A stretch of 64,000 nucleotides of DNA from an uncultured virus (IMG/VR IMGVR_UViG_3300008262_000226) (lineage: Duplodnaviria > Heunggongvirae > Uroviricota > Caudoviricetes), in the IMG/VR virus record IMGVR_UViG_3300008262_000226, positions 62,001 to 126,000 of that record, one strand, 5' to 3'. Both the position numbers and the translations under genes were made by a program. Positions 1-64,000 of this stretch are shown here, piece by piece (the first letter of the stretch is position 1; every line of letters begins with the position of its first letter). The notes under the pieces are model-generated. The model was not told where the DNA came from, did no database searches, and was given only the letters and a program-made list of their open reading frames with translations.

Positions 1-22
1 AGTTTGATTCTACCCACTGCCT
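1..22 (+). tRNA. 3' fragment of a tRNA (T-arm and acceptor end), cut by the window edge
   Basis: T-loop-like AGTTTGATTCTACC directly before a dense tRNA array. Confidence 0.45.
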
Positions 23-23
23 T

Positions 24-94
24 GTGATGTTAGCCTAGAGGTAAGGCAGTGGTTTGTGGAACCACCTAGATGGGTTCGATTCCCATACGTCACC
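24..94 (+). tRNA. tRNA-His(GTG)
   Basis: Acceptor GTGATGT/ACGTCAC, anticodon arm GTGGT-TTGTGGA-ACCAC, T-arm ATGGG-TTCGATT-CCCAT, discriminator C. Confidence 0.93.
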
Positions 95-96
95 CC

Positions 97-168
97 GCCC
101 GATTAGCTCAGTGGTAGAGCAACTCACTAGTAATGAGTAGGTCGTCAGTTCGAGTCTGACATCGGGCT
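97..168 (+). tRNA. tRNA-Thr(AGT)
   Basis: Acceptor GCCCGAT/ATCGGGC, D-arm GCTC-AGTGGTA-GAGC, anticodon arm ACTCA-CTAGTAA-TGAGT, T-arm GTCAG-TTCGAGT-CTGAC. Confidence 0.92.
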
Positions 169-243
169 TCTGAGGTCGCCAAGCGGTAAGGCAGCGGGTT
201 TTGGTCCCGCCATTCGTGGGTTCGAATCCTACCCTCAGAACCA
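169..243 (+). tRNA. tRNA-Gln(TTG)
   Basis: Acceptor TCTGAGG/CCTCAGA, anticodon arm GCGGG-TTTTGGT-CCCGC, encoded CCA. Confidence 0.93.
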
Positions 244-318
244 GTTGGGTTGGTGTAATTGGTAACATCTTGGTCTCCAAAACCAAAGTTCAGAGTTCAA
301 GTCTCTGACCCTTCGCCA
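244..318 (+). tRNA. tRNA-Trp(CCA)
   Basis: Anticodon arm TTGGT-CTCCAAA-ACCAA, T-arm CAGAG-TTCAAGT-CTCTG, encoded CCA; the acceptor stem has two U-U mismatches. Confidence 0.88.
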
Positions 319-319
319 T

Positions 320-394
320 GCTCTCTTAGCTCAGTGGATATAGAGCACTTGACTACGGATCAAGGTGTCGTAGGTTCGAATCCTACAGAGAGCG
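320..394 (+). tRNA. tRNA-Arg(ACG)
   Basis: Acceptor GCTCTCT/AGAGAGC, anticodon arm CTTGA-CTACGGA-TCAAG. Confidence 0.93.
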
Positions 395-436
395 TTTGGT
401 AGTCTATGCTACCAAAAAAGATAAATATATACAATA

Positions 437-651
437 CGTTCATCCCTATGGGACGGAAGTAAGCCGACTCGGAACGGATCGTTCATCTATGGAAGCAATC
501 CTATTAACTTGCCTTCAAGCTAATTTTATTATCGGAAGAGTAGTTACTCATCCAAAATTAGATGCTCAACAAAAAAATGATATTGTTTGGGAAGTGAAAC
601 AAGTTACAAAAAAAGGTTGTTTTATAGACGCAAAGGTTGACTGAAGGAACG
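437..651 (+). ncRNA. Tandem glutamine riboswitch-like (glnA/Downstream-peptide class) aptamers; the second is interrupted by an ORF
   Basis: CGTTCATCCC-TATG-GGACGGAAGTAAGCCGACTCGGAACG (437-476), then CGTTCATCTAT...ATAGACGCAAAGGTTGACTGAAGGAACG (480-651), upstream of a DUF4278-type ORF. Confidence 0.72.
489..644 (+). CDS. 51-aa hypothetical protein inside the second aptamer
   Basis: ATG at 489, MEAILLTCLQANF...GCFIDAKVD. Confidence 0.6.
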   Translation: MEAILLTCLQANFIIGRVVTHPKLDAQQKNDIVWEVKQVTKKGCFIDAKVD

Positions 652-683
652 CTCTTTAACCTAAAAAACTAAGGAGAACCCTA

Positions 684-821
684 ATGTCTAAAGTAGTATA
701 TCGCGGCGTTGAATACGATACGCAAAAGCGTTTAGAGTATCAACAGCAGATGATGCAACAACCCCAACAATACAACGAAACCTATCGTGGTGTTAAGTTT
801 GTAAAGGAGGGTCACAAATGA
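684..821 (+). CDS. DUF4278 (downstream-peptide) family protein, 45 aa
   Basis: AAGGAG RBS; MSKVVYRGVEYD...TYRGVKFVK with two YRGV motifs. Confidence 0.85.
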   Translation: MSKVVYRGVEYDTQKRLEYQQQMMQQPQQYNETYRGVKFVKEGHK

Positions 822-904
822 ACTGGCTCAATCTAATCCGCAAGCAAATTGAAAAGCAAAGAAAACTAGAGATTGCTCAATATCATATGGCAACTCTTGG
901 ATAA
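818..904 (+). CDS. 28-aa small protein coupled to the DUF4278 ORF
   Basis: ATGA overlap, AAGGAGG RBS; MNWLNLIRKQIEKQRKLEIAQYHMATLG. Confidence 0.6.
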   Translation: MNWLNLIRKQIEKQRKLEIAQYHMATLG

Positions 905-907
905 AGC

Positions 908-931
908 AAAGGGGCATATGCCCCCTTTTTT
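908..931. terminator. Bidirectional intrinsic terminator
   Basis: AAAGGGGCA-TAT-GCCCCC-TTTTTT between convergent genes. Confidence 0.8.
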
Positions 932-1115
932 AATGCCTTCTTAATGTCTGTAAGTAATCAAGCATTGCTGTTCGTATGTGCATTAGTTCATTATAACATT
1001 TCTGGTTGTGAGCACACTGTCGCAGTTCGTTGTCTGGCTTATGCACACTTTCAATGAATAGGTCTAAACCTCTATTCCATTTGTCGTTGTCTTCAATCAC
1101 GTTGCCTCCAGTCAT
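930..1115 (-). CDS. Conserved cyanophage hypothetical protein
   Basis: ORF track; overlaps the stop of the upstream gene; true start may lie near 1100. Confidence 0.7.
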   Translation of the reverse strand: MTGGNVIEDNDKWNRGLDLFIESVHKPDNELRQCAHNQKCYNELMHIRTAMLDYLQTLRRH

Positions 1116-1419
1116 CGGGTTTGTCTCTTCCTTCAGAAAAGAAATCTACAATATCATCAACACTATCAAACCTTCTGATACCTTTTGCTTCGTGACCGAT
1201 GCCACCGATATCAAGTTGGTTTAAAAAATCGTCTAGGTCTCCTTCTTGCATGTCTGGGTTAGCAGCAGTTCGTCTTGCCTGTCTGAGCATTGTGCCAGCG
1301 GTTCTGTTTGCTGCTGCTAGTTTCTCTGCCCAAATCATTTCAGATAGTTCTACAGCTTCTCCTTTTACAATCTTGTCACAAATAGCCTGTAATCTCAGGC
1401 GATACTGAGTAGAGAGCAT
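1093..1419 (-). CDS. Conserved cyanophage hypothetical protein
   Basis: 108 aa MLSTQYRLRL...DDWRQRD, a typical cyanomyovirus ORF. Confidence 0.8.
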   Translation of the reverse strand: MLSTQYRLRLQAICDKIVKGEAVELSEMIWAEKLAAANRTAGTMLRQARRTAANPDMQEGDLDDFLNQLDIGGIGHEAKGIRRFDSVDDIVDFFSEGRDKPDDWRQRD

Positions 1420-1444
1420 ACTATGTATAGCAGTAATACTATAT

Positions 1445-1534
1445 TTAGTGTGGGTATGCGTTGTTCAATCCCCAGTAAATAAAAAGTGCAATAGAACTAA
1501 ACAAACAAAAAGTGCTAAGAATAAGATTATTCAT
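1445..1534 (-). CDS. 29-aa small membrane protein
   Basis: MNNLILSTFCLFSSIALFIYWGLNNAYPH; ATGA-coupled to the previous ORF. Confidence 0.55.
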   Translation of the reverse strand: MNNLILSTFCLFSSIALFIYWGLNNAYPH

Positions 1535-1764
1535 AGTTGGTTCTCGACGTATTCGATATACATTTTTTTGATATCTCTATCAACATCAACCAGACTATTC
1601 AAAGGAGGTTGATATCCTTGACTGATGATATAGTCTATAAACTCATAAACATTTGCTTTGATTGGTAGACTTAATCTAACAAAAGATGACAAGAAAAAAT
1701 TTCTTGCTTGCCATCTATCATTCTTTTCCCTCCAATCATATGGGCTAGTGCTTAGGTGGTTCAT
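1531..1764 (-). CDS. Hypothetical protein
   Basis: 77-aa ORF in a tightly packed minus-strand run. Confidence 0.65.
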   Translation of the reverse strand: MNHLSTSPYDWREKNDRWQARNFFLSSFVRLSLPIKANVYEFIDYIISQGYQPPLNSLVDVDRDIKKMYIEYVENQL

Positions 1765-1870
1765 CTTTCATTTCCTCGTTTGCTAATCTTAGAATGTAAT
1801 AGATGACATATAGAGTAAATAACAATCCACACGATAATAAAATGATTACTCCCCAAGGCAAGTTACTCAT
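1745..1870 (-). CDS. 41-aa small membrane protein
   Basis: MSNLPWGVIILLSCGLLFTLYVIYYILRLANEEM... Confidence 0.6.
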   Translation of the reverse strand: MSNLPWGVIILLSCGLLFTLYVIYYILRLANEEMKDEPPKH

Positions 1871-1973
1871 TTTCGTCTTCGTAAGTAGATGGTTCTTCGA
1901 AAAGTTCTTCCATTTTTTGTTGAAGAACTCTTTCTTGTAGTTCTTTTAAATCTTCTTCTGTTAAAACTATCAT
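1863..1973 (-). CDS. 36-aa acidic small protein
   Basis: MIVLTEEDLKELQERVLQQKMEELFEEPSTYEDENE. Confidence 0.6.
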   Translation of the reverse strand: MIVLTEEDLKELQERVLQQKMEELFEEPSTYEDENE

Positions 1974-2149
1974 TTATCTTTGAGTAGTTCTTCTATTCTT
2001 TTACGCATGTTTGTGCTATCTTGTTTGAGATAATCTCTTAAAGAATACCCACGCTGCCCTTTCATAATACATGTCCCCTGATAGAACATGGTGGCGGCGA
2101 ATACTAAAAGGAATGCTATTCCTATTATTTCAGGGTAATGTTGAGCCAT
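1970..2149 (-). CDS. 59-aa membrane-anchored hypothetical protein
   Basis: MAQHYPEIIGIAFLLVFAATMFYQG...RIEELLKDK. Confidence 0.6.
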   Translation of the reverse strand: MAQHYPEIIGIAFLLVFAATMFYQGTCIMKGQRGYSLRDYLKQDSTNMRKRIEELLKDK

Positions 2150-2313
2150 GGTAGTAGTGGGGGAATTACTCCAATGAGTCGAAGCAAACCTTCAGCAAAA
2201 AGAGACAAAACAACCCAGCCAACACACATTGAGATAATTGAAGCATTACGATTATGTTGTCGTATTGCATCATCGATCATCTCCTTCACTTCTTCTTTCG
2301 TTACTTGTGTCAT
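2125..2313 (-). CDS. Conserved cyanophage membrane protein
   Basis: MTQVTKEEVKEMIDDAIRQHNRNASIISMCVGWVVL... Confidence 0.7.
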   Translation of the reverse strand: MTQVTKEEVKEMIDDAIRQHNRNASIISMCVGWVVLSLFAEGLLRLIGVIPPLLPWLNITLK

Positions 2314-2393
2314 GGATTTTAGCGATTCCGATAATGGGAAACATAACAAGGGCAAAGCAAAGGATGCCCAAACTGATGGGATTATTTAAGATT

Positions 2394-2606
2394 TCAACTA
2401 TCAGATGAGTCATTTTTCTTTACATGGATGTAACATTCAAGTGGTTTCTGTGTCTCACTGTCGAAGTTTTGATCTAGGTAGACACAAAGTTTCTCGATAA
2501 TTTTTATATACTCATCATGCATCCACTCACTACCAGTTTCATGGTATGCATAATGCTTACATGCTGTGATGATGCGATTGACATCTCTGCTTGATAGGTT
2601 ATACAT
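2394..2606 (-). CDS. Hypothetical protein
   Basis: 70-aa ORF. Confidence 0.65.
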   Translation of the reverse strand: MYNLSSRDVNRIITACKHYAYHETGSEWMHDEYIKIIEKLCVYLDQNFDSETQKPLECYIHVKKNDSSDS

Positions 2607-2610
2607 AAGT

Positions 2611-2736
2611 TTACTCTTTATACATTATTATGTCGCCATGTTGTCTGTGAAAATCAAGGTGCTTTTTACCCCAAGGTATCACTCTCCATTCAGTTTTTCC
2701 ATTCCAAAGTAAAAGGCATATATGGATGTATCTCAT
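2611..2736 (-). CDS. 41-aa hypothetical protein
   Basis: MRYIHICLLLWNGKTEW...; preceded by a minus-strand CTAAATA late-promoter-like motif. Confidence 0.5.
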   Translation of the reverse strand: MRYIHICLLLWNGKTEWRVIPWGKKHLDFHRQHGDIIMYKE

Positions 2737-2804
2737 ACATCTGTAGTATAACGACCTATTTAGATGGGTGCAAATACTCATCAGAGTTCCCTGACAAAAG
2801 GGGC

Positions 2805-2833
2805 TTGACAAGGATGCTAAAATGCTATATACT
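2805..2833 (+). promoter_or_regulatory. Sigma70-type promoter of the hli-petF operon
   Basis: TTGACA-N17-TATACT. Confidence 0.75.
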
Positions 2834-2860
2834 ATGTAAAGATTTACAACAGAATGTAAC

Positions 2861-3064
2861 ATGACTGTAACAAGCAATGAGTTTGGTCAACAGAATATGT
2901 GGGCCAAAGAACCTGAAATGGTTTACCAAGAATACAATCGTAAAGGTCTTCTGACCCCTATGCAAATGACGGAGATGTATAATGGACGCTGGGCTATGGT
3001 CGGTATTGTTGCTGGGGCTCTTTCTTATGCTCTCACTGGCAAACTCTTCTTCGGCATCTTCTGA
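2861..3064 (+). CDS. hli: High-light-inducible protein
   Basis: EMYNGRWAMVG chlorophyll-binding motif, TGKLFFGIF end. Confidence 0.93.
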   Translation: MTVTSNEFGQQNMWAKEPEMVYQEYNRKGLLTPMQMTEMYNGRWAMVGIVAGALSYALTGKLFFGIF

Positions 3065-3077
3065 CAATTGATTGACA

Positions 3078-3164
3078 ATGACTGAAATTTTGTTTACAAT
3101 GACTTCCGTTGCCTTCTTTATTTTACTGGCAGCATCCGTAGAAAAACTTTGTGAAACTTACTAA
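3078..3164 (+). CDS. 28-aa small hydrophobic protein
   Basis: [33 protein letters not shown]-coupled to petF. Confidence 0.55.
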
Positions 3165-3454
3165 TGGCATATAACATTACCCTTCGCTCCCCTGATGGCA
3201 CCGAGCAAACTATTCAGTGCCCTGACGATCAATACATTCTTGAAGCTGCTGAAGAGGCAGGTGTTGATCTTCCCTCGTCATGCAAAGCTGGTGCCTGCTC
3301 TGCATGTGCTGGTAAACTGATCAGCGGCACCGTTGATAACGAGGAGCAATCGTTCCTTGATGATGATCAACTTGCTGAAGGTTGGGTGCTAACTTGTGTA
3401 GCATATCCCACCAGCGATTGTGTGATTCTTACCGAACAGGAAGAAAACTTGTGA
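3164..3454 (+). CDS. petF: Plant-type [2Fe-2S] ferredoxin
   Basis: [15 protein letters not shown]...LTCVAYP. Confidence 0.97.
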
Positions 3455-3663
3455 GTGCTGGAATGCTTGGGCAATTCAATCTTGCCCTTCAAGAGTTAGT
3501 TGATAGTGGTGCCTGGGATCGTCACGTCGAATTGGAAGTTAAGATTGCTGGCACTTTAAAGAACGACAAGTTTATTGTTATTAAACCTGTGAAAGAAAAA
3601 CTGGTTTGTAATCCAAATCCAGATCTTAAACAAAAACACATTTATCAAGGAGAACAAAAATGA
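3451..3663 (+). CDS. Conserved cyanophage hypothetical protein
   Basis: GTGA overlap with petF; ...[11 protein letters not shown]...KFIVIKP. Confidence 0.65.
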
Positions 3664-3779
3664 AATTCGGTTTTACCCCTGAGGCAGAGATCCTCAATGC
3701 ACGTTTGGCAATGCTTGGTTTTGTCATTGCCGTTGGAACTTATCTCACTACTGGGCAGATTATTCCTGGGGTGCTTTGA
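3660..3779 (+). CDS. hli: High-light-inducible protein, 39 aa
   Basis: [21 protein letters not shown]...TGQIIPGVL (below the ORF-track size cutoff). Confidence 0.93.
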   Translation: MKFGFTPEAEILNARLAMLGFVIAVGTYLTTGQIIPGVL

Positions 3780-3785
3780 TACTTT

Positions 3786-3810
3786 AAAGGGGGTCTAGAC
3801 CCCCTTTTTT
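3786..3810. terminator. Bidirectional intrinsic terminator
   Basis: AAAGGGGGTC-TA-GACCCCC-TTTTTT between convergent genes. Confidence 0.8.
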
Positions 3811-3811
3811 A

Positions 3812-4066
3812 TTATTCAGTTGCTTCTGGTTGAGGCAGAGAGGCTTGATAAGCAGCAACAACTTCTTCCGTCCAAGTAGCAGCAGCGATAGCAGCAACTC
3901 TTGGATCTTCGTTGCTTACATCATCACCAGGATTGACTACATGACGATGATAAGTAGCAGCAACTTCTACACCATCTTTGAGGATTTGATCTCTTCTTCT
4001 TACTTGAATAGATCCGTTGAGTAGAACTTCAACTTTATCTACTACTGATACTTCTTCTAATGCCAT
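3812..4066 (-). CDS. Small tail-fibre-associated protein (putative chaperone)
   Basis: DKVEV...IQVRR...YHRHV.NPG...WT.EV family, usually found after fibre genes. Confidence 0.75.
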   Translation of the reverse strand: MALEEVSVVDKVEVLLNGSIQVRRRDQILKDGVEVAATYHRHVVNPGDDVSNEDPRVAAIAAATWTEEVVAAYQASLPQPEATE

Positions 4067-4110
4067 TAGGGTTATTCTCCGAATAAGACAGGTTTAGGCA
4101 GAGTTATTTA

Positions 4111-7100
4111 TCAATCAACGTAATACTGACCAGAAACAATTTGCTGAGCACTATTTGTGAAGTCAGCATCTGTTATACCATTTCCACCATTTTCAATTAA
4201 TGTTATTGAAGTATTACCACCAACAATTCTATATGTAATAATGTTGTCGAATGTAATGCCACCAATATCAGCTCCAACAGCTGCTCCATATCCTTGATTT
4301 CCAGCTCCTGGGGTAAATGGTAATCCAGCGATTGTAGCAATACCAGTAGCAGTTCCTTTATTACTTATATTTAAAAGTATATTAAATAAAACTCTGTTGC
4401 CAATTTTTGTATATCTTCCCACTCTTACCGAATAAACTACTCCTAGATCACTTCCACCAAAAGCTATTGAAGGTGTAAATGATCCCTCTTCATAATCATT
4501 CAACAACTCAGAAGTCATGCCAGCATTATTAGAATTAGCAGAGAAGTCAATACCTTTGCCAGATGTTCCGATGATTAGGTTGCCTCTATTGACAGTAACA
4601 TCACCGAGATGTGAGATAGTTAGACCTTGCTGAGGACCAGTGGTGTAGTTATCGGTCGTAGCAAGTGTCATTGCTGTTCCGATGGTATTGTTGTTTACTA
4701 CATAGATACCTGCTTGTGCTTCGTCTGTTGCGTTACCACGGAATGTAATAGCAACTTGTCTAGCAGCACCACCAGTTCCAGCAGCATTACCAAAGTGAAT
4801 GCCACCTTTAACTGTCTTAGCAATACTGAATGTGTTGTTAGCGAGAGATGTGGCAGCATCGTTTGTAAGAGTTAATGCTGCTGAACCTACAGTAGAGAAC
4901 GAAGATGAAATAGCACCAGAAGTGCTTAAACTTGTAAGTGTTCCAACTTGTGTCAAACTGGAAGTAGTAACACCCGCACCCAAACTGAATGAACCAGTTG
5001 AAGGACCAATTTGACTGCCACTAGCAATCAATACGTTACCGATTCTATATTGCTTACCAGTAGCAAGGTCAAAGTTTTCTGTAGATGTGAATGCTGTTGT
5101 GGCATTTACATAAGTTATAGACTTATCGGTGGTTCCTTTAACACGGAAACCTCCACCATCAGCTGTGGTATCTGTAGCACCAGTTGACACAAACGTAGCA
5201 GTGCCAGAAGAACCAGTAACTGGATTTGATAACGTAGCAGTATTATTAGTAATCGAAACAATCGTTGTGCCAGCAGGAACACTTAAACCAGCAGTAGAAA
5301 TGCTAACTGCCATACCAGCAATCAATCCTGTAACAGGTGAAATTGCAGTAATATTAGCACTATTGCTTACGATAGTTGCTGTAAATGTTCTTGCAGAAAC
5401 GTCAGCAAGATCAATCAGTTTATCATCAATACTTAATACATTAGTATTAATTGTTGTTGTGGTTCCATTCACAGTCAAATTACCGCTGACAATTAAGTTG
5501 CCGCCAACGTTTGCGTTTTGTGGAAGAGTAACATCGAAGTTTGCATCTCCACGAATCCAAGTAGCAGTGCCAGAACCAATAACTAACTGGTTGTCACCTG
5601 ATGGTGATGGTGGAGTGTGAGTTACGTTAGTATTGTTGCCGTCAGGTGCTGGTCCGATTAATACATTACCGTTACCAGTAGCACCAGCACCAGCATAATA
5701 ACCAATCGCTACGTTATCTGTTCCAGTTGTATTTCCTTCTAAAGTATTGGATCCAACGCCAACATTTCTTTCGCCAGTTAGTAACCCCGTGAGAGCACTT
5801 CTACCAATACCAATATTATTTTGACCCGTGCTTAGATTGGTCAGTGCTTGATAACCAACAGCAACAGTAGCAGCACCAGAGTTGACTGTCTTAGCAGCTT
5901 CATAACCAATAGCAGTGTTCTGACTACCTGAAGTGTTTGAGTTCAAGCAGTTGAAACCCATTCTGGTGTTGGTAGCAATCGCGTTACCACCTCTACCGAT
6001 TGCGATTGGGTTTGCTCCACCTCCGCGAATGGTGAAGTCAGCATTAACAAAGTCTACAGTTCCATTCAGGTTGACAACATCACCAACAACGTCACCTAAG
6101 TTTGTTGTTCCATTTACAGTTAACCCATTTCTTATGGTTGTCGTTCCAGTTGTAGCACCGATGTTAACCGCAGTGGCAGCACCGAAAGCATTGATTGTTG
6201 TTGCTGTGGTGTTGAAGACAGCAAACGTAGTGCTACCAGTAAGAACGCTGGTGGTAAATGTGGGTGATGTTCCGAATACAGCAACGCCAGTTCCAGTTTC
6301 ATCACTCAAAACACCACGAAGTTGTGCCGAAGTTGTTGAACCAAATACTGATAGGTTGTTGGTTGTGTAAACAACCGTTCCACCAGTTCCAAATCCAACT
6401 GTTGAACCATCAGTTCCACTGAAAGTTAGAGTGTTGTTTGCAGTGAGTGTTATGTTGTTAGCAATCGTTAGAGTTCCACTAACTGTCTGTGAGATTGCTA
6501 GACCGTTGATTGTTGTAGCTGTAGCAGCACCAAGAGTTGGTGTAGTAAATGTTGGGTTGGTAAGTGTTTTGTTTGTGAGTGTTTGTGTCTCCCCTTCAGT
6601 TACCAATCGGTTGGCAACTGAACCATCATAAACTCTCCAGTAACCACCAGATTCAAACCACTGCATCACGCTGTAGGATGAAACAACACCCAAAGCATTG
6701 GTGGTTCTATTGACCTGAACACCAGCATCAACACCAGTTAGGTTTAATCCTTTTCTAAGTTCAATCTGTGCGTCAGCAATAACAAGTGTTTGTGATTCGA
6801 TTGTTGAAGTTGTTCCTGTAACTGTTAAGTTACCAGCGATGGTGATAGTTGAACCATCATCAGAAATAATACTGTTTGTTATCTGTGAGTTACCACTATC
6901 CCATTTAAGTAATCTGTTGCCAGTCAGGTTAGCATTATTTTTGAGTGAGAATGTAGTGCCTGTTAATGTAATTGCAGTTCCAGCTGAATATGTGGTATCG
7001 TTATCTGTTGAACTGATAGTAAAAGTATTTGCTGCAGCGCCAGATCCTCTAGTAACAGTCGTAAAACCACCACCAGTAATATTAATTATTCCAGTTCTGG

Positions 7101-8109
7101 CATTTCCATCTGATTCACCATTTACTTTTAAACTAGTTACAGTGTTTACATATTGCGAATCAATTGTAATAGTATTACCAACCTGAGATATAGATGCAGC
7201 ACCAGTAGTTGTATTAACACCATTTGCTCCTGCTGTAGTTGATCCAGTCGCCGTGGCAAATGTAAAATCACCAGATCCTAATGTTCCTCCAGTTGCTCTC
7301 AACCTAGTTACAGTATCTTGAGAAGAAATAGTAATATCTGTAGGTGTGCCTACAGACTGATTGATTGTTACATTACTTCCAGCAAGAAGCTGCAAATCAC
7401 CAGAGGTATAAATTCCAGCTGCTGTTCCTCTTAGTCTTGTAACAGTATTGACGTAGTTTGCATCAATGGTAATTGTATTTCCAACTTGCGAAATAGCGGC
7501 TGCATTACCACTAACTGCAAAAGTAACATCACCAGAGACTAAATTACCTCCACTTGCTGCAACACGAGTAACAGTATTTGTATCAATGTAACTAGAATTA
7601 ATTGTAATGGCATCACCAGTTCTTGTTAATGTAACGTTTGTTCCTGCTACTAAATTTACATCATCATCAACACCAGCTCCAGAGTTACCACCAGAAGTTA
7701 AACGAATAACTTTAGTTGCTGCGTTACCTCCATCTTGTGCTGAGATAGAATATGTTGTGTTGTTATCTGGAGTTGTTACTGTTCCCCCCAAAGAAATTGC
7801 TGTTCCATTGACAGTAATTGAAGAGTTAACTAGAGCACTATTTGGAATGAAAGTAAATGTATTTGTTGTGCCAGAAATGAAAGAAGATTCAATCGTTTTG
7901 TTTGTTAAAGTTTGATTGGCAGTTAAGTATACATCACCAGGATTATCCCAGATAACAGTTGTTCCATTGGTCTTTAGGTATTGACCAGTAGTTCCTAAGG
8001 TATTATTCGCAACTAAGCCACTACTTGTTAGATCTAAATTGTCACCAGCAACAAGCTCTTCAATTTTTTTTGTTGTTGCATTGACTATTAACGGAAAGCG
8101 ATTTGCCAT
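4111..8109 (-). CDS. Tail fibre-like virion protein, 1332 aa
   Basis: Thr/Gly-rich; QTLTNKT motifs, adhesin-like N-x-AIG repeats, C-terminal GIDFS...DYEEG...YTKIG module. Confidence 0.85.
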   Translation of the reverse strand: MANRFPLIVNATTKKIEELVAGDNLDLTSSGLVANNTLGTTGQYLKTNGTTVIWDNPGDVYLTANQTLTNKTIESSFISGTTNTFTFIPNSALVNSSITVNGTAISLGGTVTTPDNNTTYSISAQDGGNAATKVIRLTSGGNSGAGVDDDVNLVAGTNVTLTRTGDAITINSSYIDTNTVTRVAASGGNLVSGDVTFAVSGNAAAISQVGNTITIDANYVNTVTRLRGTAAGIYTSGDLQLLAGSNVTINQSVGTPTDITISSQDTVTRLRATGGTLGSGDFTFATATGSTTAGANGVNTTTGAASISQVGNTITIDSQYVNTVTSLKVNGESDGNARTGIINITGGGFTTVTRGSGAAANTFTISSTDNDTTYSAGTAITLTGTTFSLKNNANLTGNRLLKWDSGNSQITNSIISDDGSTITIAGNLTVTGTTSTIESQTLVIADAQIELRKGLNLTGVDAGVQVNRTTNALGVVSSYSVMQWFESGGYWRVYDGSVANRLVTEGETQTLTNKTLTNPTFTTPTLGAATATTINGLAISQTVSGTLTIANNITLTANNTLTFSGTDGSTVGFGTGGTVVYTTNNLSVFGSTTSAQLRGVLSDETGTGVAVFGTSPTFTTSVLTGSTTFAVFNTTATTINAFGAATAVNIGATTGTTTIRNGLTVNGTTNLGDVVGDVVNLNGTVDFVNADFTIRGGGANPIAIGRGGNAIATNTRMGFNCLNSNTSGSQNTAIGYEAAKTVNSGAATVAVGYQALTNLSTGQNNIGIGRSALTGLLTGERNVGVGSNTLEGNTTGTDNVAIGYYAGAGATGNGNVLIGPAPDGNNTNVTHTPPSPSGDNQLVIGSGTATWIRGDANFDVTLPQNANVGGNLIVSGNLTVNGTTTTINTNVLSIDDKLIDLADVSARTFTATIVSNSANITAISPVTGLIAGMAVSISTAGLSVPAGTTIVSITNNTATLSNPVTGSSGTATFVSTGATDTTADGGGFRVKGTTDKSITYVNATTAFTSTENFDLATGKQYRIGNVLIASGSQIGPSTGSFSLGAGVTTSSLTQVGTLTSLSTSGAISSSFSTVGSAALTLTNDAATSLANNTFSIAKTVKGGIHFGNAAGTGGAARQVAITFRGNATDEAQAGIYVVNNNTIGTAMTLATTDNYTTGPQQGLTISHLGDVTVNRGNLIIGTSGKGIDFSANSNNAGMTSELLNDYEEGSFTPSIAFGGSDLGVVYSVRVGRYTKIGNRVLFNILLNISNKGTATGIATIAGLPFTPGAGNQGYGAAVGADIGGITFDNIITYRIVGGNTSITLIENGGNGITDADFTNSAQQIVSGQYYVD

Positions 8110-8173
8110 TACACGACGCCCGTAGGAAAATGAGTTCTATTTATGTTATTTATAAATGGTTCTGTCAAGGGGC

Positions 8174-8207
8174 TTGACAGGTGCGGGGAACCGTGCTACT
8201 ATAAATA
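8174..8207 (+). promoter_or_regulatory. psbA promoter: sigma70-type overlapping a T4 late motif
   Basis: TTGACA-N17-TACTAT with an overlapping TATAAATA. Confidence 0.75.
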
Positions 8208-8267
8208 AATGTTAAGGAACGTTACGTTTCTTAATAATACTTACCTCAACTACTCGGAGTATTTTCA

Positions 8268-9350
8268 ATGACTGCAACTATCGCACAACAACGCGGTGGT
8301 GAAAACATTTGGGAAAGCTTCTGCGAGTGGGTTACCTCTACCAACAATCGTCTTTATGTTGGGTGGTTCGGAACTCTCATGATTCCTACCCTTCTTGCAG
8401 CAACCATCTGTTTCATCGTCGCTTTCATCGCTGCCCCTCCCGTCGATATCGACGGCATTCGTGAACCTGTTGCTGGTTCACTCATGTATGGAAACAACAT
8501 CATCTCTGGTGCCGTTGTTCCTTCTTCAAATGCTATTGGTCTGCATTTTTATCCTATCTGGAATGCAATGTCACTCGATGAGTGGCTATATAATGGTGGT
8601 CCTTATCAACTGGTGGTCTTCCACTTCCTTATCGGTGTCTTCTCTTACATGGGTCGTGAATGGGAACTCTCTTACCGACTGGGTATGCGTCCTTGGATTT
8701 GTGTTGCCTACAGCGCACCCGTTGCTGCTGCTACTGCAGTTTTCCTCGTCTATCCCTTTGGGCAAGGTTCCTTCTCTGATGGTATGCCGCTCGGCATTAG
8801 TGGAACATTTAACTACATGCTTGTTTTTCAGGCGGAGCATAACATCCTCATGCACCCCTTCCATATGCTTGGGGTGGCTGGTGTATTTGGCGGTTCTCTT
8901 TTCTCTGCTATGCATGGATCTCTGGTCACTAGTTCCCTCGTTCGTGAAACCACGGAAGTAGAGTCTCAGAACTATGGTTACAAGTTCGGTCAAGAAGAAG
9001 AGACCTACAACATTGTTGCTGCACACGGTTACTTTGGTCGTCTCATCTTCCAATACGCTTCGTTCAACAACTCTCGTTCACTGCACTTCTTCCTTGCTGC
9101 TTGGCCTGTAGTTGGTATCTGGTTTGCTGCTCTCGGTGTTAGCACCATGGCATTCAACCTCAACGGTTTCAACTTCAACCAGTCTCTGCTTGATAACAAG
9201 GGTCATGTAATCAACACTTGGGCAGACATCCTCAACCGCGCCAACCTTGGATTTGAGGTAATGCACGAGCGTAATGCTCACAACTTCCCTCTTGACCTTG
9301 CTGCTGCTGAGATGACTCCTGTTGCTCTCACTGCACCTGCTATCGGTTGA
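8268..9350 (+). CDS. psbA: Photosystem II reaction-centre D1 protein
   Basis: Full-length 360-aa D1 (NRLYVGWFG...[13 protein letters not shown]), no intron; Glu at the position-130 equivalent (MGREWE). Confidence 0.99.
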
Positions 9351-9375
9351 CACTTAAGTTAAAATCAGGTAAACT

Positions 9376-9398
9376 AGGAGGGGAAACCCTCCTTTTTT
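9376..9398 (+). terminator. Intrinsic terminator after psbA
   Basis: AGGAGGG-GAAA-CCCTCCT-TTTTT. Confidence 0.8.
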
Positions 9399-9404
9399 AT
9401 TGGC

Positions 9405-10079
9405 ATGGAAGAAATTTTAAAATACGTTTTGGATGGAGGATCCGCCAAATATTTTAAAAATGCTTATAAAGAAGACCTAGTAACTATAGAGGATGTTAAT
9501 AATTATATCAACAAAACAAATGCCAATGAATATGAACTTGCTATCATAAAAAATCATTCTAGAATAACCACTCCCATAAAAAAATATGGTTGGAGAAATT
9601 CTTGGAATACTAAAATGCTTCAAAAATATTGGAATGAAGGATGTGCATTCGTTTTGCATACTATACATCTCAATGAAAAATTAAAAAAATTAATTAAATC
9701 ATTAGAAGAATATTCAGGTATGCAATTTGATTCTCACATCTATTGTGGAAAAGCAGGAAGCACATCGTATAACTATCATTGTGATGTAAGTCATAATCTA
9801 ATCATACAGTGTCAGGGTGTTACTAGATGGAGAGTATATCCATTGATAACTAAACAATCTATGACTTTTTCAGAAATGAAATTGGATCCAATCATAGATG
9901 TTACAATGAATCCTGGAGATGTAATCTGGATTCCAATGTTTCAAGTTCATTATGCTGAACCTATTACAGATAGATTAAGTGTTAGTCTTCCATTTTCTTC
10001 GCCATGTAAGGAAAGAACTACTATACAACCACCAGTTAATTTTACAATAAATACTCAACGATATTTGGAGAACCATTAA
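9405..10079 (+). CDS. JmjC/cupin-domain 2OG-Fe(II) oxygenase
   Basis: HCD...QCQGVTRWRVY...PGDVIWIP...H. Confidence 0.85.
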   Translation: MEEILKYVLDGGSAKYFKNAYKEDLVTIEDVNNYINKTNANEYELAIIKNHSRITTPIKKYGWRNSWNTKMLQKYWNEGCAFVLHTIHLNEKLKKLIKSLEEYSGMQFDSHIYCGKAGSTSYNYHCDVSHNLIIQCQGVTRWRVYPLITKQSMTFSEMKLDPIIDVTMNPGDVIWIPMFQVHYAEPITDRLSVSLPFSSPCKERTTIQPPVNFTINTQRYLENH

Positions 10080-10429
10080 TGATTGACGAAGTGCTAGGTG
10101 TGCATCACATTGCGGAGCTGTGTGAATGCAATCCCGATCTATTAAATGACTCAGAGTTTATTAGCACTTCCCTCAGGCAAGCAGTAGAACATGCTAACGC
10201 AACGTTACTAGAAGAAGTTAAATACGAATTCACGCCACAGGGAATCACTGCTGTTTGCTTGCTATCAGAAAGTCATATTAGTATTCATACGTGGCCCGAG
10301 AAAGGATATGCTGCTGTGGATATCTTTACTTGTGGTGATCACACTATGCCAGGCAAAGCTTGCGAATACATGGTGCAGGTGCTAGAATGTATGAAACCAA
10401 ACATTCAAGTATATACAAGAGGTATCTGA
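10079..10429 (+). CDS. speD: S-adenosylmethionine decarboxylase proenzyme
   Basis: LLSESHISIHTWPE..YAAVDIFTCG. Confidence 0.95.
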   Translation: MIDEVLGVHHIAELCECNPDLLNDSEFISTSLRQAVEHANATLLEEVKYEFTPQGITAVCLLSESHISIHTWPEKGYAAVDIFTCGDHTMPGKACEYMVQVLECMKPNIQVYTRGI

Positions 10430-10683
10430 TGGAAATAGTAGCTTATACATTGTCAGGATGCAATCACTGCACAAGTCTTAAAGAATTATTTCGCAGAGCA
10501 CAAACAGACTATACTGAGGTTATGGTCAAGAGGGATATGCTTTTAGAAGATTTTCAGAAAGAATATCCAGGTATTACCCATTTTCCATATGTGGTAATTG
10601 ATAAAGAACCTATTGGTGGATTGGTTGATGTTGTAAAAAGATTTGTTGCGAAAGGATTGGTGACTAGTTCTAGGAGGGAATAG
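10429..10683 (+). CDS. Glutaredoxin (NrdC-like)
   Basis: CNHC, FPYV, IGG motifs; TGATG-coupled to speD. Confidence 0.88.
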   Translation: MEIVAYTLSGCNHCTSLKELFRRAQTDYTEVMVKRDMLLEDFQKEYPGITHFPYVVIDKEPIGGLVDVVKRFVAKGLVTSSRRE

Positions 10684-10684
10684 A

Positions 10685-11041
10685 GTGGCGTCGCTCAATG
10701 AGATTTACGATCTAATAAACACTGCTATTGATACTGCATTTATGAAGGAAAAGTATCAATTGAATTTTTATGAGTATCTTGAATCAGAAAAAGTAAAGAA
10801 AGATTACATACAATCTTTTATATCTTCTTCTTTGGGAGTTGCGATTATACATCAGATAGAAGAATTGGATTTGTATCTAGATGGTGGGAGTCAAGCTGCT
10901 TTTGTTAGAGAATCATATGGATGGATGGGGAAACCTAGAGCAAGGAGAATGAAAGAATATCTTGAAAAGATTATGAGTGATGCAAAAAAGTATGAGCAAT
11001 CCAAAAGACCAGGAAGGAAATCAAAAACTTCAAATAAATAA
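10685..11041 (+). CDS. Conserved cyanophage hypothetical protein
   Basis: 118 aa, GTG start, RESYG..GKPRAR motif. Confidence 0.75.
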   Translation: MASLNEIYDLINTAIDTAFMKEKYQLNFYEYLESEKVKKDYIQSFISSSLGVAIIHQIEELDLYLDGGSQAAFVRESYGWMGKPRARRMKEYLEKIMSDAKKYEQSKRPGRKSKTSNK

Positions 11042-11189
11042 GGGTATAGAATTCATGTTGCGTAGGAGGGTTGATAAAGTCAAACCTAGACATGGATTAA
11101 CACTGAGTAAATCATTCAACCTCCTACGCAGAACATACCATTTTAATTTGGAGTTCTCTTGGGAGGTTGACAAACCAACAAGGGAGTAG
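10992..11189 (+). CDS. Conserved cyanophage hypothetical protein
   Basis: INKGIEFMLRRR motif; start uncertain. Confidence 0.6.
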   Translation: MSNPKDQEGNQKLQINKGIEFMLRRRVDKVKPRHGLTLSKSFNLLRRTYHFNLEFSWEVDKPTRE

Positions 11190-11193
11190 TAAG

Positions 11194-11436
11194 ATGGAGT
11201 CAGCAACACCATACATCCTGTTCTTTAGTGGAATAGGTATCGTAGGATCTTTTATGATCGGTCTAATGATTGGATGGTTCGGAAACGATATCGTCTATGC
11301 ATTTTTAAACAAGAATAGGATTCAACCAATGCATCCTGAAATGTTTGATGAGAACGGTCAACTGATTCCCGACGAGATTGTAGCAGTTCGCTTTGAGAAT
11401 TCTGAAGATTTTGAGGATTACGACGACGAGGATTAA
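11194..11436 (+). CDS. Conserved cyanophage membrane protein
   Basis: TM helix plus HPEMFDENG...AVRFEN. Confidence 0.75.
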   Translation: MESATPYILFFSGIGIVGSFMIGLMIGWFGNDIVYAFLNKNRIQPMHPEMFDENGQLIPDEIVAVRFENSEDFEDYDDED

Positions 11437-12327
11437 ATGATTCTTATTGATATGAATCAGATTATGATTAGTAATCTGATGATGCAACTGAAGGGCGATG
11501 CTCTAAATGAAAATCTTGTTCGTCATATGGTGCTTACTGCCCTTCGAGCATTTGAAAGACAATACTCCCCTAAGTTCGGTGAGATTGTTTTAGCTTATGA
11601 CAGTAAGCACTACTGGCGAAAAGAAGCATTCCCTTATTACAAACAGAATAGAAAGAAAGATCGAGAAGCATCCGATCTAGATTGGAATGCAATCTTTGAA
11701 GTTCTGAATAAGATACGCGATGAGATTAAAACCTTTTTTCCATACAAGGTGGTGGAAGTTTATGGCGCTGAGGCAGATGATGTTATCAGCACACTCACTA
11801 CTTACCAAGCTTATCGCAATATCAAACTTCAAAAAGAAGGTAAAGATGCTGAGGAAGTATTAATTCTTTCGGGAGACAAAGACTTTATTCAGCTACAGAA
11901 GTATCCATTTGTGAAGCAATACAATCCGATTCTTAAGAAGGAGATTAAACATGATGACCCTAAAGCATACGCTAGAGAGCATATCATTAAGGGAGATAAG
12001 TCAGATGGCATACCTAACTTCTTATCTGATGCTGATACATTTGTGGTAGGCAAGAGACAGAAACCTATAAGTAAGAAAAACTTAGAAAAGTGGGTGAACC
12101 AAGACCCATCTGTATTCTGTTTAACGCAAGAAGCTGCTCAAAATTATGAGCGTAATCGGAAATTAATCGATCTTACTTGCATTCCTGAGCATCTTGCTAC
12201 TGAGATTGTATCTTGTTACAAGTCACTAAATAGCAACGAAAGGAAAGTTCCACTAGAATACTTTCAACAACATCAACTTACGAAGTTGATGGAAGAATAT
12301 GTATTTCGTAACACACAACCATTTTGA
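11437..12327 (+). CDS. rnh: T4-type RNase H (5'-3' exonuclease)
   Basis: ILIDMNQI, YKQNR, EADD, SGDKDFIQL, GDKSDGIPN. Confidence 0.95.
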   Translation: MILIDMNQIMISNLMMQLKGDALNENLVRHMVLTALRAFERQYSPKFGEIVLAYDSKHYWRKEAFPYYKQNRKKDREASDLDWNAIFEVLNKIRDEIKTFFPYKVVEVYGAEADDVISTLTTYQAYRNIKLQKEGKDAEEVLILSGDKDFIQLQKYPFVKQYNPILKKEIKHDDPKAYAREHIIKGDKSDGIPNFLSDADTFVVGKRQKPISKKNLEKWVNQDPSVFCLTQEAAQNYERNRKLIDLTCIPEHLATEIVSCYKSLNSNERKVPLEYFQQHQLTKLMEEYVFRNTQPF

Positions 12328-12333
12328 ATTGAC

Positions 12334-12783
12334 ATGGCACCTAAAACATATCGCCCTCTAATTTCAGAGGTGCTGCGTAAAGCTAACAACGCAAAGACTA
12401 AAGAAGAAAAGAAAAGAATTTTATTGGAGAACAACACACAAGTTCTTCGTTCTCTTTTTATCTGGAACTTTGATGAGAGCGTAGTGTCTATGCTACCAGA
12501 AGGAGAAGTTCCTTTTACTACTAATCCAGCACCAGAAGGAACAGATCATCTATTGCTGGAGAATGAAGGTAAGAAAATGTTCCACTTCGTTAAGGGTGGA
12601 TCTAACATCACTCAGAGTAAGCGTGAACAAATCTTTTTAGCAATGCTTGAGCAACTCCATCCAGATGAAGCAGAGATTCTTTGTCTCGTAAAGGATAAAA
12701 ATCTTCAAAAGAAGTATACTCGTATTTCAAAAGCACTTATCCAAGAGACATTCCCACAAATTCAGTGGGGGGGTCGTAGCTAA
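12334..12783 (+). CDS. Conserved T4-like hypothetical protein
   Basis: WNFD...LPEGEVP...KREQIF..MLE.LHPDEA. Confidence 0.85.
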   Translation: MAPKTYRPLISEVLRKANNAKTKEEKKRILLENNTQVLRSLFIWNFDESVVSMLPEGEVPFTTNPAPEGTDHLLLENEGKKMFHFVKGGSNITQSKREQIFLAMLEQLHPDEAEILCLVKDKNLQKKYTRISKALIQETFPQIQWGGRS

Positions 12784-13040
12784 TGAGAATTCTCCATCAA
12801 AACTGTGATCCTGAACTAGCAAAAGATAGATCTTTGCCCTATACAGCATATATTGTTGAGTATGAGATTGATGGAGCACTTGCACATGATATTGTCATTG
12901 CAAATAAACGCACCGATATCTTTGATCATTATTGGGATAAATATCGTGAGGGATTAAAAGGATTTAAACAAACCGAAGGTCGTGTAAATCCTAAACTTTG
13001 GGGATCTCAACCAAAAGAAACTAAAAAAGGTAAACGATAA
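12783..13040 (+). CDS. Conserved cyanophage hypothetical protein
   Basis: CDP...LPY.AY...IFDHYWD...NPKLW. Confidence 0.8.
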   Translation: MRILHQNCDPELAKDRSLPYTAYIVEYEIDGALAHDIVIANKRTDIFDHYWDKYREGLKGFKQTEGRVNPKLWGSQPKETKKGKR

Positions 13041-13435
13041 TGGCATTAGTTATACCAAATGTAGGAAAATCATTAGCACTGAATTACTTGGTAAATAAAA
13101 CCTCTTCTACTGAGCAATTAGTTCTTAAGTTATTTTCTAATGATGTAACTCCCGCATCAACTACTATTAATTCTAATTTTGTGTATACTACTGCACAAAA
13201 CGGATATGCTCCGATTACATTGAATGCAGCATCATGGACAATTTCTGATGGAACAGCATCATATCCAGAACAAACGTGGACATTGACGGGGCCTATTGGA
13301 AATGTGTATGGGTATGCTGTAGTTACCAGCACTACAAATACTGTTCTTATGGCAGAAAGATTTTCATCTGCTCCATATAATGTCGTATCTGTGGATGATA
13401 GAATTAGAGTAACTCTTAACATTAATTTAACATGA
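13040..13435 (+). CDS. Putative small virion structural protein
   Basis: 131 aa, beta-rich; LKLFSND.TP...GY....L....W...VYGY...AERF pattern. Confidence 0.65.
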   Translation: MALVIPNVGKSLALNYLVNKTSSTEQLVLKLFSNDVTPASTTINSNFVYTTAQNGYAPITLNAASWTISDGTASYPEQTWTLTGPIGNVYGYAVVTSTTNTVLMAERFSSAPYNVVSVDDRIRVTLNINLT

Positions 13436-13686
13436 CACTCACTAATCCAACAAAGAACTGGGTAGTTCGCTACCATCTTTCAGGCAAACCAGCGACACAA
13501 TATAACTTTGCTGGTTGGAAAGAAAGTGGTAAACCTAGCTATACCGCCAAGTTTGATAAGATTGAAAAGTTCGAGAAAGCTGATGATGCATTTCGTATAG
13601 CAGTTCAACTTAATGAAACTGGAGATTATGTAGCAGAAGTAAAACGTATTTGTATTGCCCTAGGCGAAGATTATTATTTTATCTAA
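13432..13686 (+). CDS. Hypothetical protein
   Basis: 84-aa coupled ORF. Confidence 0.7.
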   Translation: MTLTNPTKNWVVRYHLSGKPATQYNFAGWKESGKPSYTAKFDKIEKFEKADDAFRIAVQLNETGDYVAEVKRICIALGEDYYFI

Positions 13687-13690
13687 AACT

Positions 13691-13891
13691 ATGACTGAAC
13701 AAACTATTGACATTGAAGCCCAAGAGGTGATAGAATCACCAGAGATAGATCCACAAACTCCTTTTTTGAATGCCCAAATTAATCAAAAGGAATTAAAAAA
13801 AGTTATCAAGCAGTATAACCGCTATCGTAAATCTATTTTTGCTGAAATTCGTCGTCTCGATGGTGCTCCCCAATATGACAATCCATTCTAA
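13691..13891 (+). CDS. Hypothetical protein
   Basis: 66-aa ORF. Confidence 0.7.
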   Translation: MTEQTIDIEAQEVIESPEIDPQTPFLNAQINQKELKKVIKQYNRYRKSIFAEIRRLDGAPQYDNPF

Positions 13892-14519
13892 AGTTCAACT
13901 TATCTCGGTTACACCTGATGCAGAAAAGACAATGGCATATGTTGCTAGAGTCTCTAATCCTAGTAACCAAGATAATGAAAACTACGCAGGGTTACTGCGT
14001 TATTGTATTAAGCATAATCATTGGTCTGTGTTTGAACAATCTCATATGACACTTGAGATTGAAACAACTCGTGGTATTGCAGCACAAGTGCTTCGTCATA
14101 GGAGCTTCACATTCCAAGAGTTTTCCCAGCGTTATGCTGATACCAATCTGATTACTCAGAATATTCCCATCCCAGATCTTCGTAAACAAGATACTAAGAA
14201 CCGTCAGAACTCTACAGATGACCTTGGAGACTATGTGAAACTCAAGTTTCAGGCAGAGATCGCTGAGCATTTCACCGCCGCCAACAACCTCTACAAGCGC
14301 CTGCTAGAGGCGGGAGTCGCTAAGGAGTGTGCAAGGTTCGTGCTGCCCCTGGCAACGCCCACAAGGATCTACATGACGGGATCGTGCAGGTCATGGATCC
14401 ATTACATTGATCTTCGCTCTGCCCACGGCACTCAGAAGGAACACATGATCATCGCTGAGCAATGCAGAGAAATCTTTAAGGAACAGTTTCCAGCGGTTGC
14501 AGAAGCAATGGAATGGTGA
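13875..14519 (+). CDS. thyX: Flavin-dependent thymidylate synthase
   Basis: HWSVFEQ, RHRSFTFQEFSQRY, ECARFVLP. Confidence 0.97.
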   Translation: MTIHSKVQLISVTPDAEKTMAYVARVSNPSNQDNENYAGLLRYCIKHNHWSVFEQSHMTLEIETTRGIAAQVLRHRSFTFQEFSQRYADTNLITQNIPIPDLRKQDTKNRQNSTDDLGDYVKLKFQAEIAEHFTAANNLYKRLLEAGVAKECARFVLPLATPTRIYMTGSCRSWIHYIDLRSAHGTQKEHMIIAEQCREIFKEQFPAVAEAMEW

Positions 14520-14546
14520 TATAATAGGGTCAACCACACAGACCCA

Positions 14547-15110
14547 ATGAATATTTTCTATCTCAGCTACGATCCTCGAACGTGTGCCGCCGAGCATTGC
14601 GATAAACATGTGGTTAAAATGATTGTTGAGTATGCTCAGCTTCTCTCCACTGCTCATCGTGTGCTTGACGGCATTCCTTATACTTCCAAGACTGCTAACA
14701 ATCGTAATATCAAACGCTGGCGACTAGACAAACCACGCGAAGATATTCTTTATAAAGCATCGCATATCAATCATCCATCTGCTGTATGGGTGCGGCAATC
14801 CCGTTCGCACTATCGTTGGTTGTTTGATTTGTTTCAGCATTGCTGCTTAGAATATACACGACGATACAAAAAGTATCACAGCACTGAGAGTTTGATTAGT
14901 TATCTTTGGGTTCCTCCATTTAACATTCCTGATGCTGGATGGATCGATCCGCCGCCTGCAATGCCCGATAAATACAAAGTGATTGGAGACAGTATCCAAT
15001 CATACCGCAACTATTACGTCGGAGACAAAGTTGCTTTTGCTACTTGGAAGTCTCCAGCAACTCCCCCATTATGGTTTATTGAAGATGCCAACTTACAGAT
15101 TCAAGGATAA
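14547..15110 (+). CDS. Pyrimidine-dimer DNA glycosylase / endonuclease V family protein
   Basis: MNIFYL...CDKHVVKM..EYAQLLSTAH, NHPSAVW; TTGCAG-N17-TATAAT promoter upstream. Confidence 0.8.
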   Translation: MNIFYLSYDPRTCAAEHCDKHVVKMIVEYAQLLSTAHRVLDGIPYTSKTANNRNIKRWRLDKPREDILYKASHINHPSAVWVRQSRSHYRWLFDLFQHCCLEYTRRYKKYHSTESLISYLWVPPFNIPDAGWIDPPPAMPDKYKVIGDSIQSYRNYYVGDKVAFATWKSPATPPLWFIEDANLQIQG

Positions 15111-15315
15111 TAACACAGGTGAAGAGTTTGAAAAGTGGATGTATATGGCAGAGAGAGAACCATATCTCGAAGCTAATCCTCACATCACTCAGATGCCTAC
15201 CATACTACATGCAGTCTCTGAAGTAGGAAACTGGCAGAATAAAACTGATAGTGATTGGAAACACATTATCAATCGCGCTGCCGACACACCTGGATCCACT
15301 GTTAATCGTATTTAA
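15085..15315 (+). CDS. FmdB-like small regulatory protein
   Basis: MPTYRF.D..TGEEFE, a conserved T4-like ORF before phoH. Confidence 0.75.
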   Translation: MPTYRFKDNNTGEEFEKWMYMAEREPYLEANPHITQMPTILHAVSEVGNWQNKTDSDWKHIINRAADTPGSTVNRI

Positions 15316-15316
15316 T

Positions 15317-15985
15317 ATGCCCGTAAGAAATCGTAAAACCAAGCAAGCTGTTCCAAATGGAATGAGCGTGAAGCAGATGAAGCGCAAGAAGCCTCTCAAC
15401 GATGGTGCCGCTGGAACTGGTAAAACATTTGTGGCATTGTATCTTGCACTGAAGGATGTTCTGAATGAGAACACCCCATACGAAAAGGTATATATTGTTC
15501 GCTCACTTGTGGCAACTCGTGAGATTGGTTTCCTTCCTGGAGATCATGAAGACAAGTCAAGTCTTTATCAGATTCCTTATAAGAATATGGTAAAGTATAT
15601 GTTTGAACTGTCAACGGATGAAGAGTTTGAGATGCTGTATGGTAATCTAAAAAATCAGGGAACGATTAGTTTCTGGTCTACATCATTCCTTCGTGGAACT
15701 ACCATGGATAACTGCATCATCATCGTCGATGAAATGCAGAACCTAAATTTCCATGAACTTGATTCAATCATCACTCGCGTGGGTCAAGATTGTAAGATCA
15801 TCTTCTCGGGTGATGTTCAACAAACTGACCTGATCAAAACTAATGAACGTAATGGCATTCTTGACTTCCAACGTATCATCAATACAATGGAAGAGTTTGC
15901 ATCTGTTGAGTTTGGTGTTCAGGATATTGTTCGCTCTGGTTTAGTTCGTAGTTACATCATCAGTAAAATTAATTTGGGATTCTAA
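15317..15985 (+). CDS. phoH: PhoH family ATPase, apparently with an internal deletion before the P-loop
   Basis: GAAGTGKT, REIGFLPG, FLRGTT, IIVDEMQN, SGDVQQTDL. Confidence 0.93.
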   Translation: MPVRNRKTKQAVPNGMSVKQMKRKKPLNDGAAGTGKTFVALYLALKDVLNENTPYEKVYIVRSLVATREIGFLPGDHEDKSSLYQIPYKNMVKYMFELSTDEEFEMLYGNLKNQGTISFWSTSFLRGTTMDNCIIIVDEMQNLNFHELDSIITRVGQDCKIIFSGDVQQTDLIKTNERNGILDFQRIINTMEEFASVEFGVQDIVRSGLVRSYIISKINLGF

Positions 15986-16660
15986 ATGTTTATTCATTCT
16001 TCGTCATTCGCACCTATTGAACTGGAAGCTATCATGGTAGATGGTCGTAGGCTCTATCCAACACCTTCGGGTGGAAAGTATCCTTCGATCACCACAGTTC
16101 TAGGTGTGTGCCCGAAGAAGAAAAAGAAACTGAACGAATGGAAACAACGTGTTGGTCATGATAAAGCACAAGCAATCTCAACTCGTGCCGCCACTCGTGG
16201 CACAGACTTTCACAAAATGGTTGAAGATTTGCTGAATAACTGCTATAATGAAGAGAACTTCAAAGGGAAGTTCCTCCCCCTTATGATGTTTAAAAATGCT
16301 GTTCCGACTCTCAATAGAATCACCAAAGTCTATTTACAAGAAGCAGCATTATACTCAGATCACCTGGAAGTAGCTGGGCGCGTCGATTGTATCGGTGAGT
16401 TTGATGGTATTCCATCCATCATTGACTTCAAAACCTCAAAGGAAGAGAAGAAAGAAGAATGGATGGAAGACTATTACATTCAAGAGACTGCGTATGGGTG
16501 TATGTTCTATGAACTATATAATACACGCATTAAACAACTTGTGACTATCGTTGCCTGTGAAGATGGTAACACACAAGTAGTGATTAAGCAACCTAAAAAA
16601 GAATATCTAGAAAGATTAATCGAACTACGCTCTCTCTACCAGGAAATCTATGGAGGATAA
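15986..16660 (+). CDS. PD-(D/E)XK (Cas4-like) exonuclease
   Basis: YPSITTVL, RGTDFH, AGRVDC, IIDFKTS, Q..AY. Confidence 0.9.
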   Translation: MFIHSSSFAPIELEAIMVDGRRLYPTPSGGKYPSITTVLGVCPKKKKKLNEWKQRVGHDKAQAISTRAATRGTDFHKMVEDLLNNCYNEENFKGKFLPLMMFKNAVPTLNRITKVYLQEAALYSDHLEVAGRVDCIGEFDGIPSIIDFKTSKEEKKEEWMEDYYIQETAYGCMFYELYNTRIKQLVTIVACEDGNTQVVIKQPKKEYLERLIELRSLYQEIYGG

Positions 16661-16898
16661 TATATTACAGGAAAAATTTATGACCGTTGCGAGATTCTCT
16701 TCTGAAGTTGAGACGCTTGTGAACAGTGATTCAATGAGTTATATTGATGCTATCATTCATTATTGTGATACCAACGATATTGAGTTGGAGACTGTGCCCA
16801 AGTTGATTTCAAAACCACTAAAAGAAAAACTAAGACATGAAGCTCAACAACTGAACTTCATCAAGAAAACATCCCGTGCAAAACTAATGTTAGTATGA
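16650..16898 (+). CDS. Late transcription coactivator gp33
   Basis: YIDAI.HYC....IE.E...KLISKPLKEKL..EA..LNF. Confidence 0.9.
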   Translation: MEDNILQEKFMTVARFSSEVETLVNSDSMSYIDAIIHYCDTNDIELETVPKLISKPLKEKLRHEAQQLNFIKKTSRAKLMLV

Positions 16899-17239
16899 CA
16901 GACTTCTTTGATTCTGATATTGTTAGAGAAGAAGCAAGAGAAATGGAACGCCTTCAAATGAAGGCAATGGAACTGACTCTTGCTTCTCCTATGAAAGGCG
17001 ACAAAGAAGATCAACTTGAATATATTCGAGTTGTTCGTTCTCTTGTTGAAAAACAACAGATCTTTTATATGCGTCTGAAACTATCTGATGACCCTCGCGC
17101 AGTAGAAATGTGTGAGCAAATCGAACAGGGTGCTAAGATGCTGTATGGGTGGTGGGAAACGCAAGACGTTCAGACCCTCATGCGTAACATGCTCGACAAG
17201 CTCGACGAGTTTGAGCAGGAGATCGAGGCAGAGGGTTGA
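16895..17239 (+). CDS. DUF1825-like protein
   Basis: FFDSDIVR...EKQ.IFY.RL.LSDDP.A. Confidence 0.8.
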   Translation: MTDFFDSDIVREEAREMERLQMKAMELTLASPMKGDKEDQLEYIRVVRSLVEKQQIFYMRLKLSDDPRAVEMCEQIEQGAKMLYGWWETQDVQTLMRNMLDKLDEFEQEIEAEG

Positions 17240-17264
17240 CGCCGACCTCTGCCCGTGGTATGAT
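17236..17264 (+). promoter_or_regulatory. Sigma70-type promoter of gp32
   Basis: TTGACG-N17-TATGAT with extended -10 TG. Confidence 0.65.
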
Positions 17265-17319
17265 GACTAAGTGATCGGGCGTCACACAGACCAAATCTAA
17301 AACAATCCGAGGTAATCCT

Positions 17320-18240
17320 ATGTCTTTCGCTGACCTTAAGCGCAAATCTCAAAACTCCTTTGCTTCTCTGACTAAGGAACTTGAGAAAGCAAACTCTTCT
17401 TCTAGTGGCGATGATCGCTTCTGGAAACCTAGCGTTGACGCCGCTGGTAACGGGTTCGCTGTTATTCGTTTCCTCCCTGCACCTGATGGTGAGGAAATCC
17501 CTTTTGTGAAACTCTATTCCCATGCCTTCCAAGGTGATGGTGGTTGGTATATCGAGAACTCTCTCACCACTCTGGGTCAGAAAGATCCTGTGGGTGAGGT
17601 GAATCGCCGCCTGTGGAATAGTGGTCGTGATGCTGATAAAGAAACTGCTCGCAAGCAGAAGCGCAAACTGACTTACTACTCTAACATCTATGTGGTGAGT
17701 GATAAAGCCAATCCCGAGAATGAGGGTAAGGTGTTCCTGTATAAGTATGGCAAGAAGATCTATGACAAGATCTGTGCTGCTATGCAACCTGAATTTGAAG
17801 ATGAGTCTCCTGTGAATCCTTTCGATCTGTGGGAAGGTGCTAACTTCAAACTGAAGATCACCAACGTTGCTGGTTATTGGAACTATGATAAGTCTGAGTT
17901 CGCCGCCCCGTCTGCACTCTCAGCGGATGATACTGCGCTTGAAAAAATCTGGCGTCAAGCATACTCTCTCCAAGAGTTTGTCGCGCCGTCTAACTTCAAG
18001 ACCTATGAAGAACTGGAAGAGCGTCTGAATCTGGTGTTGGGTATCACTCAAACTCCTTCCCAAGCTCGTGCTGCTCAAGCAACTCGTGTGATGGATGAGG
18101 AAGAGGATGAAGAGTTCTCTGCTCCCGCTCCCGTCGCTCGCCGCGAACCTGCACTCCCTAAAGTTGCAGTTGCTGCTGGCGTAGATGAAGATGAAGACGA
18201 TGCTTTGAGTTACTTTGCTCGTCTTGCTGAGGAAGACTGA
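17320..18240 (+). CDS. Single-stranded DNA-binding protein gp32
   Basis: DDRFWKP..D..GNG.AVIRFLP, WYIENSLTT, acidic tail LSYFARLAEED. Confidence 0.97.
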   Translation: MSFADLKRKSQNSFASLTKELEKANSSSSGDDRFWKPSVDAAGNGFAVIRFLPAPDGEEIPFVKLYSHAFQGDGGWYIENSLTTLGQKDPVGEVNRRLWNSGRDADKETARKQKRKLTYYSNIYVVSDKANPENEGKVFLYKYGKKIYDKICAAMQPEFEDESPVNPFDLWEGANFKLKITNVAGYWNYDKSEFAAPSALSADDTALEKIWRQAYSLQEFVAPSNFKTYEELEERLNLVLGITQTPSQARAAQATRVMDEEEDEEFSAPAPVARREPALPKVAVAAGVDEDEDDALSYFARLAEED

Positions 18241-18247
18241 TAATAGT

Positions 18248-18274
18248 AAAGGGGGCATTATGCCCCCTTTTTTT
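18248..18274. terminator. Bidirectional intrinsic terminator
   Basis: AAAGGGGGCA-TTA-TGCCCCC-TTTTTTT. Confidence 0.85.
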
Positions 18275-18923
18275 ATATACCAGCTTTCTTGGTTGTTCGA
18301 TTTATGTAAGAACTAGACTTAGAATACTCCATCCCTAAATCAAATTGATCAATAAATTCTTGAACATATTCTGGTCTTAGGATATAAATTTTTCTTTTCT
18401 CATCATTCAATTTTAATTCATATTCATAATTAGTGATAGGTTTTGATATGGTATTTCCATTTACTGATACTACACTTCCATTATTATAGTATTTGTATAC
18501 ACTATTATAGAAAGATTGTTCTACTCTTAATCCAGATTTAAGCACAACTAACCCAGAACTATTCTTCACTTCGTATGTTTCATAGTGGTGAATACCTTCT
18601 GGGTTTCCGTATGTTTTTTGAACTATCTCATACAAATCAGATTCTCTGATTGGTAGATCAAAATAAGAATTGATAATATTATTTGTAATTAATATCACCC
18701 AATCAAAATCAGATTTTCCGTAAAATTTATATGACAGATAATCAATTCTGTCTGTGTCTGTCATGTTATATTCATTGAAAAAGTTCTGAAAGTTGTAAGA
18801 GCTTTCAGTTACTTTGTATCTTCTGAAGAAATTTTTAGCAAGAACATATTCTCTTTCCGAGAATGGAAAGGTCAATGGTTTCTTGTCGTATTCTATGTTT
18901 GGTAAACGTTTGAAGTATGACAT
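18273..18923 (-). CDS. Baseplate wedge protein gp53
   Basis: MSYF..LP...KNFFRR, YG..D.DWVILITN, HHYET, TNYEYE..LN..KR.I. Confidence 0.9.
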   Translation of the reverse strand: MSYFKRLPNIEYDKKPLTFPFSEREYVLAKNFFRRYKVTESSYNFQNFFNEYNMTDTDRIDYLSYKFYGKSDFDWVILITNNIINSYFDLPIRESDLYEIVQKTYGNPEGIHHYETYEVKNSSGLVVLKSGLRVEQSFYNSVYKYYNNGSVVSVNGNTISKPITNYEYELKLNDEKRKIYILRPEYVQEFIDQFDLGMEYSKSSSYINRTTKKAGI

Positions 18924-19786
18924 TATCGTGCTCTACCTGATTCTAAATCATCTCTGAATACAAGTTTGGTTTCTTTAAATCCAACTGTTAGTTGAATTCC
19001 TATTGGTTTACCATCTTCAAATGACATATAACTTCCTTCCGTAACGTAACTTATATTTACTGAAGTTATACCCGAAACTTTATACTTGGGTAAGTATTCG
19101 TTTTCACCACCGCCAGCTTTAAAGAATTTCACTTCACATAATTTAGGTAGGTTTATAAAATTTTTACCTTCTGTTCCGAATATACTATTTGCTGTTGATG
19201 GAACACATGCTTCTCTAAAAGTCTTTACGATATCTAATATCGCTTGCGCTTCGCCAGATGACTGAGGAATCATTTTAAAACTATATCCATGAGACCTCAA
19301 TCCAAATCCACTATAAAGAAGTTCTGTATTTGGATTTAATATAGTTCCTGATGTTAATGCTAAAACATCATTATAATTTAAATTCGCTCCCAGTCCAGGA
19401 AGATTGGAAAAACTAGTTGCGAGATATTTTACTGCATCATCTCCAGCTGCTTTTGCAAAGTTTGTGAATTTTTCTCCAGGATTTTTAAAGACAGAATCAA
19501 TAGCGCCTTGCAAATTTCCTTTTGTTACTGCTTGAGATATTGGTTCTGCTACAGCACCCAAGGCAAATTGCGCTAGAGAAGTTGTATCTTTTCCTTGCCA
19601 ATTACCAGAAAAGGAAGTTCCCACATCACTAGGCATATTCATTGCAATTGTGCTACCACTAGCAGTGTATCCTTGCGTCTGACTATATGCACTACTTCCA
19701 CCTGAAACTGGTGGCTTATAATCACCAAATGAAAATTGGATCCAGTCACTACTACCATCAATATCTGCTGGATATTTTAATGTCAT
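18923..19786 (-). CDS. Baseplate tail-tube cap gp48-like
   Basis: LKYP, NPNTELLY.G..LR...F.M.P.S..EA, L.V.FKET. Confidence 0.85.
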   Translation of the reverse strand: MTLKYPADIDGSSDWIQFSFGDYKPPVSGGSSAYSQTQGYTASGSTIAMNMPSDVGTSFSGNWQGKDTTSLAQFALGAVAEPISQAVTKGNLQGAIDSVFKNPGEKFTNFAKAAGDDAVKYLATSFSNLPGLGANLNYNDVLALTSGTILNPNTELLYSGFGLRSHGYSFKMIPQSSGEAQAILDIVKTFREACVPSTANSIFGTEGKNFINLPKLCEVKFFKAGGGENEYLPKYKVSGITSVNISYVTEGSYMSFEDGKPIGIQLTVGFKETKLVFRDDLESGRAR

Positions 19787-20463
19787 TGACTTACTACCTC
19801 GATGTCTTCTGGTCTACCATAACCTTTGATGATTCTTTTTGCTTTGATTCTATCATTATATTTTTCGTTGGTTTCTTTCCATACATCAGATGACTTGTAT
19901 GGAACTAAAACGTTTCCTCTTTCTCTAACAAAATGTTCTATCGGCAAAGCAATAGCAGTATCCCATTCATCAATCGCAAGATCTAAAAGGAATCCATCTA
20001 CATGGTCTAAAATATATTTATGGAAACATGCACGAGGTAAATCAATACGATCATTTTTTAATTTTTCTATAGCAAGCACTCTTTTTCTCGGATCCATGTA
20101 GTGTAAATTAGCACCAAAGAAATGATCTGAGTTTGCTTTGATGACATATACTAATGGAAATGTATCATAGTATGGTAGATACTTCATCTTAGCTTTATAT
20201 TCAAAAAGAAATAGTCTACCTACTCTTGCGTATCTTCTGAGTTGGTTTTGGTCTTTATTTTCTTCTGTGTCTGCTCTATCTCTACGTTCATCACGTATTG
20301 TTTTATCTGGTTGTTGTTTGTATTCTAAAGCCATGGTGCGAACAGTCTTTCTATACCACTGCCAAGATTGTTCTTCGCTCCCTGCTTTTTCTTTAACTCT
20401 TTCAAATAAAGTATTATATCCTTTTCTAGTTTTAGATGTTTCTTTTTTAAATCCTTGTGCCAT
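19783..20463 (-). CDS. DNA end protector gp2-like
   Basis: LPYYD.FPLV, GANLHY, FHKY. Confidence 0.85.
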   Translation of the reverse strand: MAQGFKKETSKTRKGYNTLFERVKEKAGSEEQSWQWYRKTVRTMALEYKQQPDKTIRDERRDRADTEENKDQNQLRRYARVGRLFLFEYKAKMKYLPYYDTFPLVYVIKANSDHFFGANLHYMDPRKRVLAIEKLKNDRIDLPRACFHKYILDHVDGFLLDLAIDEWDTAIALPIEHFVRERGNVLVPYKSSDVWKETNEKYNDRIKAKRIIKGYGRPEDIEVVSQ

Positions 20464-20466
20464 CTG

Positions 20467-20901
20467 CTACACCCCCAAGTGATCTTCGGTGAGAATAAGG
20501 AATTGCATTTGTCTATCCTCACACCAGTCACTTGCGGCTTCCCATTTCGCTTGGTTTTTTAGAAACGTTAGAACCTTGTCTTTGTATACTTTAGTTTGTT
20601 TCTTTGCTGGAGGTGGAGGAGTTGTCTGTTTCTTTGGTTTAATTTCAACAAGATATTTTTTAATTTCATTTGATTTTGTACGAACTTTGATATAGAAGTC
20701 TACATAATAACGATGAACCCTTCCATCAATAGGTGAACGATAAGGTATCACAACTTCCTCACTGCCCCACTCAATGACACTGCTGTTTCTGTCACAGAAT
20801 ATCATAAACTTTCTTTCCCATAACGAACGATAGATTATATTCATAGGGTTACCCCTATACTTCGTGGGATTTATGGGGCGATAAAATCCCGAGTATGCCA
20901 T
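20467..20901 (-). CDS. Head completion nuclease gp4
   Basis: P.KY.G....I.YRSLWE, W.SEE..IPY.SP.D...HRYY.DF, EIKP. Confidence 0.92.
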   Translation of the reverse strand: MAYSGFYRPINPTKYRGNPMNIIYRSLWERKFMIFCDRNSSVIEWGSEEVVIPYRSPIDGRVHRYYVDFYIKVRTKSNEIKKYLVEIKPKKQTTPPPPAKKQTKVYKDKVLTFLKNQAKWEAASDWCEDRQMQFLILTEDHLGV

Positions 20902-20935
20902 AAATATAAATATAACTTCTCAAGGTATTTATTAA

Positions 20936-21550
20936 ATGGGCGTTCAAACCTATTTAACAGCAATCTCAAATGGAAGAGGGATGGCAAAAAGCAATCTCTA
21001 TTCTGTTTATTTTTCTGGAGGTGTTATCAACGAACTGATAGGAGATTTTGGCGGCATTGACAGAAAAGCTGGAACGCAACCTTCTCTAGTTGGAGAACGA
21101 GTTAATATCATGTGTGATGAAGTATCCTTACCAGGAGTTCAATCCTCGACAGGTAGTGTGGTTAGACATCCTGGAGCAAATCCAATTTACTATCCAACCA
21201 ATCCAATATATAATGACCTTCAATTATCTTTTATGTGTGACGCAGAGATGCAAGCACTGAATTTCTTAACAGATTGGCACGCTAAAATTTACAAGAAAGT
21301 TGGTAATTCATATCAAATTAATTACCCAGAAAAATATAAATGCACTACATTAACTATCGAAAAAAACGAAAAGGATTCTAAATCTGAAGTTGGTTTGACC
21401 CCTGTTAAATATGAACTTAAAGATGCATGGGTTTATTCAGTTGATGCTATTCCTCTCTCGTATGGATCTAGTCAAATAGTTAAGGTGACTGCTAACTTCT
21501 ACTACACTAATTGGAATGCAACTTTCAACCGTCTCAACACTATAACCTAA
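20936..21550 (+). CDS. Tail tube / tube-initiator (gp19/gp54-like) protein
   Basis: C..VSLPG, F.CD..M..L.F...W, L.DAW...V.AI.LSYG; late promoter TATAAATA near 20906. Confidence 0.75.
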   Translation: MGVQTYLTAISNGRGMAKSNLYSVYFSGGVINELIGDFGGIDRKAGTQPSLVGERVNIMCDEVSLPGVQSSTGSVVRHPGANPIYYPTNPIYNDLQLSFMCDAEMQALNFLTDWHAKIYKKVGNSYQINYPEKYKCTTLTIEKNEKDSKSEVGLTPVKYELKDAWVYSVDAIPLSYGSSQIVKVTANFYYTNWNATFNRLNTIT

Positions 21551-21587
21551 ATATTTTTACGAACATATTATCTTCTTTGGAGTAATC

Positions 21588-22304
21588 ATGACTTTACCAA
21601 AACCACCAGTGCCAACATATGAGTTGGAATTGCCATCATCAGGAAAGACAATTAAGTATAGACCATTTCTAGTTAGTGAAGAAAAGATTCTTCTTATGGC
21701 TATGGAATCTGAAGATGAAAAACAAATCACACAAGCAGTAAAAGATATTGTGAAAGCTTGTGTTCTTACGAAGGGTGTGAAGATTGAAGACCTAGCATCA
21801 TTTGATATCGAATACATCTTTCTCAACATACGTGGCAAATCTGTTGGTGAAGAAGTTAAAATGAAAATCATCTGTAATGATGACAATGAAACAGAGGTAG
21901 AATATACTTTAGATTTAAGTAAAGTAGAAGTTCAAAAAAATCCAGATCATGATGCTAAAATATTATTAGATGATACTACAGGTATTGTGATGAAGTATCC
22001 TGGTGTTGATCAGTTTATTCAAACACAAATCATGATGAAGTCATTGAACGCAGAAGAAGTATTTGATATTATTATTGATTCTGTTCATCAGATCTTTTCT
22101 GGAGAAGAAGTGTTCGAGGCTAAAACAACATCAAGAAAAGAAATTGAAGATTGGATGGGTGGATTAACTTCCAAACAATTCGAGAAAGTTAAAGATTTTT
22201 TTGCTACCATGCCCAAGTTAGCGCATACATTTAAAGTTACTAATCCTAACACTGGAGTTGAATCTGAATACACAATTGAGGGTCTGGTAAATTTTTTCGG
22301 GTGA
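21588..22304 (+). CDS. Baseplate hub assembly protein gp26
   Basis: LP....P.YEL.LPSSG..IKYRPFLV.EEK.LL, IR.KSVGE, FF.TMPKL. Confidence 0.92.
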   Translation: MTLPKPPVPTYELELPSSGKTIKYRPFLVSEEKILLMAMESEDEKQITQAVKDIVKACVLTKGVKIEDLASFDIEYIFLNIRGKSVGEEVKMKIICNDDNETEVEYTLDLSKVEVQKNPDHDAKILLDDTTGIVMKYPGVDQFIQTQIMMKSLNAEEVFDIIIDSVHQIFSGEEVFEAKTTSRKEIEDWMGGLTSKQFEKVKDFFATMPKLAHTFKVTNPNTGVESEYTIEGLVNFFG

Positions 22305-22306
22305 GC

Positions 22307-22471
22307 ATGTTCCATGAGAGCCTTGCTAATTATTATCAGTCAAATTTTAATCTCATGTATATTCATAAGTTTAGTTTGACTGAATTGGATAACATGCTCC
22401 CCTGGGAAAGAATGGTTTATATTACTATGTTGAATGCTTATATTGAAGAGCAGAACAGTAAGAATAAATGA
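22307..22471 (+). CDS. Baseplate hub assembly catalyst gp51-like, 54 aa
   Basis: L.NYY..NF.LM..HK.SLTEL.NM.PWER..Y. Confidence 0.85.
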   Translation: MFHESLANYYQSNFNLMYIHKFSLTELDNMLPWERMVYITMLNAYIEEQNSKNK

Positions 22472-25191
22472 ACTACGATTACTTACCCCAACCACCTGAA
22501 GGTGTATTAGATCCAAAGATACCTTGGAGTAGGATTAATCCTAACTCTAGGTTGTGGTTGGTTTTAAAATCAAAATTAACTGGCAGAAGACAGGGAGATG
22601 AATTCTATAGTTCATATGTAAATCTTTCTGATGCTGATGCTGATAAACTGATTGCAAACATGAAGAAGGATCCTCGTGGGTATCCTTCTTTAGATCAGAC
22701 TAGTGGCACTCCTGTTCAGTGGATGGAAAGACAGAGATTATATCAAGAGTGGTTGGTAGAAGCATACCTCGAAAATCCTTTTCGTGAAGATGTAAATAAA
22801 AAAATTGAAGCAGCTGAACAAGAAAGAAGATTACTAGAAATACAGGAACAAAGAAAAAAAGAAAAAGAAGAGAAGGAAGAGAGAGAAAAAAGAAAGAAAG
22901 AGCGCGAGCAGATCAAACCCCCAGAGACATCCGTTCCTGCTCCTGTAGCACCTGCTCCTGTTGAACCTGCTTCTGTGCCAGCAGCACCTGCTCCTGCTGC
23001 TCCAGAAGCACGCAAACCCAAGCCAGCGCCTTTGAGAGATGAGGATCTGGTTGCCCCATATCGAATGCCATCGAATGTTTCTAAAGCGATGGCGAGTTAT
23101 GGTGATGCTTTAGATGCTATTGGTAATCAATTATCAAAACAGAATTCTATTCTCACTAGAAACCTAGGTTACTTAAGAAGGATAAATGAAGATCTTGGTG
23201 ATGTAGAATTCTTACTCGGTCAGATGACTGAGAATTATCAAGAAGCACTTGATGATTTTGAAACCGAAGAAAGAAAAAAAGCATTACGAAAAAAGATTGT
23301 TGGTAAAATATTTTCTCCATTTGGTAGTGGAAAAGAACCACCTTCGAAGGTAAAACCAAAACAAGAGAAGAAACAAAATTGGTTTGATGGGATCACCTCG
23401 TTCTTTAATCCAAGTAAAAGACCAGAAAAAAAATTAGCATCAGGTGGAATTGCATTAGGTCAAACGGGAGGAGATAAAGTAATACCTCCAGGTGTGTATG
23501 ATAATCCTATCAGAGGTAGACTAGCGCCAGGAACTGTAGTCGTTCCTCATAACAGAAACGACGGGAAGAGAATACTAAACCAATATGATCAGCAATCTTA
23601 TATACAATCTTTCGGTGATGTATTAGCAAAATCATCAAATGCTTTACTTGGTTCTGCTGTTGTTGTATATGGATCTGTTCTTCGTAGTTTAGGTCCTCTT
23701 GCTGGATATTTTAATACTAGTATTTCTGGATTAATACCTACAGTATCTTCAATACTCAGCATATCTCGCAGTGCTGTTATTGATATGTTTGGTGGTCCTG
23801 CGTATGCAGGAACTACAGAAAATACACAAGATCTGAAATCATTCTATAAATCCTGGCGTGTTTATATGAATGATAATGATTTATATTTTCCAGGTGCTAC
23901 TGGTGTTTTTGGTGGAGCTCCATTACCTTCAGGAGAGATTGCAGAAGATATAGGTATCATTTCTTCTGCTGCCGATCTTAGATACGTTGGTGGAACTAAT
24001 GTAAATAAATTACCTGCATGGATACCTTTTTCAAAAGAAGATACAAAGAAGATTGGATATGTATCTGGGTTTGGATATAGGTGGGGAAGGCAGCATAGTG
24101 GTATTGATTTAGATGGCGATCCTGGCATCAAAATTATTTCACCTTTTGCTGGAACTGTATATGACATTAATAAAAACTGGCCAGCTGATGGTGGTGGTGG
24201 GTATGGTAATTTGGTTGGCATCGCCCACGATCAACCAAAAATATTTACATTTTATGGTCACTTAAAAGATGTTGCTACCAATTTGGAGATGGGATCTAAA
24301 GTAAAAGCAGGTGAAGTAATAGGAACAGTGGGTAACACTGGTCGTTCTTTTGGTCCCCACCTGCACTGGGAAGTTAGAACACAGGCTAGCGGAGGGCAAA
24401 TAGATCCCGTTGAATGGACGCATCAAAACAAACCAAGTTTTGCTGTTGGTGGATGGTTCAAACCATTGGTTAATTTAGTTAGGAATGTCACTAGACCAAA
24501 AGGACTTAGTATCAGAGGAGTTCAAGCTGGTTTTACTGGCATGGCGAGAGAAGGATTTGAGGCTATTATGAAAGGTGACAAATTTAGATTGGGTAAATGG
24601 AAACCACAGATACTTGGCAGGGGAGCATACTCTGCTCCAACACTAAAAGGTGCTCAAAGATATGCTGGTGCTCAAGGATCTTTAGGAGGCAAGCAAACTC
24701 CTGGTGGTGTTGTGAAGAGTATTGTTCCAGGAACTGCTAGGAGGATTGATATATTAGAACCACAAGCAGCAGTGAAACCAGCAACATTTGATAAGGGTAA
24801 ACTGTTAGCAGATAAGTTACTACAAGGTGCATATGCAAACAGCCCATTAGCAAACAATCTTCGTTTACAACTTATAACTGGCAGTGCTCAAAATGTTGGT
24901 GTTGGAATGGGAAAACTTTTCAGTAAAGCAATTGGTATTTTAAATGCTCCTGTAATTGGAGACATGTTATTCCCAGAACCAACTGCTGCTGGAACATTAG
25001 ATTATGCTAGATCTCAAGGGTGGGTCACACCGCAATCATCAAAACCACCAGTAAAACAAACTACCATTCAGATGCCACCATCTTCTGCAAATGTATCTCC
25101 TGCACCCAGAGCATCTTCAAAACCTCAGTTTGTAAATATTGATATACCAACTGGTGAAGTATTAACCACTACACAAATGAGGCGCATGTAA
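22468..25191 (+). CDS. Hub/tape-measure-like virion protein with an M23 peptidase domain
   Basis: HSGIDL...GYGN...YGHL...GPHLHWEV (about 24060-24420); coiled coil and Pro/Ala linker. Confidence 0.85.
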   Translation: MNYDYLPQPPEGVLDPKIPWSRINPNSRLWLVLKSKLTGRRQGDEFYSSYVNLSDADADKLIANMKKDPRGYPSLDQTSGTPVQWMERQRLYQEWLVEAYLENPFREDVNKKIEAAEQERRLLEIQEQRKKEKEEKEEREKRKKEREQIKPPETSVPAPVAPAPVEPASVPAAPAPAAPEARKPKPAPLRDEDLVAPYRMPSNVSKAMASYGDALDAIGNQLSKQNSILTRNLGYLRRINEDLGDVEFLLGQMTENYQEALDDFETEERKKALRKKIVGKIFSPFGSGKEPPSKVKPKQEKKQNWFDGITSFFNPSKRPEKKLASGGIALGQTGGDKVIPPGVYDNPIRGRLAPGTVVVPHNRNDGKRILNQYDQQSYIQSFGDVLAKSSNALLGSAVVVYGSVLRSLGPLAGYFNTSISGLIPTVSSILSISRSAVIDMFGGPAYAGTTENTQDLKSFYKSWRVYMNDNDLYFPGATGVFGGAPLPSGEIAEDIGIISSAADLRYVGGTNVNKLPAWIPFSKEDTKKIGYVSGFGYRWGRQHSGIDLDGDPGIKIISPFAGTVYDINKNWPADGGGGYGNLVGIAHDQPKIFTFYGHLKDVATNLEMGSKVKAGEVIGTVGNTGRSFGPHLHWEVRTQASGGQIDPVEWTHQNKPSFAVGGWFKPLVNLVRNVTRPKGLSIRGVQAGFTGMAREGFEAIMKGDKFRLGKWKPQILGRGAYSAPTLKGAQRYAGAQGSLGGKQTPGGVVKSIVPGTARRIDILEPQAAVKPATFDKGKLLADKLLQGAYANSPLANNLRLQLITGSAQNVGVGMGKLFSKAIGILNAPVIGDMLFPEPTAAGTLDYARSQGWVTPQSSKPPVKQTTIQMPPSSANVSPAPRASSKPQFVNIDIPTGEVLTTTQMRRM

Positions 25192-25192
25192 T

Positions 25193-27349
25193 ATGTTACT
25201 CAACAATCTTATTCCACAAAAAGCAAAGCAAACTAGACAGGAAGCAGTAAGTTTTGAAAGCTCACTTGCTTCAGAATTTAGATCATTAACATCAAAGAGT
25301 GGTGAGAATGTAAGGAAGGTTAATCAGCAATTAGATATTTTAATAGAGCAAGCAGAATTAGAAAACGAAATTGCTAATCGTGTTGCTAAACTAGCAGCAA
25401 TGTTTTCTAAAAATTCTTTGCTGGAAACTTTATCTTACTCTAAGATAGAGGAAAGATTATCAGTATTTCCTAAAAAGACAGAAGAAGATATTATATTAGA
25501 AAAAAAGAATACAAAAAAGTCTAAGGTTTCAGAACCTAAAAAACAACCTAAAGTAAATCCCCCCAAAAAATTGGCATCGGGTGGTGTTACTCCTCCAGCT
25601 TCTGGTTTGAATAAAGACAAACTTCAATCAAATAAAGGGGAGCAGATTGCTTATAGTGAAGTATTACAGCTCTCGATGAGAGCATCTGGTATTTTTGCAA
25701 TCACTACTCTAGGAGAATTCATACAAGGAACAGGGGCTCTCGGGGCATTTTTTAAACCTTATTTGAAATCAGTCGTAACACCATTTGCATTATCATTAGG
25801 GGTTGAGCAGAATTTAATTAACAGTTTATTAAATTCTCCAATTGAATCTGCATCTTTGGAATTAAAAAATCAACAAAAAGAGTTTGGTAAAACTTGGGCT
25901 AAATTTTTAAATGATCCTGATTTTGTTAAGATTTATATTGATAGAGAAGCAACTCTCGATGCTCAAGGAAAACCAAAAGGATTTGTTCCTGCTGATTGGA
26001 AGGAAGATCCTGAGTTTGTTGCTTTAGTTAATGCGTTTGCAGAAGAATGGGAATTGAATGCAAATGGATTGCTTGCGTTAATGGCAAGTGAAAGTGGATT
26101 GAAACCAGATGCAGAAAATGATGGTGGTTGTGTTGGATTAATTCAGTTTTGCCCTGGTGGTGGTTTACCTGGAACAGGAAAATCAGCGGCAGAACTCAAA
26201 GCAATGAGTCGAAGTGAGCAGTGGCCTTATGTAGTAAAATATTGGGTTGGTGTTGGATTGAAAAAAGGAATGACAGCTGGTGATATCTATGGATTGACTC
26301 ACGTTCCTGCTTGGTATGGAAAAGCAGTGAACGGATTAGCAGTAGGATCTCCAGAGAGAATGAATGCTGTAGTTGCTACTTCTGCTGATGGTCCTGCGTA
26401 TTCTCAAAATGCTAGACTTGATTTTAATGGAGATGGGAAGATAACAGTTCAAGATTACGACGATGAGGTTAGAAGAGTTGGTAAAAATTTCGGAATAAAA
26501 TATGAGACTGGAGGTTACTATACTCCAGAAGAATTAGATATGGTAACACCAATGACGCCATATCTATTATCCGGACCCGATTCTGGTTATGATGTAGTGA
26601 TTCAAAATACTCCTATCATAATGCACGGTGATGAGATTGTTGAAGAGACACCAGAAGGAGTTAAAATTTATCCAGTAAAAAATAGACTGTATGATATCAC
26701 AAAAGATCCAGTTGATGTTATAAAAAGATGGCAACAAATTTCTTTGCAATCTAATACTCAACGTGTGGAATCATTTGCAAGAGGTGGAGTAACACAACGC
26801 CCCTGGTGGGATAAAATGGGTTGGTTCGGTGGCGCGGCGGCGGAAAGAAAAAGAACACAAAAAAATCGCAAGAGAAATTACGGTGATGATTACAAAAGAC
26901 AAGAATTAATTCTTGCGGCAAAAGCATCTGGTGGTAGTGGTCTTGCTGACATTAGGGGTAGTCAAAGACTAAAGCAAGTATTTGATGATCAGAGAACTAC
27001 AACGAACAAACTATCTCCAAGTAAATCAGAATCTCTAGTCATTTCTAAGTTAGATCCTTCTCTAACACCGATGCAAAATTGGGCTAAATTATTTCCAGAT
27101 CTTGCCAGAAAAGTTAAACCAGGGCAATCTGGATACGATGAAATACAAAAAGTCTTATCATCTTCAGGAACCAGAGAAGTAGCATCACAAACAAAATCAA
27201 CTGGCACAGTAATTGTAAATAGAATCCCAATAGAATCCTCACCTAATGTGTCTCAATCTGTTCAAAGTTCTACGCCCACACAAATTACTACAGTTACTTT
27301 CAATCCTCATCGATTGAGATCAGAACTTAATATGAGACGCGCTCGATAA
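25193..27349 (+). CDS. Virion protein with a lytic-transglycosylase-like domain
   Basis: LMASESG..P.A.N..G.VGLIQF...QW.YV..Y and NARLDFNGDGKIT. Confidence 0.8.
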   Translation: MLLNNLIPQKAKQTRQEAVSFESSLASEFRSLTSKSGENVRKVNQQLDILIEQAELENEIANRVAKLAAMFSKNSLLETLSYSKIEERLSVFPKKTEEDIILEKKNTKKSKVSEPKKQPKVNPPKKLASGGVTPPASGLNKDKLQSNKGEQIAYSEVLQLSMRASGIFAITTLGEFIQGTGALGAFFKPYLKSVVTPFALSLGVEQNLINSLLNSPIESASLELKNQQKEFGKTWAKFLNDPDFVKIYIDREATLDAQGKPKGFVPADWKEDPEFVALVNAFAEEWELNANGLLALMASESGLKPDAENDGGCVGLIQFCPGGGLPGTGKSAAELKAMSRSEQWPYVVKYWVGVGLKKGMTAGDIYGLTHVPAWYGKAVNGLAVGSPERMNAVVATSADGPAYSQNARLDFNGDGKITVQDYDDEVRRVGKNFGIKYETGGYYTPEELDMVTPMTPYLLSGPDSGYDVVIQNTPIIMHGDEIVEETPEGVKIYPVKNRLYDITKDPVDVIKRWQQISLQSNTQRVESFARGGVTQRPWWDKMGWFGGAAAERKRTQKNRKRNYGDDYKRQELILAAKASGGSGLADIRGSQRLKQVFDDQRTTTNKLSPSKSESLVISKLDPSLTPMQNWAKLFPDLARKVKPGQSGYDEIQKVLSSSGTREVASQTKSTGTVIVNRIPIESSPNVSQSVQSSTPTQITTVTFNPHRLRSELNMRRAR

Positions 27350-27375
27350 ATACTTTTACTAGGAGAGATAAATAG

Positions 27376-30087
27376 ATGTCTTTTGGAACCGAAAGCTCAG
27401 CATCAGTAGGAGGTCAATCCCTCGCAGGTTTCATAGTATCTAAAGCAACTCAGTCTCGTAAGGATGCGAGAAAAGAGGATAGAAAACAATCGCGCAGAAA
27501 AAAGAAAGAAGAACAAACAAAAAAAGAAAACAAACAACAAGAGAAGAAACAAAAAATAGGAACTAAGTTACTTGGGAGTCTTCCTTCTTTAGGTAATCTT
27601 TTTTCATTTAAGAAACCAGAAACTAAAACTTCATCTCAGTCATCACAACCCAGATCTTCTGGTGGGGCAACTGGATTAGCAAAAATTCTTACGCAAGGAT
27701 TTGGTTCTCTCACGGCTGATACGATGGGAGTTGCTTCTGGTCTCGCATCAGTTACGCAAGTTCTCAATAGTTCTTTAAGAGCACAATCTTTTACTGCAAC
27801 TGGTGTTCAAACTATTGCTAGTATTCTTTCAGATCAAGTAGAGAATCAAGGATCTATATTATCAACTGTTAAATCATTGAAAACTGGTGGTAGATCTTCA
27901 GGAACTGGATCAAGTATGTTTGGATCCAGTAGATCATCAGGTGTAAAATCTGATACTCTAACTGGATTTGTTTGGGAAAAAGTTAAAGATAAAGTTTTAG
28001 GGTTTTTATCTGGAGCTGCTGCTACTCAATTAGGAAAACTAAAAAATTTATTTAAACCTAAAGGTGCTACATCAACTGCAAAACCTTCTCCTTCTCCAGG
28101 TGCATCTGCATTAAAACCAAAACCATTGGGAAGAATGACAGGTTCTTATGATAGATTTTTACAAGGATCATCTAATTTTGGTGATAGATTAAGATTACTT
28201 CGTAGAGGTCAAATAGGTCCTGGTCAATTATTTACTAAAGGTGGTGTAGATTCCCTGGCAAAACCAACTGGGGGTGGGTTATTAAAATCTTTTAAATCTT
28301 TTGCAACACCGAAAAATTTGTTAACGGGAGTTAAAGGATTAGGTGTTGGATTGCTGGGTGATATGGCAGTAAATAAAATTGGAGAGGCAGTAGGCAATAA
28401 AGTAACAGAAGATTCTATCAGAAGAATTAGTTCCTTACCTCCAGAGAAAAAAGAAAAAGCGATCAAAGGTTTGCGTTCTGAATTAGAAAAAGAAAAATCA
28501 TGGCAATCTGGATTTGGGGGAGCTTTTGATAACATCATTAACCTTGGTGGTATTTTAGGGGAAAGTTCCAGTCAAACAAAATCAGGTGGAATTGAGCGAA
28601 TATTATCTGGATTAGGTGAAGAGAAAATGGCATCAGGTGGAGTGATGCTTGGTGAAGCAGGTAAAGAATCTGTCGTTGATTTAAATTCAAAAACTGGAAA
28701 AGATTTAGTTGGTAAACAGGGTGAAGATCCAGGCATGAAAGCATCAGCTGCCTCCACTCTTGCTGTAGTTGATCAATTCATTAAAGGCATGGGTTCTTTA
28801 GGTGCTCCAGTAGCACAAGCACTCGGACCAGAAATTCAAAACCTTGCTAGAACTTTTGGTATGTCACAGGCATTACCAAACTTAAAAGTTGGTGGTGGTA
28901 AGTTTAAAGAAGATGGCGGTGCAAAAAAGACTAGAGAAGATTTCTTAAAAAATTTAATAGCAGGTTCACTAGAATCACTCGATGCCAAGAAGAAAGAAGA
29001 GAAGAAGCAAGGGCAGGATAACAAACCTCAAACTACTAACGAACAACAGAATCAATCAAACCCTTCTAATCCAGATACAGGATCAGGAACACAAAGAAAT
29101 GTTGGTGCTGATGGAAAACCAATGGATGTTCATGATCCTAAGTCTTATGGTGCTGGTCGTCAGTCTGTTACCAAAGGAACTAACGAAGGTGTTGGTGTTT
29201 CGGATGTGGATACCAACCGCCAGACTGGGCAACTAGAAGCAAATCATGTGAACTTTAATCATGATGGAAAAGATTACAAAGTAAGAATCAATCCCAACAA
29301 TGGAGATTATGAAGTCTTCCAATCTCGTGGGTATCTTGGAATGGTAGATAAAAAAATAGATGTTGGCGGACCTCAAGGACCAAAGCCAGGTCAAGCGAAC
29401 GAAGCACTGTTGAGAAAAGCACATGGTCAAGTTAGAGCATTCTTTATGAAGAACGCCCCACAGAAAGGATTGTCATTGAAGTACTTGAGTGAAGCGGAAG
29501 TTGATAAGAGCTCCACGGGTAATCAAAAACGAGGTGGAACAGTTAAGTCATATAATAAAGGCGGCGTAGTTCAAAAACCTTGGTGGGATTTCATAGGAAA
29601 TTTCATAGATACTCATCGCAATACCAAGTCAACTGATTATAAGAATCAAAATAATAATCCTCTTGCCTCGATGGCAAAGCAAAGAGAGATGATGAAAGAG
29701 TTGGGTTATGAAGAAGGAGGAACGGTAAAAAGACCAACAATCAGAGAAGATGTAGATGATATCAGAAGAATGATTGCTGCTTCAATGATGAGGCAACAGG
29801 ATAGATATCTTCCTGGAGATAAAATACCAGTTGGAAATGATCTGATAACTAAATCAGTAACACCAAAGGTATCACCAGCATCCCCACCAACAAGTGCCAC
29901 ATCTAAAGAGGGTGAAGGTTTAAATTCTGCTGCGATTATTAATATAGTTGGTGCTGGGGGTGCGGGTATGACTATCCCATCATCGGCAGATGAGATGAAT
30001 GAACAATCTACAGCAGAGTTTGTTTCAGATCCATGGCCAGGTGGTTTAGCATCTGTTCTTTGTGTATCATCACCTTGGGGGAATTAA
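27376..30087 (+). CDS. Tape-measure-like virion protein
   Basis: 903 aa, Gly/Lys-rich; MASGG..GEAG.E.V motif. Confidence 0.7.
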   Translation: MSFGTESSASVGGQSLAGFIVSKATQSRKDARKEDRKQSRRKKKEEQTKKENKQQEKKQKIGTKLLGSLPSLGNLFSFKKPETKTSSQSSQPRSSGGATGLAKILTQGFGSLTADTMGVASGLASVTQVLNSSLRAQSFTATGVQTIASILSDQVENQGSILSTVKSLKTGGRSSGTGSSMFGSSRSSGVKSDTLTGFVWEKVKDKVLGFLSGAAATQLGKLKNLFKPKGATSTAKPSPSPGASALKPKPLGRMTGSYDRFLQGSSNFGDRLRLLRRGQIGPGQLFTKGGVDSLAKPTGGGLLKSFKSFATPKNLLTGVKGLGVGLLGDMAVNKIGEAVGNKVTEDSIRRISSLPPEKKEKAIKGLRSELEKEKSWQSGFGGAFDNIINLGGILGESSSQTKSGGIERILSGLGEEKMASGGVMLGEAGKESVVDLNSKTGKDLVGKQGEDPGMKASAASTLAVVDQFIKGMGSLGAPVAQALGPEIQNLARTFGMSQALPNLKVGGGKFKEDGGAKKTREDFLKNLIAGSLESLDAKKKEEKKQGQDNKPQTTNEQQNQSNPSNPDTGSGTQRNVGADGKPMDVHDPKSYGAGRQSVTKGTNEGVGVSDVDTNRQTGQLEANHVNFNHDGKDYKVRINPNNGDYEVFQSRGYLGMVDKKIDVGGPQGPKPGQANEALLRKAHGQVRAFFMKNAPQKGLSLKYLSEAEVDKSSTGNQKRGGTVKSYNKGGVVQKPWWDFIGNFIDTHRNTKSTDYKNQNNNPLASMAKQREMMKELGYEEGGTVKRPTIREDVDDIRRMIAASMMRQQDRYLPGDKIPVGNDLITKSVTPKVSPASPPTSATSKEGEGLNSAAIINIVGAGGAGMTIPSSADEMNEQSTAEFVSDPWPGGLASVLCVSSPWGN

Positions 30088-30090
30088 TAA

Positions 30091-31506
30091 ATGTCAGTAG
30101 ATCTTAATGCTCACGTAAAGAACGTTGTTATTATTGATACAAACGGAGTCAAGCATCCTTTAACTGGTAAGAATCCAGAAGCGCAATTAAATGCTATTAA
30201 AATATACGAGAGTATAGAATTGAATACTGTAGTTGCTGAATTAATGGTTGTTGACACAGGAATTAACTTGATTGCTAGCGCACCTATCGTAGGCACAGAA
30301 ACAGTTGAGATAGAACTAATAGCGCCTAATATTTCTGAAGAATCTTATAAGTGGAAGTTTGTAGTTTATGGGATTAGAAATAGAATAGTTTCTAAAAATA
30401 TGCAAGTCTACATATTAGATTTGTTTTCTCCAGAAGCATTGAGAAATGAAACTTTACGAATTGGAAAAGCTATATCAGGCACGGGCGACTCCATCGTTAG
30501 TCAAATCTTAAAGGATTACTTAGACACCGATAAAGATATATCATCGGAATCTTGTAAGTATAAAATGAAACAGATACCATCATTGAAAAGACCATTCGAT
30601 GTTGTCTCATCAATGCTTCCTGAATGTGTATCTTCATCCGCTACAACTCCACTAGCCCCTCAACCATCTGCAACATCTTCTAAAGGTGGATCCACTAGTG
30701 CTTCTGGTGGTCAGACACAAGCTGCTACTAAAGAAACTGCAACTGTTGTTTCTGGTTCTGCTGGATACATGTTCTTTGAAACATATGATGGTTATGTTTT
30801 CAAATCTATAGATGCTTTAATACAAGAAAATCAAAACAAACACCCAGAATATGTTTATGGTATGGCGCAAGATGATAATTCAAATGCACAAAAGAACTCT
30901 TATCTTATTTTGAATTATTCTTTTGGCAGTCAAGAAAATATTTTGAAAAAGATGCGTTATGGTGTTTACTCATCGATGATATCATTTTTCAATCCATCTA
31001 ACTTAGAGTATGAAGAATACTTTTTTGATCTCAGTAAAGAATATCCTAGGATGGTTCACTTAGGAACTGATGAAGATATCCCAGAGACAATTAAAACTTT
31101 GGCAAAGTATCCTTCTAGAGTTATGTTACAATTTTTTGATCATGAAACATTCCATGACGCAGATACAATTGCTGATCCACAGAAGGCTGGTGCTAGTGGA
31201 GGAACACAATACCCAGACTTCAGGAAGCAATGGATGGCTCAATCGATGAGCAGGCATATGATTTTGAATAACCAGATACTAAATATCACTATACCTATTA
31301 ATTTCGGAATTAGAGCTGGCGATAAACTGAACGTTAAGTTACCTAACCAATCAGTCTCCTCTAAAAGAGAAGAAGAAAAATATGATTTAGTGAACAGTGG
31401 TTTGTATCTAGTTAAGAAAATTTCTTATGATATAACTAGAGACTCTTCTAAGGGATTGATCGCAGTTTGTAATTTGGAACTTATTAGAGATAATTTAGGG
31501 AGTTAG
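30091..31506 (+). CDS. Baseplate hub / tail protein (gp27-like position)
   Basis: IYESI, AGY.FFETYDGY.FKSID, AGD.L, SGLYLV; directly upstream of gp5. Confidence 0.75.
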   Translation: MSVDLNAHVKNVVIIDTNGVKHPLTGKNPEAQLNAIKIYESIELNTVVAELMVVDTGINLIASAPIVGTETVEIELIAPNISEESYKWKFVVYGIRNRIVSKNMQVYILDLFSPEALRNETLRIGKAISGTGDSIVSQILKDYLDTDKDISSESCKYKMKQIPSLKRPFDVVSSMLPECVSSSATTPLAPQPSATSSKGGSTSASGGQTQAATKETATVVSGSAGYMFFETYDGYVFKSIDALIQENQNKHPEYVYGMAQDDNSNAQKNSYLILNYSFGSQENILKKMRYGVYSSMISFFNPSNLEYEEYFFDLSKEYPRMVHLGTDEDIPETIKTLAKYPSRVMLQFFDHETFHDADTIADPQKAGASGGTQYPDFRKQWMAQSMSRHMILNNQILNITIPINFGIRAGDKLNVKLPNQSVSSKREEEKYDLVNSGLYLVKKISYDITRDSSKGLIAVCNLELIRDNLGS

Positions 31507-31508
31507 TA

Positions 31509-31721
31509 ATGGAAAACATTCAAAAACATATAGAACACGATAAGAGAATCTTAGATGATCCTCTATCTTCTTCTCAATCAAGAAGACATGCTGAAGAAGA
31601 ACTGGAATCTTTGGAAGCATATCATTCTCGTCACCCAGAAGATGATCATGATCCATCGCCATTGGAATTATACTGTGACGAAAATCCAAATGCTTTAGAG
31701 TGTAGAATTTACGACAACTAA
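31509..31721 (+). CDS. cp12: CP12 Calvin-cycle inhibitor protein
   Basis: DPSPLELYCDENPNALECRIYD C-terminal CP12 motif. Confidence 0.92.
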   Translation: MENIQKHIEHDKRILDDPLSSSQSRRHAEEELESLEAYHSRHPEDDHDPSPLELYCDENPNALECRIYDN

Positions 31722-31723
31722 TT

Positions 31724-34378
31724 ATGTTGCTACCCGAATTAAATTTACCAGTAGGTTTTGCTGGCAAAGATGGTTTCTATTGGTGGATAGGTCAGATCGA
31801 AACAGATGTAGACAAAAAGTTCTCCAATAGATATAAAGTAAGAATTGTTGGGCAGCATGTTAAGAGTTGCACTGCTGTTTCCGTTGAGGATTTACCTTGG
31901 GCGGTAGTTATGCTGCCTGTAACTGCTCCTTCATCGGAAGGTAATAGTTCATATCATCCAGCAAGATTACAGAAAGGAGATTGGGTAGTAGGTTTCTTTT
32001 TAGATGGTGCTGAAGGTCAACACCCTGTTATCATGGGTAGTTTCCAGAAGGTAACCAAGTCAACAACTAATACATCATTATCAAATAATAATTCTACTGC
32101 AGAGTGTCTGGCATTCACAAGATATGTTCCAGATACTAATCCTAAAATGACTGTTCCAGAAGGCAGTCAGGATGCAACTGCTAGACCAGGAATTAAAAAC
32201 GGAGAAGGATCTGGATCATCAACCATTTTAAATGCTACAAATGATCAGCAATCTGGAACTAATCCACATGGAAGATATGCATGTGTTTTGATTGCAGATC
32301 CTACATGTGAAGATACATCATCATCTCAATCTAAATTTGAGCAAACCCTATCAGAATTTTTTGGAGCAGTTTCTAAAAATGGTGGGCAGTTAGGAACTCA
32401 GATGTTGAGCAGTGTCACTGGAAAACTCTACGATTATACTGGTGCTGCTGGTGGATATATTAGAAGAGTATTTGGATTAGCGAGAACTTATATTAAAGCT
32501 GGAAAGTTTCAACTGCTTGCTTTGATAAAGAAGGGAGTGCAAACTTTAATATCATTCTGTTTAGGAATACCTATCCCAACATCAAATCCTAAAGATGGCA
32601 AAGCAGTTAAATTAAAAAATCAAGGTATATTAAGTAAACTATTCCAGTGGTTGAATGAACAACTCGGATTGATTAATTGTGCCATTGCAGGATTAGAAGA
32701 TAGACTTCTAGATTTTTTAACAAACTTAATTTATGGTTTACTTACGGAAGTTGTATCTGCTGCAACTTGTAAGATAGAACAGATTGTATCTCAAATTATT
32801 AATGAGATTGAAAGTTTTCTTACCGACGCAATAAGTGCAATTCTAGGACCTCTACAAGCTATCTTAGGAATTATTGCTAGCCCACTTAATATCTTGGGAG
32901 CAATTCTACAATACATATTCACACTGTTTGGTATCTCCTGCACAGGACCAGATAAAAAATGTAAGAAACCAGAACAGTCTCAGTTTTGCACTGGAGCTGC
33001 TAATAATAAGAAACCAGGGGAAGATGATTTCGCAGCACTAGATAAATTAATTGCTGATGTTGCTGCAGGTGGTCAAGCAGATTTACAAACAAGTTGCACA
33101 GATTACACTACATTGCCTTGCCCAGCAGTCACAACAGCAAATGTATACGGCGGAGAACCAGGAGACGGTTCTGGTGATCCAGAAACACCACCCCCAGAAG
33201 TAGAAGATCCTTTCGATAATTTCTTTGATTCATTTAATCCGCCAACTGATGACGGTAATAGAGATGGATCAGATGATATTGACGAAGAGGTTGATGCGAT
33301 ACCAGTTAATGCGGCAGTTAATAGCACAGTTGGTTTAAGATTAACTAGCAACTCAAGGTATAGAATTGCATTAGCACAAAGAAGTGATTATACATGGAGG
33401 GGAACTTTAAACATCAACTTATCATCTACTTCTTCTGAAGTTAGAACGCAAGATAGATACGAAGTTGATGTCGTTTCAGTTATACCACAGACAGAGACTA
33501 ATATTATAACATATTCATTGACTGCTGACAAGACAAGAGTTAGACAAAGTGAAACAATTTCATTTACATTAAGATTATTAAGTGGATCTGTTCCAGATGG
33601 AACAGTATTTAATTATTTTATGTTTGGTTTTATTCAAGCATCTGATTTTGCTAATGGAATAAACACAGGAAGAATGACAATGATTGACGGTGTTGCTACT
33701 GCAAACATAACAATCTCTTCACAAATAAGTATAGCAGATGAAGAAGAAGTGCTATTCAGTGTGACAGAAGCTGGTTTGTCTAGGCAGTTTATCATCTACA
33801 ATCAGAATCCCGTAGTAACTACACCAACAGAACCACCTAGATCATTTGTTCCTCCCACTTTAGGAATACCTGAAGTTGATGGGGAGGGTAGGATCATATA
33901 CATACCTATCGTTGACCCAGGAGATCCATATGTAAGACCTCCATTTATTAATATAGCAGGAACTGGTAGTGGTGCTTCTGCTACTGCACTTTTAGATGAT
34001 AGTGGTAGGTTGACGAAGATAAAGATAGAAAGACCTGGAAGGAATTATGTTCCAAACAAATCTAACAAAACTAGTTGTGTAATAGATGGGTTTGTTGTCA
34101 TTAGACCTGGATCTGGATACACATCAGAACCAACTGTAACTGTAAATGGAGAGCAAGGAATTGCCAGAGCAATTATAAGAGATGGATTTGTAGTTGATCT
34201 TGAAGTAATAAATAAGACGAAAACCTATGAAGATTTCCCTGCTGTCAGAGTGTTTGGTGGTGGTGGATCAGGAACCAGAGTTATTTCGTCGCTCTCTTGT
34301 TTAGAAAGAGAAACATACGAAGAGTTTGCATTATCTGTTGCTCCATCTGGAGAAGCACAAGTAATCGATTGCCCATAA
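31724..34378 (+). CDS. Baseplate hub gp5, N-terminal (OB-fold) part
   Basis: GF.WWIGQIE...RYKVRIVG.H...LPWA.V..P...WVVGFFLDG...Q.PVIMG. Confidence 0.88.
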   Translation: MLLPELNLPVGFAGKDGFYWWIGQIETDVDKKFSNRYKVRIVGQHVKSCTAVSVEDLPWAVVMLPVTAPSSEGNSSYHPARLQKGDWVVGFFLDGAEGQHPVIMGSFQKVTKSTTNTSLSNNNSTAECLAFTRYVPDTNPKMTVPEGSQDATARPGIKNGEGSGSSTILNATNDQQSGTNPHGRYACVLIADPTCEDTSSSQSKFEQTLSEFFGAVSKNGGQLGTQMLSSVTGKLYDYTGAAGGYIRRVFGLARTYIKAGKFQLLALIKKGVQTLISFCLGIPIPTSNPKDGKAVKLKNQGILSKLFQWLNEQLGLINCAIAGLEDRLLDFLTNLIYGLLTEVVSAATCKIEQIVSQIINEIESFLTDAISAILGPLQAILGIIASPLNILGAILQYIFTLFGISCTGPDKKCKKPEQSQFCTGAANNKKPGEDDFAALDKLIADVAAGGQADLQTSCTDYTTLPCPAVTTANVYGGEPGDGSGDPETPPPEVEDPFDNFFDSFNPPTDDGNRDGSDDIDEEVDAIPVNAAVNSTVGLRLTSNSRYRIALAQRSDYTWRGTLNINLSSTSSEVRTQDRYEVDVVSVIPQTETNIITYSLTADKTRVRQSETISFTLRLLSGSVPDGTVFNYFMFGFIQASDFANGINTGRMTMIDGVATANITISSQISIADEEEVLFSVTEAGLSRQFIIYNQNPVVTTPTEPPRSFVPPTLGIPEVDGEGRIIYIPIVDPGDPYVRPPFINIAGTGSGASATALLDDSGRLTKIKIERPGRNYVPNKSNKTSCVIDGFVVIRPGSGYTSEPTVTVNGEQGIARAIIRDGFVVDLEVINKTKTYEDFPAVRVFGGGGSGTRVISSLSCLERETYEEFALSVAPSGEAQVIDCP

Positions 34379-34384
34379 AAAATC

Positions 34385-35914
34385 ATGGCAAAAAGTTGGC
34401 TAGAACTACAAGAGAATTTAAGAACTGGAGCGGCAAAACTACCTAACCCAGTTCCTAATAGTAGTTGTGGGGTATCTGAAAATCAAACAGCACAAACAGA
34501 TATACTTGGATTGCCTAATCTAGGTGAACTTACCCAACCAGTTAATGATTTCCTTTCTGGTGTTCAGGGTGAGATAGATCAGTTCGGTGCTGATGTCATG
34601 GGAGTGCTTCAAGATATTGGAGCATTTATTCCACCCGAATTACAGGGATCTGGTGGCAGCAACTCGACAACAGAAGACGGAAAATCTAAAGTTGCGGCTG
34701 TATCAAGTTTAAATCATACCATTCTAGCAAATGGCGAAGTAACAGTAACTGATGGTAGTGATTCTGATACTGGTGATAGTTTTTATTCTATAGTAACTAG
34801 TTCTGGTGGTGGAATAACATTAGATACTGATGGCAGTGTTATTTTAACAGCTGGAAAAAATCCATCTTCAGATCCAAAAACAGGAAGAGTAGATATAATT
34901 GCACAGGGAGCTGGCGTGCAAAAGTATGGTGAGTTTCTTGCCATAGAAGTTAATAATGATAATGAGGCATTGTCAGCGGAAAATCCTTCAGTTAAAGGAG
35001 CTGCATTTTCTATTGTAGTTCATGGAAACGTTGAAATTCAATCAACATCTGGTGATGTTAAAGTAGGTGGAAAAAATATTGTATTTTCTGCATCTGATTC
35101 TATCGAATTAAATGGAGCAGATATTAAATTATATGCTGGATCATCCAGCACAACTACTGGTGGATCTTCTGGTAAAGCGAAAGAAGAACAAGGTGGAATC
35201 ATAGAACTGAAGTGTGGATTATTAAAGAATTCTAGTGCCGCTCAACAAAATATTGAAGGTGGAACATATAACAAGGTAGATGGTGAGAAGTTTATCACCA
35301 CTACTAATTCACAGGGTAACGTGACTATCGAATCCACAGGAACTCTTAATATTAAGAGTGGTGGAGACATGATAGAAGAAATTGGAGGAAGGAAACTTAC
35401 TACCGTATTTGCTGCTCTCCCTGGAGTTAGCTTGGGTGGGGGGTTGATACCACCTAGACCACAAGTATTGGGAGTTTCCGCTGGATATTATATCACAAAT
35501 AAGTATCCTATCATTCCTGCAGGAGGAACCTCAGCAGAAATTCCTCCTCTAGTTCACATTGATTCAAATGTCAGTGCAGGTGGTCATGGATTCACTGTGG
35601 AAGCACCTATGGGCAACATAGGATTATACAGTAGATTTGGTAGCGTTGGTATGGCAACCGATTTTTCTGCTTTTGCTGATATAACTCCACCTGGATTTGT
35701 TGGGGCAACTGTTCCTAAACCATTACTTCAATTAAAATCTCCTGGTGCATACATAACAGCACTCGATAATTTAAGTATGGGTGCAAAAATTAACACCAGT
35801 CTATTCGCTGGTCCTATTCCTACAGGAGGAACACCACCTATCGATGACTCTATCAATATTACTCCTGGAACTATCAGAGTATCTGCATTAAAGGGTGGTA
35901 TTTTCTTAAACTAA
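34385..35914 (+). CDS. gp5 C-terminal-like beta-helix spike protein
   Basis: Repeated V.GNV.I....D....G.NI strands; ends in IFLN. Confidence 0.7.
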   Translation: MAKSWLELQENLRTGAAKLPNPVPNSSCGVSENQTAQTDILGLPNLGELTQPVNDFLSGVQGEIDQFGADVMGVLQDIGAFIPPELQGSGGSNSTTEDGKSKVAAVSSLNHTILANGEVTVTDGSDSDTGDSFYSIVTSSGGGITLDTDGSVILTAGKNPSSDPKTGRVDIIAQGAGVQKYGEFLAIEVNNDNEALSAENPSVKGAAFSIVVHGNVEIQSTSGDVKVGGKNIVFSASDSIELNGADIKLYAGSSSTTTGGSSGKAKEEQGGIIELKCGLLKNSSAAQQNIEGGTYNKVDGEKFITTTNSQGNVTIESTGTLNIKSGGDMIEEIGGRKLTTVFAALPGVSLGGGLIPPRPQVLGVSAGYYITNKYPIIPAGGTSAEIPPLVHIDSNVSAGGHGFTVEAPMGNIGLYSRFGSVGMATDFSAFADITPPGFVGATVPKPLLQLKSPGAYITALDNLSMGAKINTSLFAGPIPTGGTPPIDDSINITPGTIRVSALKGGIFLN

Positions 35915-36053
35915 TAGTCATTTCAAAATTGACCTCCAATTACCAAAAGGTCGCAAAAAAAATCTCGGCAAATTTTTGGTCAAAAAAGTCGAGCTTGACA
36001 AAACCCCTAAATACCGCTAAACTAGCAATGTGGCGCTTTGAGAATCGAATTTT

Positions 36054-36242
36054 ATGAATCTCCAAAATCCTTCTGAACCAGCTCTTGACAAGATTACGGT
36101 TGACCTCTATAATAAGAAGGTAATCATCCGAGGTGAACATGGAACGACTCTTACCTTTCGATGTGCCACAATTAACGAGTTAGTTGAATTAAAGGAAAAA
36201 TGTGGTAAACTGTTGAAGACAGATAACTTCATTTATCGCTGA
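36054..36242 (+). CDS. Hypothetical protein
   Basis: 62-aa ORF after a TTGACA-N17-TAAACT promoter near 35995. Confidence 0.7.
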   Translation: MNLQNPSEPALDKITVDLYNKKVIIRGEHGTTLTFRCATINELVELKEKCGKLLKTDNFIYR

Positions 36243-36315
36243 GCTCCTTTAGCAATCTGGCGAATGCACCGAACTCATAATTCGGCTAAGGTGGGTTCGA
36301 TCCCCTCAAGGAGCA
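36243..36315 (+). tRNA. tRNA with CAT anticodon (elongator Met or Ile2)
   Basis: Acceptor GCTCCTT/AAGGAGC, anticodon arm CCGAA-CTCATAA-TTCGG; G1-C72 pair argues against initiator. Confidence 0.88.
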
Positions 36316-36316
36316 C

Positions 36317-36345
36317 TTGACAGTCATTACGGCACCTGCTATAAT
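36317..36345 (+). promoter_or_regulatory. Consensus sigma70 promoter upstream of tRNA-Leu and cpeT
   Basis: TTGACA-N17-TATAAT with extended -10 TG. Confidence 0.8.
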
Positions 36346-36359
36346 ACTGTCATCATCAC

Positions 36360-36443
36360 GGGGCGGTGGTGGAATCGGTAGACACACCAGACTTAAAATC
36401 TGTTGGGGGCAACCCCGTGGGAGTTCAAGTCTCCCTCGCCCTA
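36360..36443 (+). tRNA. tRNA-Leu(TAA)
   Basis: Anticodon loop CTTAAAA, long variable arm GGGG-GCAA-CCCC, T-arm GGGAG-TTCAAGT-CTCCC. Confidence 0.92.
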
Positions 36444-36475
36444 TTTCCCACTAAATAATTTGTAGTGGGAATGTT

Positions 36476-36742
36476 ATGAAATACACATTATCACAAGCAT
36501 ATGTCTTCTACATGGGAGAAGTTGTGCGAATGTATTTCATACAAAATCTTCCATATACGTTTGATGAGTTACCTCAAATAATCCAAGATCATCCTTCTGT
36601 TCAAACAGAAGCACTTAGTCATCGTGATTATGATGATGAAGATCTTTACAGAGTTTCAAATTATCTTATAATGGAAGAAATGCATCCTTTGATGTTTGAC
36701 TTAGAAATCGAAAATCCTGAATTGTTACCTAAAGATGATTGA
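36476..36742 (+). CDS. Conserved cyanophage hypothetical protein
   Basis: VRMYFI...PYTFDEL...YL..EE.HP. Confidence 0.8.
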   Translation: MKYTLSQAYVFYMGEVVRMYFIQNLPYTFDELPQIIQDHPSVQTEALSHRDYDDEDLYRVSNYLIMEEMHPLMFDLEIENPELLPKDD

Positions 36743-37208
36743 CAAATTTTGTGAATATTTTGAAGGAACATTTGAGAATAAATTGCAAGCAATGTCTTAT
36801 CCGACACAGTTTGCTATGATTGAACTGATTCACGAAAAAATCGATGAAAATCGTTTTCGTTGTATTCAACGTTATTATGTTGATAAAAACGAATATCGTA
36901 GAACAGTTATTGAGGTCATTCCGCAAGAAACTTCAATTCTAGTCAAAAATTATAAAGAAAAAGATGAGTTGACTTATCTTTCTGGGTGTGATATAATGTT
37001 CGAGCAGATAGGTGATGAATTTCACGGCAAAAATCTTTGTAAAACCTGCTTTGTCTCCTGGTCGGGAAAAGAAACCTATCTACAAACACAAAGTATTCTC
37101 GGAAACGGTTACTATCATGTAATTGATAAGGGATACGATATAAATACCGACGAACATATTTGGGGTAGCTTTCACGGGCAATTCCAGTTCGTCAAATCGC
37201 CCTTGTAG
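36735..37208 (+). CDS. cpeT: T-type phycobiliprotein (bilin) lyase, CpcT/CpeT family
   Basis: F..YFEG.F.N..QA...P..FA.I...H, YR, GCD..F, F.G....C, D.G.D......WGS..G.F.F.K. Confidence 0.85.
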   Translation: MIDKFCEYFEGTFENKLQAMSYPTQFAMIELIHEKIDENRFRCIQRYYVDKNEYRRTVIEVIPQETSILVKNYKEKDELTYLSGCDIMFEQIGDEFHGKNLCKTCFVSWSGKETYLQTQSILGNGYYHVIDKGYDINTDEHIWGSFHGQFQFVKSPL

Positions 37209-37270
37209 CTCAGTGGTAGAGCAGCGGTTTTGTAAACCGCTGGTCGTCTGTTCGAATCAGATCGGGGGCT
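37199..37270 (+). tRNA. tRNA-Thr(TGT)
   Basis: Acceptor GCCCTTG/CGGGGGC, anticodon arm GCGGT-TTTGTAA-ACCGC; overlaps the cpeT stop codon. Confidence 0.92.
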
Positions 37271-37290
37271 CTCCGTGTGAAGGAAGTGAT

Positions 37291-37316
37291 ACCTGAGGTT
37301 CGCCTCAGGTTTTTTC
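37291..37316 (+). terminator. Intrinsic terminator followed by a late promoter
   Basis: ACCTGAGG-TTCG-CCTCAGGT-TTTTT, then TATAAATA at about 37318. Confidence 0.8.
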
Positions 37317-37363
37317 TTATAAATAACTCAGAAGAAATCTCCATACTACGGGTTACTGAGAAG

Positions 37364-38134
37364 ATGCCATTAACAAGATTAGATAATCTTATTTCTAGTA
37401 AGACTGGTAAATATCTTTATGTTTCACCTGACGACTTTAATGCTACAGATGCCTTAGATAACAGAGGTAATTCTCCTCTAAGACCATTTGTTAGTATTCA
37501 AAGAGCATTTTTAGAAGCGGCAAGATTCTCGTATCTACCTAATGTAGATAATGACAGGTTTGACCAGTTTACAATCATGCTGTCGCCTGGCAATCACTAT
37601 ATTGATAACCGCCCTGGTGTGGAAGATGTTTCTACTCTTCCAATTTTTCAATTTAATCAGGCAACACAAGAGTGGGAAGCAAATACTAATGTAAGCTTCG
37701 ATCTCTCAGACCCAGATAATATTCTCTACAAGTTCAATGGTCGTGATGGTGGCGCAACCATTCCTAGAGGAACTTCTCTTGTTGGAACAGATCTTCGCAG
37801 AACACAAGTTCGTGCTTTATATGTTCCAGATCCTGCTGATCCAGATGTTCCTCGCACAGCTCTCTTTAATGTAACGGGTGGATGCTATTTCTGGCAGTTT
37901 ACCATTCTAGATGGTGATTTAGAAGCAAGTTCGCCATTATATAATGTTGGATCTCCTGTTGGTGTTGGTAAAGTATACACGCAACCTGGCAGCACTACGA
38001 ATTTAGCAATTCCTGAATTCTCTCACCACAAAATGACAAACTTTGTGTTTGCCGACAGAGAGGATCTAGGTTTACTTTACAGAAAGATTGCTCGTGTATT
38101 CAGTGATTATCAACCAGCAATTGATGACGTATAG
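37364..38134 (+). CDS. Giant virion structural/fibre protein, N-terminal part (ends at a frameshift)
   Basis: MPLTRLDNLISSKTGKYLYVSPDDFNATD...NRGNSP.RPF.SIQRA, a conserved cyanophage N-terminus. Confidence 0.85.
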   Translation: MPLTRLDNLISSKTGKYLYVSPDDFNATDALDNRGNSPLRPFVSIQRAFLEAARFSYLPNVDNDRFDQFTIMLSPGNHYIDNRPGVEDVSTLPIFQFNQATQEWEANTNVSFDLSDPDNILYKFNGRDGGATIPRGTSLVGTDLRRTQVRALYVPDPADPDVPRTALFNVTGGCYFWQFTILDGDLEASSPLYNVGSPVGVGKVYTQPGSTTNLAIPEFSHHKMTNFVFADREDLGLLYRKIARVFSDYQPAIDDV

Positions 38135-41100
38135 CTCCTGATGCAGATGAAACAAAGTGGTCTCGTCTTGTAATTCGTGGTCGTGAATTTGATTTCAGGG
38201 TTCAAGAAAATAGAATCGTTGGTCCTCTTTCTGACGCTGTTAGATTAGATGAGGTAACAATTTTAGATTCTAACCCCGCAGGAACAGTTACTGTTAAAGT
38301 AAGAACAAAAATTAATCATGGTTTCTTCCCTGGTCAATACGTTGCAATTTCCAATAATGGATTGAATACTACACTCAATGGTGTATTCAAAGTAACTGCT
38401 ATCAGTCAAACTGATCCAAAAGAATTCGAATATAAAGTTGCAACCACAGCAACTGGTTTAGGATTGATTAGCGGAACTACTTACACTGCAGTATCTTCTC
38501 CATCACTTGACACTAACGCTACCGTACAGGCGGAGGTAGATAGCGTAGAATCAGCATCTCCATACGTCTTCAACGTTTCGATTCGTTCGACATGGGGTAT
38601 TTGCGGTATTTGGGCTGATGGTCGCAAGGCGACTGGTTTCAAATCCATGGTTATCGCCCAGTATACTGGTGTTTCGCTACAGAAAGACGACAGAGCATTC
38701 ATTCGTTACGACGAATTCAGCAACACATGGAACCAGGCACCACTAACTGATGCGTTTGCTACAACTCCTTATCACATCAAGGGAGATGCATATTGGAAGG
38801 ATGATTGGAGAAACTTCCACGTTCGTGCTTCAGATGACTCCTTCATTCAGAACGTTTCGATCTTCGCGGTAGGTTTTGCTGATCACTTCCTGCTTGAGTC
38901 AGGTGGTGACATGTCTATCACCAACTCGAACTCAAACTTTGGTAACACTTCGATGCACTCGAAGGGATACAAAGGTTTTGCATTCTCGCAAGATAAAGGC
39001 GGATACATCACTCATATTGTTCCACCAAAATCTCTTTCTACTCTAAAAAATATTAAGCAACAGTATTATGTTCTGGATGCTCAATTAACTAGAGCTACTT
39101 CTAATCAAAATAGATTATATTTTGGATCTGATGATGCTCGTAGCGCAGAAGATCGCCCAGCAGCATCGATTGGTGGGTATAGAATTGGTGCAAGAAGAAA
39201 TGAAAAATTATTTGTAAAACTAGATACTTCTGCTGCTAAGCAAGCAGAACTTTCTCCATCTGGGTTTAAGAGATGGGTTTCTTCTCTATCCACAATTTCT
39301 CCAACTGGTTCTAGATCTGTAGAAGATATAAGTCGTTTGTATGTAACTAGCACTGTTGGATTTGCTTCAAATGATTTTGTTAAAGTTGATAACGAATTTT
39401 TCAGAATTACTGCAGTTAATCCTTCTAGTTTAAATGTAGTAAGAGCACAATTGTCATCTGCAGCATCTGATCATGTTAATGCATCTATTGTTACAAAATA
39501 TATTCAAAACGCTGTAGCGACTACTGTTCTTAATGAAGAAGTTGATGCTACTGAGACAGTATTTGACGTTCAGAGCACTACTGGTCTTGCTCCAAATATG
39601 TTTGCTAGTATTACTAATAGTCAAACATCTATTAATGAAACAGTTAGAATTGTAACTATTGAGGGTGCTAGTCAAATTACAGTTCAGAGGGGTCAGTTAG
39701 GAACTATTGCTGTTGCTCAACCACAGACATCTTTAGTTACTCTAACAACACTTTCAAATACATATTCTCCTGCTTCTCCTAGTGTAACAACAACTCTCAC
39801 TGAGAGATATCCAAGAATTACTCCTGCATCAAATGCATCAGAAAGAGATTATAATCTTGCACAAGATGCTGCGAATCTAATTGATTCAAATAAAACATTC
39901 ATTCAAGCAGAAGCATTTGGATATGTTTTACAGAAATATCCATATCTTCAAAATATTTCTTATGTAAACCCAAATATCACTGCGGAAACTGGTAGATATC
40001 GTGATGCCAGCAATTTGATTAAAGCAAATCGCCAAGAAATTATTGATTATGCTTTCACTCAAATGCAAGTTGCATTCCCTTCATTCGTTGTTCCAAACAA
40101 TGAAAATGATAAGTGTAAGCGTGATATTGGATATATTGTAGATGCAATCGCAAACGATTTATATGATGGTGGAAATGCAAGCATCATTGAGGCAACCAAA
40201 GCATATTTTGACAATAACGGATCTTTAATTACAAATGGTGTTTTGGGTGAGCAAACTCAATCGGTATTTGCTTTCAATAGAGCAAGAGATTGGGCTAAGA
40301 AAGCAATTTCAAACCTTCTAGGAAATACTTCTCTACTTGATGTAATTAGTATCACTTCATCTGGAACAACTGTCACCGTAACGACAGGAAATCCACATAA
40401 TTTAGAAGCAGGTAATAAAGTAACAGTTGGCGGTGCAACTCAAACTGCATATAATGGAAAAGTAACTGTTCTTGCTTCTGGATTAACTGCTACCCAATTT
40501 AGATACACTGCATTATCTGCTCCTTCTGCGTCACCAGCTACTGGTGCATATTATGTTTCGACTGTAACTATTGATCCATCTAATGATTCTATTGTTGCTG
40601 GTAGATATAAGGATGCGAGCAACTTAGTTAAATCAAATCGTCAAGAAATTATTGATAGAGCTGCAGCTAAAGTTGCTATTGATTTTCCTGATTTTTATTA
40701 TCCAGGTGATAGTCAATCAAATGCAACTTCTCGTTTTAAGGATTCGTATCGTCTAATTCAACAAAACAGACAAGAAATTATTGATAGAGCAGCTGCCGAA
40801 ATCGCTGTTCAGCATCCAGATTTTTATTATCCAAATGATGCTCAAACTACAAGCACATCGAGATATAAAGATGCTTATCGTTTGATCCAATTAAATAGAC
40901 AAGAAATTATTAATGGAGCTTATGCTCAAATTGCTATTGATTATCCTGGATTTACAAATCCAAATCCAACAAAGTGTCAAAGAGACATTGGATATTTTAT
41001 TGATGCAATTTCTCTTGATATTTCAATTGGATCTGGTAATGTTTATTCGCGCAAGTTCACTCAGCAGTATTTTACTGTTAGTGGAGCTCCAATTAGTGAT

Positions 41101-44100
41101 GGATTACTAGGAGAAGAAACACAATCGATTGCTGCATTTAATAAAGCTCGTGATTTGATGAAATCGGCAATCACAAATCAATTAACGGTAAAAGATTTAA
41201 CTGTTACTGTAGATCCTATTACTGGTTCTAATACAAATGTAAATTCTTGTTCTAATGTTCAACTTGCAATTACTAACTTAAGCGCAATTGTTACAAATGC
41301 TATTGGTGCTGGTAGTATTTCTGGTTTACCACCTGAAAATGTAGGAACTGTTCCTGCTGGAGAAACAAAATGCAAGAGAGATATTGGCATGTTTATTGAT
41401 GCTATTTCTCTTGATATTGTTCAGGGAGGTGGTAATGTTTATGCGCGTAAATTCATTCAACAGTATTTTAATCAGGCAGGAACTGCTTGGATAACTGGCG
41501 GATTACAAGGTGAAGAAGCTCAGTCTGTAACTGCATTTAACAAAGCAAGAGATATAATGAAACTTGCTGTAGCAAACCAGTTATATGTAAAAGATCTTTC
41601 TATTACTGCTGATCCTGCTCCTGGTTCTAATTATGGAACTTCTGGATCTAATACTGATAATAATTTAAATCCTGCTCTATGTTCAGATGTTCAAAATGCA
41701 ATTACAACTTTAACTTCTATTGTTACTGCTAGAGTAACTGCTGGAAATCTTACTGGATTACCTGCAGAAACACAAGCAACCATTCCAAATGGAGAAGCTA
41801 AGTGTAAGCGCGACATTGGTTATATTGTAGATTCTATTGCCCAAGATTTATTCTGGGGTGGAAATGAATTTACTGTTGGTGCAGTAAGAGAATATTTTAC
41901 TCTAGCAGGTGTTCCTATTTCTAATGGATTAGTTAATGAAGAGAGTCAAACAGTAGTTGCTTTTAATGCTGCAAAAGATGTTGTTAAAAAAGCAGTTACA
42001 AATCAACTTTATTCTAAAAATTTAAATCTTTCTTATGGTCCAGCAAATGCTGGTGGATCGGGTGGAAATGTAACATACAATGCATCTGGTAATGGTGCTA
42101 CTTGCGTAGATGTTCAGACCACAGTAGAAAACTTATTTGCAATTGCTACTAGTGTTGTAGCGTCTGGAACTTTAGCAAATCTTCCTCCAGTAACTAATGG
42201 ATCTTACGATTGTGCTAATGTTAGAAATAGTATAGATACATTAACTGCAATTTTAACAACTGCGTTAGCATCAGGAAATCTATCTTCTTTACCTGAAGAG
42301 AATCCAGGATCATGGAGCACAGTTAGTGAGAGTAGTAAGTGTAAGCGTGATATTGGATATATTGTAGAGGCAGTTACTTCTGATCTACGTTTGGGTGGAA
42401 ATGAAAATACTATCAACGCAGCAGAAGCATACTATACAGCTGTTCCTCTCAACACTGACACTGTAGACGGAAGACAAGATGGATTTACTCTAGATTATAT
42501 TGAAAATGAGAGACCAGAAACTCTAGATGCATACAACTATGTAAGAAATTTGGCTATCTCAGCAATGAGAAACCACAATACTTATATCAATAATGCTTCC
42601 ACTACTTTAAATTCTCCAATCGTTACAGTTCCAAGCACAATTGGTCTTGCTATTGGAATGCGTGTTAGAAGTGTCAATGCTATTCCAACAGGTCCTTCTG
42701 ATACAGTATCATTTACTTCTACTATTCCAGATACAGCATACATCAAAAAAATTGGTGATGGTCAAAATGGATTGGCATCGAATCAAATAGAATTAGGAAG
42801 ACTAGGAAGCAGATTTGATGATGGAGAAACTGTAAGTGCTCAGGGAACATCGTCTACTGTAAAATTATACGTTGAATTAAATCAAGGATCTTGGGCAACA
42901 ACAATTGCTCCTTCAACCGATAGCGCAGTTATTCAAGATTATAATTACACGGCTGCTGGCGATCCTTCAACTGGATCTCCAGGAGGAGAGTGCGCTACTG
43001 TTGCTAATTCAATTGTTAATTATTTCAATATTATTTCAACAATTATCAACAATGGTGTTGGTGTTGTTCCTAGAGTTGCTTCTTCTCTTAACACAGCATC
43101 CCTCGCTCAAAGAGGATCTCTATTCACTTTAACTGAATATGATAGCAATGGAAATCCAACATCAAACCCCCACCAGTTAGAAACTGGAACTCCAGTAAGA
43201 CTTGTTCCATCTCCTAGACCAGGAACTAATCCAGACAAGAGACTGGTTAGACTTCCAAAAGGATTTGATACAAATACTATTTACTATGTAATTGCTCCTG
43301 GCAGAAGAACAGATCCTTTTGATTATTCTAATTCTATCGGATTTAATGGCGCAAATCAGCAAACATTGATGCTTGCTACTAGTGAAGAGAATGCTGCCGC
43401 AGGTATTTACATTTATTCTTCCGAGACTGATAGTGTAGATCCAGATGTAAATATTGATGTTTATCAGTATGTTCTAGATCTTAAGTATGATCTACATCAA
43501 TATGAAACTAAAATTGCTAATAATAGCAGCACCGAATTTGAAACCACTAGACCACATATTTTTGACAAACCAGCTGATGGAGTTGAACCTCAGTTAGTGT
43601 TCTTTAGAGTTGGAAGTGATATTATTGGATCATCGTTGCCTACTCTATCTTCTAATTTTGGTGGAACTGTTATTTCAGAAAAGCAACAGTATTATGTTCG
43701 TTATGTAAGTTCCAGAAGATTTACGATTCACCAAACATTTACTGATGCTAGAGATAATATTAATCCTGTAACTTTCCAACCAGGAAGCACCGCAGTATTC
43801 TACGCATTTGCTAGCAAGAGAAGATCTCCTCTCAAATATGATCCTGTTGTAGGTGGTGCAAATGATGGTTGCTGGTATTTAAACACCTTAACTGCAGGAA
43901 ATGAAATTGTTCCTAGATTGAAGTTTAGTGATTATGCAGGAAGAATCAGAACAACTGATACTTACTTTGAACGTATTGAAGATAATAGAACGGAAGATGA
44001 TCGTGTATATAGATTCCGTTATGTAATTCCTAAGAATCTTAAAACCGTTCGTGATCCTCTACGTGGATTTGTGTTTAAGATTAGAACAGATGAAAAGAGA

Positions 44101-47100
44101 AGATTGCTCCCCCAGAAAATATTACTGAAACCAACTGCATCTGGTTCTTCACTTGCCACAATTAATGCTCCTGTCACTGGTGAAAGACTAGGTTTAACTG
44201 TATCTGAACTATACAGTCAAACTGGTAAAGATTCTACTTACGATCCAGGTCCTCAGGGTAATCCTAAGAGAATCGAAACAGATTCTAAGATTTCTTTCAC
44301 AGTTCAATCTGCCAGAAAGAGAACTATTCAAAATAGAGATTATTTAGAATTAACTGTATTTGATATTGGTGTAGATGCCGAAGCATATAAGACTAAACTC
44401 TTCACAACGGTTAAAATTTCTGCTCCTGAGGGTGGAGATGGATCCTTTATTGAAAGTATTCCAAATTCTAATAACACAAATAAAATTACTTGGGATGGTA
44501 ATAGCAAGGGAACTGCATATGTTCACGCATATTTTTCTTATGAAAACGATTACTACATGATTCTTAAGGATCTCACTGGTAATTCTGAAATTAAGTATGA
44601 TAGTAATACAGTTACTACCTTTACTCAAGGATCTGTAACTGCTACTTTACTTGATCAACCAAATGGCGGAAGATCTGACATTTCTAATTTCCTTTATGTT
44701 GTGGAAGGAGCAAACGTTTACACTATGACTCCTGGCGACACTTTAAATGATGATCAAGGAGTGTCGTATACAATTGCTGAAGTAGAAGATTCTTCTGAAC
44801 TTGAAAGCACTTTCTACATTTTTGATATTGATACTATCCGTAGAAGAATTGCTGGTCAACAAGATGGTGTGTATTATCTCACATGTTTACGTGGAGATAT
44901 TAGACCTTTCCCAACTGGTTCTGGTGTTGGTGAAAACTTCAGAAACTTCAGATTCTCTCAACCAGTATCTAAGTTATATCCAGAATTCTATAAGAACGAC
45001 CCAGAATGGTATAAGGGAATAAGTGCAGCAACTGCCACGTTACTTGATCCACCACCAACAATTTCTGCGGCAGACAACTATATCCATGGTTTAGTTACGG
45101 TTAATGATTCCAAAGGATCTGTAACTAGAGAAACCGTTCTTGATTTTGTTGCTGATCCTGGAACAGGAAATTATACATATTCTGGAAATAATACAATTCA
45201 AGCTCAACCAGGATCAGCTTCTGCTGGATCTGAAGGCAGATTGATTCCTATTTCTGGCGATTCTCCATATCCAACAGAAGGAAAACTTTATATAGAACTT
45301 CGTAGACCATCTATTGCGCGTTCTGGCAACCATACCTTTGAATACCTTGGTTTCGGTCCTGGTAACTACTCAACTGGTTTCCCTGCGCGTCAGGAAGTGG
45401 TCTTAACTGATGTTCAAGACTTCTATGCTCAAGCTAAGCGTGAAGACGCTGGTATCGTCTTCTACACGGGTCTGAACTCCAATGGTGACCTCTACATTGG
45501 TAATCGCAAGATCAATGCTATTACTGGTGAAGAAACATTCCTAGAAAGAGCGGCATTAGTTGAATCTGAGGATGAAGGAGATAGTATTGGCAATCTTGTA
45601 ACTACTTTTGATACTCCAGTTACATTTAATCAAATCATCACAATTAATGGTGGTGATGGATCTGATGAAAGTTTCTTCAATTCTCCAGTTGTAATTAATA
45701 ATGCAACTTCTTTCGGAACGGTAGAAAATTATCCTTCACTTAAGATTGTTACTGGAGAAGGAACTCCTGTTGGATTTGATCAGTATTTAGAATATAATAC
45801 TGTTGGTCAAAGAACAGGTGATATCGTCATTCATCAAAACAGAATTACTGCAGCTGTATTTGATTTCAATCCAAGAGGAACACAAGATTATACTATTAGA
45901 ACTTCCATATCAAATATCACTCCAGATTTTAACAATACATTTGGGCAAACTACAGGATTTACTTCTCAAATTTTAGCAACTAATTTTGGAACTAGAGATC
46001 CGTTGAAGTCAGGTGATATGCTATTGAAGGGAGATCAAACTTCCTTTACTGGATCGTTAGGTTGGATATATGCTAATGATTACATTGCTATAACTAACAG
46101 ATCTGATGGTCAAACAACACCTCAAGTTGTAGGTATTCAGGGTAATGCTACTGGAACATTTGCTAGAATTAACTGGAATACTGGTATTAATAATGGTTCT
46201 CTAAGTATTAATAGTTCTACTCAAATTAGAATTACTAATGCTACTGGAACATTAGCAGTTACAAATGGTGTTTGGAATATTGTTCCAGGAAGTTTTAACG
46301 CTTCTAACAATTATATTGATGTTATTCTGAACTCTAATCTTTCTGTGTATCCAGTTAATCTTAATAATGGTAAAGGATACCCAGTTGATCAAGTAGCACA
46401 ACCAAATATTGCAATCGCTCGTTCGTCTTCTCAATTTAAGGAGTGGGGTGTTCTAGGTGCAGAAGCAATTAGAACAGAAACTTCTTCGATTGGAAATTAC
46501 AAGTTAGGTATTAATACCGTTGCTCGTTCTCCACATTCTGCATATCTGACAGCATTTGTTTCTCCAGAAACAACGCCAAGAGCAAATCTTGATGTTGTCG
46601 GTAATGCATTTATCAGTGGTAAGGCAATTAATTCTTATTTAACTGAGCAAACATCTACGAAGACAGAAACTAATTTAGACAATGCTTTGGTTGTTGGTGG
46701 CAATAGTTTGAGTCTAAATGGTCCTGCTACATTCCGTGTTCAGACAACGAATAATGGTAGAGTAGGAATTAATACTTCTCTAGTTGATGTCGTAAATCCA
46801 TCCAACGTTCTTGATAGAAATTTTGTAGTTGTAGGTAATGCTAGAATTACTTCAGATTTTGAATTAACAGGTGACCTTCAAGTTAATGGTGGTGATTTAA
46901 CTACAACTTCTCCATCTTTCAATTTATTAAATACTTCTTCTCCAGACATTTTAAACTTTGCTGGTGGTGCAGAAATATTTAATATTGGTCACACGACAAC
47001 TGGAGCTCAAACAATTAATGTCGGCAATGCTGCTTCATCTAGTTATATTCAAGTTGGTAACGTTGCTACAGAATCTGTTTTCAGAATTCATAGAAATTCA

Positions 47101-49380
47101 TTAAACGCAATTGTTGATATTGCTTCCGTTGCTGATACTGTTGGTAATAGTTGTGAAGTTCAAATTGGCGGAGCATGGAACAATACTGCTAGCTTCACTG
47201 AAATACGCACCAGACAAACATTAATTGCTGGAGAATTAGAATTTGGAACTAGGTATGCTTCTGGAACTAGTCAGTCTAGAATTTTCACTCAGACTAGAGT
47301 TCTGAATGCATTTGATGGTGATCAAACCAATACAGTTAATCTTGCTACTAATGCAACTACCTTCAACCTCGGATCTCTTGGTGGTAATACTACCATTAGA
47401 AATACTCTTAATGTTCTTGCAAGTGAAAACGTTAATGGTAATATTAGACTGAATGGTGGATTAAATGCAGGTATTGTTGAAATTGTAAGAGGAAGATTCT
47501 CTACAACACCAGTCGCACACAACGTAGGAAATCTCGCAAACACCAACATTGATTATTATCAGTATAATACAACTGGTAGAATAATTGATACTCAAGGTGT
47601 TGCACAATGGGGAGGAACTTCGTTCTTGGTTGCTGGTGGTCAAATTGCTGGTATTGATACTATTACAAATACTGGCGGAACAAATAGAAATCCTGGAACA
47701 TATAGTTTCATTCCAGCAACAGGTGGAACTGGAACGGGTGCTACATTTACTATTAGCATTGCTAACGATAAAACTCTTAATATTGATATTGTTAGCCCTG
47801 GATCTGGATATACTGATAATGACCTATTAATAATTACTGCTGCACAAATTGGTGGTGGAACTGGTGCTGGCAATCTTACATTCCAAGTAAATGGTGTAAA
47901 TGCTGGTGGATCTAGCTATTATCTACCAATTTCTACTCCTGGTGTGTTTGATTTCAGAGTTGGTGATCTTATTCTCATAGATCGTGGTGATGCAGCAACA
48001 CCAGATAGTGTTGTTGTTTCTGGTGGTGGAAGCATTACTGGATTAAGAAATCAAGCAAACAGTGAGATTGTTCGTGTTACTGGATTAACAAACTTAAGTA
48101 ATCCAAATGATCCAGAAGGTTTCCGAGTTCAAGTTATTCGTGGTCAGGAAGGAACACAGGTAAGAACAGATCACCCACAAGGTTGTGTGCTTGCTAAATT
48201 AATTAAACAAACAAATGCAAGTTATATTACAGGATCTGATCTTAATAATGATGGAGTTTTAGATACACCTGTGACGGGTATTTCAAATTCCTCTGTCAAT
48301 GTTAATATTGGTGTTGCTGAATTTGGTGGAGTTCTTACTACCAGAGACTTCTTGAGATTATCTGGTTCAGAAATCGTTGGTATTGCTAGAACGGTATCCA
48401 CTGATATTCAAGTTCTTGAAGTTAACGATGGATCTTTAACACCCGCTACAGTATTCAAAGTAGAATCTACTACTGGTAATACAATTATTGGTGGTAATCT
48501 TGGGGTTGGAACTGGATTTAATAAATTTACAGTTACTGGATCATCTGGAAACACTAATATTGCTGGAACATTAACAACAGAGAACACATTAACTATTAAT
48601 GGATCTACTATTCCTAATACTCAATTCTTTACTATTACTAACGGTGGTGCTACAGGAACTCCATTGAGAACTACATTCCAGATTGATACTGCGAATGGTA
48701 ATGTTAGAATGAATGGTGGAAACATCAACATCTATGGAACTGATGGAACAACACCTAGACTAACGTTTGTCAATTCTTCGGGTGACTTTACCACATATGG
48801 TTCTTTCTCTGCTCTTGGAACGGGTGCTAGCACTTTTGGTGGTGATATTGTTGCTGCAGGTGATTTAACAATTAATGGTGGTGATATCACTGTTAATTCT
48901 GGAGGTAATCCTATTTTTGAGGTAAATAGTAATGGTTCTATGCGTATTGCTGGAATCAATAATTACTTTACTCAAACGGGTGGTAGAAGATGGGAGTATG
49001 CCGATGGATTTGTCATTAATGCTTTGGCAAACGTTAATTATTTTGTTAATGCTACACAAAATACGCTATTTAAACTTCCTCAAAATGCTCTAATTGGTGA
49101 TATGATTCGTATTATAGATATTGGTGGAAACTTAAATTATAATTTAAGTTTGATTGTAAGAGCTCCTGACAACGTAAAAGTTCAGAACGCATCTGATAAT
49201 ACTGCAAGAAATATTGCTTCTGGTATTCCAGTTTCTGATTTTGTTGGATATAATGGTGGTGAAATGGTTGTTCAAACTCCATACGCTGCATTTGCACTAG
49301 TTTTTGCAGGATCTACAACTCCAGATGGCAACACTGCTGTTCCATCATCTATCGCTGGTTGGTATTTAATCGAAGTCTAA
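38131..49380 (+). CDS. Giant virion structural/fibre protein, remainder; contains five nested phycobiliprotein-like domains
   Basis: Frame open from 38128 (IAPDADETKW...EFDFRVQENRIVGPLSD) into the 3672-aa ORF; ends GWYLIEV. Confidence 0.85.
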   Translation: MAPDADETKWSRLVIRGREFDFRVQENRIVGPLSDAVRLDEVTILDSNPAGTVTVKVRTKINHGFFPGQYVAISNNGLNTTLNGVFKVTAISQTDPKEFEYKVATTATGLGLISGTTYTAVSSPSLDTNATVQAEVDSVESASPYVFNVSIRSTWGICGIWADGRKATGFKSMVIAQYTGVSLQKDDRAFIRYDEFSNTWNQAPLTDAFATTPYHIKGDAYWKDDWRNFHVRASDDSFIQNVSIFAVGFADHFLLESGGDMSITNSNSNFGNTSMHSKGYKGFAFSQDKGGYITHIVPPKSLSTLKNIKQQYYVLDAQLTRATSNQNRLYFGSDDARSAEDRPAASIGGYRIGARRNEKLFVKLDTSAAKQAELSPSGFKRWVSSLSTISPTGSRSVEDISRLYVTSTVGFASNDFVKVDNEFFRITAVNPSSLNVVRAQLSSAASDHVNASIVTKYIQNAVATTVLNEEVDATETVFDVQSTTGLAPNMFASITNSQTSINETVRIVTIEGASQITVQRGQLGTIAVAQPQTSLVTLTTLSNTYSPASPSVTTTLTERYPRITPASNASERDYNLAQDAANLIDSNKTFIQAEAFGYVLQKYPYLQNISYVNPNITAETGRYRDASNLIKANRQEIIDYAFTQMQVAFPSFVVPNNENDKCKRDIGYIVDAIANDLYDGGNASIIEATKAYFDNNGSLITNGVLGEQTQSVFAFNRARDWAKKAISNLLGNTSLLDVISITSSGTTVTVTTGNPHNLEAGNKVTVGGATQTAYNGKVTVLASGLTATQFRYTALSAPSASPATGAYYVSTVTIDPSNDSIVAGRYKDASNLVKSNRQEIIDRAAAKVAIDFPDFYYPGDSQSNATSRFKDSYRLIQQNRQEIIDRAAAEIAVQHPDFYYPNDAQTTSTSRYKDAYRLIQLNRQEIINGAYAQIAIDYPGFTNPNPTKCQRDIGYFIDAISLDISIGSGNVYSRKFTQQYFTVSGAPISDGLLGEETQSIAAFNKARDLMKSAITNQLTVKDLTVTVDPITGSNTNVNSCSNVQLAITNLSAIVTNAIGAGSISGLPPENVGTVPAGETKCKRDIGMFIDAISLDIVQGGGNVYARKFIQQYFNQAGTAWITGGLQGEEAQSVTAFNKARDIMKLAVANQLYVKDLSITADPAPGSNYGTSGSNTDNNLNPALCSDVQNAITTLTSIVTARVTAGNLTGLPAETQATIPNGEAKCKRDIGYIVDSIAQDLFWGGNEFTVGAVREYFTLAGVPISNGLVNEESQTVVAFNAAKDVVKKAVTNQLYSKNLNLSYGPANAGGSGGNVTYNASGNGATCVDVQTTVENLFAIATSVVASGTLANLPPVTNGSYDCANVRNSIDTLTAILTTALASGNLSSLPEENPGSWSTVSESSKCKRDIGYIVEAVTSDLRLGGNENTINAAEAYYTAVPLNTDTVDGRQDGFTLDYIENERPETLDAYNYVRNLAISAMRNHNTYINNASTTLNSPIVTVPSTIGLAIGMRVRSVNAIPTGPSDTVSFTSTIPDTAYIKKIGDGQNGLASNQIELGRLGSRFDDGETVSAQGTSSTVKLYVELNQGSWATTIAPSTDSAVIQDYNYTAAGDPSTGSPGGECATVANSIVNYFNIISTIINNGVGVVPRVASSLNTASLAQRGSLFTLTEYDSNGNPTSNPHQLETGTPVRLVPSPRPGTNPDKRLVRLPKGFDTNTIYYVIAPGRRTDPFDYSNSIGFNGANQQTLMLATSEENAAAGIYIYSSETDSVDPDVNIDVYQYVLDLKYDLHQYETKIANNSSTEFETTRPHIFDKPADGVEPQLVFFRVGSDIIGSSLPTLSSNFGGTVISEKQQYYVRYVSSRRFTIHQTFTDARDNINPVTFQPGSTAVFYAFASKRRSPLKYDPVVGGANDGCWYLNTLTAGNEIVPRLKFSDYAGRIRTTDTYFERIEDNRTEDDRVYRFRYVIPKNLKTVRDPLRGFVFKIRTDEKRRLLPQKILLKPTASGSSLATINAPVTGERLGLTVSELYSQTGKDSTYDPGPQGNPKRIETDSKISFTVQSARKRTIQNRDYLELTVFDIGVDAEAYKTKLFTTVKISAPEGGDGSFIESIPNSNNTNKITWDGNSKGTAYVHAYFSYENDYYMILKDLTGNSEIKYDSNTVTTFTQGSVTATLLDQPNGGRSDISNFLYVVEGANVYTMTPGDTLNDDQGVSYTIAEVEDSSELESTFYIFDIDTIRRRIAGQQDGVYYLTCLRGDIRPFPTGSGVGENFRNFRFSQPVSKLYPEFYKNDPEWYKGISAATATLLDPPPTISAADNYIHGLVTVNDSKGSVTRETVLDFVADPGTGNYTYSGNNTIQAQPGSASAGSEGRLIPISGDSPYPTEGKLYIELRRPSIARSGNHTFEYLGFGPGNYSTGFPARQEVVLTDVQDFYAQAKREDAGIVFYTGLNSNGDLYIGNRKINAITGEETFLERAALVESEDEGDSIGNLVTTFDTPVTFNQIITINGGDGSDESFFNSPVVINNATSFGTVENYPSLKIVTGEGTPVGFDQYLEYNTVGQRTGDIVIHQNRITAAVFDFNPRGTQDYTIRTSISNITPDFNNTFGQTTGFTSQILATNFGTRDPLKSGDMLLKGDQTSFTGSLGWIYANDYIAITNRSDGQTTPQVVGIQGNATGTFARINWNTGINNGSLSINSSTQIRITNATGTLAVTNGVWNIVPGSFNASNNYIDVILNSNLSVYPVNLNNGKGYPVDQVAQPNIAIARSSSQFKEWGVLGAEAIRTETSSIGNYKLGINTVARSPHSAYLTAFVSPETTPRANLDVVGNAFISGKAINSYLTEQTSTKTETNLDNALVVGGNSLSLNGPATFRVQTTNNGRVGINTSLVDVVNPSNVLDRNFVVVGNARITSDFELTGDLQVNGGDLTTTSPSFNLLNTSSPDILNFAGGAEIFNIGHTTTGAQTINVGNAASSSYIQVGNVATESVFRIHRNSLNAIVDIASVADTVGNSCEVQIGGAWNNTASFTEIRTRQTLIAGELEFGTRYASGTSQSRIFTQTRVLNAFDGDQTNTVNLATNATTFNLGSLGGNTTIRNTLNVLASENVNGNIRLNGGLNAGIVEIVRGRFSTTPVAHNVGNLANTNIDYYQYNTTGRIIDTQGVAQWGGTSFLVAGGQIAGIDTITNTGGTNRNPGTYSFIPATGGTGTGATFTISIANDKTLNIDIVSPGSGYTDNDLLIITAAQIGGGTGAGNLTFQVNGVNAGGSSYYLPISTPGVFDFRVGDLILIDRGDAATPDSVVVSGGGSITGLRNQANSEIVRVTGLTNLSNPNDPEGFRVQVIRGQEGTQVRTDHPQGCVLAKLIKQTNASYITGSDLNNDGVLDTPVTGISNSSVNVNIGVAEFGGVLTTRDFLRLSGSEIVGIARTVSTDIQVLEVNDGSLTPATVFKVESTTGNTIIGGNLGVGTGFNKFTVTGSSGNTNIAGTLTTENTLTINGSTIPNTQFFTITNGGATGTPLRTTFQIDTANGNVRMNGGNINIYGTDGTTPRLTFVNSSGDFTTYGSFSALGTGASTFGGDIVAAGDLTINGGDITVNSGGNPIFEVNSNGSMRIAGINNYFTQTGGRRWEYADGFVINALANVNYFVNATQNTLFKLPQNALIGDMIRIIDIGGNLNYNLSLIVRAPDNVKVQNASDNTARNIASGIPVSDFVGYNGGEMVVQTPYAAFALVFAGSTTPDGNTAVPSSIAGWYLIEV
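39865..43060 (+). repeat. Five nested phycobiliprotein-like repeats (segments A, B, C)
   Basis: 5x DA..LI..N...I....A......P; 5x KC(K/Q)RDIG; 5x C..V...I..L..I. Confidence 0.8.
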
Positions 49381-49381
49381 T

Positions 49382-50611
49382 ATGTTTTACCAAGAAGTAA
49401 AATCCGCAAGGGCAGCTGCAATAGGCACCATCATGCCCTGGACAGGACCAATTAGTGACGTTCCTAAGGGATGGGTATTCTGTAATGGTCAAACTGTTAC
49501 AGCAAGTGAGTATCCATTATTAGTTCAGGCAATAGGTGATACCTATAATGCAGGAACTTCAGATCTTGGTGGGTCTTTTCCTAATTATAGTGGAAGTATA
49601 GTTCTTCCTAGTTTAAATGGAAAAGCATTGATGGATTTGGAAGAATCATATTTTGCTAGTAGAGCAAGTGGTGGCACTGGAAGAGCAGCGGATACAAATA
49701 CAGAGGCAAGAACTATTATTTCTCCGTATATTGGAACTAACTCTGATAATTCTATTCCAGTTATTTTTAATGATGTCTATACTGATGTTATTTTTACATT
49801 AAATGATAGAAGTGGATATGGTGGTAGGATCAGAGGATCTAGTATTCAAAGAGGTGAGGCTTCTAGAACAGTTTATATTGCTCCAAGAAAATTAGGTAGA
49901 AATCATCTTAGGGGTCATAGACATTCTGGTAGTTACGACACCATATCTAGAACTCCAGATTCATCTCCTGGTGATGGGGTAATTCCTTGGGATAATATGG
50001 AATTCAAATTTGGTCTTGGTATTCAAGACGTTGAACCAGGACCTCAGGGTGATGTTTATGGTTTGAACTTTCAAATGACGAGAGGTGATACGTGGTCGGA
50101 TATAGAAAGCAGAAGTGGTTTTGGTAGTGGTCAGGCAGGAAGAACTGTTGCTGCTGTTTGGTCTGAAAATCCTCCCATAAACTTATTTCCTCAATCTGTT
50201 CGTAGAACTCCTATTTCTGGTGCATTGCAAGATGCAAGATTAACTTCTGGCAGAACTGTTTCTTATGGTATAGGTGGAGGAACTGTTACTGTTCCTAGTG
50301 GGTATACAAATTATTATGCTGATCTTGGAACATCTACAAATTATGGAACATTAAATAGTCATCCAGCATATGATTTCAATCAAAACTCAGGAGCAATTGG
50401 ATTTAATCCAGTTATAGAACCACATAATCATGACGAAATAGATGTAACTTTTGATACTGGAAATCTTAGACCACAAAGTTCTTTGACGGCTAGTGCAAAC
50501 ATACCAGTAACTACTACATTAGATAATACTCAAAATAGATCGGTATTGCAAGTTAATTTTAATACTTCGCAACCAGGATTAAATTGCATTTATATCATCA
50601 GAGCATACTAG
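49382..50611 (+). CDS. Tail-collar-domain (short fibre) protein
   Basis: IGTIMPW.G....VP.GW..CNGQ....EYP.L...IG.TY; ends YIIRAY. Confidence 0.85.
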   Translation: MFYQEVKSARAAAIGTIMPWTGPISDVPKGWVFCNGQTVTASEYPLLVQAIGDTYNAGTSDLGGSFPNYSGSIVLPSLNGKALMDLEESYFASRASGGTGRAADTNTEARTIISPYIGTNSDNSIPVIFNDVYTDVIFTLNDRSGYGGRIRGSSIQRGEASRTVYIAPRKLGRNHLRGHRHSGSYDTISRTPDSSPGDGVIPWDNMEFKFGLGIQDVEPGPQGDVYGLNFQMTRGDTWSDIESRSGFGSGQAGRTVAAVWSENPPINLFPQSVRRTPISGALQDARLTSGRTVSYGIGGGTVTVPSGYTNYYADLGTSTNYGTLNSHPAYDFNQNSGAIGFNPVIEPHNHDEIDVTFDTGNLRPQSSLTASANIPVTTTLDNTQNRSVLQVNFNTSQPGLNCIYIIRAY

Positions 50612-50620
50612 GATAAAAAA

Positions 50621-51532
50621 ATGGCAGTTAGATACGCTAATTACGCAAGAGAAAAATCTAGATTTGGTGGGTATTGTGGTGCTATTATTATGCATTCAAC
50701 TCCTGGAGTTGGAGTTAACAATGACCCTACTTCTGCAGTATTTAAAAATAATTTACCAGCTGGTTATTTAAAATGTGATGGCACGGTAAAGAGTGTTAGA
50801 GATTTTTATGCTTTGGCTCAAATTCTTGGTGTTGGTGACGATTGTAGATTTAAAAAAGATGGAACTCAATTAAGAAATGCTGATCCCACGACAGGAGATT
50901 TGGGTCAATTTCAACTTCCAGATTTAGGATCTAAAGTTATTCTCCCAAACAGATCAACAGGAACATACGTTAATGATAGAGTAGAAACGGATGGTGGAAC
51001 AACATCCACAAATATTGTTAATAGAGTGGGACCTCAAATTGAGGTCGCTAGTAATGTGGGAAATCGTATAGAAGTAAATTATTCTGGAAATCTACAAGTA
51101 ACTGCTGCAAGTGGAATTAATTTTAGTGGAAATGCAAAATACAATATGGTAAGCACTTTATCCACTACAACATTAGGAATTGAAAATTTCCAAGGTCATG
51201 CTCACAATTCATCGCAAAGTTATTTAAATTTTTCTGCTACCCATAGAGTTGGATCAACAGGTGGTAAAGATGGTGGTAACTTAAGTGGAAATAGTGGATC
51301 TGGTAATGTGTTTGGAGAAACTCAGACAAATACTTCATCTCCATCAACACATAGTCATGGTATAATACGACCAACAACATATAATCCTAATCCATTTACT
51401 TATTCTTATTCTCAATTTAACGCTCCACTAGATAATGTAGTTTCATATGTTGATATTGATATTCAAAATCAAGATAAATTAGATCAGGTTGTAACTCCTT
51501 TTATTCTAATTGAATATTTAATTAAGTTCTAA
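50621..51532 (+). CDS. Tail-collar-domain protein
   Basis: LPAGYLKCDG...F.LPDLG; ends EYLIKF. Confidence 0.82.
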   Translation: MAVRYANYAREKSRFGGYCGAIIMHSTPGVGVNNDPTSAVFKNNLPAGYLKCDGTVKSVRDFYALAQILGVGDDCRFKKDGTQLRNADPTTGDLGQFQLPDLGSKVILPNRSTGTYVNDRVETDGGTTSTNIVNRVGPQIEVASNVGNRIEVNYSGNLQVTAASGINFSGNAKYNMVSTLSTTTLGIENFQGHAHNSSQSYLNFSATHRVGSTGGKDGGNLSGNSGSGNVFGETQTNTSSPSTHSHGIIRPTTYNPNPFTYSYSQFNAPLDNVVSYVDIDIQNQDKLDQVVTPFILIEYLIKF

Positions 51533-53241
51533 TGCCACAGTTAGCATCTATCACCAACACTCAAAATTATACTATACCACAAGATGTTTATAGTATGCGT
51601 ATACGCATCTATGGAGCAGGAGGTGGTGGAGAATTTATTAATAATAATGTTGCACTAACATCCACTGCTGGAACTTCTGGTGGATCTTCGTCTTTTCTTG
51701 GATTAATTGCTGGTGGGGGAACTGGGGGTGGAATTGGTGGTAAAAATTCTGGTGGAAATGGGGGAGGAACTTCATTTACTTACAATTGGTCTAATTTAGG
51801 AGCTACTATTTCTACAGTTTCTGGTTCTAGTGGTGGAATTAGCACAGGTGGAACTGGTGGAAATATTGCGGGGGTTACAAAAAATGGAGGAAACGGTACA
51901 CCAGGGCAAGTTAGCTATACATCTAATGTATATCATGAATTTAATAATGAGACTAATGTTACTCTTTTTACTAGCAATAGCCCTGATTTGACAGTTTCAA
52001 TTAATAACACTGGATCTCCTGACGGAACTCCATGTGGATTACCTCCTAGTGGAAAAAATTATGGAGTTTATTTTAATGTTCCTTTTGTTGATTCTAGTTA
52101 TAGTGTAAGTGTATTTGGAGTATGTCAGCAAGCAGCTGCGGGTGGAACAGCTGGTGCTCCATATTCTTTGGATGGAATTGGTGCTAAAAGTGCAAATGGA
52201 TTTCAAATATGGTTTACTACGGGAGCTTGTAAAAATACTTACATTAGATGTTTTAGTTTTACTGCTACAGGATTGAAGGTAGGAGCGCGTGGGAGAGGAG
52301 GTGGTGGTGGTGGAGCCCTAGAAACTACTCTTACTAGAGAAATGTTATTGGGATCTGGGGGGACATATTCACCAGGAACTACGCATACTGCTACAGTTGG
52401 GGGTGGTGGATCTAGAGGAGGGAATACTGCATTTGATGGTGCAAGTGGGTTGATTGATTTATATCTTTTGATTATTCCTAGGATTAGTTTAAGTGCTACT
52501 AGAACACAAATTGCAGTTGGGGAATCTACTACATTAAATTGGTCAACCACTGGCGATGCTAGTAGTATTTCTTGGTCATCTGGAGGATTAACGAATGGAA
52601 ATTTAGCTAGTAGCGCAACAGTTTCGCCAACAGTTACTACTACATATACTGCTACCGCGAGTGGATTGGGTGGAACTTCCCCACCAGCAAGTGTTACTAT
52701 AGTAGTTTATCAGAGACCTACGGCTTCAATTACAGTTCCTTCTACTTTATTGTATGGTCAACAGGGAACAATTAGTTACGATACAAATTACGCTAATACT
52801 AGTATCACAATAACGCCAACATATAGTTATGATAATGGCACTGTAACTGGAACCGTAGTTAATATCACTCCAGCTGCTTCTGCTGAAAATGGCTCAGCAG
52901 GAACTCAAGTTGCTGGTAGTTTCACATCATCAATACCCTACAATAATTATGGACCTAGAACAGTTCAATATACTTTAAATGCAGTTGGATCTGGTGGTAA
53001 TACTACAGCACCTGTTACTAATACTACAATTATTATTGACGAAACTCCAGAAAATGTTAATATTCCTGAAACGGAAGATGCGTTTAAAAACCAAGATCCA
53101 GTTTTCTCTCCTGATTATGATGTTACTTCGAGTTATTTGCAAGTATTAGATATTGATATTCCAGTAGAAATTAAAGCTAGTGCCCCAATTAAAGTAGATA
53201 AAAATTTACAAGAAAACTGGCAGGATGTAAGGAGATTATAA
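51532..53241 (+). CDS. Gly-rich virion fibre/decoration protein (paralog 1)
   Basis: Gly-rich N-terminus, Ig/PKD-like repeats, shared C-terminus IDETPEN...PIKVD...WQD.R.L. Confidence 0.8.
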   Translation: MPQLASITNTQNYTIPQDVYSMRIRIYGAGGGGEFINNNVALTSTAGTSGGSSSFLGLIAGGGTGGGIGGKNSGGNGGGTSFTYNWSNLGATISTVSGSSGGISTGGTGGNIAGVTKNGGNGTPGQVSYTSNVYHEFNNETNVTLFTSNSPDLTVSINNTGSPDGTPCGLPPSGKNYGVYFNVPFVDSSYSVSVFGVCQQAAAGGTAGAPYSLDGIGAKSANGFQIWFTTGACKNTYIRCFSFTATGLKVGARGRGGGGGGALETTLTREMLLGSGGTYSPGTTHTATVGGGGSRGGNTAFDGASGLIDLYLLIIPRISLSATRTQIAVGESTTLNWSTTGDASSISWSSGGLTNGNLASSATVSPTVTTTYTATASGLGGTSPPASVTIVVYQRPTASITVPSTLLYGQQGTISYDTNYANTSITITPTYSYDNGTVTGTVVNITPAASAENGSAGTQVAGSFTSSIPYNNYGPRTVQYTLNAVGSGGNTTAPVTNTTIIIDETPENVNIPETEDAFKNQDPVFSPDYDVTSSYLQVLDIDIPVEIKASAPIKVDKNLQENWQDVRRL

Positions 53242-53242
53242 A

Positions 53243-54415
53243 ATGCCAATATATTCAACTAGTAGAGATGTAGGGTGGAATGCATGTACTCAAGGGCAAA
53301 ATATTGCGTGGTCTTGGAGTGTGCAGAATAGCACTAGTTCTGATAGTTTTATATTTAATCCTGTTGCTATCGCTTTTACTTTAGATGGTCCTTCTAGACC
53401 AAATGCTCCATCTGTAAGTATTTCTGTAAACCCTTCTTCTATTATTAATAATGGATCATCTTCAGCAACATTATCTTGGTCTGCTTCTGGAAACGTAAGT
53501 AGTGTTAGTGTTACTGATGTAAGTAGCCCTGGAACATCAGGAAGCAGAACTGTTCAGCCAACCTCTACTAGAACATATACTATCACTGCAAGCGGTGAAG
53601 GTGGAACAAGTAATGCAAGTACAACTCTTACTGTATATCAACCACCAAATCTTACGTTATCTTTAGACAGATCTTCTATTGCCGCAGGAGAATCTACTAC
53701 ACTTAGATGGTCAACTACTGGAGACGCAAGCACAATTACATGGACTTCTGGTGGTATTACTAATGGCAACTTGAATAGTTTTACTACAGTTTCACCAACA
53801 CAATCACAAACTTATTCTGCAACTGTTTCTGGATTAGGTGGTAGTGATAGTGATAGTATTAGATTAACAGTATATCAAAGACCAACAGTTTCATTGACTG
53901 TTCCAACTACATTAAATTATGGTCAACAGGGTATTATAAGTTATGAGAGTTGTTATAGCAATACATCATTAACAATTACTCCATCTTACAGTTACTCTAA
54001 TTCTTCTGGATCATCAACTGTAACTGGTGATGCTATTGCTCTACCCACACCAAATTCTGCTGAAGAAGGTGTTGGAATAAATTGTGTTAGTGGAACGTTA
54101 AATACTACTATACCTTACACTAGTTCTGGTCCTAGAACAGTTACTTACTCTTTAGCTGCAGTAGGTTCTGGCGGCGATCGAACAATTACTAATAGTGTAA
54201 CAATTAATATCGATGAAACTCCAGAAAATATTAATGTTCCTGAAACAGATGAGTTATATAAACAACAAGAACCAATTTATACACCAAACTACACAATAAC
54301 ATCAAATTATTTAGAAATTGCTGATATTGATATCCCCGTGGAGATAAAATCTAATTTTCCGATTAAAGTGGATAGAAATAGACAAGACAACTGGCAAGAT
54401 TTAAGACAAATATAA
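53243..54415 (+). CDS. Virion fibre/decoration protein (paralog 2)
   Basis: Ig/PKD-like repeats and the same C-terminal domain. Confidence 0.8.
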   Translation: MPIYSTSRDVGWNACTQGQNIAWSWSVQNSTSSDSFIFNPVAIAFTLDGPSRPNAPSVSISVNPSSIINNGSSSATLSWSASGNVSSVSVTDVSSPGTSGSRTVQPTSTRTYTITASGEGGTSNASTTLTVYQPPNLTLSLDRSSIAAGESTTLRWSTTGDASTITWTSGGITNGNLNSFTTVSPTQSQTYSATVSGLGGSDSDSIRLTVYQRPTVSLTVPTTLNYGQQGIISYESCYSNTSLTITPSYSYSNSSGSSTVTGDAIALPTPNSAEEGVGINCVSGTLNTTIPYTSSGPRTVTYSLAAVGSGGDRTITNSVTINIDETPENINVPETDELYKQQEPIYTPNYTITSNYLEIADIDIPVEIKSNFPIKVDRNRQDNWQDLRQI

Positions 54416-55636
54416 GATGGCAACATACACAACAAATCAAACCGTAACAATACCAGCAAACGCAGCAAATGTTAGAGTTCAAGTTGCTGGAGCTCGCGGT
54501 GGTAATGGTGGAAATGACGGAAATCCTGGAGGAACTGGTGGTAATGGTAGAAGAGGAACTTTTTATCTATCCGATTTTACTGCTAGAACATTAACATTAA
54601 ATATTGGTCAATCTGGTGGTAACGGATTTGGGTGTGTTTCTAATAGTGGATCTGGTGGTGGAGGATCTGGAGTTGCTAGTGGTGGTAATGGTGGTCTTAC
54701 TGGTCCTCAAGGATGCTCTGGTGGTGGTGGCGGCGGCGGCGGTGCTACTGGAGTATATGATTCTGTTGCTAGTGGTTGGATAATTGTCGCGGCTGGGGGT
54801 GGCGGAGCGGGTGGAGCTAGTTATCCTGATAGTTTTTTACGTGGTGGTGATGGTGGTTTTGGATTGGGTTTCCTTACTGGTGATGTAAATAGCATATCTA
54901 GAGGTGGTAATGGATCATCGCAAGGATTTGATGGGGGAGGTGGAGGTGGTGGTGGTGGTGGATGCCCAGGAGGCGGCGGTGGTAGAGAAGGAGCTGATGA
55001 TAGAGCAGGTAGATATCCATCTGGAGGTGGTAGTGGAGGTGCCAGTTCATATAATTCTAGTTATGCTACTTTGAGTGGATCTGGCGATACTCATAATGGA
55101 AGTGGTTATGTAGATATTACTTACGATTTAATTAGCCCTAGTGCCACTAGTTTTACTGCTACTCCTTCTTCAATTATACGAGGTCAATCTACTAGATTGG
55201 AGTGGACTACAACTAATACAGTTAGTGCATCAATTAATAATGGCGTTGGTAATGTAACGGTTCCTAATAGTTTTGTTGATGTGTATCCCACTCAAACTAC
55301 AACATATGTTCTTAATTTAGTTGGATATGGTAATGCAACTGGATCTGCTCAAGTTACGATTACTGTATATCAACCACCTATTTTAACTTTCACATTAGAT
55401 AGAAATCCAATAGCCGCAGGAGAATCTACTACACTTAGATGGTCAACTACTGGAGACGCAAGCACAATTACATGGACTTCTGGTGGTATTACTAATGGCA
55501 ACTTGAATAGTAATGCCATAGTTTCTCCTTCAGAAAGCACAACATATTCAGCAGTTGTTTCTGGATTGGGTGGTAGTGATAGTGATAGTATTAGATTAAC
55601 AGTATATCAAAGACCAACAGTTTCATTGACTGTTCC
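53681..55636 (+). repeat. Identical direct repeats between paralogs 2 and 3
   Basis: 53681-53779 = 55413-55511 (99 bp); 53837-53904 = 55569-55636 (68 bp). Confidence 0.9.
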
Positions 55637-56141
55637 TGCAAGTATAAATTATGGTCAACAAGGAACAATATCTTATAGTAGTTCATATTCTAATACGAGT
55701 TTAATATTGCAACCTGTTTATACTTACGGAAGAGGAGTTGGAACAATTAACGGAACTGCAATAACTTTAACAAAACCAACTTCTGCTGAAAGTGGTGTTG
55801 GTATAACTACTGTTAATGGAACAATAACAACAGAAATACCATATAATACTACTGGTCCTTTTTCTGTTTCTTATACTCTTACTGGTGTTGGTGGTGGTGG
55901 AGAAGCTTCCACTACTTCAGAAATACAAATTATAGTGGATGAAACACCCGAAAATATTAATCTACCAGAAACTGAAAATGTTTATAAATTGCAAGAACCA
56001 ATTAATACACCAGATTATACTGTAACATCAAATTATCTTGCAGTTGATGGTGTTGACATTCCAGTTGAAGTAAGATCAAATAGACCTATTAAGGTAGATA
56101 GAAATCAGCAACAGGATTGGCAAGATATAAGACAACTATAA
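54417..56141 (+). CDS. Gly-rich virion fibre/decoration protein (paralog 3)
   Basis: Gly-rich N-terminus, Ig-like repeats, same C-terminal domain. Confidence 0.8.
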   Translation: MATYTTNQTVTIPANAANVRVQVAGARGGNGGNDGNPGGTGGNGRRGTFYLSDFTARTLTLNIGQSGGNGFGCVSNSGSGGGGSGVASGGNGGLTGPQGCSGGGGGGGGATGVYDSVASGWIIVAAGGGGAGGASYPDSFLRGGDGGFGLGFLTGDVNSISRGGNGSSQGFDGGGGGGGGGGCPGGGGGREGADDRAGRYPSGGGSGGASSYNSSYATLSGSGDTHNGSGYVDITYDLISPSATSFTATPSSIIRGQSTRLEWTTTNTVSASINNGVGNVTVPNSFVDVYPTQTTTYVLNLVGYGNATGSAQVTITVYQPPILTFTLDRNPIAAGESTTLRWSTTGDASTITWTSGGITNGNLNSNAIVSPSESTTYSAVVSGLGGSDSDSIRLTVYQRPTVSLTVPASINYGQQGTISYSSSYSNTSLILQPVYTYGRGVGTINGTAITLTKPTSAESGVGITTVNGTITTEIPYNTTGPFSVSYTLTGVGGGGEASTTSEIQIIVDETPENINLPETENVYKLQEPINTPDYTVTSNYLAVDGVDIPVEVRSNRPIKVDRNQQQDWQDIRQL

Positions 56142-56175
56142 ATAACATGGGAACTCATAACTAGACTGAACGAGG

Positions 56176-59100
56176 ATGCCATATCAATATTCTACAACAC
56201 CGCTATACGTTGCTGAGGGTGATATTCTTCAGTTTAGATATCAAGCACCTCCTTTTTGGGATTATACCGAAACAATTACTATTCAGATTGGTGGATTAAC
56301 AACATACTGGTATGTTACTACAGTTCCAGAAGATTTTAGACCAGATCCTTTTCCTTTAAATGAAGTTAATGATGCTTTGTTGGATACATATTATTATTTT
56401 GATCCAGTAGTATTCCAAGCAACAACTGGCAATTCAAATACTGTAACTGGATTAACTCCAACAACACAAGCTTCTGTTAGTTTGACTTCTAATTTTATCG
56501 GAACCGTTACTGATTATTCTTTGAGAATAAATGATGGAGCATGGTTTATTCCAGGATCTTCGACAACTGTTCAAAATGGAGATAAAATTGCTTTACGATT
56601 AAAATCTGGTGCTGGGAACCAAGAACTTAGAGAATTAGTTCTTGGTATTGGAACTGGGTATGAAACGTGGAGAGTAACTACTATAGCTATACCAAGAAAT
56701 GAACCTATTCCATTTCCAAATTTTACAGATCTTACTGCTCAGTCATTAAACAAAGTAATTTATAGTAATGTTCTTCGTATTCAGGGATTGTTGAGACCAG
56801 CTGCTGTTCAAGTAGATAACGGCGCTTCATTTGCAATATCTAGCACAAATACAACAACTACAAATGCAGATGGATTTGATGTATTAGATGGAGTAACGTT
56901 TGGAACTACAGGAACAATTTCAAACGGTCAATATTTGCAACTTAGAATGACCAGCCCAAGCACAGAGTTTACTTCTAAAACTACTGTTTTGGGGATTGGT
57001 GATATCACTAGTGGTTCTGATTGGGTTATCACAACAGGTCAAAGCTTATCAACTACTCCAACTAGTTTTACATTTCCTGATATTAGTGGAGCAATTGAAA
57101 ATTTCCTTCAACCATCTGCTGCTAGACCTGTTGGGGGAATAACTGGATTGGGAACTGGAATTAGTGTTCCTGTGGAATTAGTTTCAACTACTGCTTCTGA
57201 GGTTAAAGTTAAAATTAATAATTCTTCGATTGGTGTATTTCCTGCTACCGTTTCAAACGGAGACACAATAACTTTATATGCTAGATCTTCTTCTACTTTT
57301 GGGGCAAGTGTTGAGGTTAATGTGAAAGTTGGTGGAACTACGATTCCTACATGGAGAGTTCAAACAAATACAGGACCAGACACAACAGCAGATTTTACTC
57401 CACCAACAAATAAAACAAACCAAGTTCCAGGAACTTATGTATCTAGTTCGGTAGTTAGCATTACTGGAATTAATAGGTCAATAACAATTAGTGCTACAAA
57501 TAATGCATTAATTTCAATCGATTATGATACTGCAGTTGCTGGACCCAGAACATTTGATCCTACTGTAAATACTTCATTTTATTTGGTGTTACAATCTTCT
57601 TCTTCATTAAATACTACTGTTTCTACGAGTGTGACAGTAGGAACAGGAACTACAAATAATCCATTTACGTGGTCAGTTGGAACTTATGCAGTTGCACCTC
57701 CAGCACCTAGTTACGTTGGATCTTGGTATAGCAAAAAGAATGAGAAAGTAATTAGAAATGGATCAGGAACAATCACTTCTATCCAGAAAACAAAATATGA
57801 TGGATATTCAGTGGGAACTATTTTACCAATCTTGAAAGAAAGCACAGCTGCTGGTTATGGAACTTTAACCGCTGGAAGTCTTACTGCTAGATTCCCAGGA
57901 TATTTACTTTGTGATGGATCTTCGTATAATGTAGCAGATTATCCAGTATTGTGGGAAGTAATTGGTAATACATATGGTGGAACTGGATCATATAATACTA
58001 CAACAAAAGCATATAGTGGAACATTCAATGTTCCTGATTATAGAAATGTTAGAATGTGTGGAACTGGATTGATAGATGGTAACAAAGGATCTTCGGCATT
58101 CTTGCCAGTTGATGGTGGTAGTGTCTTTAGTGTTGGATCAACGGGGGGATTTTGGTTTGTTGATAGTGTTGGTGTTGCTGGTCCTCTTCCATACGAACAA
58201 GTCGAAGCATCTTCAAACACTGCTACTACAGGAACTACCAGCCCATTCTTTACTTTGGGAACAGTAAAAACTACTGGTGCTAACTTAGTTACAGCAGAAG
58301 TAAGTTTTACTACAATAGGAACTATTACTGCTCAGGTCGGACCAGTTTCTAGTGTCACTACTTCTGCTCCTTCGCATAGTCATACATATCTCAGTGCTGT
58401 GGTTGATGGTGATAGAGGAGATCCACTAATTCCTTGGGGAGCTAGAGCATTATTTGGAACTACTGCTGGTCCCATTGATACTGGAAATGATTACGCGGGA
58501 GAATTTCCAGATGAATCTGAAGCAACCAATGCTCCTGGTGTTTGGCGACAGTTCCTCACTGGAAGATTTCCAAATTTGGCAGCTGAATTGACTGCTGCTG
58601 GAACTTCTATTGGTGAATTGACAGGTCAGTTGACACGAGAAGGTGACACAAGAATTCAATACGAAAATCTATGGCCCAGTAATCTCACTGGATTAGATAC
58701 AAGCAAATTAATTACTCTGAATACTACTGGAAATCGTGAAGTTGCTGGTGTTATTGATACAAATGCGACGACTTTTAGAATAGATGATTTTGTTTCTACA
58801 TCTGGTTCGACGGAAACACACTCTCATTATATTACAACATCCATAGTTACCAATCCATTAACTGATTATTCTTATGGAAATTCTTCTGGTTCTGGAACCA
58901 AGAATGGTTTGGGTGATGCTGCAAATACTTTAAGTATTTCTTTCAATGCATCTGAAACAGGAATAGGCGTTAATGAAGGAACTTTTACAATGAATTCTAC
59001 CATAAAAAATCCAGTTCCAGAAGTTGCTTTATCTCCAAATAGAACAGTTCCTATTTTAGCACCATTCCACAAAGTTAGATATATAATTAAAGCATACTGA
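56176..59100 (+). CDS. Tail fibre protein with a collar domain
   Basis: FPGYLLCDGS...YP.LW.VIG.TYGG...F.VPDYR; ends YIIKAY; late promoter at about 56138. Confidence 0.85.
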   Translation: MPYQYSTTPLYVAEGDILQFRYQAPPFWDYTETITIQIGGLTTYWYVTTVPEDFRPDPFPLNEVNDALLDTYYYFDPVVFQATTGNSNTVTGLTPTTQASVSLTSNFIGTVTDYSLRINDGAWFIPGSSTTVQNGDKIALRLKSGAGNQELRELVLGIGTGYETWRVTTIAIPRNEPIPFPNFTDLTAQSLNKVIYSNVLRIQGLLRPAAVQVDNGASFAISSTNTTTTNADGFDVLDGVTFGTTGTISNGQYLQLRMTSPSTEFTSKTTVLGIGDITSGSDWVITTGQSLSTTPTSFTFPDISGAIENFLQPSAARPVGGITGLGTGISVPVELVSTTASEVKVKINNSSIGVFPATVSNGDTITLYARSSSTFGASVEVNVKVGGTTIPTWRVQTNTGPDTTADFTPPTNKTNQVPGTYVSSSVVSITGINRSITISATNNALISIDYDTAVAGPRTFDPTVNTSFYLVLQSSSSLNTTVSTSVTVGTGTTNNPFTWSVGTYAVAPPAPSYVGSWYSKKNEKVIRNGSGTITSIQKTKYDGYSVGTILPILKESTAAGYGTLTAGSLTARFPGYLLCDGSSYNVADYPVLWEVIGNTYGGTGSYNTTTKAYSGTFNVPDYRNVRMCGTGLIDGNKGSSAFLPVDGGSVFSVGSTGGFWFVDSVGVAGPLPYEQVEASSNTATTGTTSPFFTLGTVKTTGANLVTAEVSFTTIGTITAQVGPVSSVTTSAPSHSHTYLSAVVDGDRGDPLIPWGARALFGTTAGPIDTGNDYAGEFPDESEATNAPGVWRQFLTGRFPNLAAELTAAGTSIGELTGQLTREGDTRIQYENLWPSNLTGLDTSKLITLNTTGNREVAGVIDTNATTFRIDDFVSTSGSTETHSHYITTSIVTNPLTDYSYGNSSGSGTKNGLGDAANTLSISFNASETGIGVNEGTFTMNSTIKNPVPEVALSPNRTVPILAPFHKVRYIIKAY

Positions 59101-59107
59101 TTAATTT

Positions 59108-59767
59108 ATGACAATACAACCATATAGACCACTTGAGTTGATGCGAAATGATGCATTTACTAAATCTTCCTTTGATGATTTCATTGGAGTGTGGGAAGAT
59201 TTTGTTCCGACATCATTTTGTGAAGAACTTATTCAGTATTTCGAAGATACGAGATCTTTGAATAGTAGTATTGCTCCAGGTGATTTGGAATCTGACTATC
59301 AAGAATTTGTTAGAGGTGAAGATCAGTATCAAGGAGCATTACATAGGAAAGATGTTTCTATGTTATTGAACTACCATCAACAAGAATTGTCTTATAAAGT
59401 GCATCAATTTTTAACATCTTGTGTATTGCATTACATTGTTGAGTATGATCAACTTAGGAAAGTTCCTATGTTTTCCACTGATATAAAATTTCAAAAAACT
59501 TCCCCTGGCGGCGGGTATCATTTATGGCACTATGAAAATTCTGCAGCATCACATGCTCAGAGAGAATTAACATGGATGATTTATTTAAATGATATTCCAG
59601 ATGGAGAAGGAGAGACAGAATTTTTATATCAAAGAAGAAGAATTAAACCAAAGCAAGGAACTGTTGTTATATGGCCTGCTGGTATGACTCATGTTCATAA
59701 AGGAAATACAGTTCTAACAACAGATAAATACATATTAACAGGATGGTATATTAAATCAGGAAAATAA
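59108..59767 (+). CDS. 2OG-Fe(II) oxygenase (prolyl-hydroxylase-like)
   Basis: GGYH.WHYE, WMIYLND...GETEF, WPAG.TH.H.G. Confidence 0.92.
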   Translation: MTIQPYRPLELMRNDAFTKSSFDDFIGVWEDFVPTSFCEELIQYFEDTRSLNSSIAPGDLESDYQEFVRGEDQYQGALHRKDVSMLLNYHQQELSYKVHQFLTSCVLHYIVEYDQLRKVPMFSTDIKFQKTSPGGGYHLWHYENSAASHAQRELTWMIYLNDIPDGEGETEFLYQRRRIKPKQGTVVIWPAGMTHVHKGNTVLTTDKYILTGWYIKSGK

Positions 59768-59770
59768 ATC

Positions 59771-60670
59771 ATGCCATATCAACCAATTTTTAGAACAGCT
59801 ATAGTTGAGGCTGATTTCTTAAATAAAATTCTGATTACAACACCAACATTTGTTGAGGCGGGAGAAAAGATTCCTCTCAATAGAGTAAATATATCAGAAG
59901 AAATTTGTGAAAGATTTTTAAATGAACAAGTAGATTCATATTGGCACTCTGAAAAAGATAAATTAGAATATTTTGTTGCATATAATGATGGAACTTACTA
60001 TTGTCAAAGAAAAAGAGTAAGGTATGATTTCGAAACAAAAACAAATTATTGGTCAACATATAATTTTAATGGAGCCTCTAAAGATCAAATAGAAGCATTA
60101 ACAAATAAAATTCTTGATCTTACCGCTGCTCTTAGGGAATATAAAATTGCTGAGTATGAGGGTGTTCTTGAAAAGATTGATCAAGAGTTTATTTTCTTTG
60201 ATCAAAGATGGTTGAAGAAATTCAGAGAAAAACAAATGATGTTATCTGCTTCTGATTGGAGAGTTCTTCCTGATGTTGAGGATTCATATCCAGGCGAAAA
60301 GGATATGTGGATAAAGTGGCGTTCTACGATGAGATCGGAGACTGTAAAGAAACCTCAGGAATTTGAAACGAATTTAGAATTTTTAAAATATTTGTATGAC
60401 CATAAGTGGCCAATAGATCCAAAAAGATATAAAGAAAAATATCCAGATTCTGATGTTGAATACCTTTCTACTGAAGATCAATGGGTTAGTTATGATAGTG
60501 AAGCATCTACTGATTTTGTTGATTCTAGACTTGTCAATATTCTCAGTTCCAGTGGTGTTTATAGAGAAAAAATTGTTGATATTAAACGATCTGTATTCGA
60601 ACTTATTAAAGATCTTAGACTGGAAGACTTCACAGAAATTAATTACGATCAATATAATATTATAGAATGA
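59771..60670 (+). CDS. Hypothetical protein with a tail-fibre-assembly-chaperone-like motif
   Basis: ML..SDW..LPD....W..WR..MR. Confidence 0.65.
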   Translation: MPYQPIFRTAIVEADFLNKILITTPTFVEAGEKIPLNRVNISEEICERFLNEQVDSYWHSEKDKLEYFVAYNDGTYYCQRKRVRYDFETKTNYWSTYNFNGASKDQIEALTNKILDLTAALREYKIAEYEGVLEKIDQEFIFFDQRWLKKFREKQMMLSASDWRVLPDVEDSYPGEKDMWIKWRSTMRSETVKKPQEFETNLEFLKYLYDHKWPIDPKRYKEKYPDSDVEYLSTEDQWVSYDSEASTDFVDSRLVNILSSSGVYREKIVDIKRSVFELIKDLRLEDFTEINYDQYNIIE

Positions 60671-61146
60671 TACATGAAATTGATTTACTAAATGATGATC
60701 AACTTCAATATATTAATGATTATTTTAACTATCTGACATTTAAAGATGGAAAAATTAGCAATCCTGGTATTTTGAAAGTATGTGAAACTGTTTTTGATGG
60801 TCCAGGTATTGCAGAACTTAATGATTATTGTCAGCAAATTATTTTAAATACAAATTTACCATTTTTGGTATCTAGAATATCACAAATTTATTTTGTAAAA
60901 TATAGCGTTGGTGGTCAATATAAAGATCACTATGATTCTAATCCTTGTGGTGGAGTTAGACCAGATTACAGTATGACTTGTTTTTTGAGTGATGATTATG
61001 ATGGTGGTGAATTAGTTATAGAAAATGAAAAATCTGTAAAATTGAAAAGGGGCAAAGCAGTAGTATATCCAGGCAATTTACTTCATAGAGTAAATAAAGT
61101 AATGTCTGGAAGACGAGATGTTTTTATATGTTGGATTGAAATATGA
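60667..61146 (+). CDS. 2OG-Fe(II) oxygenase (PKHD-type)
   Basis: Y..GG.Y..H.D, YDGGEL, H.V..V..G.R. Confidence 0.9.
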   Translation: MIHEIDLLNDDQLQYINDYFNYLTFKDGKISNPGILKVCETVFDGPGIAELNDYCQQIILNTNLPFLVSRISQIYFVKYSVGGQYKDHYDSNPCGGVRPDYSMTCFLSDDYDGGELVIENEKSVKLKRGKAVVYPGNLLHRVNKVMSGRRDVFICWIEI

Positions 61147-61661
61147 CTGAAATACTGTGTTATGATAATTTTTTTGAACAAAATGAATTCAAAAAAATAC
61201 TTGAATATGTGGGCAGACCTTGTTGGGGATTTGGTCATGGAACATTTGATGAATCACATCCTCAATATAAGAATAGCATTCCTTTTTGGGGTATGAATTT
61301 AGATGGAGAAGAGTATTTTACTAATTTTCTTCTAAATAAGATACAGGATAAAACTCAAACGAGATTTAAACTGCTGACAGTGTATGCTAATGGGCATACT
61401 TTTGGAACAAAAGGATCGTTTCACCAAGATTGGTATGACTATAGTGGGAGAACATTTCTTTTATATGCAAATACTGATTGGAATGTAGAATGGGGTGGAA
61501 ACACGGTTTTTGATTTGGGAAACGAAGAATATCAATTCTCTGTTCCTAAACCAAATACTGCTCTTTTATTCCCTGGTGTTATACCACATTATGCAGATGC
61601 CACTACCAGATTGTATACTGGTTTAAGAATAACAATAGCTTGGAAGTTACTTTTGGAGTAA
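61143..61661 (+). CDS. 2OG-Fe(II) oxygenase
   Basis: YANGHT.G..G.FHQD, W...WGG.T, PH.A, R.TIAWK. Confidence 0.88.
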   Translation: MTEILCYDNFFEQNEFKKILEYVGRPCWGFGHGTFDESHPQYKNSIPFWGMNLDGEEYFTNFLLNKIQDKTQTRFKLLTVYANGHTFGTKGSFHQDWYDYSGRTFLLYANTDWNVEWGGNTVFDLGNEEYQFSVPKPNTALLFPGVIPHYADATTRLYTGLRITIAWKLLLE

Positions 61662-61662
61662 A

Positions 61663-62004
61663 ATGAAACAGGATTACGAAGTATTATACTTTCAAAATTT
61701 CATAGAAGAATCTGTAAAATCTTTAGGTAAACCTGCAATTTACCTCAGATCTTATGGGTGGAACAACAGCACAGACATTCAGAAAATCAATGATTCAATG
61801 GATGTTTATAGATCCATGCTTCCAGTTGACATGTTTAATGCACTTCATGATTCTGAATTTGTTTTTCTTTTACTAGAAGATATGGAGGAAGCAATTCAAT
61901 TTTGTGAAGATACATTTCCAAAAGATCAAGCAAGTTGTGAGAAAGAATTTTATATTCATTGCTCGATAATCAACGAGCAGGGTCAAACGATATATTCAAA
62001 TTAA
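61663..62004 (+). CDS. Hypothetical protein
   Basis: 113-aa ORF in the operon. Confidence 0.75.
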   Translation: MKQDYEVLYFQNFIEESVKSLGKPAIYLRSYGWNNSTDIQKINDSMDVYRSMLPVDMFNALHDSEFVFLLLEDMEEAIQFCEDTFPKDQASCEKEFYIHCSIINEQGQTIYSN

Positions 62005-62005
62005 T

Positions 62006-62884
62006 ATGTTTTCAGCAGAATTCACTACTTTTCACAAGTATAATTTGAGAACAAAAGAGAAAGTATCTACGGTTTCTATTATGCCGTATGATTACACTTC
62101 TTTGTATGACCCTCAGTATCTACCAGAATTGTCTGAAAAATCTTTTGATGTATTGAAGTCTTATTGTGCATATAGATTTCTTCATACAGCCTATCCTTTG
62201 TATGATGATGCAAAATTAGTTAAAATTGAACACTGTGATGATAATATATTAAAATATGAAATAGTAAATTCTTTTCCTTACCATTTAATTTATACTGATA
62301 CTAGAAATTGGAATCATTTTGTTTCTAGTATTCAGTGTGAAGAAATGAGATCATGTAAAAAATACATTGACAGAATGACTGACATAACTGATATTGGTGT
62401 CACTTATTTAACATCGGTAGAATATGATGAAAATTGTAATTTTTCTTATGTGAATATATTTGATTCTGATTACAATTTAGTCGGATACGATGATAATATA
62501 TCACTTCATTCGATGAATAATTATTGCAAATCTTTTGGTGGAACTAACTTGAAACCAGTGGGAGTGATTGGTTTTTCTCCATCTGGTAATATAAAATTTA
62601 ATCTTAAACTTAATTACTATGATGGTGTCTATAGGTATGAAAAACTGTCACCCCTTCCTTCTAAAATAGAAAATACTAGTAAGTCTTCGCAAAGAGAACA
62701 ACAAATCAGTCAAATGGTTGCACATGGATTATTGGAACCAGAAGATCTTGATTTTATAGATTCTATTTCTACGGATGAAACACGCTGCGATTTCGAATAT
62801 TTCCTGAACGAAGATGGTTCTATAAAAGAAATTTATGTATACAACTGCGTTGTATATGAATTTAAAAACCTTTTGGGGGCTTGA
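62006..62884 (+). CDS. Hypothetical protein
   Basis: 292-aa ORF in the operon. Confidence 0.75.
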   Translation: MFSAEFTTFHKYNLRTKEKVSTVSIMPYDYTSLYDPQYLPELSEKSFDVLKSYCAYRFLHTAYPLYDDAKLVKIEHCDDNILKYEIVNSFPYHLIYTDTRNWNHFVSSIQCEEMRSCKKYIDRMTDITDIGVTYLTSVEYDENCNFSYVNIFDSDYNLVGYDDNISLHSMNNYCKSFGGTNLKPVGVIGFSPSGNIKFNLKLNYYDGVYRYEKLSPLPSKIENTSKSSQREQQISQMVAHGLLEPEDLDFIDSISTDETRCDFEYFLNEDGSIKEIYVYNCVVYEFKNLLGA

Positions 62885-62934
62885 CAAGCGGTTGACATCC
62901 GTGCTACAGTAGCAGAGCACTGAACAAGACACCC

Positions 62935-63168
62935 ATGAAAGGCATCATCGATTACGGTGACGACGGCGTAGTTCCGATGATTGATTCGGATGACGTTGAG
63001 AATGTCGTAGAAACCATTCTTGAGTATGTAGAGAATCGCTTTGAACTTCTTCACAAAGAAGGAGGTCGTGATCGTGACATCTTTGCTCTCGTTGAAGAGT
63101 TCCAAGAGTGGGGAGCTGCTGAGCAAGGCGACGAAATTTCTTACTTTACTTGCCCTACTTTTGGTTGA
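62935..63168 (+). CDS. Acidic hypothetical protein
   Basis: 77 aa, after a TTGACA-type promoter near 62881. Confidence 0.7.
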   Translation: MKGIIDYGDDGVVPMIDSDDVENVVETILEYVENRFELLHKEGGRDRDIFALVEEFQEWGAAEQGDEISYFTCPTFG

Positions 63169-63173
63169 TTATC

Positions 63174-63659
63174 ATGCTTTGGAACATTGACGCTCAAAAA
63201 GTTGCTGACGGTTACGGTATTAGTCTGGATGATTTTATTGACACCGTAAACGGTAGCGGCACATCACCAATTACAGAAGTAGCAGTTGCTAACATTCTTG
63301 GTGGTCAACGTGTCGTTGGTAAACAACTTCCTTACGATGTGATTGCCAAGGAACGTATTAATCAATTGGTAGAAGTTCGTAATATTTGCAAGACACAATA
63401 TGTTTATTTTTCGCCCTCTACCGCTACTGGTAAAGGTCGTTTTTACGATGAAAATGACTACCAAAAGAAATTGAGTTCGATTGATTCTTATGTCTTCTGT
63501 GATCTTCGTGCTCGCTTCACTGAACCTCCTAAGTTCTATGAAATTCCAGTTGACAAAGTAGTAGAATTGACGGATAATGGAACAATCAAAGATGGTAAAG
63601 TAACGGTCAAGCAATTCTTTGATCTCTTCCCCTACGAACAATACGCTCTCAAACCCTGA
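63174..63659 (+). CDS. Putative PD-(D/E)XK-like nuclease
   Basis: E..VA......PYDV........EVR pattern; directly upstream of a methyltransferase. Confidence 0.5.
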   Translation: MLWNIDAQKVADGYGISLDDFIDTVNGSGTSPITEVAVANILGGQRVVGKQLPYDVIAKERINQLVEVRNICKTQYVYFSPSTATGKGRFYDENDYQKKLSSIDSYVFCDLRARFTEPPKFYEIPVDKVVELTDNGTIKDGKVTVKQFFDLFPYEQYALKP

Positions 63660-63660
63660 T

Positions 63661-64000
63661 ATGAAAACAAACATCATTCACGTTGGAGACAACATCACCA
63701 ATCTGAAGAATCTTCCTGATTCTTCTGTGGATTTGTGTGTCACTTCGCCACCTTATTATAACCTGCGTGACTATCAGAATGCAGGTCAAATTGGTGTGGA
63801 AAATACTGTGAGTGAGTATGTAGAGAATCTTTGCAAAGTATTTGATGAGATCTATCGTGTATTGAAACCGACTGGATCGTGTTGGGTCAATATTGCTGAT
63901 ACATACGATAAGAAGCGTTTGCTTCAGGTTCCTAGTCGTTTTGAGATTGCCATGTGTGATCGTGGATGGCAGCTCAGAAATGAAATTATTTGGAACAAAC
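63661..64000 (+). CDS. DNA N4-cytosine/N6-adenine methyltransferase (5' part, cut by the window edge)
   Basis: GD....L..LPD.SVD.CVTSPPYY.LRDY...RVLKPTGS.WVNI.D. Confidence 0.93.
   Translation, partial: MKTNIIHVGDNITNLKNLPDSSVDLCVTSPPYYNLRDYQNAGQIGVENTVSEYVENLCKVFDEIYRVLKPTGSCWVNIADTYDKKRLLQVPSRFEIAMCDRGWQLRNEIIWNK

Follow-up and report, generated by a model that had tools for sequence, protein, structure and literature searches.

Phycobiliprotein-like units with two conserved cysteine sites in the giant fibre protein of a cyanophage, and the cpeT gene beside it

Within the giant fibre gene of an uncultured lake cyanomyovirus (IMG/VR record IMGVR_UViG_3300008262_000226), we found five units which, judging from profile matches and structural models, are true phycobiliprotein beta-type domains. 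The gene lies in a stretch of 64,000 nucleotides (hereafter the window; positions 62,001 to 126,000 of the record), shortly downstream of cpeT, whose product is a predicted member of the T-type bilin lyase family. Because the five units keep both attachment cysteines, and the gene for a lyase that serves one of these sites adjoins, the virus particle may carry a light-absorbing pigment. We tentatively describe the units as putative virion domains that bear bilin and whose beta-155-like site is served by CpeT, a reading that we hold to be possible if somewhat short of probable. The likeness of the fibre repeats to phycobiliproteins went further than the initial annotation of this DNA had expected. 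The features of the fibre gene are the following.

37366..38134, + strand: fibre gene, N-terminal part, interrupted in the record after 38133 (phrog_4527 at 1.6e-135; phrog_529)
38135..49380, + strand: fibre gene, remainder (phrog_4527 'short tail fiber protein', E 0, 4048 bits)
39949..43110, + strand: phycobiliprotein-like region, fibre codons 530-1583, five units (Pfam PF00502)
40837..41307, + strand: unit 2, the only complete contiguous domain, with helices A, B, E, F, G and H (AF2)
40114..40116, + strand: Cys-82/84-equivalent codon of unit 1 (the others at 40975, 41371, 41803 and 42340)
41248..41250, + strand: beta-153/155-equivalent Cys codon of unit 2 (the others at 41680, 42103, 42211 and 42991)

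The phycobiliprotein-like region matched the Pfam family Phycobilisome (PF00502) at 46.4 bits (E 5.4e-12; cut-off 22.2). A motif map placed in it four A/B helix hairpins (fibre-ORF residues 545, 748, 791 and 834), five E-F-G cores and five elements consisting of a cysteine plus helix H. Three of the A/B hairpins stand in tandem ahead of unit 2, and units 3-5 have no contiguous A/B helices. The AF2 model of the whole region (pLDDT 72.7) agrees with the motif map in helix order, and contacts are not resolved by it. The model of unit 2 (pLDDT 88, pTM 0.81) has a globin-like fold in which helices A, B, E, F, G and H are present, and in VIA comparisons it superposes on phycobiliprotein beta chains, from chain residue 25-33 as far as the C terminus, with Z of 15.6-17.5 and an rmsd of 1.9-3.2 A over 130-142 residues. 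Among the 50 VIA rows listed, 49 are phycobiliprotein entries, nearly all of them beta-type chains, and the top listed row is a 'bacterial fluorescent protein'. All 48 Foldseek matches listed for the unit are phycobiliproteins, and the 41 PDB sequence matches at E<=1 consist entirely of phycobiliproteins and phycobiliprotein-derived proteins. The N-terminal X-Y helix hairpin is absent from the units, as the alignments begin at chain residue 24-33 and loops or other units precede. Furthermore, the domain was found in 293 phage records. Of the 120 database relatives listed, most have a precomputed match to PF00502; the word phycobiliprotein does not appear in the name of any of these 120 or of the 23 BFVD matches at E<=0.001. 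No description of phycobiliprotein-like virion domains or of pigmented virions was found in searches of the open-access literature.

Five copies of the motif C.RD[IVLM]G were found, all in the fibre frame (the Cys-82/84-equivalent codons listed above) and none elsewhere in the six frames; when the fibre protein was shuffled, at least one copy arose in just 11 of 20,000 shuffles. Its cysteine was aligned by phmmer and hmmsearch to the KC.RDIGY cysteine of C-phycocyanin alpha chains. The initial annotation had likened five cysteines of this segment to the beta-155 site, which was correct in that a second set of five stands at that position, and incorrect in that the cysteine of the KCxRDIG motif corresponds to Cys-82/84. 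In unit 2, the cysteine of the second set lies one residue before helix H and 19 before the aligned beta-chain end. In the model of unit 2, Cys47 aligns with the Cys-84 motif. Cys138 lies 19 residues before model residue 157, which pairs with phycocyanin beta 172 and phycoerythrin beta 177, therefore Cys138 falls at beta positions 153 (phycocyanin) and 158 (phycoerythrin), and Asp12 maps to beta-39, both mappings being range arithmetic on the VIA alignment that assumes ungapped helices and holds by position only. In the modelled fold, the second cysteine set thus coincides in position with beta-153/155. This site is the one served by T-type lyases, which do not act on Cys-82/84.

Conservation was examined in 474 distinct copies of the domain with about 40% identity. 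The Cys84-equivalent is kept in 325 of 332 copies, the Cys155-equivalent in 255 of 266, and both cysteines in 211 of 227. The aspartates at positions presumably contacting each bilin are kept in 329 of 331 copies (Asp87-equivalent) and 279 of 286 copies (Asp39-equivalent), and the Arg86-equivalent in 294 of 331. The attachment cysteines and partner aspartates are each kept in 96-99% of diverged copies. In the beta fold the two cysteine sites occupy distinct positions, the first near the start of helix E and the second ahead of helix H, and we take them to be far apart in the fold, so an intradomain disulfide is unlikely. There are 15 cysteines in the fibre protein, 10 of which fall within residues 585-1544 and 5 outside, in about 2,700 residues.

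By profile match, the fibre is a full-length member of phrog_4527. In the record it appears as two ORFs (37277-38134 and 38362-49380), the second being listed from 38362 with its frame already open from about 38131. The split at 38133 stems from a 122-bp deletion that is specific to the record: the same phage has a complete genome of 192,732 bp that shows no other difference over 13.4 kb, and there the fibre reads through as a single uninterrupted frame of 4093 codons; the undeleted form was present in contigs from four of four public runs. A 1-nt frameshift or an intron at the break was considered and rejected in favor of this clean deletion.

Upstream of the fibre gene, the cpeT locus comprises the following features.

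36317..36345, + strand: sigma-70-type promoter-like site, TTGACA / 17 nt / TATAAT, with TG (12 of 12 consensus matches)
36360..36443, + strand: tRNA-Leu (taa) (ARAGORN)
36476..36742, + strand: 88-aa ORF (orf88), family with no assigned function (phrog_4134 at 3.2e-42)
36735..37208, + strand: cpeT, T-type phycobiliprotein lyase homologue, 157 aa (Pfam PF06206)
37199..37271, + strand: tRNA-Thr (tgt), overlapping the end of cpeT (ARAGORN)
37291..37310, + strand: terminator-like hairpin, then a T run (8-pair stem, 5 GC pairs)
37318..37325, + strand: TATAAATA, T4-type late-promoter-like motif, 41 nt 5' of the fibre ATG, read from the sequence

The cpeT product matched the Pfam family CpeT (PF06206) at 84.5 bits (E 1.1e-23; cut-off 21) and phrog_488 at 5e-39. 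A profile of 19 phage CpeT sequences, including that of the window, matched Nostoc CpcT (4o4o) at E 4.8e-37 over profile positions 2-172 of 174, and P-HM1 CpeT (5hi8) at 1.4e-19. The clade of the window's CpeT shares 34-46% identity with most phage CpeTs. Residues Y54, R55, C85, C105, D131, W143 and G144 are invariant in the 19 phage sequences and are aligned with identical CpcT residues, among which the Tyr-Arg pair, the Cys pair and the Asp are reportedly of importance in CpcT. Altogether, cpeT was found in 311 phage records. Neither a bilin reductase, a haem oxygenase nor an S-type lyase was found in the complete genome of the same phage, and cpeT is therefore its only bilin gene. The predicted complex of CpeT with unit 2 scored 0.00 against a mark of 0.32, and we give it no weight either way.

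The layout described in the initial annotation was confirmed: cpeT is separated from the giant fibre gene by a tRNA (tRNA-Thr) and a terminator-like hairpin, psbA (8268-9350) lies 27.4 kb 5' of cpeT, where more than 27 kb had been claimed, and orf88 overlaps cpeT, by 8 nt. Going by its consensus match alone, the sigma-70-type site, which is placed between tRNA-Met and tRNA-Leu, is a possible start of a tRNA-Leu/orf88/cpeT/tRNA-Thr unit. Because this site lies 5' of tRNA-Leu, orf88 and cpeT, the hairpin follows tRNA-Thr, and the late-type TATAAATA precedes the fibre, cpeT and the fibre seem to be transcribed as separate units. Late-promoter-like placements were seen before orf88 and before the fibre and are weak hints; HTAAATA was found 60 times across the window versus 64 expected, which is no enrichment. 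Among 24 runs, no RNA run carrying this DNA was listed. The suggestion that orf88 is a third component of the system found no support. Although orf88 lies directly 5' of cpeT in 50 of 50 cpeT-bearing loci, it also persists beside the fibre in 8 IMG/VR loci with no cpeT in the slot, where the fibres have both cysteine motifs, and it gave no family or Atlas lead (no Pfam match; Atlas scores 0.75-0.77, below lead level).

The distribution of cpeT and the domain was examined in 25 complete cyanomyovirus genomes, of which 10 carry both, none cpeT only, 5 the domain only and 10 neither. For the 16 genomes that were taken blind from a spread list, the corresponding numbers are 7, 0, 3 and 6 (one-sided Fisher P = 0.0105). 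The co-occurrence that had been proposed thus holds in one direction, as none of the 10 cpeT-bearing genomes is without the domain, and fails in the other, as 5 of the 15 domain-bearing genomes are without cpeT. Two of these five, B23 and DSL-LC03, were inspected and keep the Cys155-equivalent. Among IMG/VR loci anchored on cpeT, the domain lies downstream in 12 of 13, the thirteenth ending 1.4 kb after cpeT, and each of the four IMG/VR contigs that carry the domain and reach 88% completeness or more has cpeT. Mapped onto a single-protein tree, cpeT shows four changes and the domain three; in three independent cpeT/domain pairs the domain goes the same way in one or two and the opposite way in none (sign test P >= 0.5), and this phylogenetic test of the association is underpowered.

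Synteny of cpeT and the fibre, which had been anticipated as a general rule, was not borne out. In 10 of 10 genomes of the 25-genome set that carry both, some 30-125 kb separate cpeT from the domain, which is part of gp7-like or other giant proteins, and cpeT stays beside the gp5/tRNA region wherever the domain sits. This neighborhood is a hot spot according to Sullivan et al. (2010). The adjacency of cpeT and the fibre is lineage-specific. A tblastn search with the tail protein at 30091-31503 returned 232 records, fewer than carry cpeT.

Synechococcus hosts have beta-155 sites of their own, on which phage cpeT could act. The CpeT of P-HM1 reportedly binds phycoerythrobilin tightly with no transfer to host CpeB, and Gasper and colleagues are said to have proposed, in 2017, a bilin-pool role for phage CpeT. 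Sullivan et al. (2010) regarded the role of phage cpeT as unsettled. In Prochlorococcus MED4, as described in a preprint (bioRxiv 10.1101/2020.03.31.018853), Cys82 is the single site of the sole phycobiliprotein. Both cpeT and the domains are present in P-HM1 and P-HM2, which infect MED4, and the P-HM1 domains keep both cysteines, as read from the sequence.

Under the proposed reading, in which CpeT serves the virion domains, the fibre units would be chromophorylated inside the infected cell and the virion would carry covalently bound bilin on its adsorption apparatus. Phage CpeT would serve the beta-153/155-like cysteines of the units, and bilin from the host pool would reach the Cys-82/84-like sites through host S/U-type lyases or by autocatalysis; phages with the domain and no cpeT would depend on the T-type lyase of the host. 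The homology of the units to phycobiliproteins, the position and conservation of the two cysteines, the co-occurrence with cpeT and the case of the MED4 phages speak for this reading. A dedicated cpeT-fibre pair is argued against by the separate-looking transcription units, by the 30-125 kb between domain and cpeT in many lineages, by the 5 of 15 domain-bearing complete genomes without cpeT, by the 8 IMG/VR loci with no cpeT in the slot, by the beta-155 sites that Synechococcus hosts have themselves and by the lack of power of the phylogenetic test. The separate-looking units and the fixed position of cpeT while the domain lies 30-125 kb off also fit an alternative in which the domains carry bilin through host lyases or autocatalysis at both sites and phage CpeT is an unrelated, host-directed auxiliary gene, which we consider rather unlikely. 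As part of it, and with the same rather low likelihood, CpeT would be a host beta-155 lyase or a bilin buffer that lies by chance in the gp5/tRNA hot spot beside the fibre. The cysteine-bearing domains kept in five genomes and 8 loci with no cpeT in the slot are consistent with this alternative, as are the autocatalytic attachment known from ApcE and the bilin-pool role reportedly proposed by Gasper and colleagues in 2017. It does not account for the absence of cpeT-bearing complete genomes without the domain (0 of 10), nor for the presence of cpeT in MED4 phages even though the host protein is without a beta-155 site.

The units could also be bilin-free structural or adhesive modules derived from a captured phycobiliprotein gene, with cysteines kept for folding or another role, an explanation that we regard as plausible without thinking it probable. 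In that case cpeT would be, with the same plausibility, an ordinary host-directed auxiliary gene, and its co-occurrence with the domain would reflect shared ancestry or host type. Without the X-Y hairpin, and in units 3-5 also without contiguous A/B helices, the units are not canonical antenna subunits; moreover, searches of the open-access literature brought up no pigmented virions, and the co-occurrence is not significant once phylogeny is allowed for, all of which would be expected of bilin-free modules. However, cysteines and aspartates kept in 96-99% of the 474 copies at an overall identity of about 40% count against modules free of bilin, as does the rarity of cysteine in the rest of the fibre. 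The two distinct, presumably distant cysteine sites likewise speak against folding by an intradomain disulfide.

A further-reaching version of the bilin-bearing reading, which we think distinctly unlikely, is that the bilin domains on baseplate and fibres form a virion-borne photoreceptor gating adsorption by light, with cpeT being a virion-maturation enzyme and not a host-antenna gene. According to published data (PMC6628666), adsorption is light-dependent in S-PM2, P-HM1 and P-HM2 and takes place in the dark in P-SSM2 and P-SSP7. The domain is present in the former three phages and absent from the latter two. Thus all five phages with published adsorption data that could be scored fit the photoreceptor reading, representing at most three independent lineages. 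If true, the photoreceptor reading would account for two long-standing puzzles: the light requirement for adsorption in some cyanomyoviruses, which does not depend on host photosynthesis, and the presence of a T-type lyase in phages whose hosts have no beta-155 site. Should the domains carry bilin, a photosynthetic-antenna chromophore would be placed on the host-recognition machinery of a virus, phage cpeT would gain a substrate, and an 'auxiliary metabolic gene' would become a structural-maturation gene, affecting counts in ocean and lake viromes. Even in the apo form, a host antenna fold recruited many times into baseplate proteins of 4,000-7,000 residues would be a striking domain capture, one that goes unnamed in current annotations among the relatives listed.

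Compared with known systems, the fibre units share with phycobiliprotein beta subunits (CpcB, CpeB and cryptophyte beta chains) the same fold from helix A to H, with Z up to 17.5, and with phycobiliproteins in general the same Cys-82/84 motif with its Arg and Asp; range arithmetic further places one of their cysteines at beta-153/155 and an aspartate at beta-39 of beta subunits. Their identity to antenna proteins is 11-18%. Antenna subunits pair through the X-Y hairpin, whereas the fibre units are without it. Unlike antenna subunits, the fibre units stand in tandem in a virion protein of roughly 4,000 residues with no alpha partner gene, and units 3-5 have no contiguous A/B helices. In the T4-like cyanophages, the same domain is found in the gp7-like giant proteins of P-HM1, S-WAM1 and S-SZBM1; the giant proteins of these cyanophages (phrog_4527, phrog_701) are named 'short tail fiber', gp7-like 'baseplate wedge initiator' or 'virion structural', and none of the 120 listed relatives is named for a phycobiliprotein. 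With regard to T-type lyases, the window's CpeT and its 18 relatives match CpcT (Nostoc, 4o4o) over its full length and also match the CpeT of P-HM1 (5hi8). The core-membrane linker ApcE, a cellular protein of the phycobilisome core, contains a phycobiliprotein domain inside a large multidomain protein and attaches its bilin autocatalytically, with no lyase needed, at a different cysteine. As in the fibre, the phycobiliprotein fold is there one module of a giant polypeptide that is not an antenna subunit, and by analogy the lyase-free attachment in ApcE may offer a model for the Cys-82/84-like sites of the fibre.

The likeness of the giant fibre repeats to phycobiliproteins, proposed in the initial annotation, was borne out by both sequence and structure comparison. 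The Pfam Phycobilisome model matches the fibre ORF with 46.4 bits (cut-off 22.2), phmmer and a profile of 68 sequences both place the KC.RDIGY stretch on the Cys-84 motif of the alpha chains of C-phycocyanin, and all 41 PDB sequence matches at E≤1 are phycobiliproteins or derived proteins. The AlphaFold model of fibre-ORF residues 826-1135 (numbered on window ORF 38362-49380) is confident (pLDDT 88.1, pTM 0.81). With this model, all 48 Foldseek matches listed against the PDB are phycobiliproteins, at weak E-values (0.03-0.16). Among the 50 VIA-align matches listed (Z 15.6-17.5), 49 are entries for phycobiliproteins (almost all of them beta-type chains); the best row is named "bacterial fluorescent protein."

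The repeat region contains four A/B hairpins (fibre-ORF residues 545, 748, 791 and 834), five E-F-G cores (Cys at 585, 872, 1004, 1148 and 1327) and five Cys-plus-helix-H elements (963, 1107, 1248, 1284 and 1544). The whole-region model (pLDDT 72.7) gives the same helix order as this motif map, with beta-rich inserts after unit 1 and within unit 5. Only unit 2 (40837-41307) is a contiguous and complete domain. Three A/B helix hairpins lie in tandem ahead of it (40594-40956), and units 3-5 are without A/B hairpins of their own.

Relative to the complete genome of this phage (192,732 bp, direct terminal repeats, 100% complete), the window lacks 122 bp after 38133, a clean deletion that splits the fibre gene into two ORFs (37277-38134 and 38362-49380). 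All 13,379 other compared bases are identical, and the gene is one open frame of 4093 codons in the complete genome. In each of the four public runs compared at the deletion site, the bridging contig holds an extra ~117-122 letters. In nature the fibre gene is unbroken, and the deletion is limited to the window's record. The deleted piece codes for ~41 residues, missing at 38133/38134, which we take to resemble a small carbohydrate-binding-type motif. Outside the window, at ~127.6-128.5 kb of the complete genome, a second ORF (2723 codons) has two matches to the phycobiliprotein-like domain.

Two bilin-attachment sites were located on the model. Cys47 (40975) corresponds to Cys-82/84, and Cys138 (41248) lies one residue ahead of helix H (139-158). 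In VIA-align, the partner of model residue 157 is residue 172 in phycocyanin beta and residue 177 in phycoerythrin beta; judged from these alignment ranges, not a residue-level alignment, Cys138 would be residue 153 or 158 of the beta chains if helix H is ungapped, which favors the beta-155-like cysteine claimed earlier for the C-segment. We take this position to be the beta-153/155 site, the one served by T-type lyases. Model residue 6 pairs with chain residue 33, and a near-invariant Asp at model 12 would by the same range reasoning, again not at residue level, fall at beta-39, a residue that contacts the beta-155 bilin. Conservation was measured in 91 IMG/VR loci and the loci of named phages, where a single-unit profile gave 604 domain matches (474 distinct); the unit alignment has a mean column identity of ~41%.

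Conservation of site residues (counts per column use rows covering that column)
Cys84-equivalent: kept in 325 of 332
Arg86-equivalent: kept in 294 of 331
Asp87-equivalent: kept in 329 of 331
Cys155-equivalent: kept in 255 of 266
Both cysteines: kept in 211 of 227
Asp39-equivalent: kept in 279 of 286

The window comes from the genome of a T4-like cyanomyovirus, whose closest named relatives by DNA comparison are S-H9-1, S-PM2 and S-CAM1 (~81-83% identity over short stretches). The stretch is present in 20 DNA runs from 10 studies, all lake or freshwater metagenomes, and the phage is therefore a freshwater one, a relative of S-PM2-like phages that are themselves mostly marine.

Features of the window
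8268-9350: psbA
31724-34378 and 34385-35914: gp5-like baseplate hub genes
36317-36345: perfect sigma-70-type promoter-like site upstream of tRNA-Leu, the 88-aa ORF and cpeT (consensus match only)
37291-37310: terminator-like hairpin after tRNA-Thr (consensus match only)
37318-37325: TATAAATA before the fibre ATG (consensus match only)
up to 59100: more fibre-like, collar and virion proteins, downstream of the giant fibre

The gp5-like genes are followed by tRNA-Met, tRNA-Leu, the 88-aa ORF (orf88), cpeT, tRNA-Thr, the terminator-like hairpin and the giant fibre gene. The lyase gene reported beside the fibre is indeed a clear T-type homologue by profile matches, with tRNA-Thr and the hairpin in between. 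Given the placement of the promoter-like site, the hairpin and TATAAATA, all consensus matches only, cpeT and the fibre look like two separate transcription units. Two 12/12 perfect sigma-70-type promoter-like sites (36085-36113 and 36317-36345) occur in the small-gene/tRNA island before cpeT, and may mark its early transcription by the host polymerase. Bilin reductase, haem oxygenase and S-type lyase were looked for in the complete genome of this phage and none was found. Besides the main cpeT, two related IMG/VR contigs (G005, G006) have another CpeT-like match, a partial one covering profile positions 8-75, at ~53.5 kb, ~39 kb away from it. Elsewhere in the window, five tRNA genes (His, Thr, Gln, Trp, Arg) lie end to end without spacers at 24-395, a 903-aa ORF amid baseplate genes (27376-30087) is without a PHROG match at E≤1e-5, and three neighbouring paralogous virion structural proteins (51532-56141) have a common C-terminal module (phrog_2155, phrog_9770).

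Searches by tblastn gave 311 phage records for cpeT and 293 for the domain, and the two sets break down almost identically by organism name. The best 60 records of each list have 17 phage names in common; these lists are ordered by likeness to the window and so are biased toward its relatives. Profiles of CpeT and of the domain were run on 25 complete genomes. Nine were chosen deliberately, namely P-HM1, P-SSM2, S-SM2 and S-SSM7 (the last three listed as cpeT-less in a table of Sullivan 2010), four with domain matches, and S-CRM01; the other 16 were distinct names from a "spread" listing, their status not known beforehand. S-BM1, MC09, KBS-M-1A, Syn33, S-H25, RN05-S, ACG-2014h and Sf-CH3 were left out, as was Melnitz, a non-cyanophage.

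CpeT and the domain in 25 complete genomes
Both (10): P-HM1, S-WAM1, S-SZBM1, Syn30, S-RIM8, S-RIM12, ACG-2014f, S-8S29, S-CAM7, S-SSM4
cpeT only (0): none
Domain only (5): B23, DSL-LC03, S-SKS1, S-T4, S-RIM14
Neither (10): P-SSM2, S-SM2, S-SSM7, S-CRM01, S-SRM01, S-CAM9, S-H34, SynMITS9220M01, Bellamy, RB11-B

The suggested co-occurrence thus holds in one direction (cpeT only, 0/25) and not in the other (domain only, 5/25). Among the 16 blind genomes, both were present in seven, the domain only in three, cpeT only in none and neither in six (one-sided Fisher's exact test, P = 120/11440 = 0.0105). A tree built from one tail protein (16 rows) has four changes of cpeT and three of the domain; in a sign test on three independent pairs, where the domain changes the same way in one or two and the opposite way in none, significance is out of reach. 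Domain-bearing IMG/VR contigs have cpeT somewhere in 21 of 35 cases, and in 4/4 of those at least 88% complete.

Synteny is partial. For 16 of the 17 names common to the two best-60 lists, the domain follows cpeT within ~0.5-5 kb on the downstream side; in S-SCSM2R the distance is ~65 kb. As a general rule synteny fails, since in all 10 genomes with both the domain is in giant ORFs ~30-125 kb from cpeT. The P-HM1 ORFs of this kind bear the annotations gp7 "baseplate wedge initiator" and "YapH protein," and in that phage cpeT is still just upstream of other fibre genes, those without such a domain. In eight IMG/VR loci, no cpeT lies after orf88, and the next gene is a fibre that has both cysteine motifs. 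At ~20.0-20.5 kb of two loci (L051, L052), an orf88-like match is placed ~9 kb after the domain-bearing gene, on its downstream and not its upstream side.

P-HM1 and P-HM2, isolated on MED4, have both cpeT and the domains, and the P-HM1 domains keep both cysteines. The CpeT of P-HM1 reportedly binds phycoerythrobilin tightly, without transfer to host CpeB. According to bioRxiv 10.1101/2020.03.31.018853, CpeB is the sole phycobiliprotein of MED4 and has one site, Cys82. The only beta-155-like sites that we can identify in MED4 infections by these phages are phage-encoded. In Liu et al. 2019 (PMC6628666), dark adsorption is absent in P-HM1 and P-HM2 and present in P-SSM2 and P-SSP7, and light-dependent adsorption of S-PM2 is independent of host photosynthesis, with host receptors and/or tail fibres as a possible cause. 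Domain status agrees with the adsorption behaviour so described in 5/5 phages, representing at most three independent lineages; a link between the domain and light-dependent adsorption is a lead only.

Automatic PF00502 matches exist on most of the 120 relatives among the matches listed, and where named these are all "hypothetical protein"; BFVD matches at E≤0.001 (n = 23) have names such as tail protein and structural protein. No mention of phycobiliprotein-like virion domains was found in the open-access article text searched, cyanophage papers included. Phycobiliprotein homology with two conserved sites is solid, and we hold it with near certainty. The domains probably carry covalent bilin, a view held with much more reserve, and the proposal that CpeT is the lyase of the beta-155-like site is, overall, tentative and rather doubtful. 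The fibre unit also differs from antenna phycobiliproteins in architecture. In the VIA-align matches listed, model residues 1-157 are placed on chain residue 24-33 to the C terminus (rmsd 1.9-3.2 Å, 130-142 residues); because the alignments begin there, the X-Y hairpin present in antenna subunits is absent from the fibre unit.

Follow-up and report, generated by a model that had tools for sequence, protein, structure and literature searches.

The closest described precedent for the nesting in the protein that we discuss here is the SI3 region of the cyanobacterial RNA polymerase beta-prime subunit (RpoC2), which is built of recursively nested sandwich-barrel hybrid motifs. In a recent survey of 2.7 million domains (PMC13114784), a six-level case is given as the most complex example. 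A phycobiliprotein domain with an insertion is also known: in ApcE (the core-membrane linker), this domain carries one insert in its PB-loop, but the insert is not a domain of the same kind, and there is no recursion. Finally, some giant structural proteins of T4-like cyanophages (PHROG 4527, 529, and 5342; p091 of S-PM2; and the "short tail fibre" of S-RSM4) are homologues of our protein. They are annotated as tail, fibre, or structural proteins and nothing more. In the literature that we searched, with subscription journals mostly outside its coverage, we found no prior description of the fold or the nesting of these proteins.

We analysed a stretch of 64,000 nucleotides from an uncultured T4-like cyanophage (the window), which encodes a giant tail-fibre protein. 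We propose, with good confidence, that amino acids ~497-1570 of this protein make up five stacked phycobiliprotein-like globin domains, in which each domain is interrupted by its successor. The six core helices of a domain would be split three ways: helices A and B as piece A; helices E, F, and G as piece B; and helix H as piece C. The B piece would open with KCxRD, and the C piece would have a cysteine at its start. Insertions would occur at two sites, namely the A-B loop, which is the PB-loop site of ApcE, and the B-C loop. The A pieces would carry the chain outward as far as a tip domain that is contiguous, and the B-C pieces would carry it back. Since both ends of the array would sit at the base, the array would project from the fibre as a stalk, and this out-and-back course presumably follows from the nested topology. 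The stalk is probably a rod, and it may serve as a spacer or a display stalk for a fibre that is attached to the baseplate. The small beta domains in two of the loops would be likely binding modules, and evolution could alter the length of the stalk by the gain or loss of shells.

The fibre segments and their fold

All of the features that we describe are on the + strand. The main frame of the fibre gene (P0001, 3672 amino acids; 38362..49380) matches phrog_4527, "short tail fiber protein" (E = 0); this PHROG label is the gene's only link to the short tail fibre of T4 (gp12). An N-terminal piece of the gene (37358..38134) is severed from the main frame in this record by a gap of 121 nt relative to near-identical contigs. 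A PDB sequence search found no relatives for the N-terminal parts of the fibre.

A motif scan of the translated frame across residues 497-1570 gave the segment order AABAAABCBCBCCBC, which reproduces the order in the original prediction. The A segments start at amino acids 497, 543, 746, 789, and 832; the B segments (motif C[KQ]RDIG) are at 585, 872, 1004, 1148, and 1327; and the C segments (motif CxxV[QRA]) are at 963, 1107, 1248, 1284, and 1544. Within each type, the five copies can be aligned with one another, and the corresponding DNA repeats are at 60-85% identity.

The outermost domain (domain 1) consists of the helix pair A1 (amino acids 497-530; 39850..39951), which was located by the motif scan, the alignment of the copies, and the AlphaFold2 model and which docks on B1-C1; B1 (amino acids 1325-1405; 42334..42576), from the motif scan, the model, and a complex prediction; and the final helix C1 (amino acids 1541-1570; 42982..43071), from the motif scan and the model, with contacts from A1 at model residues 1060-1067. 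The anchors that had been predicted for this domain (A1 from about 39850, the B1 cysteine at nucleotide 42340, and the C1 cysteine at 42991) fit. Domain 2 comprises A2 and B2 (amino acids 543-655; 39988..40326; motif scan and copy alignment) and, about 630 residues past B2, its final helix C2 (amino acids 1281-1313; 42202..42300); together, these pieces align to phycobiliprotein chains. The run of A3, A4, and A5 (amino acids 746-779, 789-822, and 832-865; 40597..40956) was identified from the motif scan, the copy alignment, the model, and the DNA repeats. A5 forms the contiguous innermost domain 5 with B5 and C5 (amino acids 870-942 and 960-992; 40969..41337). The motif scan, alignment, and model also place B4 and C4 (amino acids 1002-1075 and 1104-1136; 41365..41769) and B3 and C3 (amino acids 1146-1218 and 1245-1277; 41797..42192); judging from the sequences, these would pair with A4 and A3, respectively. 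The two predicted beta-rich inserts appear as strands in the AlphaFold2 model, each between a B and its C. Insert 1 (amino acids 661-733; 40342..40560; model 177-249) is in the B2-C2 loop, and insert 2 is in the B1-C1 loop, with strands at model 874-1021 and its main sandwich at model 922-1021 (amino acids 1406-1505; 42577..42876).

The identity of the repeated unit, a phycobiliprotein-like globin core, had been missed in the original prediction. In the predicted model, the globin-like helical core superposes on solved phycobiliproteins. A Foldseek search of the PDB with the whole model of 1101 residues gave nothing at E ≤ 0.001; the phycobiliprotein rows had weak E-values despite a probability of 1.00, which made it necessary to use VIA-align. 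A search of the ESM Atlas gave no usable match. The Pfam phycobiliprotein family (PF00502) matches the whole fibre protein at 46.4 bits (cut-off 22.2; E = 5.4e-12). Nesting had been expected to hide the domains from linear HMMs, and this was half right: the protein is found, but with just 2 stretches for the 5 domains. Domain 5 alone scored 18.7 bits, which is under the cut-off, and 9 of 13 single copies matched at E ≤ 0.01. Nesting would account for most copies escaping linear domain annotation.

The cysteine of KCxRD aligns to the Cys-82/84 attachment site in PDB chains, and the adjoining Arg-Asp is present as well. All 874 B segments have the C..D motif (mostly as KCxRD), all 817 C segments have the cysteine, and 765 of 779 motif-bearing A segments have an aspartate. 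The invariant B and C cysteines correspond to the bilin sites beta-82 and beta-153/155. More precisely, if we count back along the aligned ranges from model 498, which corresponds to chain residue 172 or 177, the C-segment cysteine (model 479) is probably beta-153 or beta-158. Each A piece has two helices in the model, and the alignments that begin at model 319 or 26 fill the place of the X-Y hairpin with a helix from the neighbouring shell.

The 293 phage records in which we found the fibre domain are exclusively cyanophages, and 1441 protein clusters contain the domain. Stand-alone, single-domain forms are limited to 5 small proteins, three of which are on contigs of ~1.4 kb or less. There is also a tandem sister subfamily with the plain order A-B-C', whose C' helix is missed by our C-segment HMM.

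Possible bilin attachment and the adjacent cpeT

Directly upstream of the fibre gene is cpeT (36735..37208), which encodes a homologue of T-type phycobilin lyases (phrog_488, E = 5e-39). Its match to PF06206 is over the curated cut-off (84.5 bits versus 21), so the product is a predicted T-type lyase of the CpeT/CpcT family. PMC3037559 describes what cpeT does in phages as unresolved.

The fibre domains might be true biliproteins, with bilin on one or both of the conserved cysteines. The C-segment cysteine would be served by the adjacent phage CpeT or by host lyases, and the fibre would absorb or sense light. This is a proposal about function, and the nested architecture could hold alongside it. 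The invariance of both cysteines and the location of KCxRD at the Cys-82/84 site argue for it, as does the activity of T-type lyases on Cys-153/155 of beta subunits (PMC10452541 and PMC2327270). Also, among the 48 loci with at least 5 kb of upstream sequence, 36 have cpeT upstream of the fibre and on its strand, and cpeT adjoins the homologous genes in S-RSM4 and S-PM2. Both the domain and cpeT are present in P-HM2 and S-PM2, and neither is present in P-SSM2, which fits the light-dependent or dark adsorption of these phages (PMC6628666; n = 3).

On the other hand, 2 of the 4 genomes with a completeness of 90% or more have the fibre domain without cpeT, and P-SSM2 has bilin-synthesis genes (PMC1079782) yet lacks the fibre domain. 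The tandem sister subfamily lacks the C-segment cysteine and sometimes the B cysteine too. The synteny of T4-like phages is conserved anyway, and the invariant pair of cysteines could instead serve as disulfides between shells. (An intradomain disulfide between the B and C cysteines seems unlikely because the two bilin sites of phycobiliprotein beta subunits lie far apart.) We did not find a bilin reductase in this record, which is 67% complete. Overall, we doubt that the fibre domains are biliproteins, and we are a little more doubtful of the specific proposal that the tail fibres of cyanomyoviruses carry bilins on both invariant cysteines, with the Cys-153/155-like site served by phage CpeT.

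Pairing of the segments

Of the 756,756 possible orders of five As, five Bs, and five Cs, 273 are balanced nests (3.6e-4 of random orders). The AlphaFold2 model of the array is a monomer of 1101 residues with a mean pLDDT of 80.9; fibres are usually oligomers. In structure alignments to phycobiliprotein chains, domain 2 is discontinuous: it extends from model 26 or 40 to 819 and encloses domain 5 at 346..498, so a whole domain of its own family stands between its parts in the sequence. Among the 100 rows from two structure alignments, there was no row spanning shells 3 and 4.

The predicted long-range pairing within domain 1 was supported by complex prediction, in which A1 docked on B1-C1 with a score of 0.91, while the best of 3 controls reached 0.01. 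(Of 157 solved complexes, 116 attain the mark that we used; of 215 mismatched pairs, 2 do.) Across the A1 runs, the contact agreement was at least 77% and the pLDDT of the partner was at least 73. Such a prediction is blind to which A joins which B-C and amounts to putting together the halves of one domain, and the score may reflect likeness to solved phycobiliprotein folds.

With segment HMMs, 75 of 121 homologous proteins and 39 of 80 related loci parse as balanced nests. The nests include A10(BC)7AA(BC)5 and (AB)5C5; p091 of S-PM2 parses as ABC AAAA(BC)4, and the S-RSM4 protein as AABAAAABCBCBCBABC(C)CBC. The comparison of nesting depth among homologues that had been suggested gave parsed depths of 3 to 10, and every parsed protein has as many As as Bs and Cs (3 to 15 of each). 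Most of the other 46 of the 121 strings lack one C or contain a surplus B; we read these as probable HMM misses. Just 29 of 142 new cluster representatives parsed, because many of them are members of the tandem subfamily, with its C' helix that escapes the C model. We also tried a whole-domain profile as the tokeniser, but it parsed 25 of the 121 and 19 of the 142 strings, and we dropped it as too crude.

Homologues of different depth differ by paired indels. Those with depth 4 lack two separate pieces, 43 amino acids in the A run and 133 in the BC run, and those with depth 6 have 43 additional amino acids after model 280 and about 140 after model 737. The similarities among the copies also follow the nest: in P0001, the Mantel correlation between A and B similarities is 0.93 with nested pairing and 0.01 with sequential pairing. 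Several proteins give a weak result in the A-C Mantel test (fraction 0.11-0.13 in P0001, P0004, P0046, and P0081). The corrected mutual information of the top 30 pairs is 0.228 for nested, 0.104 for sequential, and 0.04 for random pairing, and 10 of the top 30 covarying pairs with nested pairing are near contacts in the predicted complex, versus 4 and 3. For the (AB)5C5 arrays from 5 loci, the ranks in the Mantel test overlap, with nested pairing at 1-21 of 120 and sequential pairing at 9-44 of 120; the AlphaFold2 model for one of these arrays (L071, with a 9-row alignment) was poor, with a mean pLDDT of 48.7 and a pTM of 0.25. The grammar, indels, and covariation point to five levels of nesting, and together with the structure and complex predictions, they support the domain-in-domain insertion that was originally predicted.

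Equal counts, paired indels, and covariation would look identical if the A pieces of one chain completed the B-C pieces of another in an oligomeric fibre, which would make the nesting interchain instead of intrachain. Trimeric tail fibres are common, and A1 docks on B1-C1 when given as a separate chain. However, the monomer model folds, with domain 2 built from a single chain at the pLDDT given above, and every nest has a contiguous innermost domain, so we consider such swapping improbable. That the A-hairpin runs and the B-C runs are independent tandem arrays, each folding with its sequence neighbours, is very improbable: a plain tandem A-B-C' subfamily does exist, and the support for shells 3 and 4 is indirect, but A, B, and C are equal in number in each parsed protein, two-piece indels preserve this balance, domain 2 is discontinuous in the AlphaFold2 model, and a lone B-C unit is two helices short of the six-helix core.

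Comparison with known nested proteins and phycobiliproteins

If five nested domains make up this array, then a light-harvesting fold of the host was taken over as a building block for phage tail fibres and was assembled there by recursive insertion into itself, with parsed depths of up to 10. Nesting would be a route to a stalk of adjustable length with both of its ends together at the base. The invariant cysteines at the bilin sites and the adjacent cpeT make two questions testable: the purpose of cpeT in phages, and why some cyanophages adsorb only in the light. If the fibre is a biliprotein, then it would be a light-absorbing or light-sensing organ, which would explain both what cpeT does in phages and why phages such as S-PM2 and P-HM2 depend on light to adsorb.

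Relative to the beta subunits of phycobiliproteins (phycocyanin, phycoerythrin, and cryptophyte beta chains), the phage domain has ~14-19% identity and probably lacks an N-terminal X-Y hairpin of its own. Its copies would be nested and are in a virion fibre instead of an antenna, and their binding of bilin is putative. What SI3 and the phage fibre would share is a domain family that is inserted into its own copies, level upon level. But SI3 is beta-rich and has one insertion site, while the phage fibre domain is all-alpha, would have two insertion sites, and reaches a parsed depth of 10.

The fibre gene and its repeated unit

The main frame of the fibre gene (window 38362-49380, + strand; 3672 amino acids) matches PHROG 4527, which is labelled 'short tail fiber protein' (E = 0). 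The surrounding genome is that of a T4-like cyanomyovirus, with psbA, speD, thyX, phoH, gp32, gp5, and baseplate and tail-collar genes in the window. The viral contig is 126 kb long, with an estimated completeness of 67%, and the sequencing runs containing this stretch are labelled as lake or freshwater metagenomes. The window also contains five clustered tRNA genes at its start (His, Thr, Gln, Trp, and Arg; 24-395), a 1332-amino-acid frame that Pfam does not match at E ≤ 1e-5 (4111-8109, - strand), and a TnsA-like endonuclease domain between replication and tail genes (20467-20901, - strand; PF08722, E = 1.8e-22).

In this record, the fibre gene is broken in two (window 37358-38400): an N-terminal frame (MPLTRL...) ends at 38134 and the main frame picks up at about 38200. 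At the split, near-identical contigs (L011-L013) and contigs from three runs have about 121 extra bases and otherwise no mismatch, and the short form was seen in none of the contigs compared. This break is probably either an artefact of assembly or a rare variant; the unsplit gene would code for about 4045 amino acids.

Scanning for motifs gave five segments of each type (A, B, and C), arranged as A A B A A A B C B C B C C B C, at the positions originally noted. The copies of each type can be aligned and are also visible as diverged DNA repeats (60-85% identity).

The repeated unit is a phycobiliprotein-like domain. Pfam's PF00502 (Phycobilisome protein) matches the fibre protein in two stretches only (E = 5.4e-12), and by phmmer against PDB sequences, 'GeAKCkRDIGY' aligns with the Cys-84 site of phycocyanin alpha (E = 0.023). 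A profile from 13 diverse copies of the domain matched 155 PDB sequences at E ≤ 1 (best 2.4e-6), and all 60 of those listed are phycobiliproteins. An AlphaFold2 model of amino acids 485-1585, from an alignment of 30 rows, has a mean pLDDT of 80.9 and a pTM of 0.60. In the model, each A consists of two helices, each C of one, and each B of a short helix between two long ones, so the segments correspond to helices A-B, E-F-G, and H in the globin core of phycobiliproteins. By our count, 105 of the 120 homologues listed carry Pfam tags in databases; we found no description in the literature of a phycobiliprotein-like domain in cyanophage structural proteins.

Evidence for nesting

Our data support the original prediction that each domain is inserted into another. 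Only 273 of the 756,756 orderings of these segments are balanced nests. In line with the original prediction, the outermost A is modelled as pairing with distant B and C segments: A1 (amino acids 485-536) and B1-C1 (1320-1576) scored 0.91 in complex prediction (best control 0.01). Of 157 solved complexes 116 reached this mark, compared with 2 of 215 mismatched pairs. However, the two are halves of one fold, so the score may come from their resemblance to phycobiliproteins of solved structure, and it does not tell which A is the true partner. Contacts agreed across runs (at least 77%; partner pLDDT at least 73) and joined A1 to helices E and G and to the C1 helix.

The similarity matrices of A and B correlate at r = 0.93 if paired as nests and 0.01 if paired sequentially; the A-C tests were weaker. 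Nested pairing roughly doubles the corrected mutual information that A columns share with B/C columns, and 10 of the top 30 pairs lie near contacts from the complex prediction (background 5%). Shells 3 and 4 were absent from all of the 100 structural alignments listed.

Parsed nesting depth varies among homologues. Of 121 proteins whose segments were called by refined HMMs, 75 fit the grammar D -> A D* B D* C, with depths of 3, 4, 5, 6, and 10 (3, 26, 12, 20, and 14 proteins); the other 46 do not parse. Indels come in two pieces: depth-4 homologues lack model positions 281-323 and 459-591, and depth-6 homologues have 43 more amino acids after 280 and about 140 more after 737. One 159-amino-acid insert at 737 is an entire domain in the B3-C3 loop.

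Among loci retrieved via the conserved N-terminus, 39 of 80 parse as nests. Eight of these (L071:10820-13651, L056, L061, L062, L069, L074, L076, and L089) are of the form (AB)5C5, which is built at the B-C loop only and has inner B motifs of DCxDD instead of KCxRD. The window's B1 best matches the first B of this array (132 vs. at most 72) and its C1 the last C (66 vs. at most 48), so the two types share an outer shell, which hosts the nest at different loops. For the (AB)5C5 type, the AlphaFold2 model was of too low quality to be used. Cultured phages have nests too: p091 of S-PM2 parses as ABC AAAA(BC)4.

By tblastn, the region occurs in 293 phage records, all from cyanophages, in proteins labelled tail fibre, baseplate wedge, structural protein, and the like. 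A profile search with a threshold of E ≤ 1e-3 gave 1441 cluster representatives, most of which are giant proteins (up to 35 stretches each). A sister subfamily (e.g. P0134 and P0141) is a plain tandem A-B-C' array with a period of about 160 amino acids.

Cysteines, cpeT, and light

The C..D motif is present in all 874 B segments, and its cysteine aligns with Cys-82/84 in the profile comparison to PDB sequences. All 817 C segments have a cysteine, as does each of the four tandem C helices of the (AB)5C5 loci; arithmetic on the aligned ranges suggests that it would be the counterpart of beta-153 or beta-158. It is possible that the fibre domain binds bilin.

The gene directly upstream of the fibre gene is a CpeT/CpcT homologue (window 36735-37208, + strand), and T-type lyases act on Cys-153/155 (PMC10452541, PMC2327270). 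In 36 of the 48 loci with sufficient sequence, cpeT precedes the fibre gene on the same strand. In the window it is flanked by tRNA genes (36243-37271; Met at 36243, Leu at 36360, and Thr at 37199-37271), and in S-RSM4 the homologous fibre gene is preceded by cpeT, tRNAs, and an HNH gene in a similar layout. The complete genome behind L071 (G004) has two cpeT-like genes close together (106168-106614 and 108151-108591).

The phage lyase might attach bilin to the fibre domain. However, two of four nearly complete genomes have the domain but no cpeT; P-SSM2 has bilin-synthesis genes (PMC1079782) but lacks the domain; and in the tandem subfamily the second cysteine is missing from the last helix, and the B cysteine has been lost from some segments. 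P-HM2 and S-PM2, which carry both the domain and cpeT, require light for adsorption, while P-SSM2 lacks both and adsorbs in darkness (PMC6628666), but with three phages this is an anecdote.

Comparison with known systems

The SI3 region of cyanobacterial RNA polymerase also arose by recursive self-insertion, six levels deep as cited in PMC13114784, and ApcE (PMC2327270) has a loop insert at the B-E site that the fibre domains also use. The fibre nest differs from SI3 in its fold, its two insertion sites, its depth, and its setting in a fibre.
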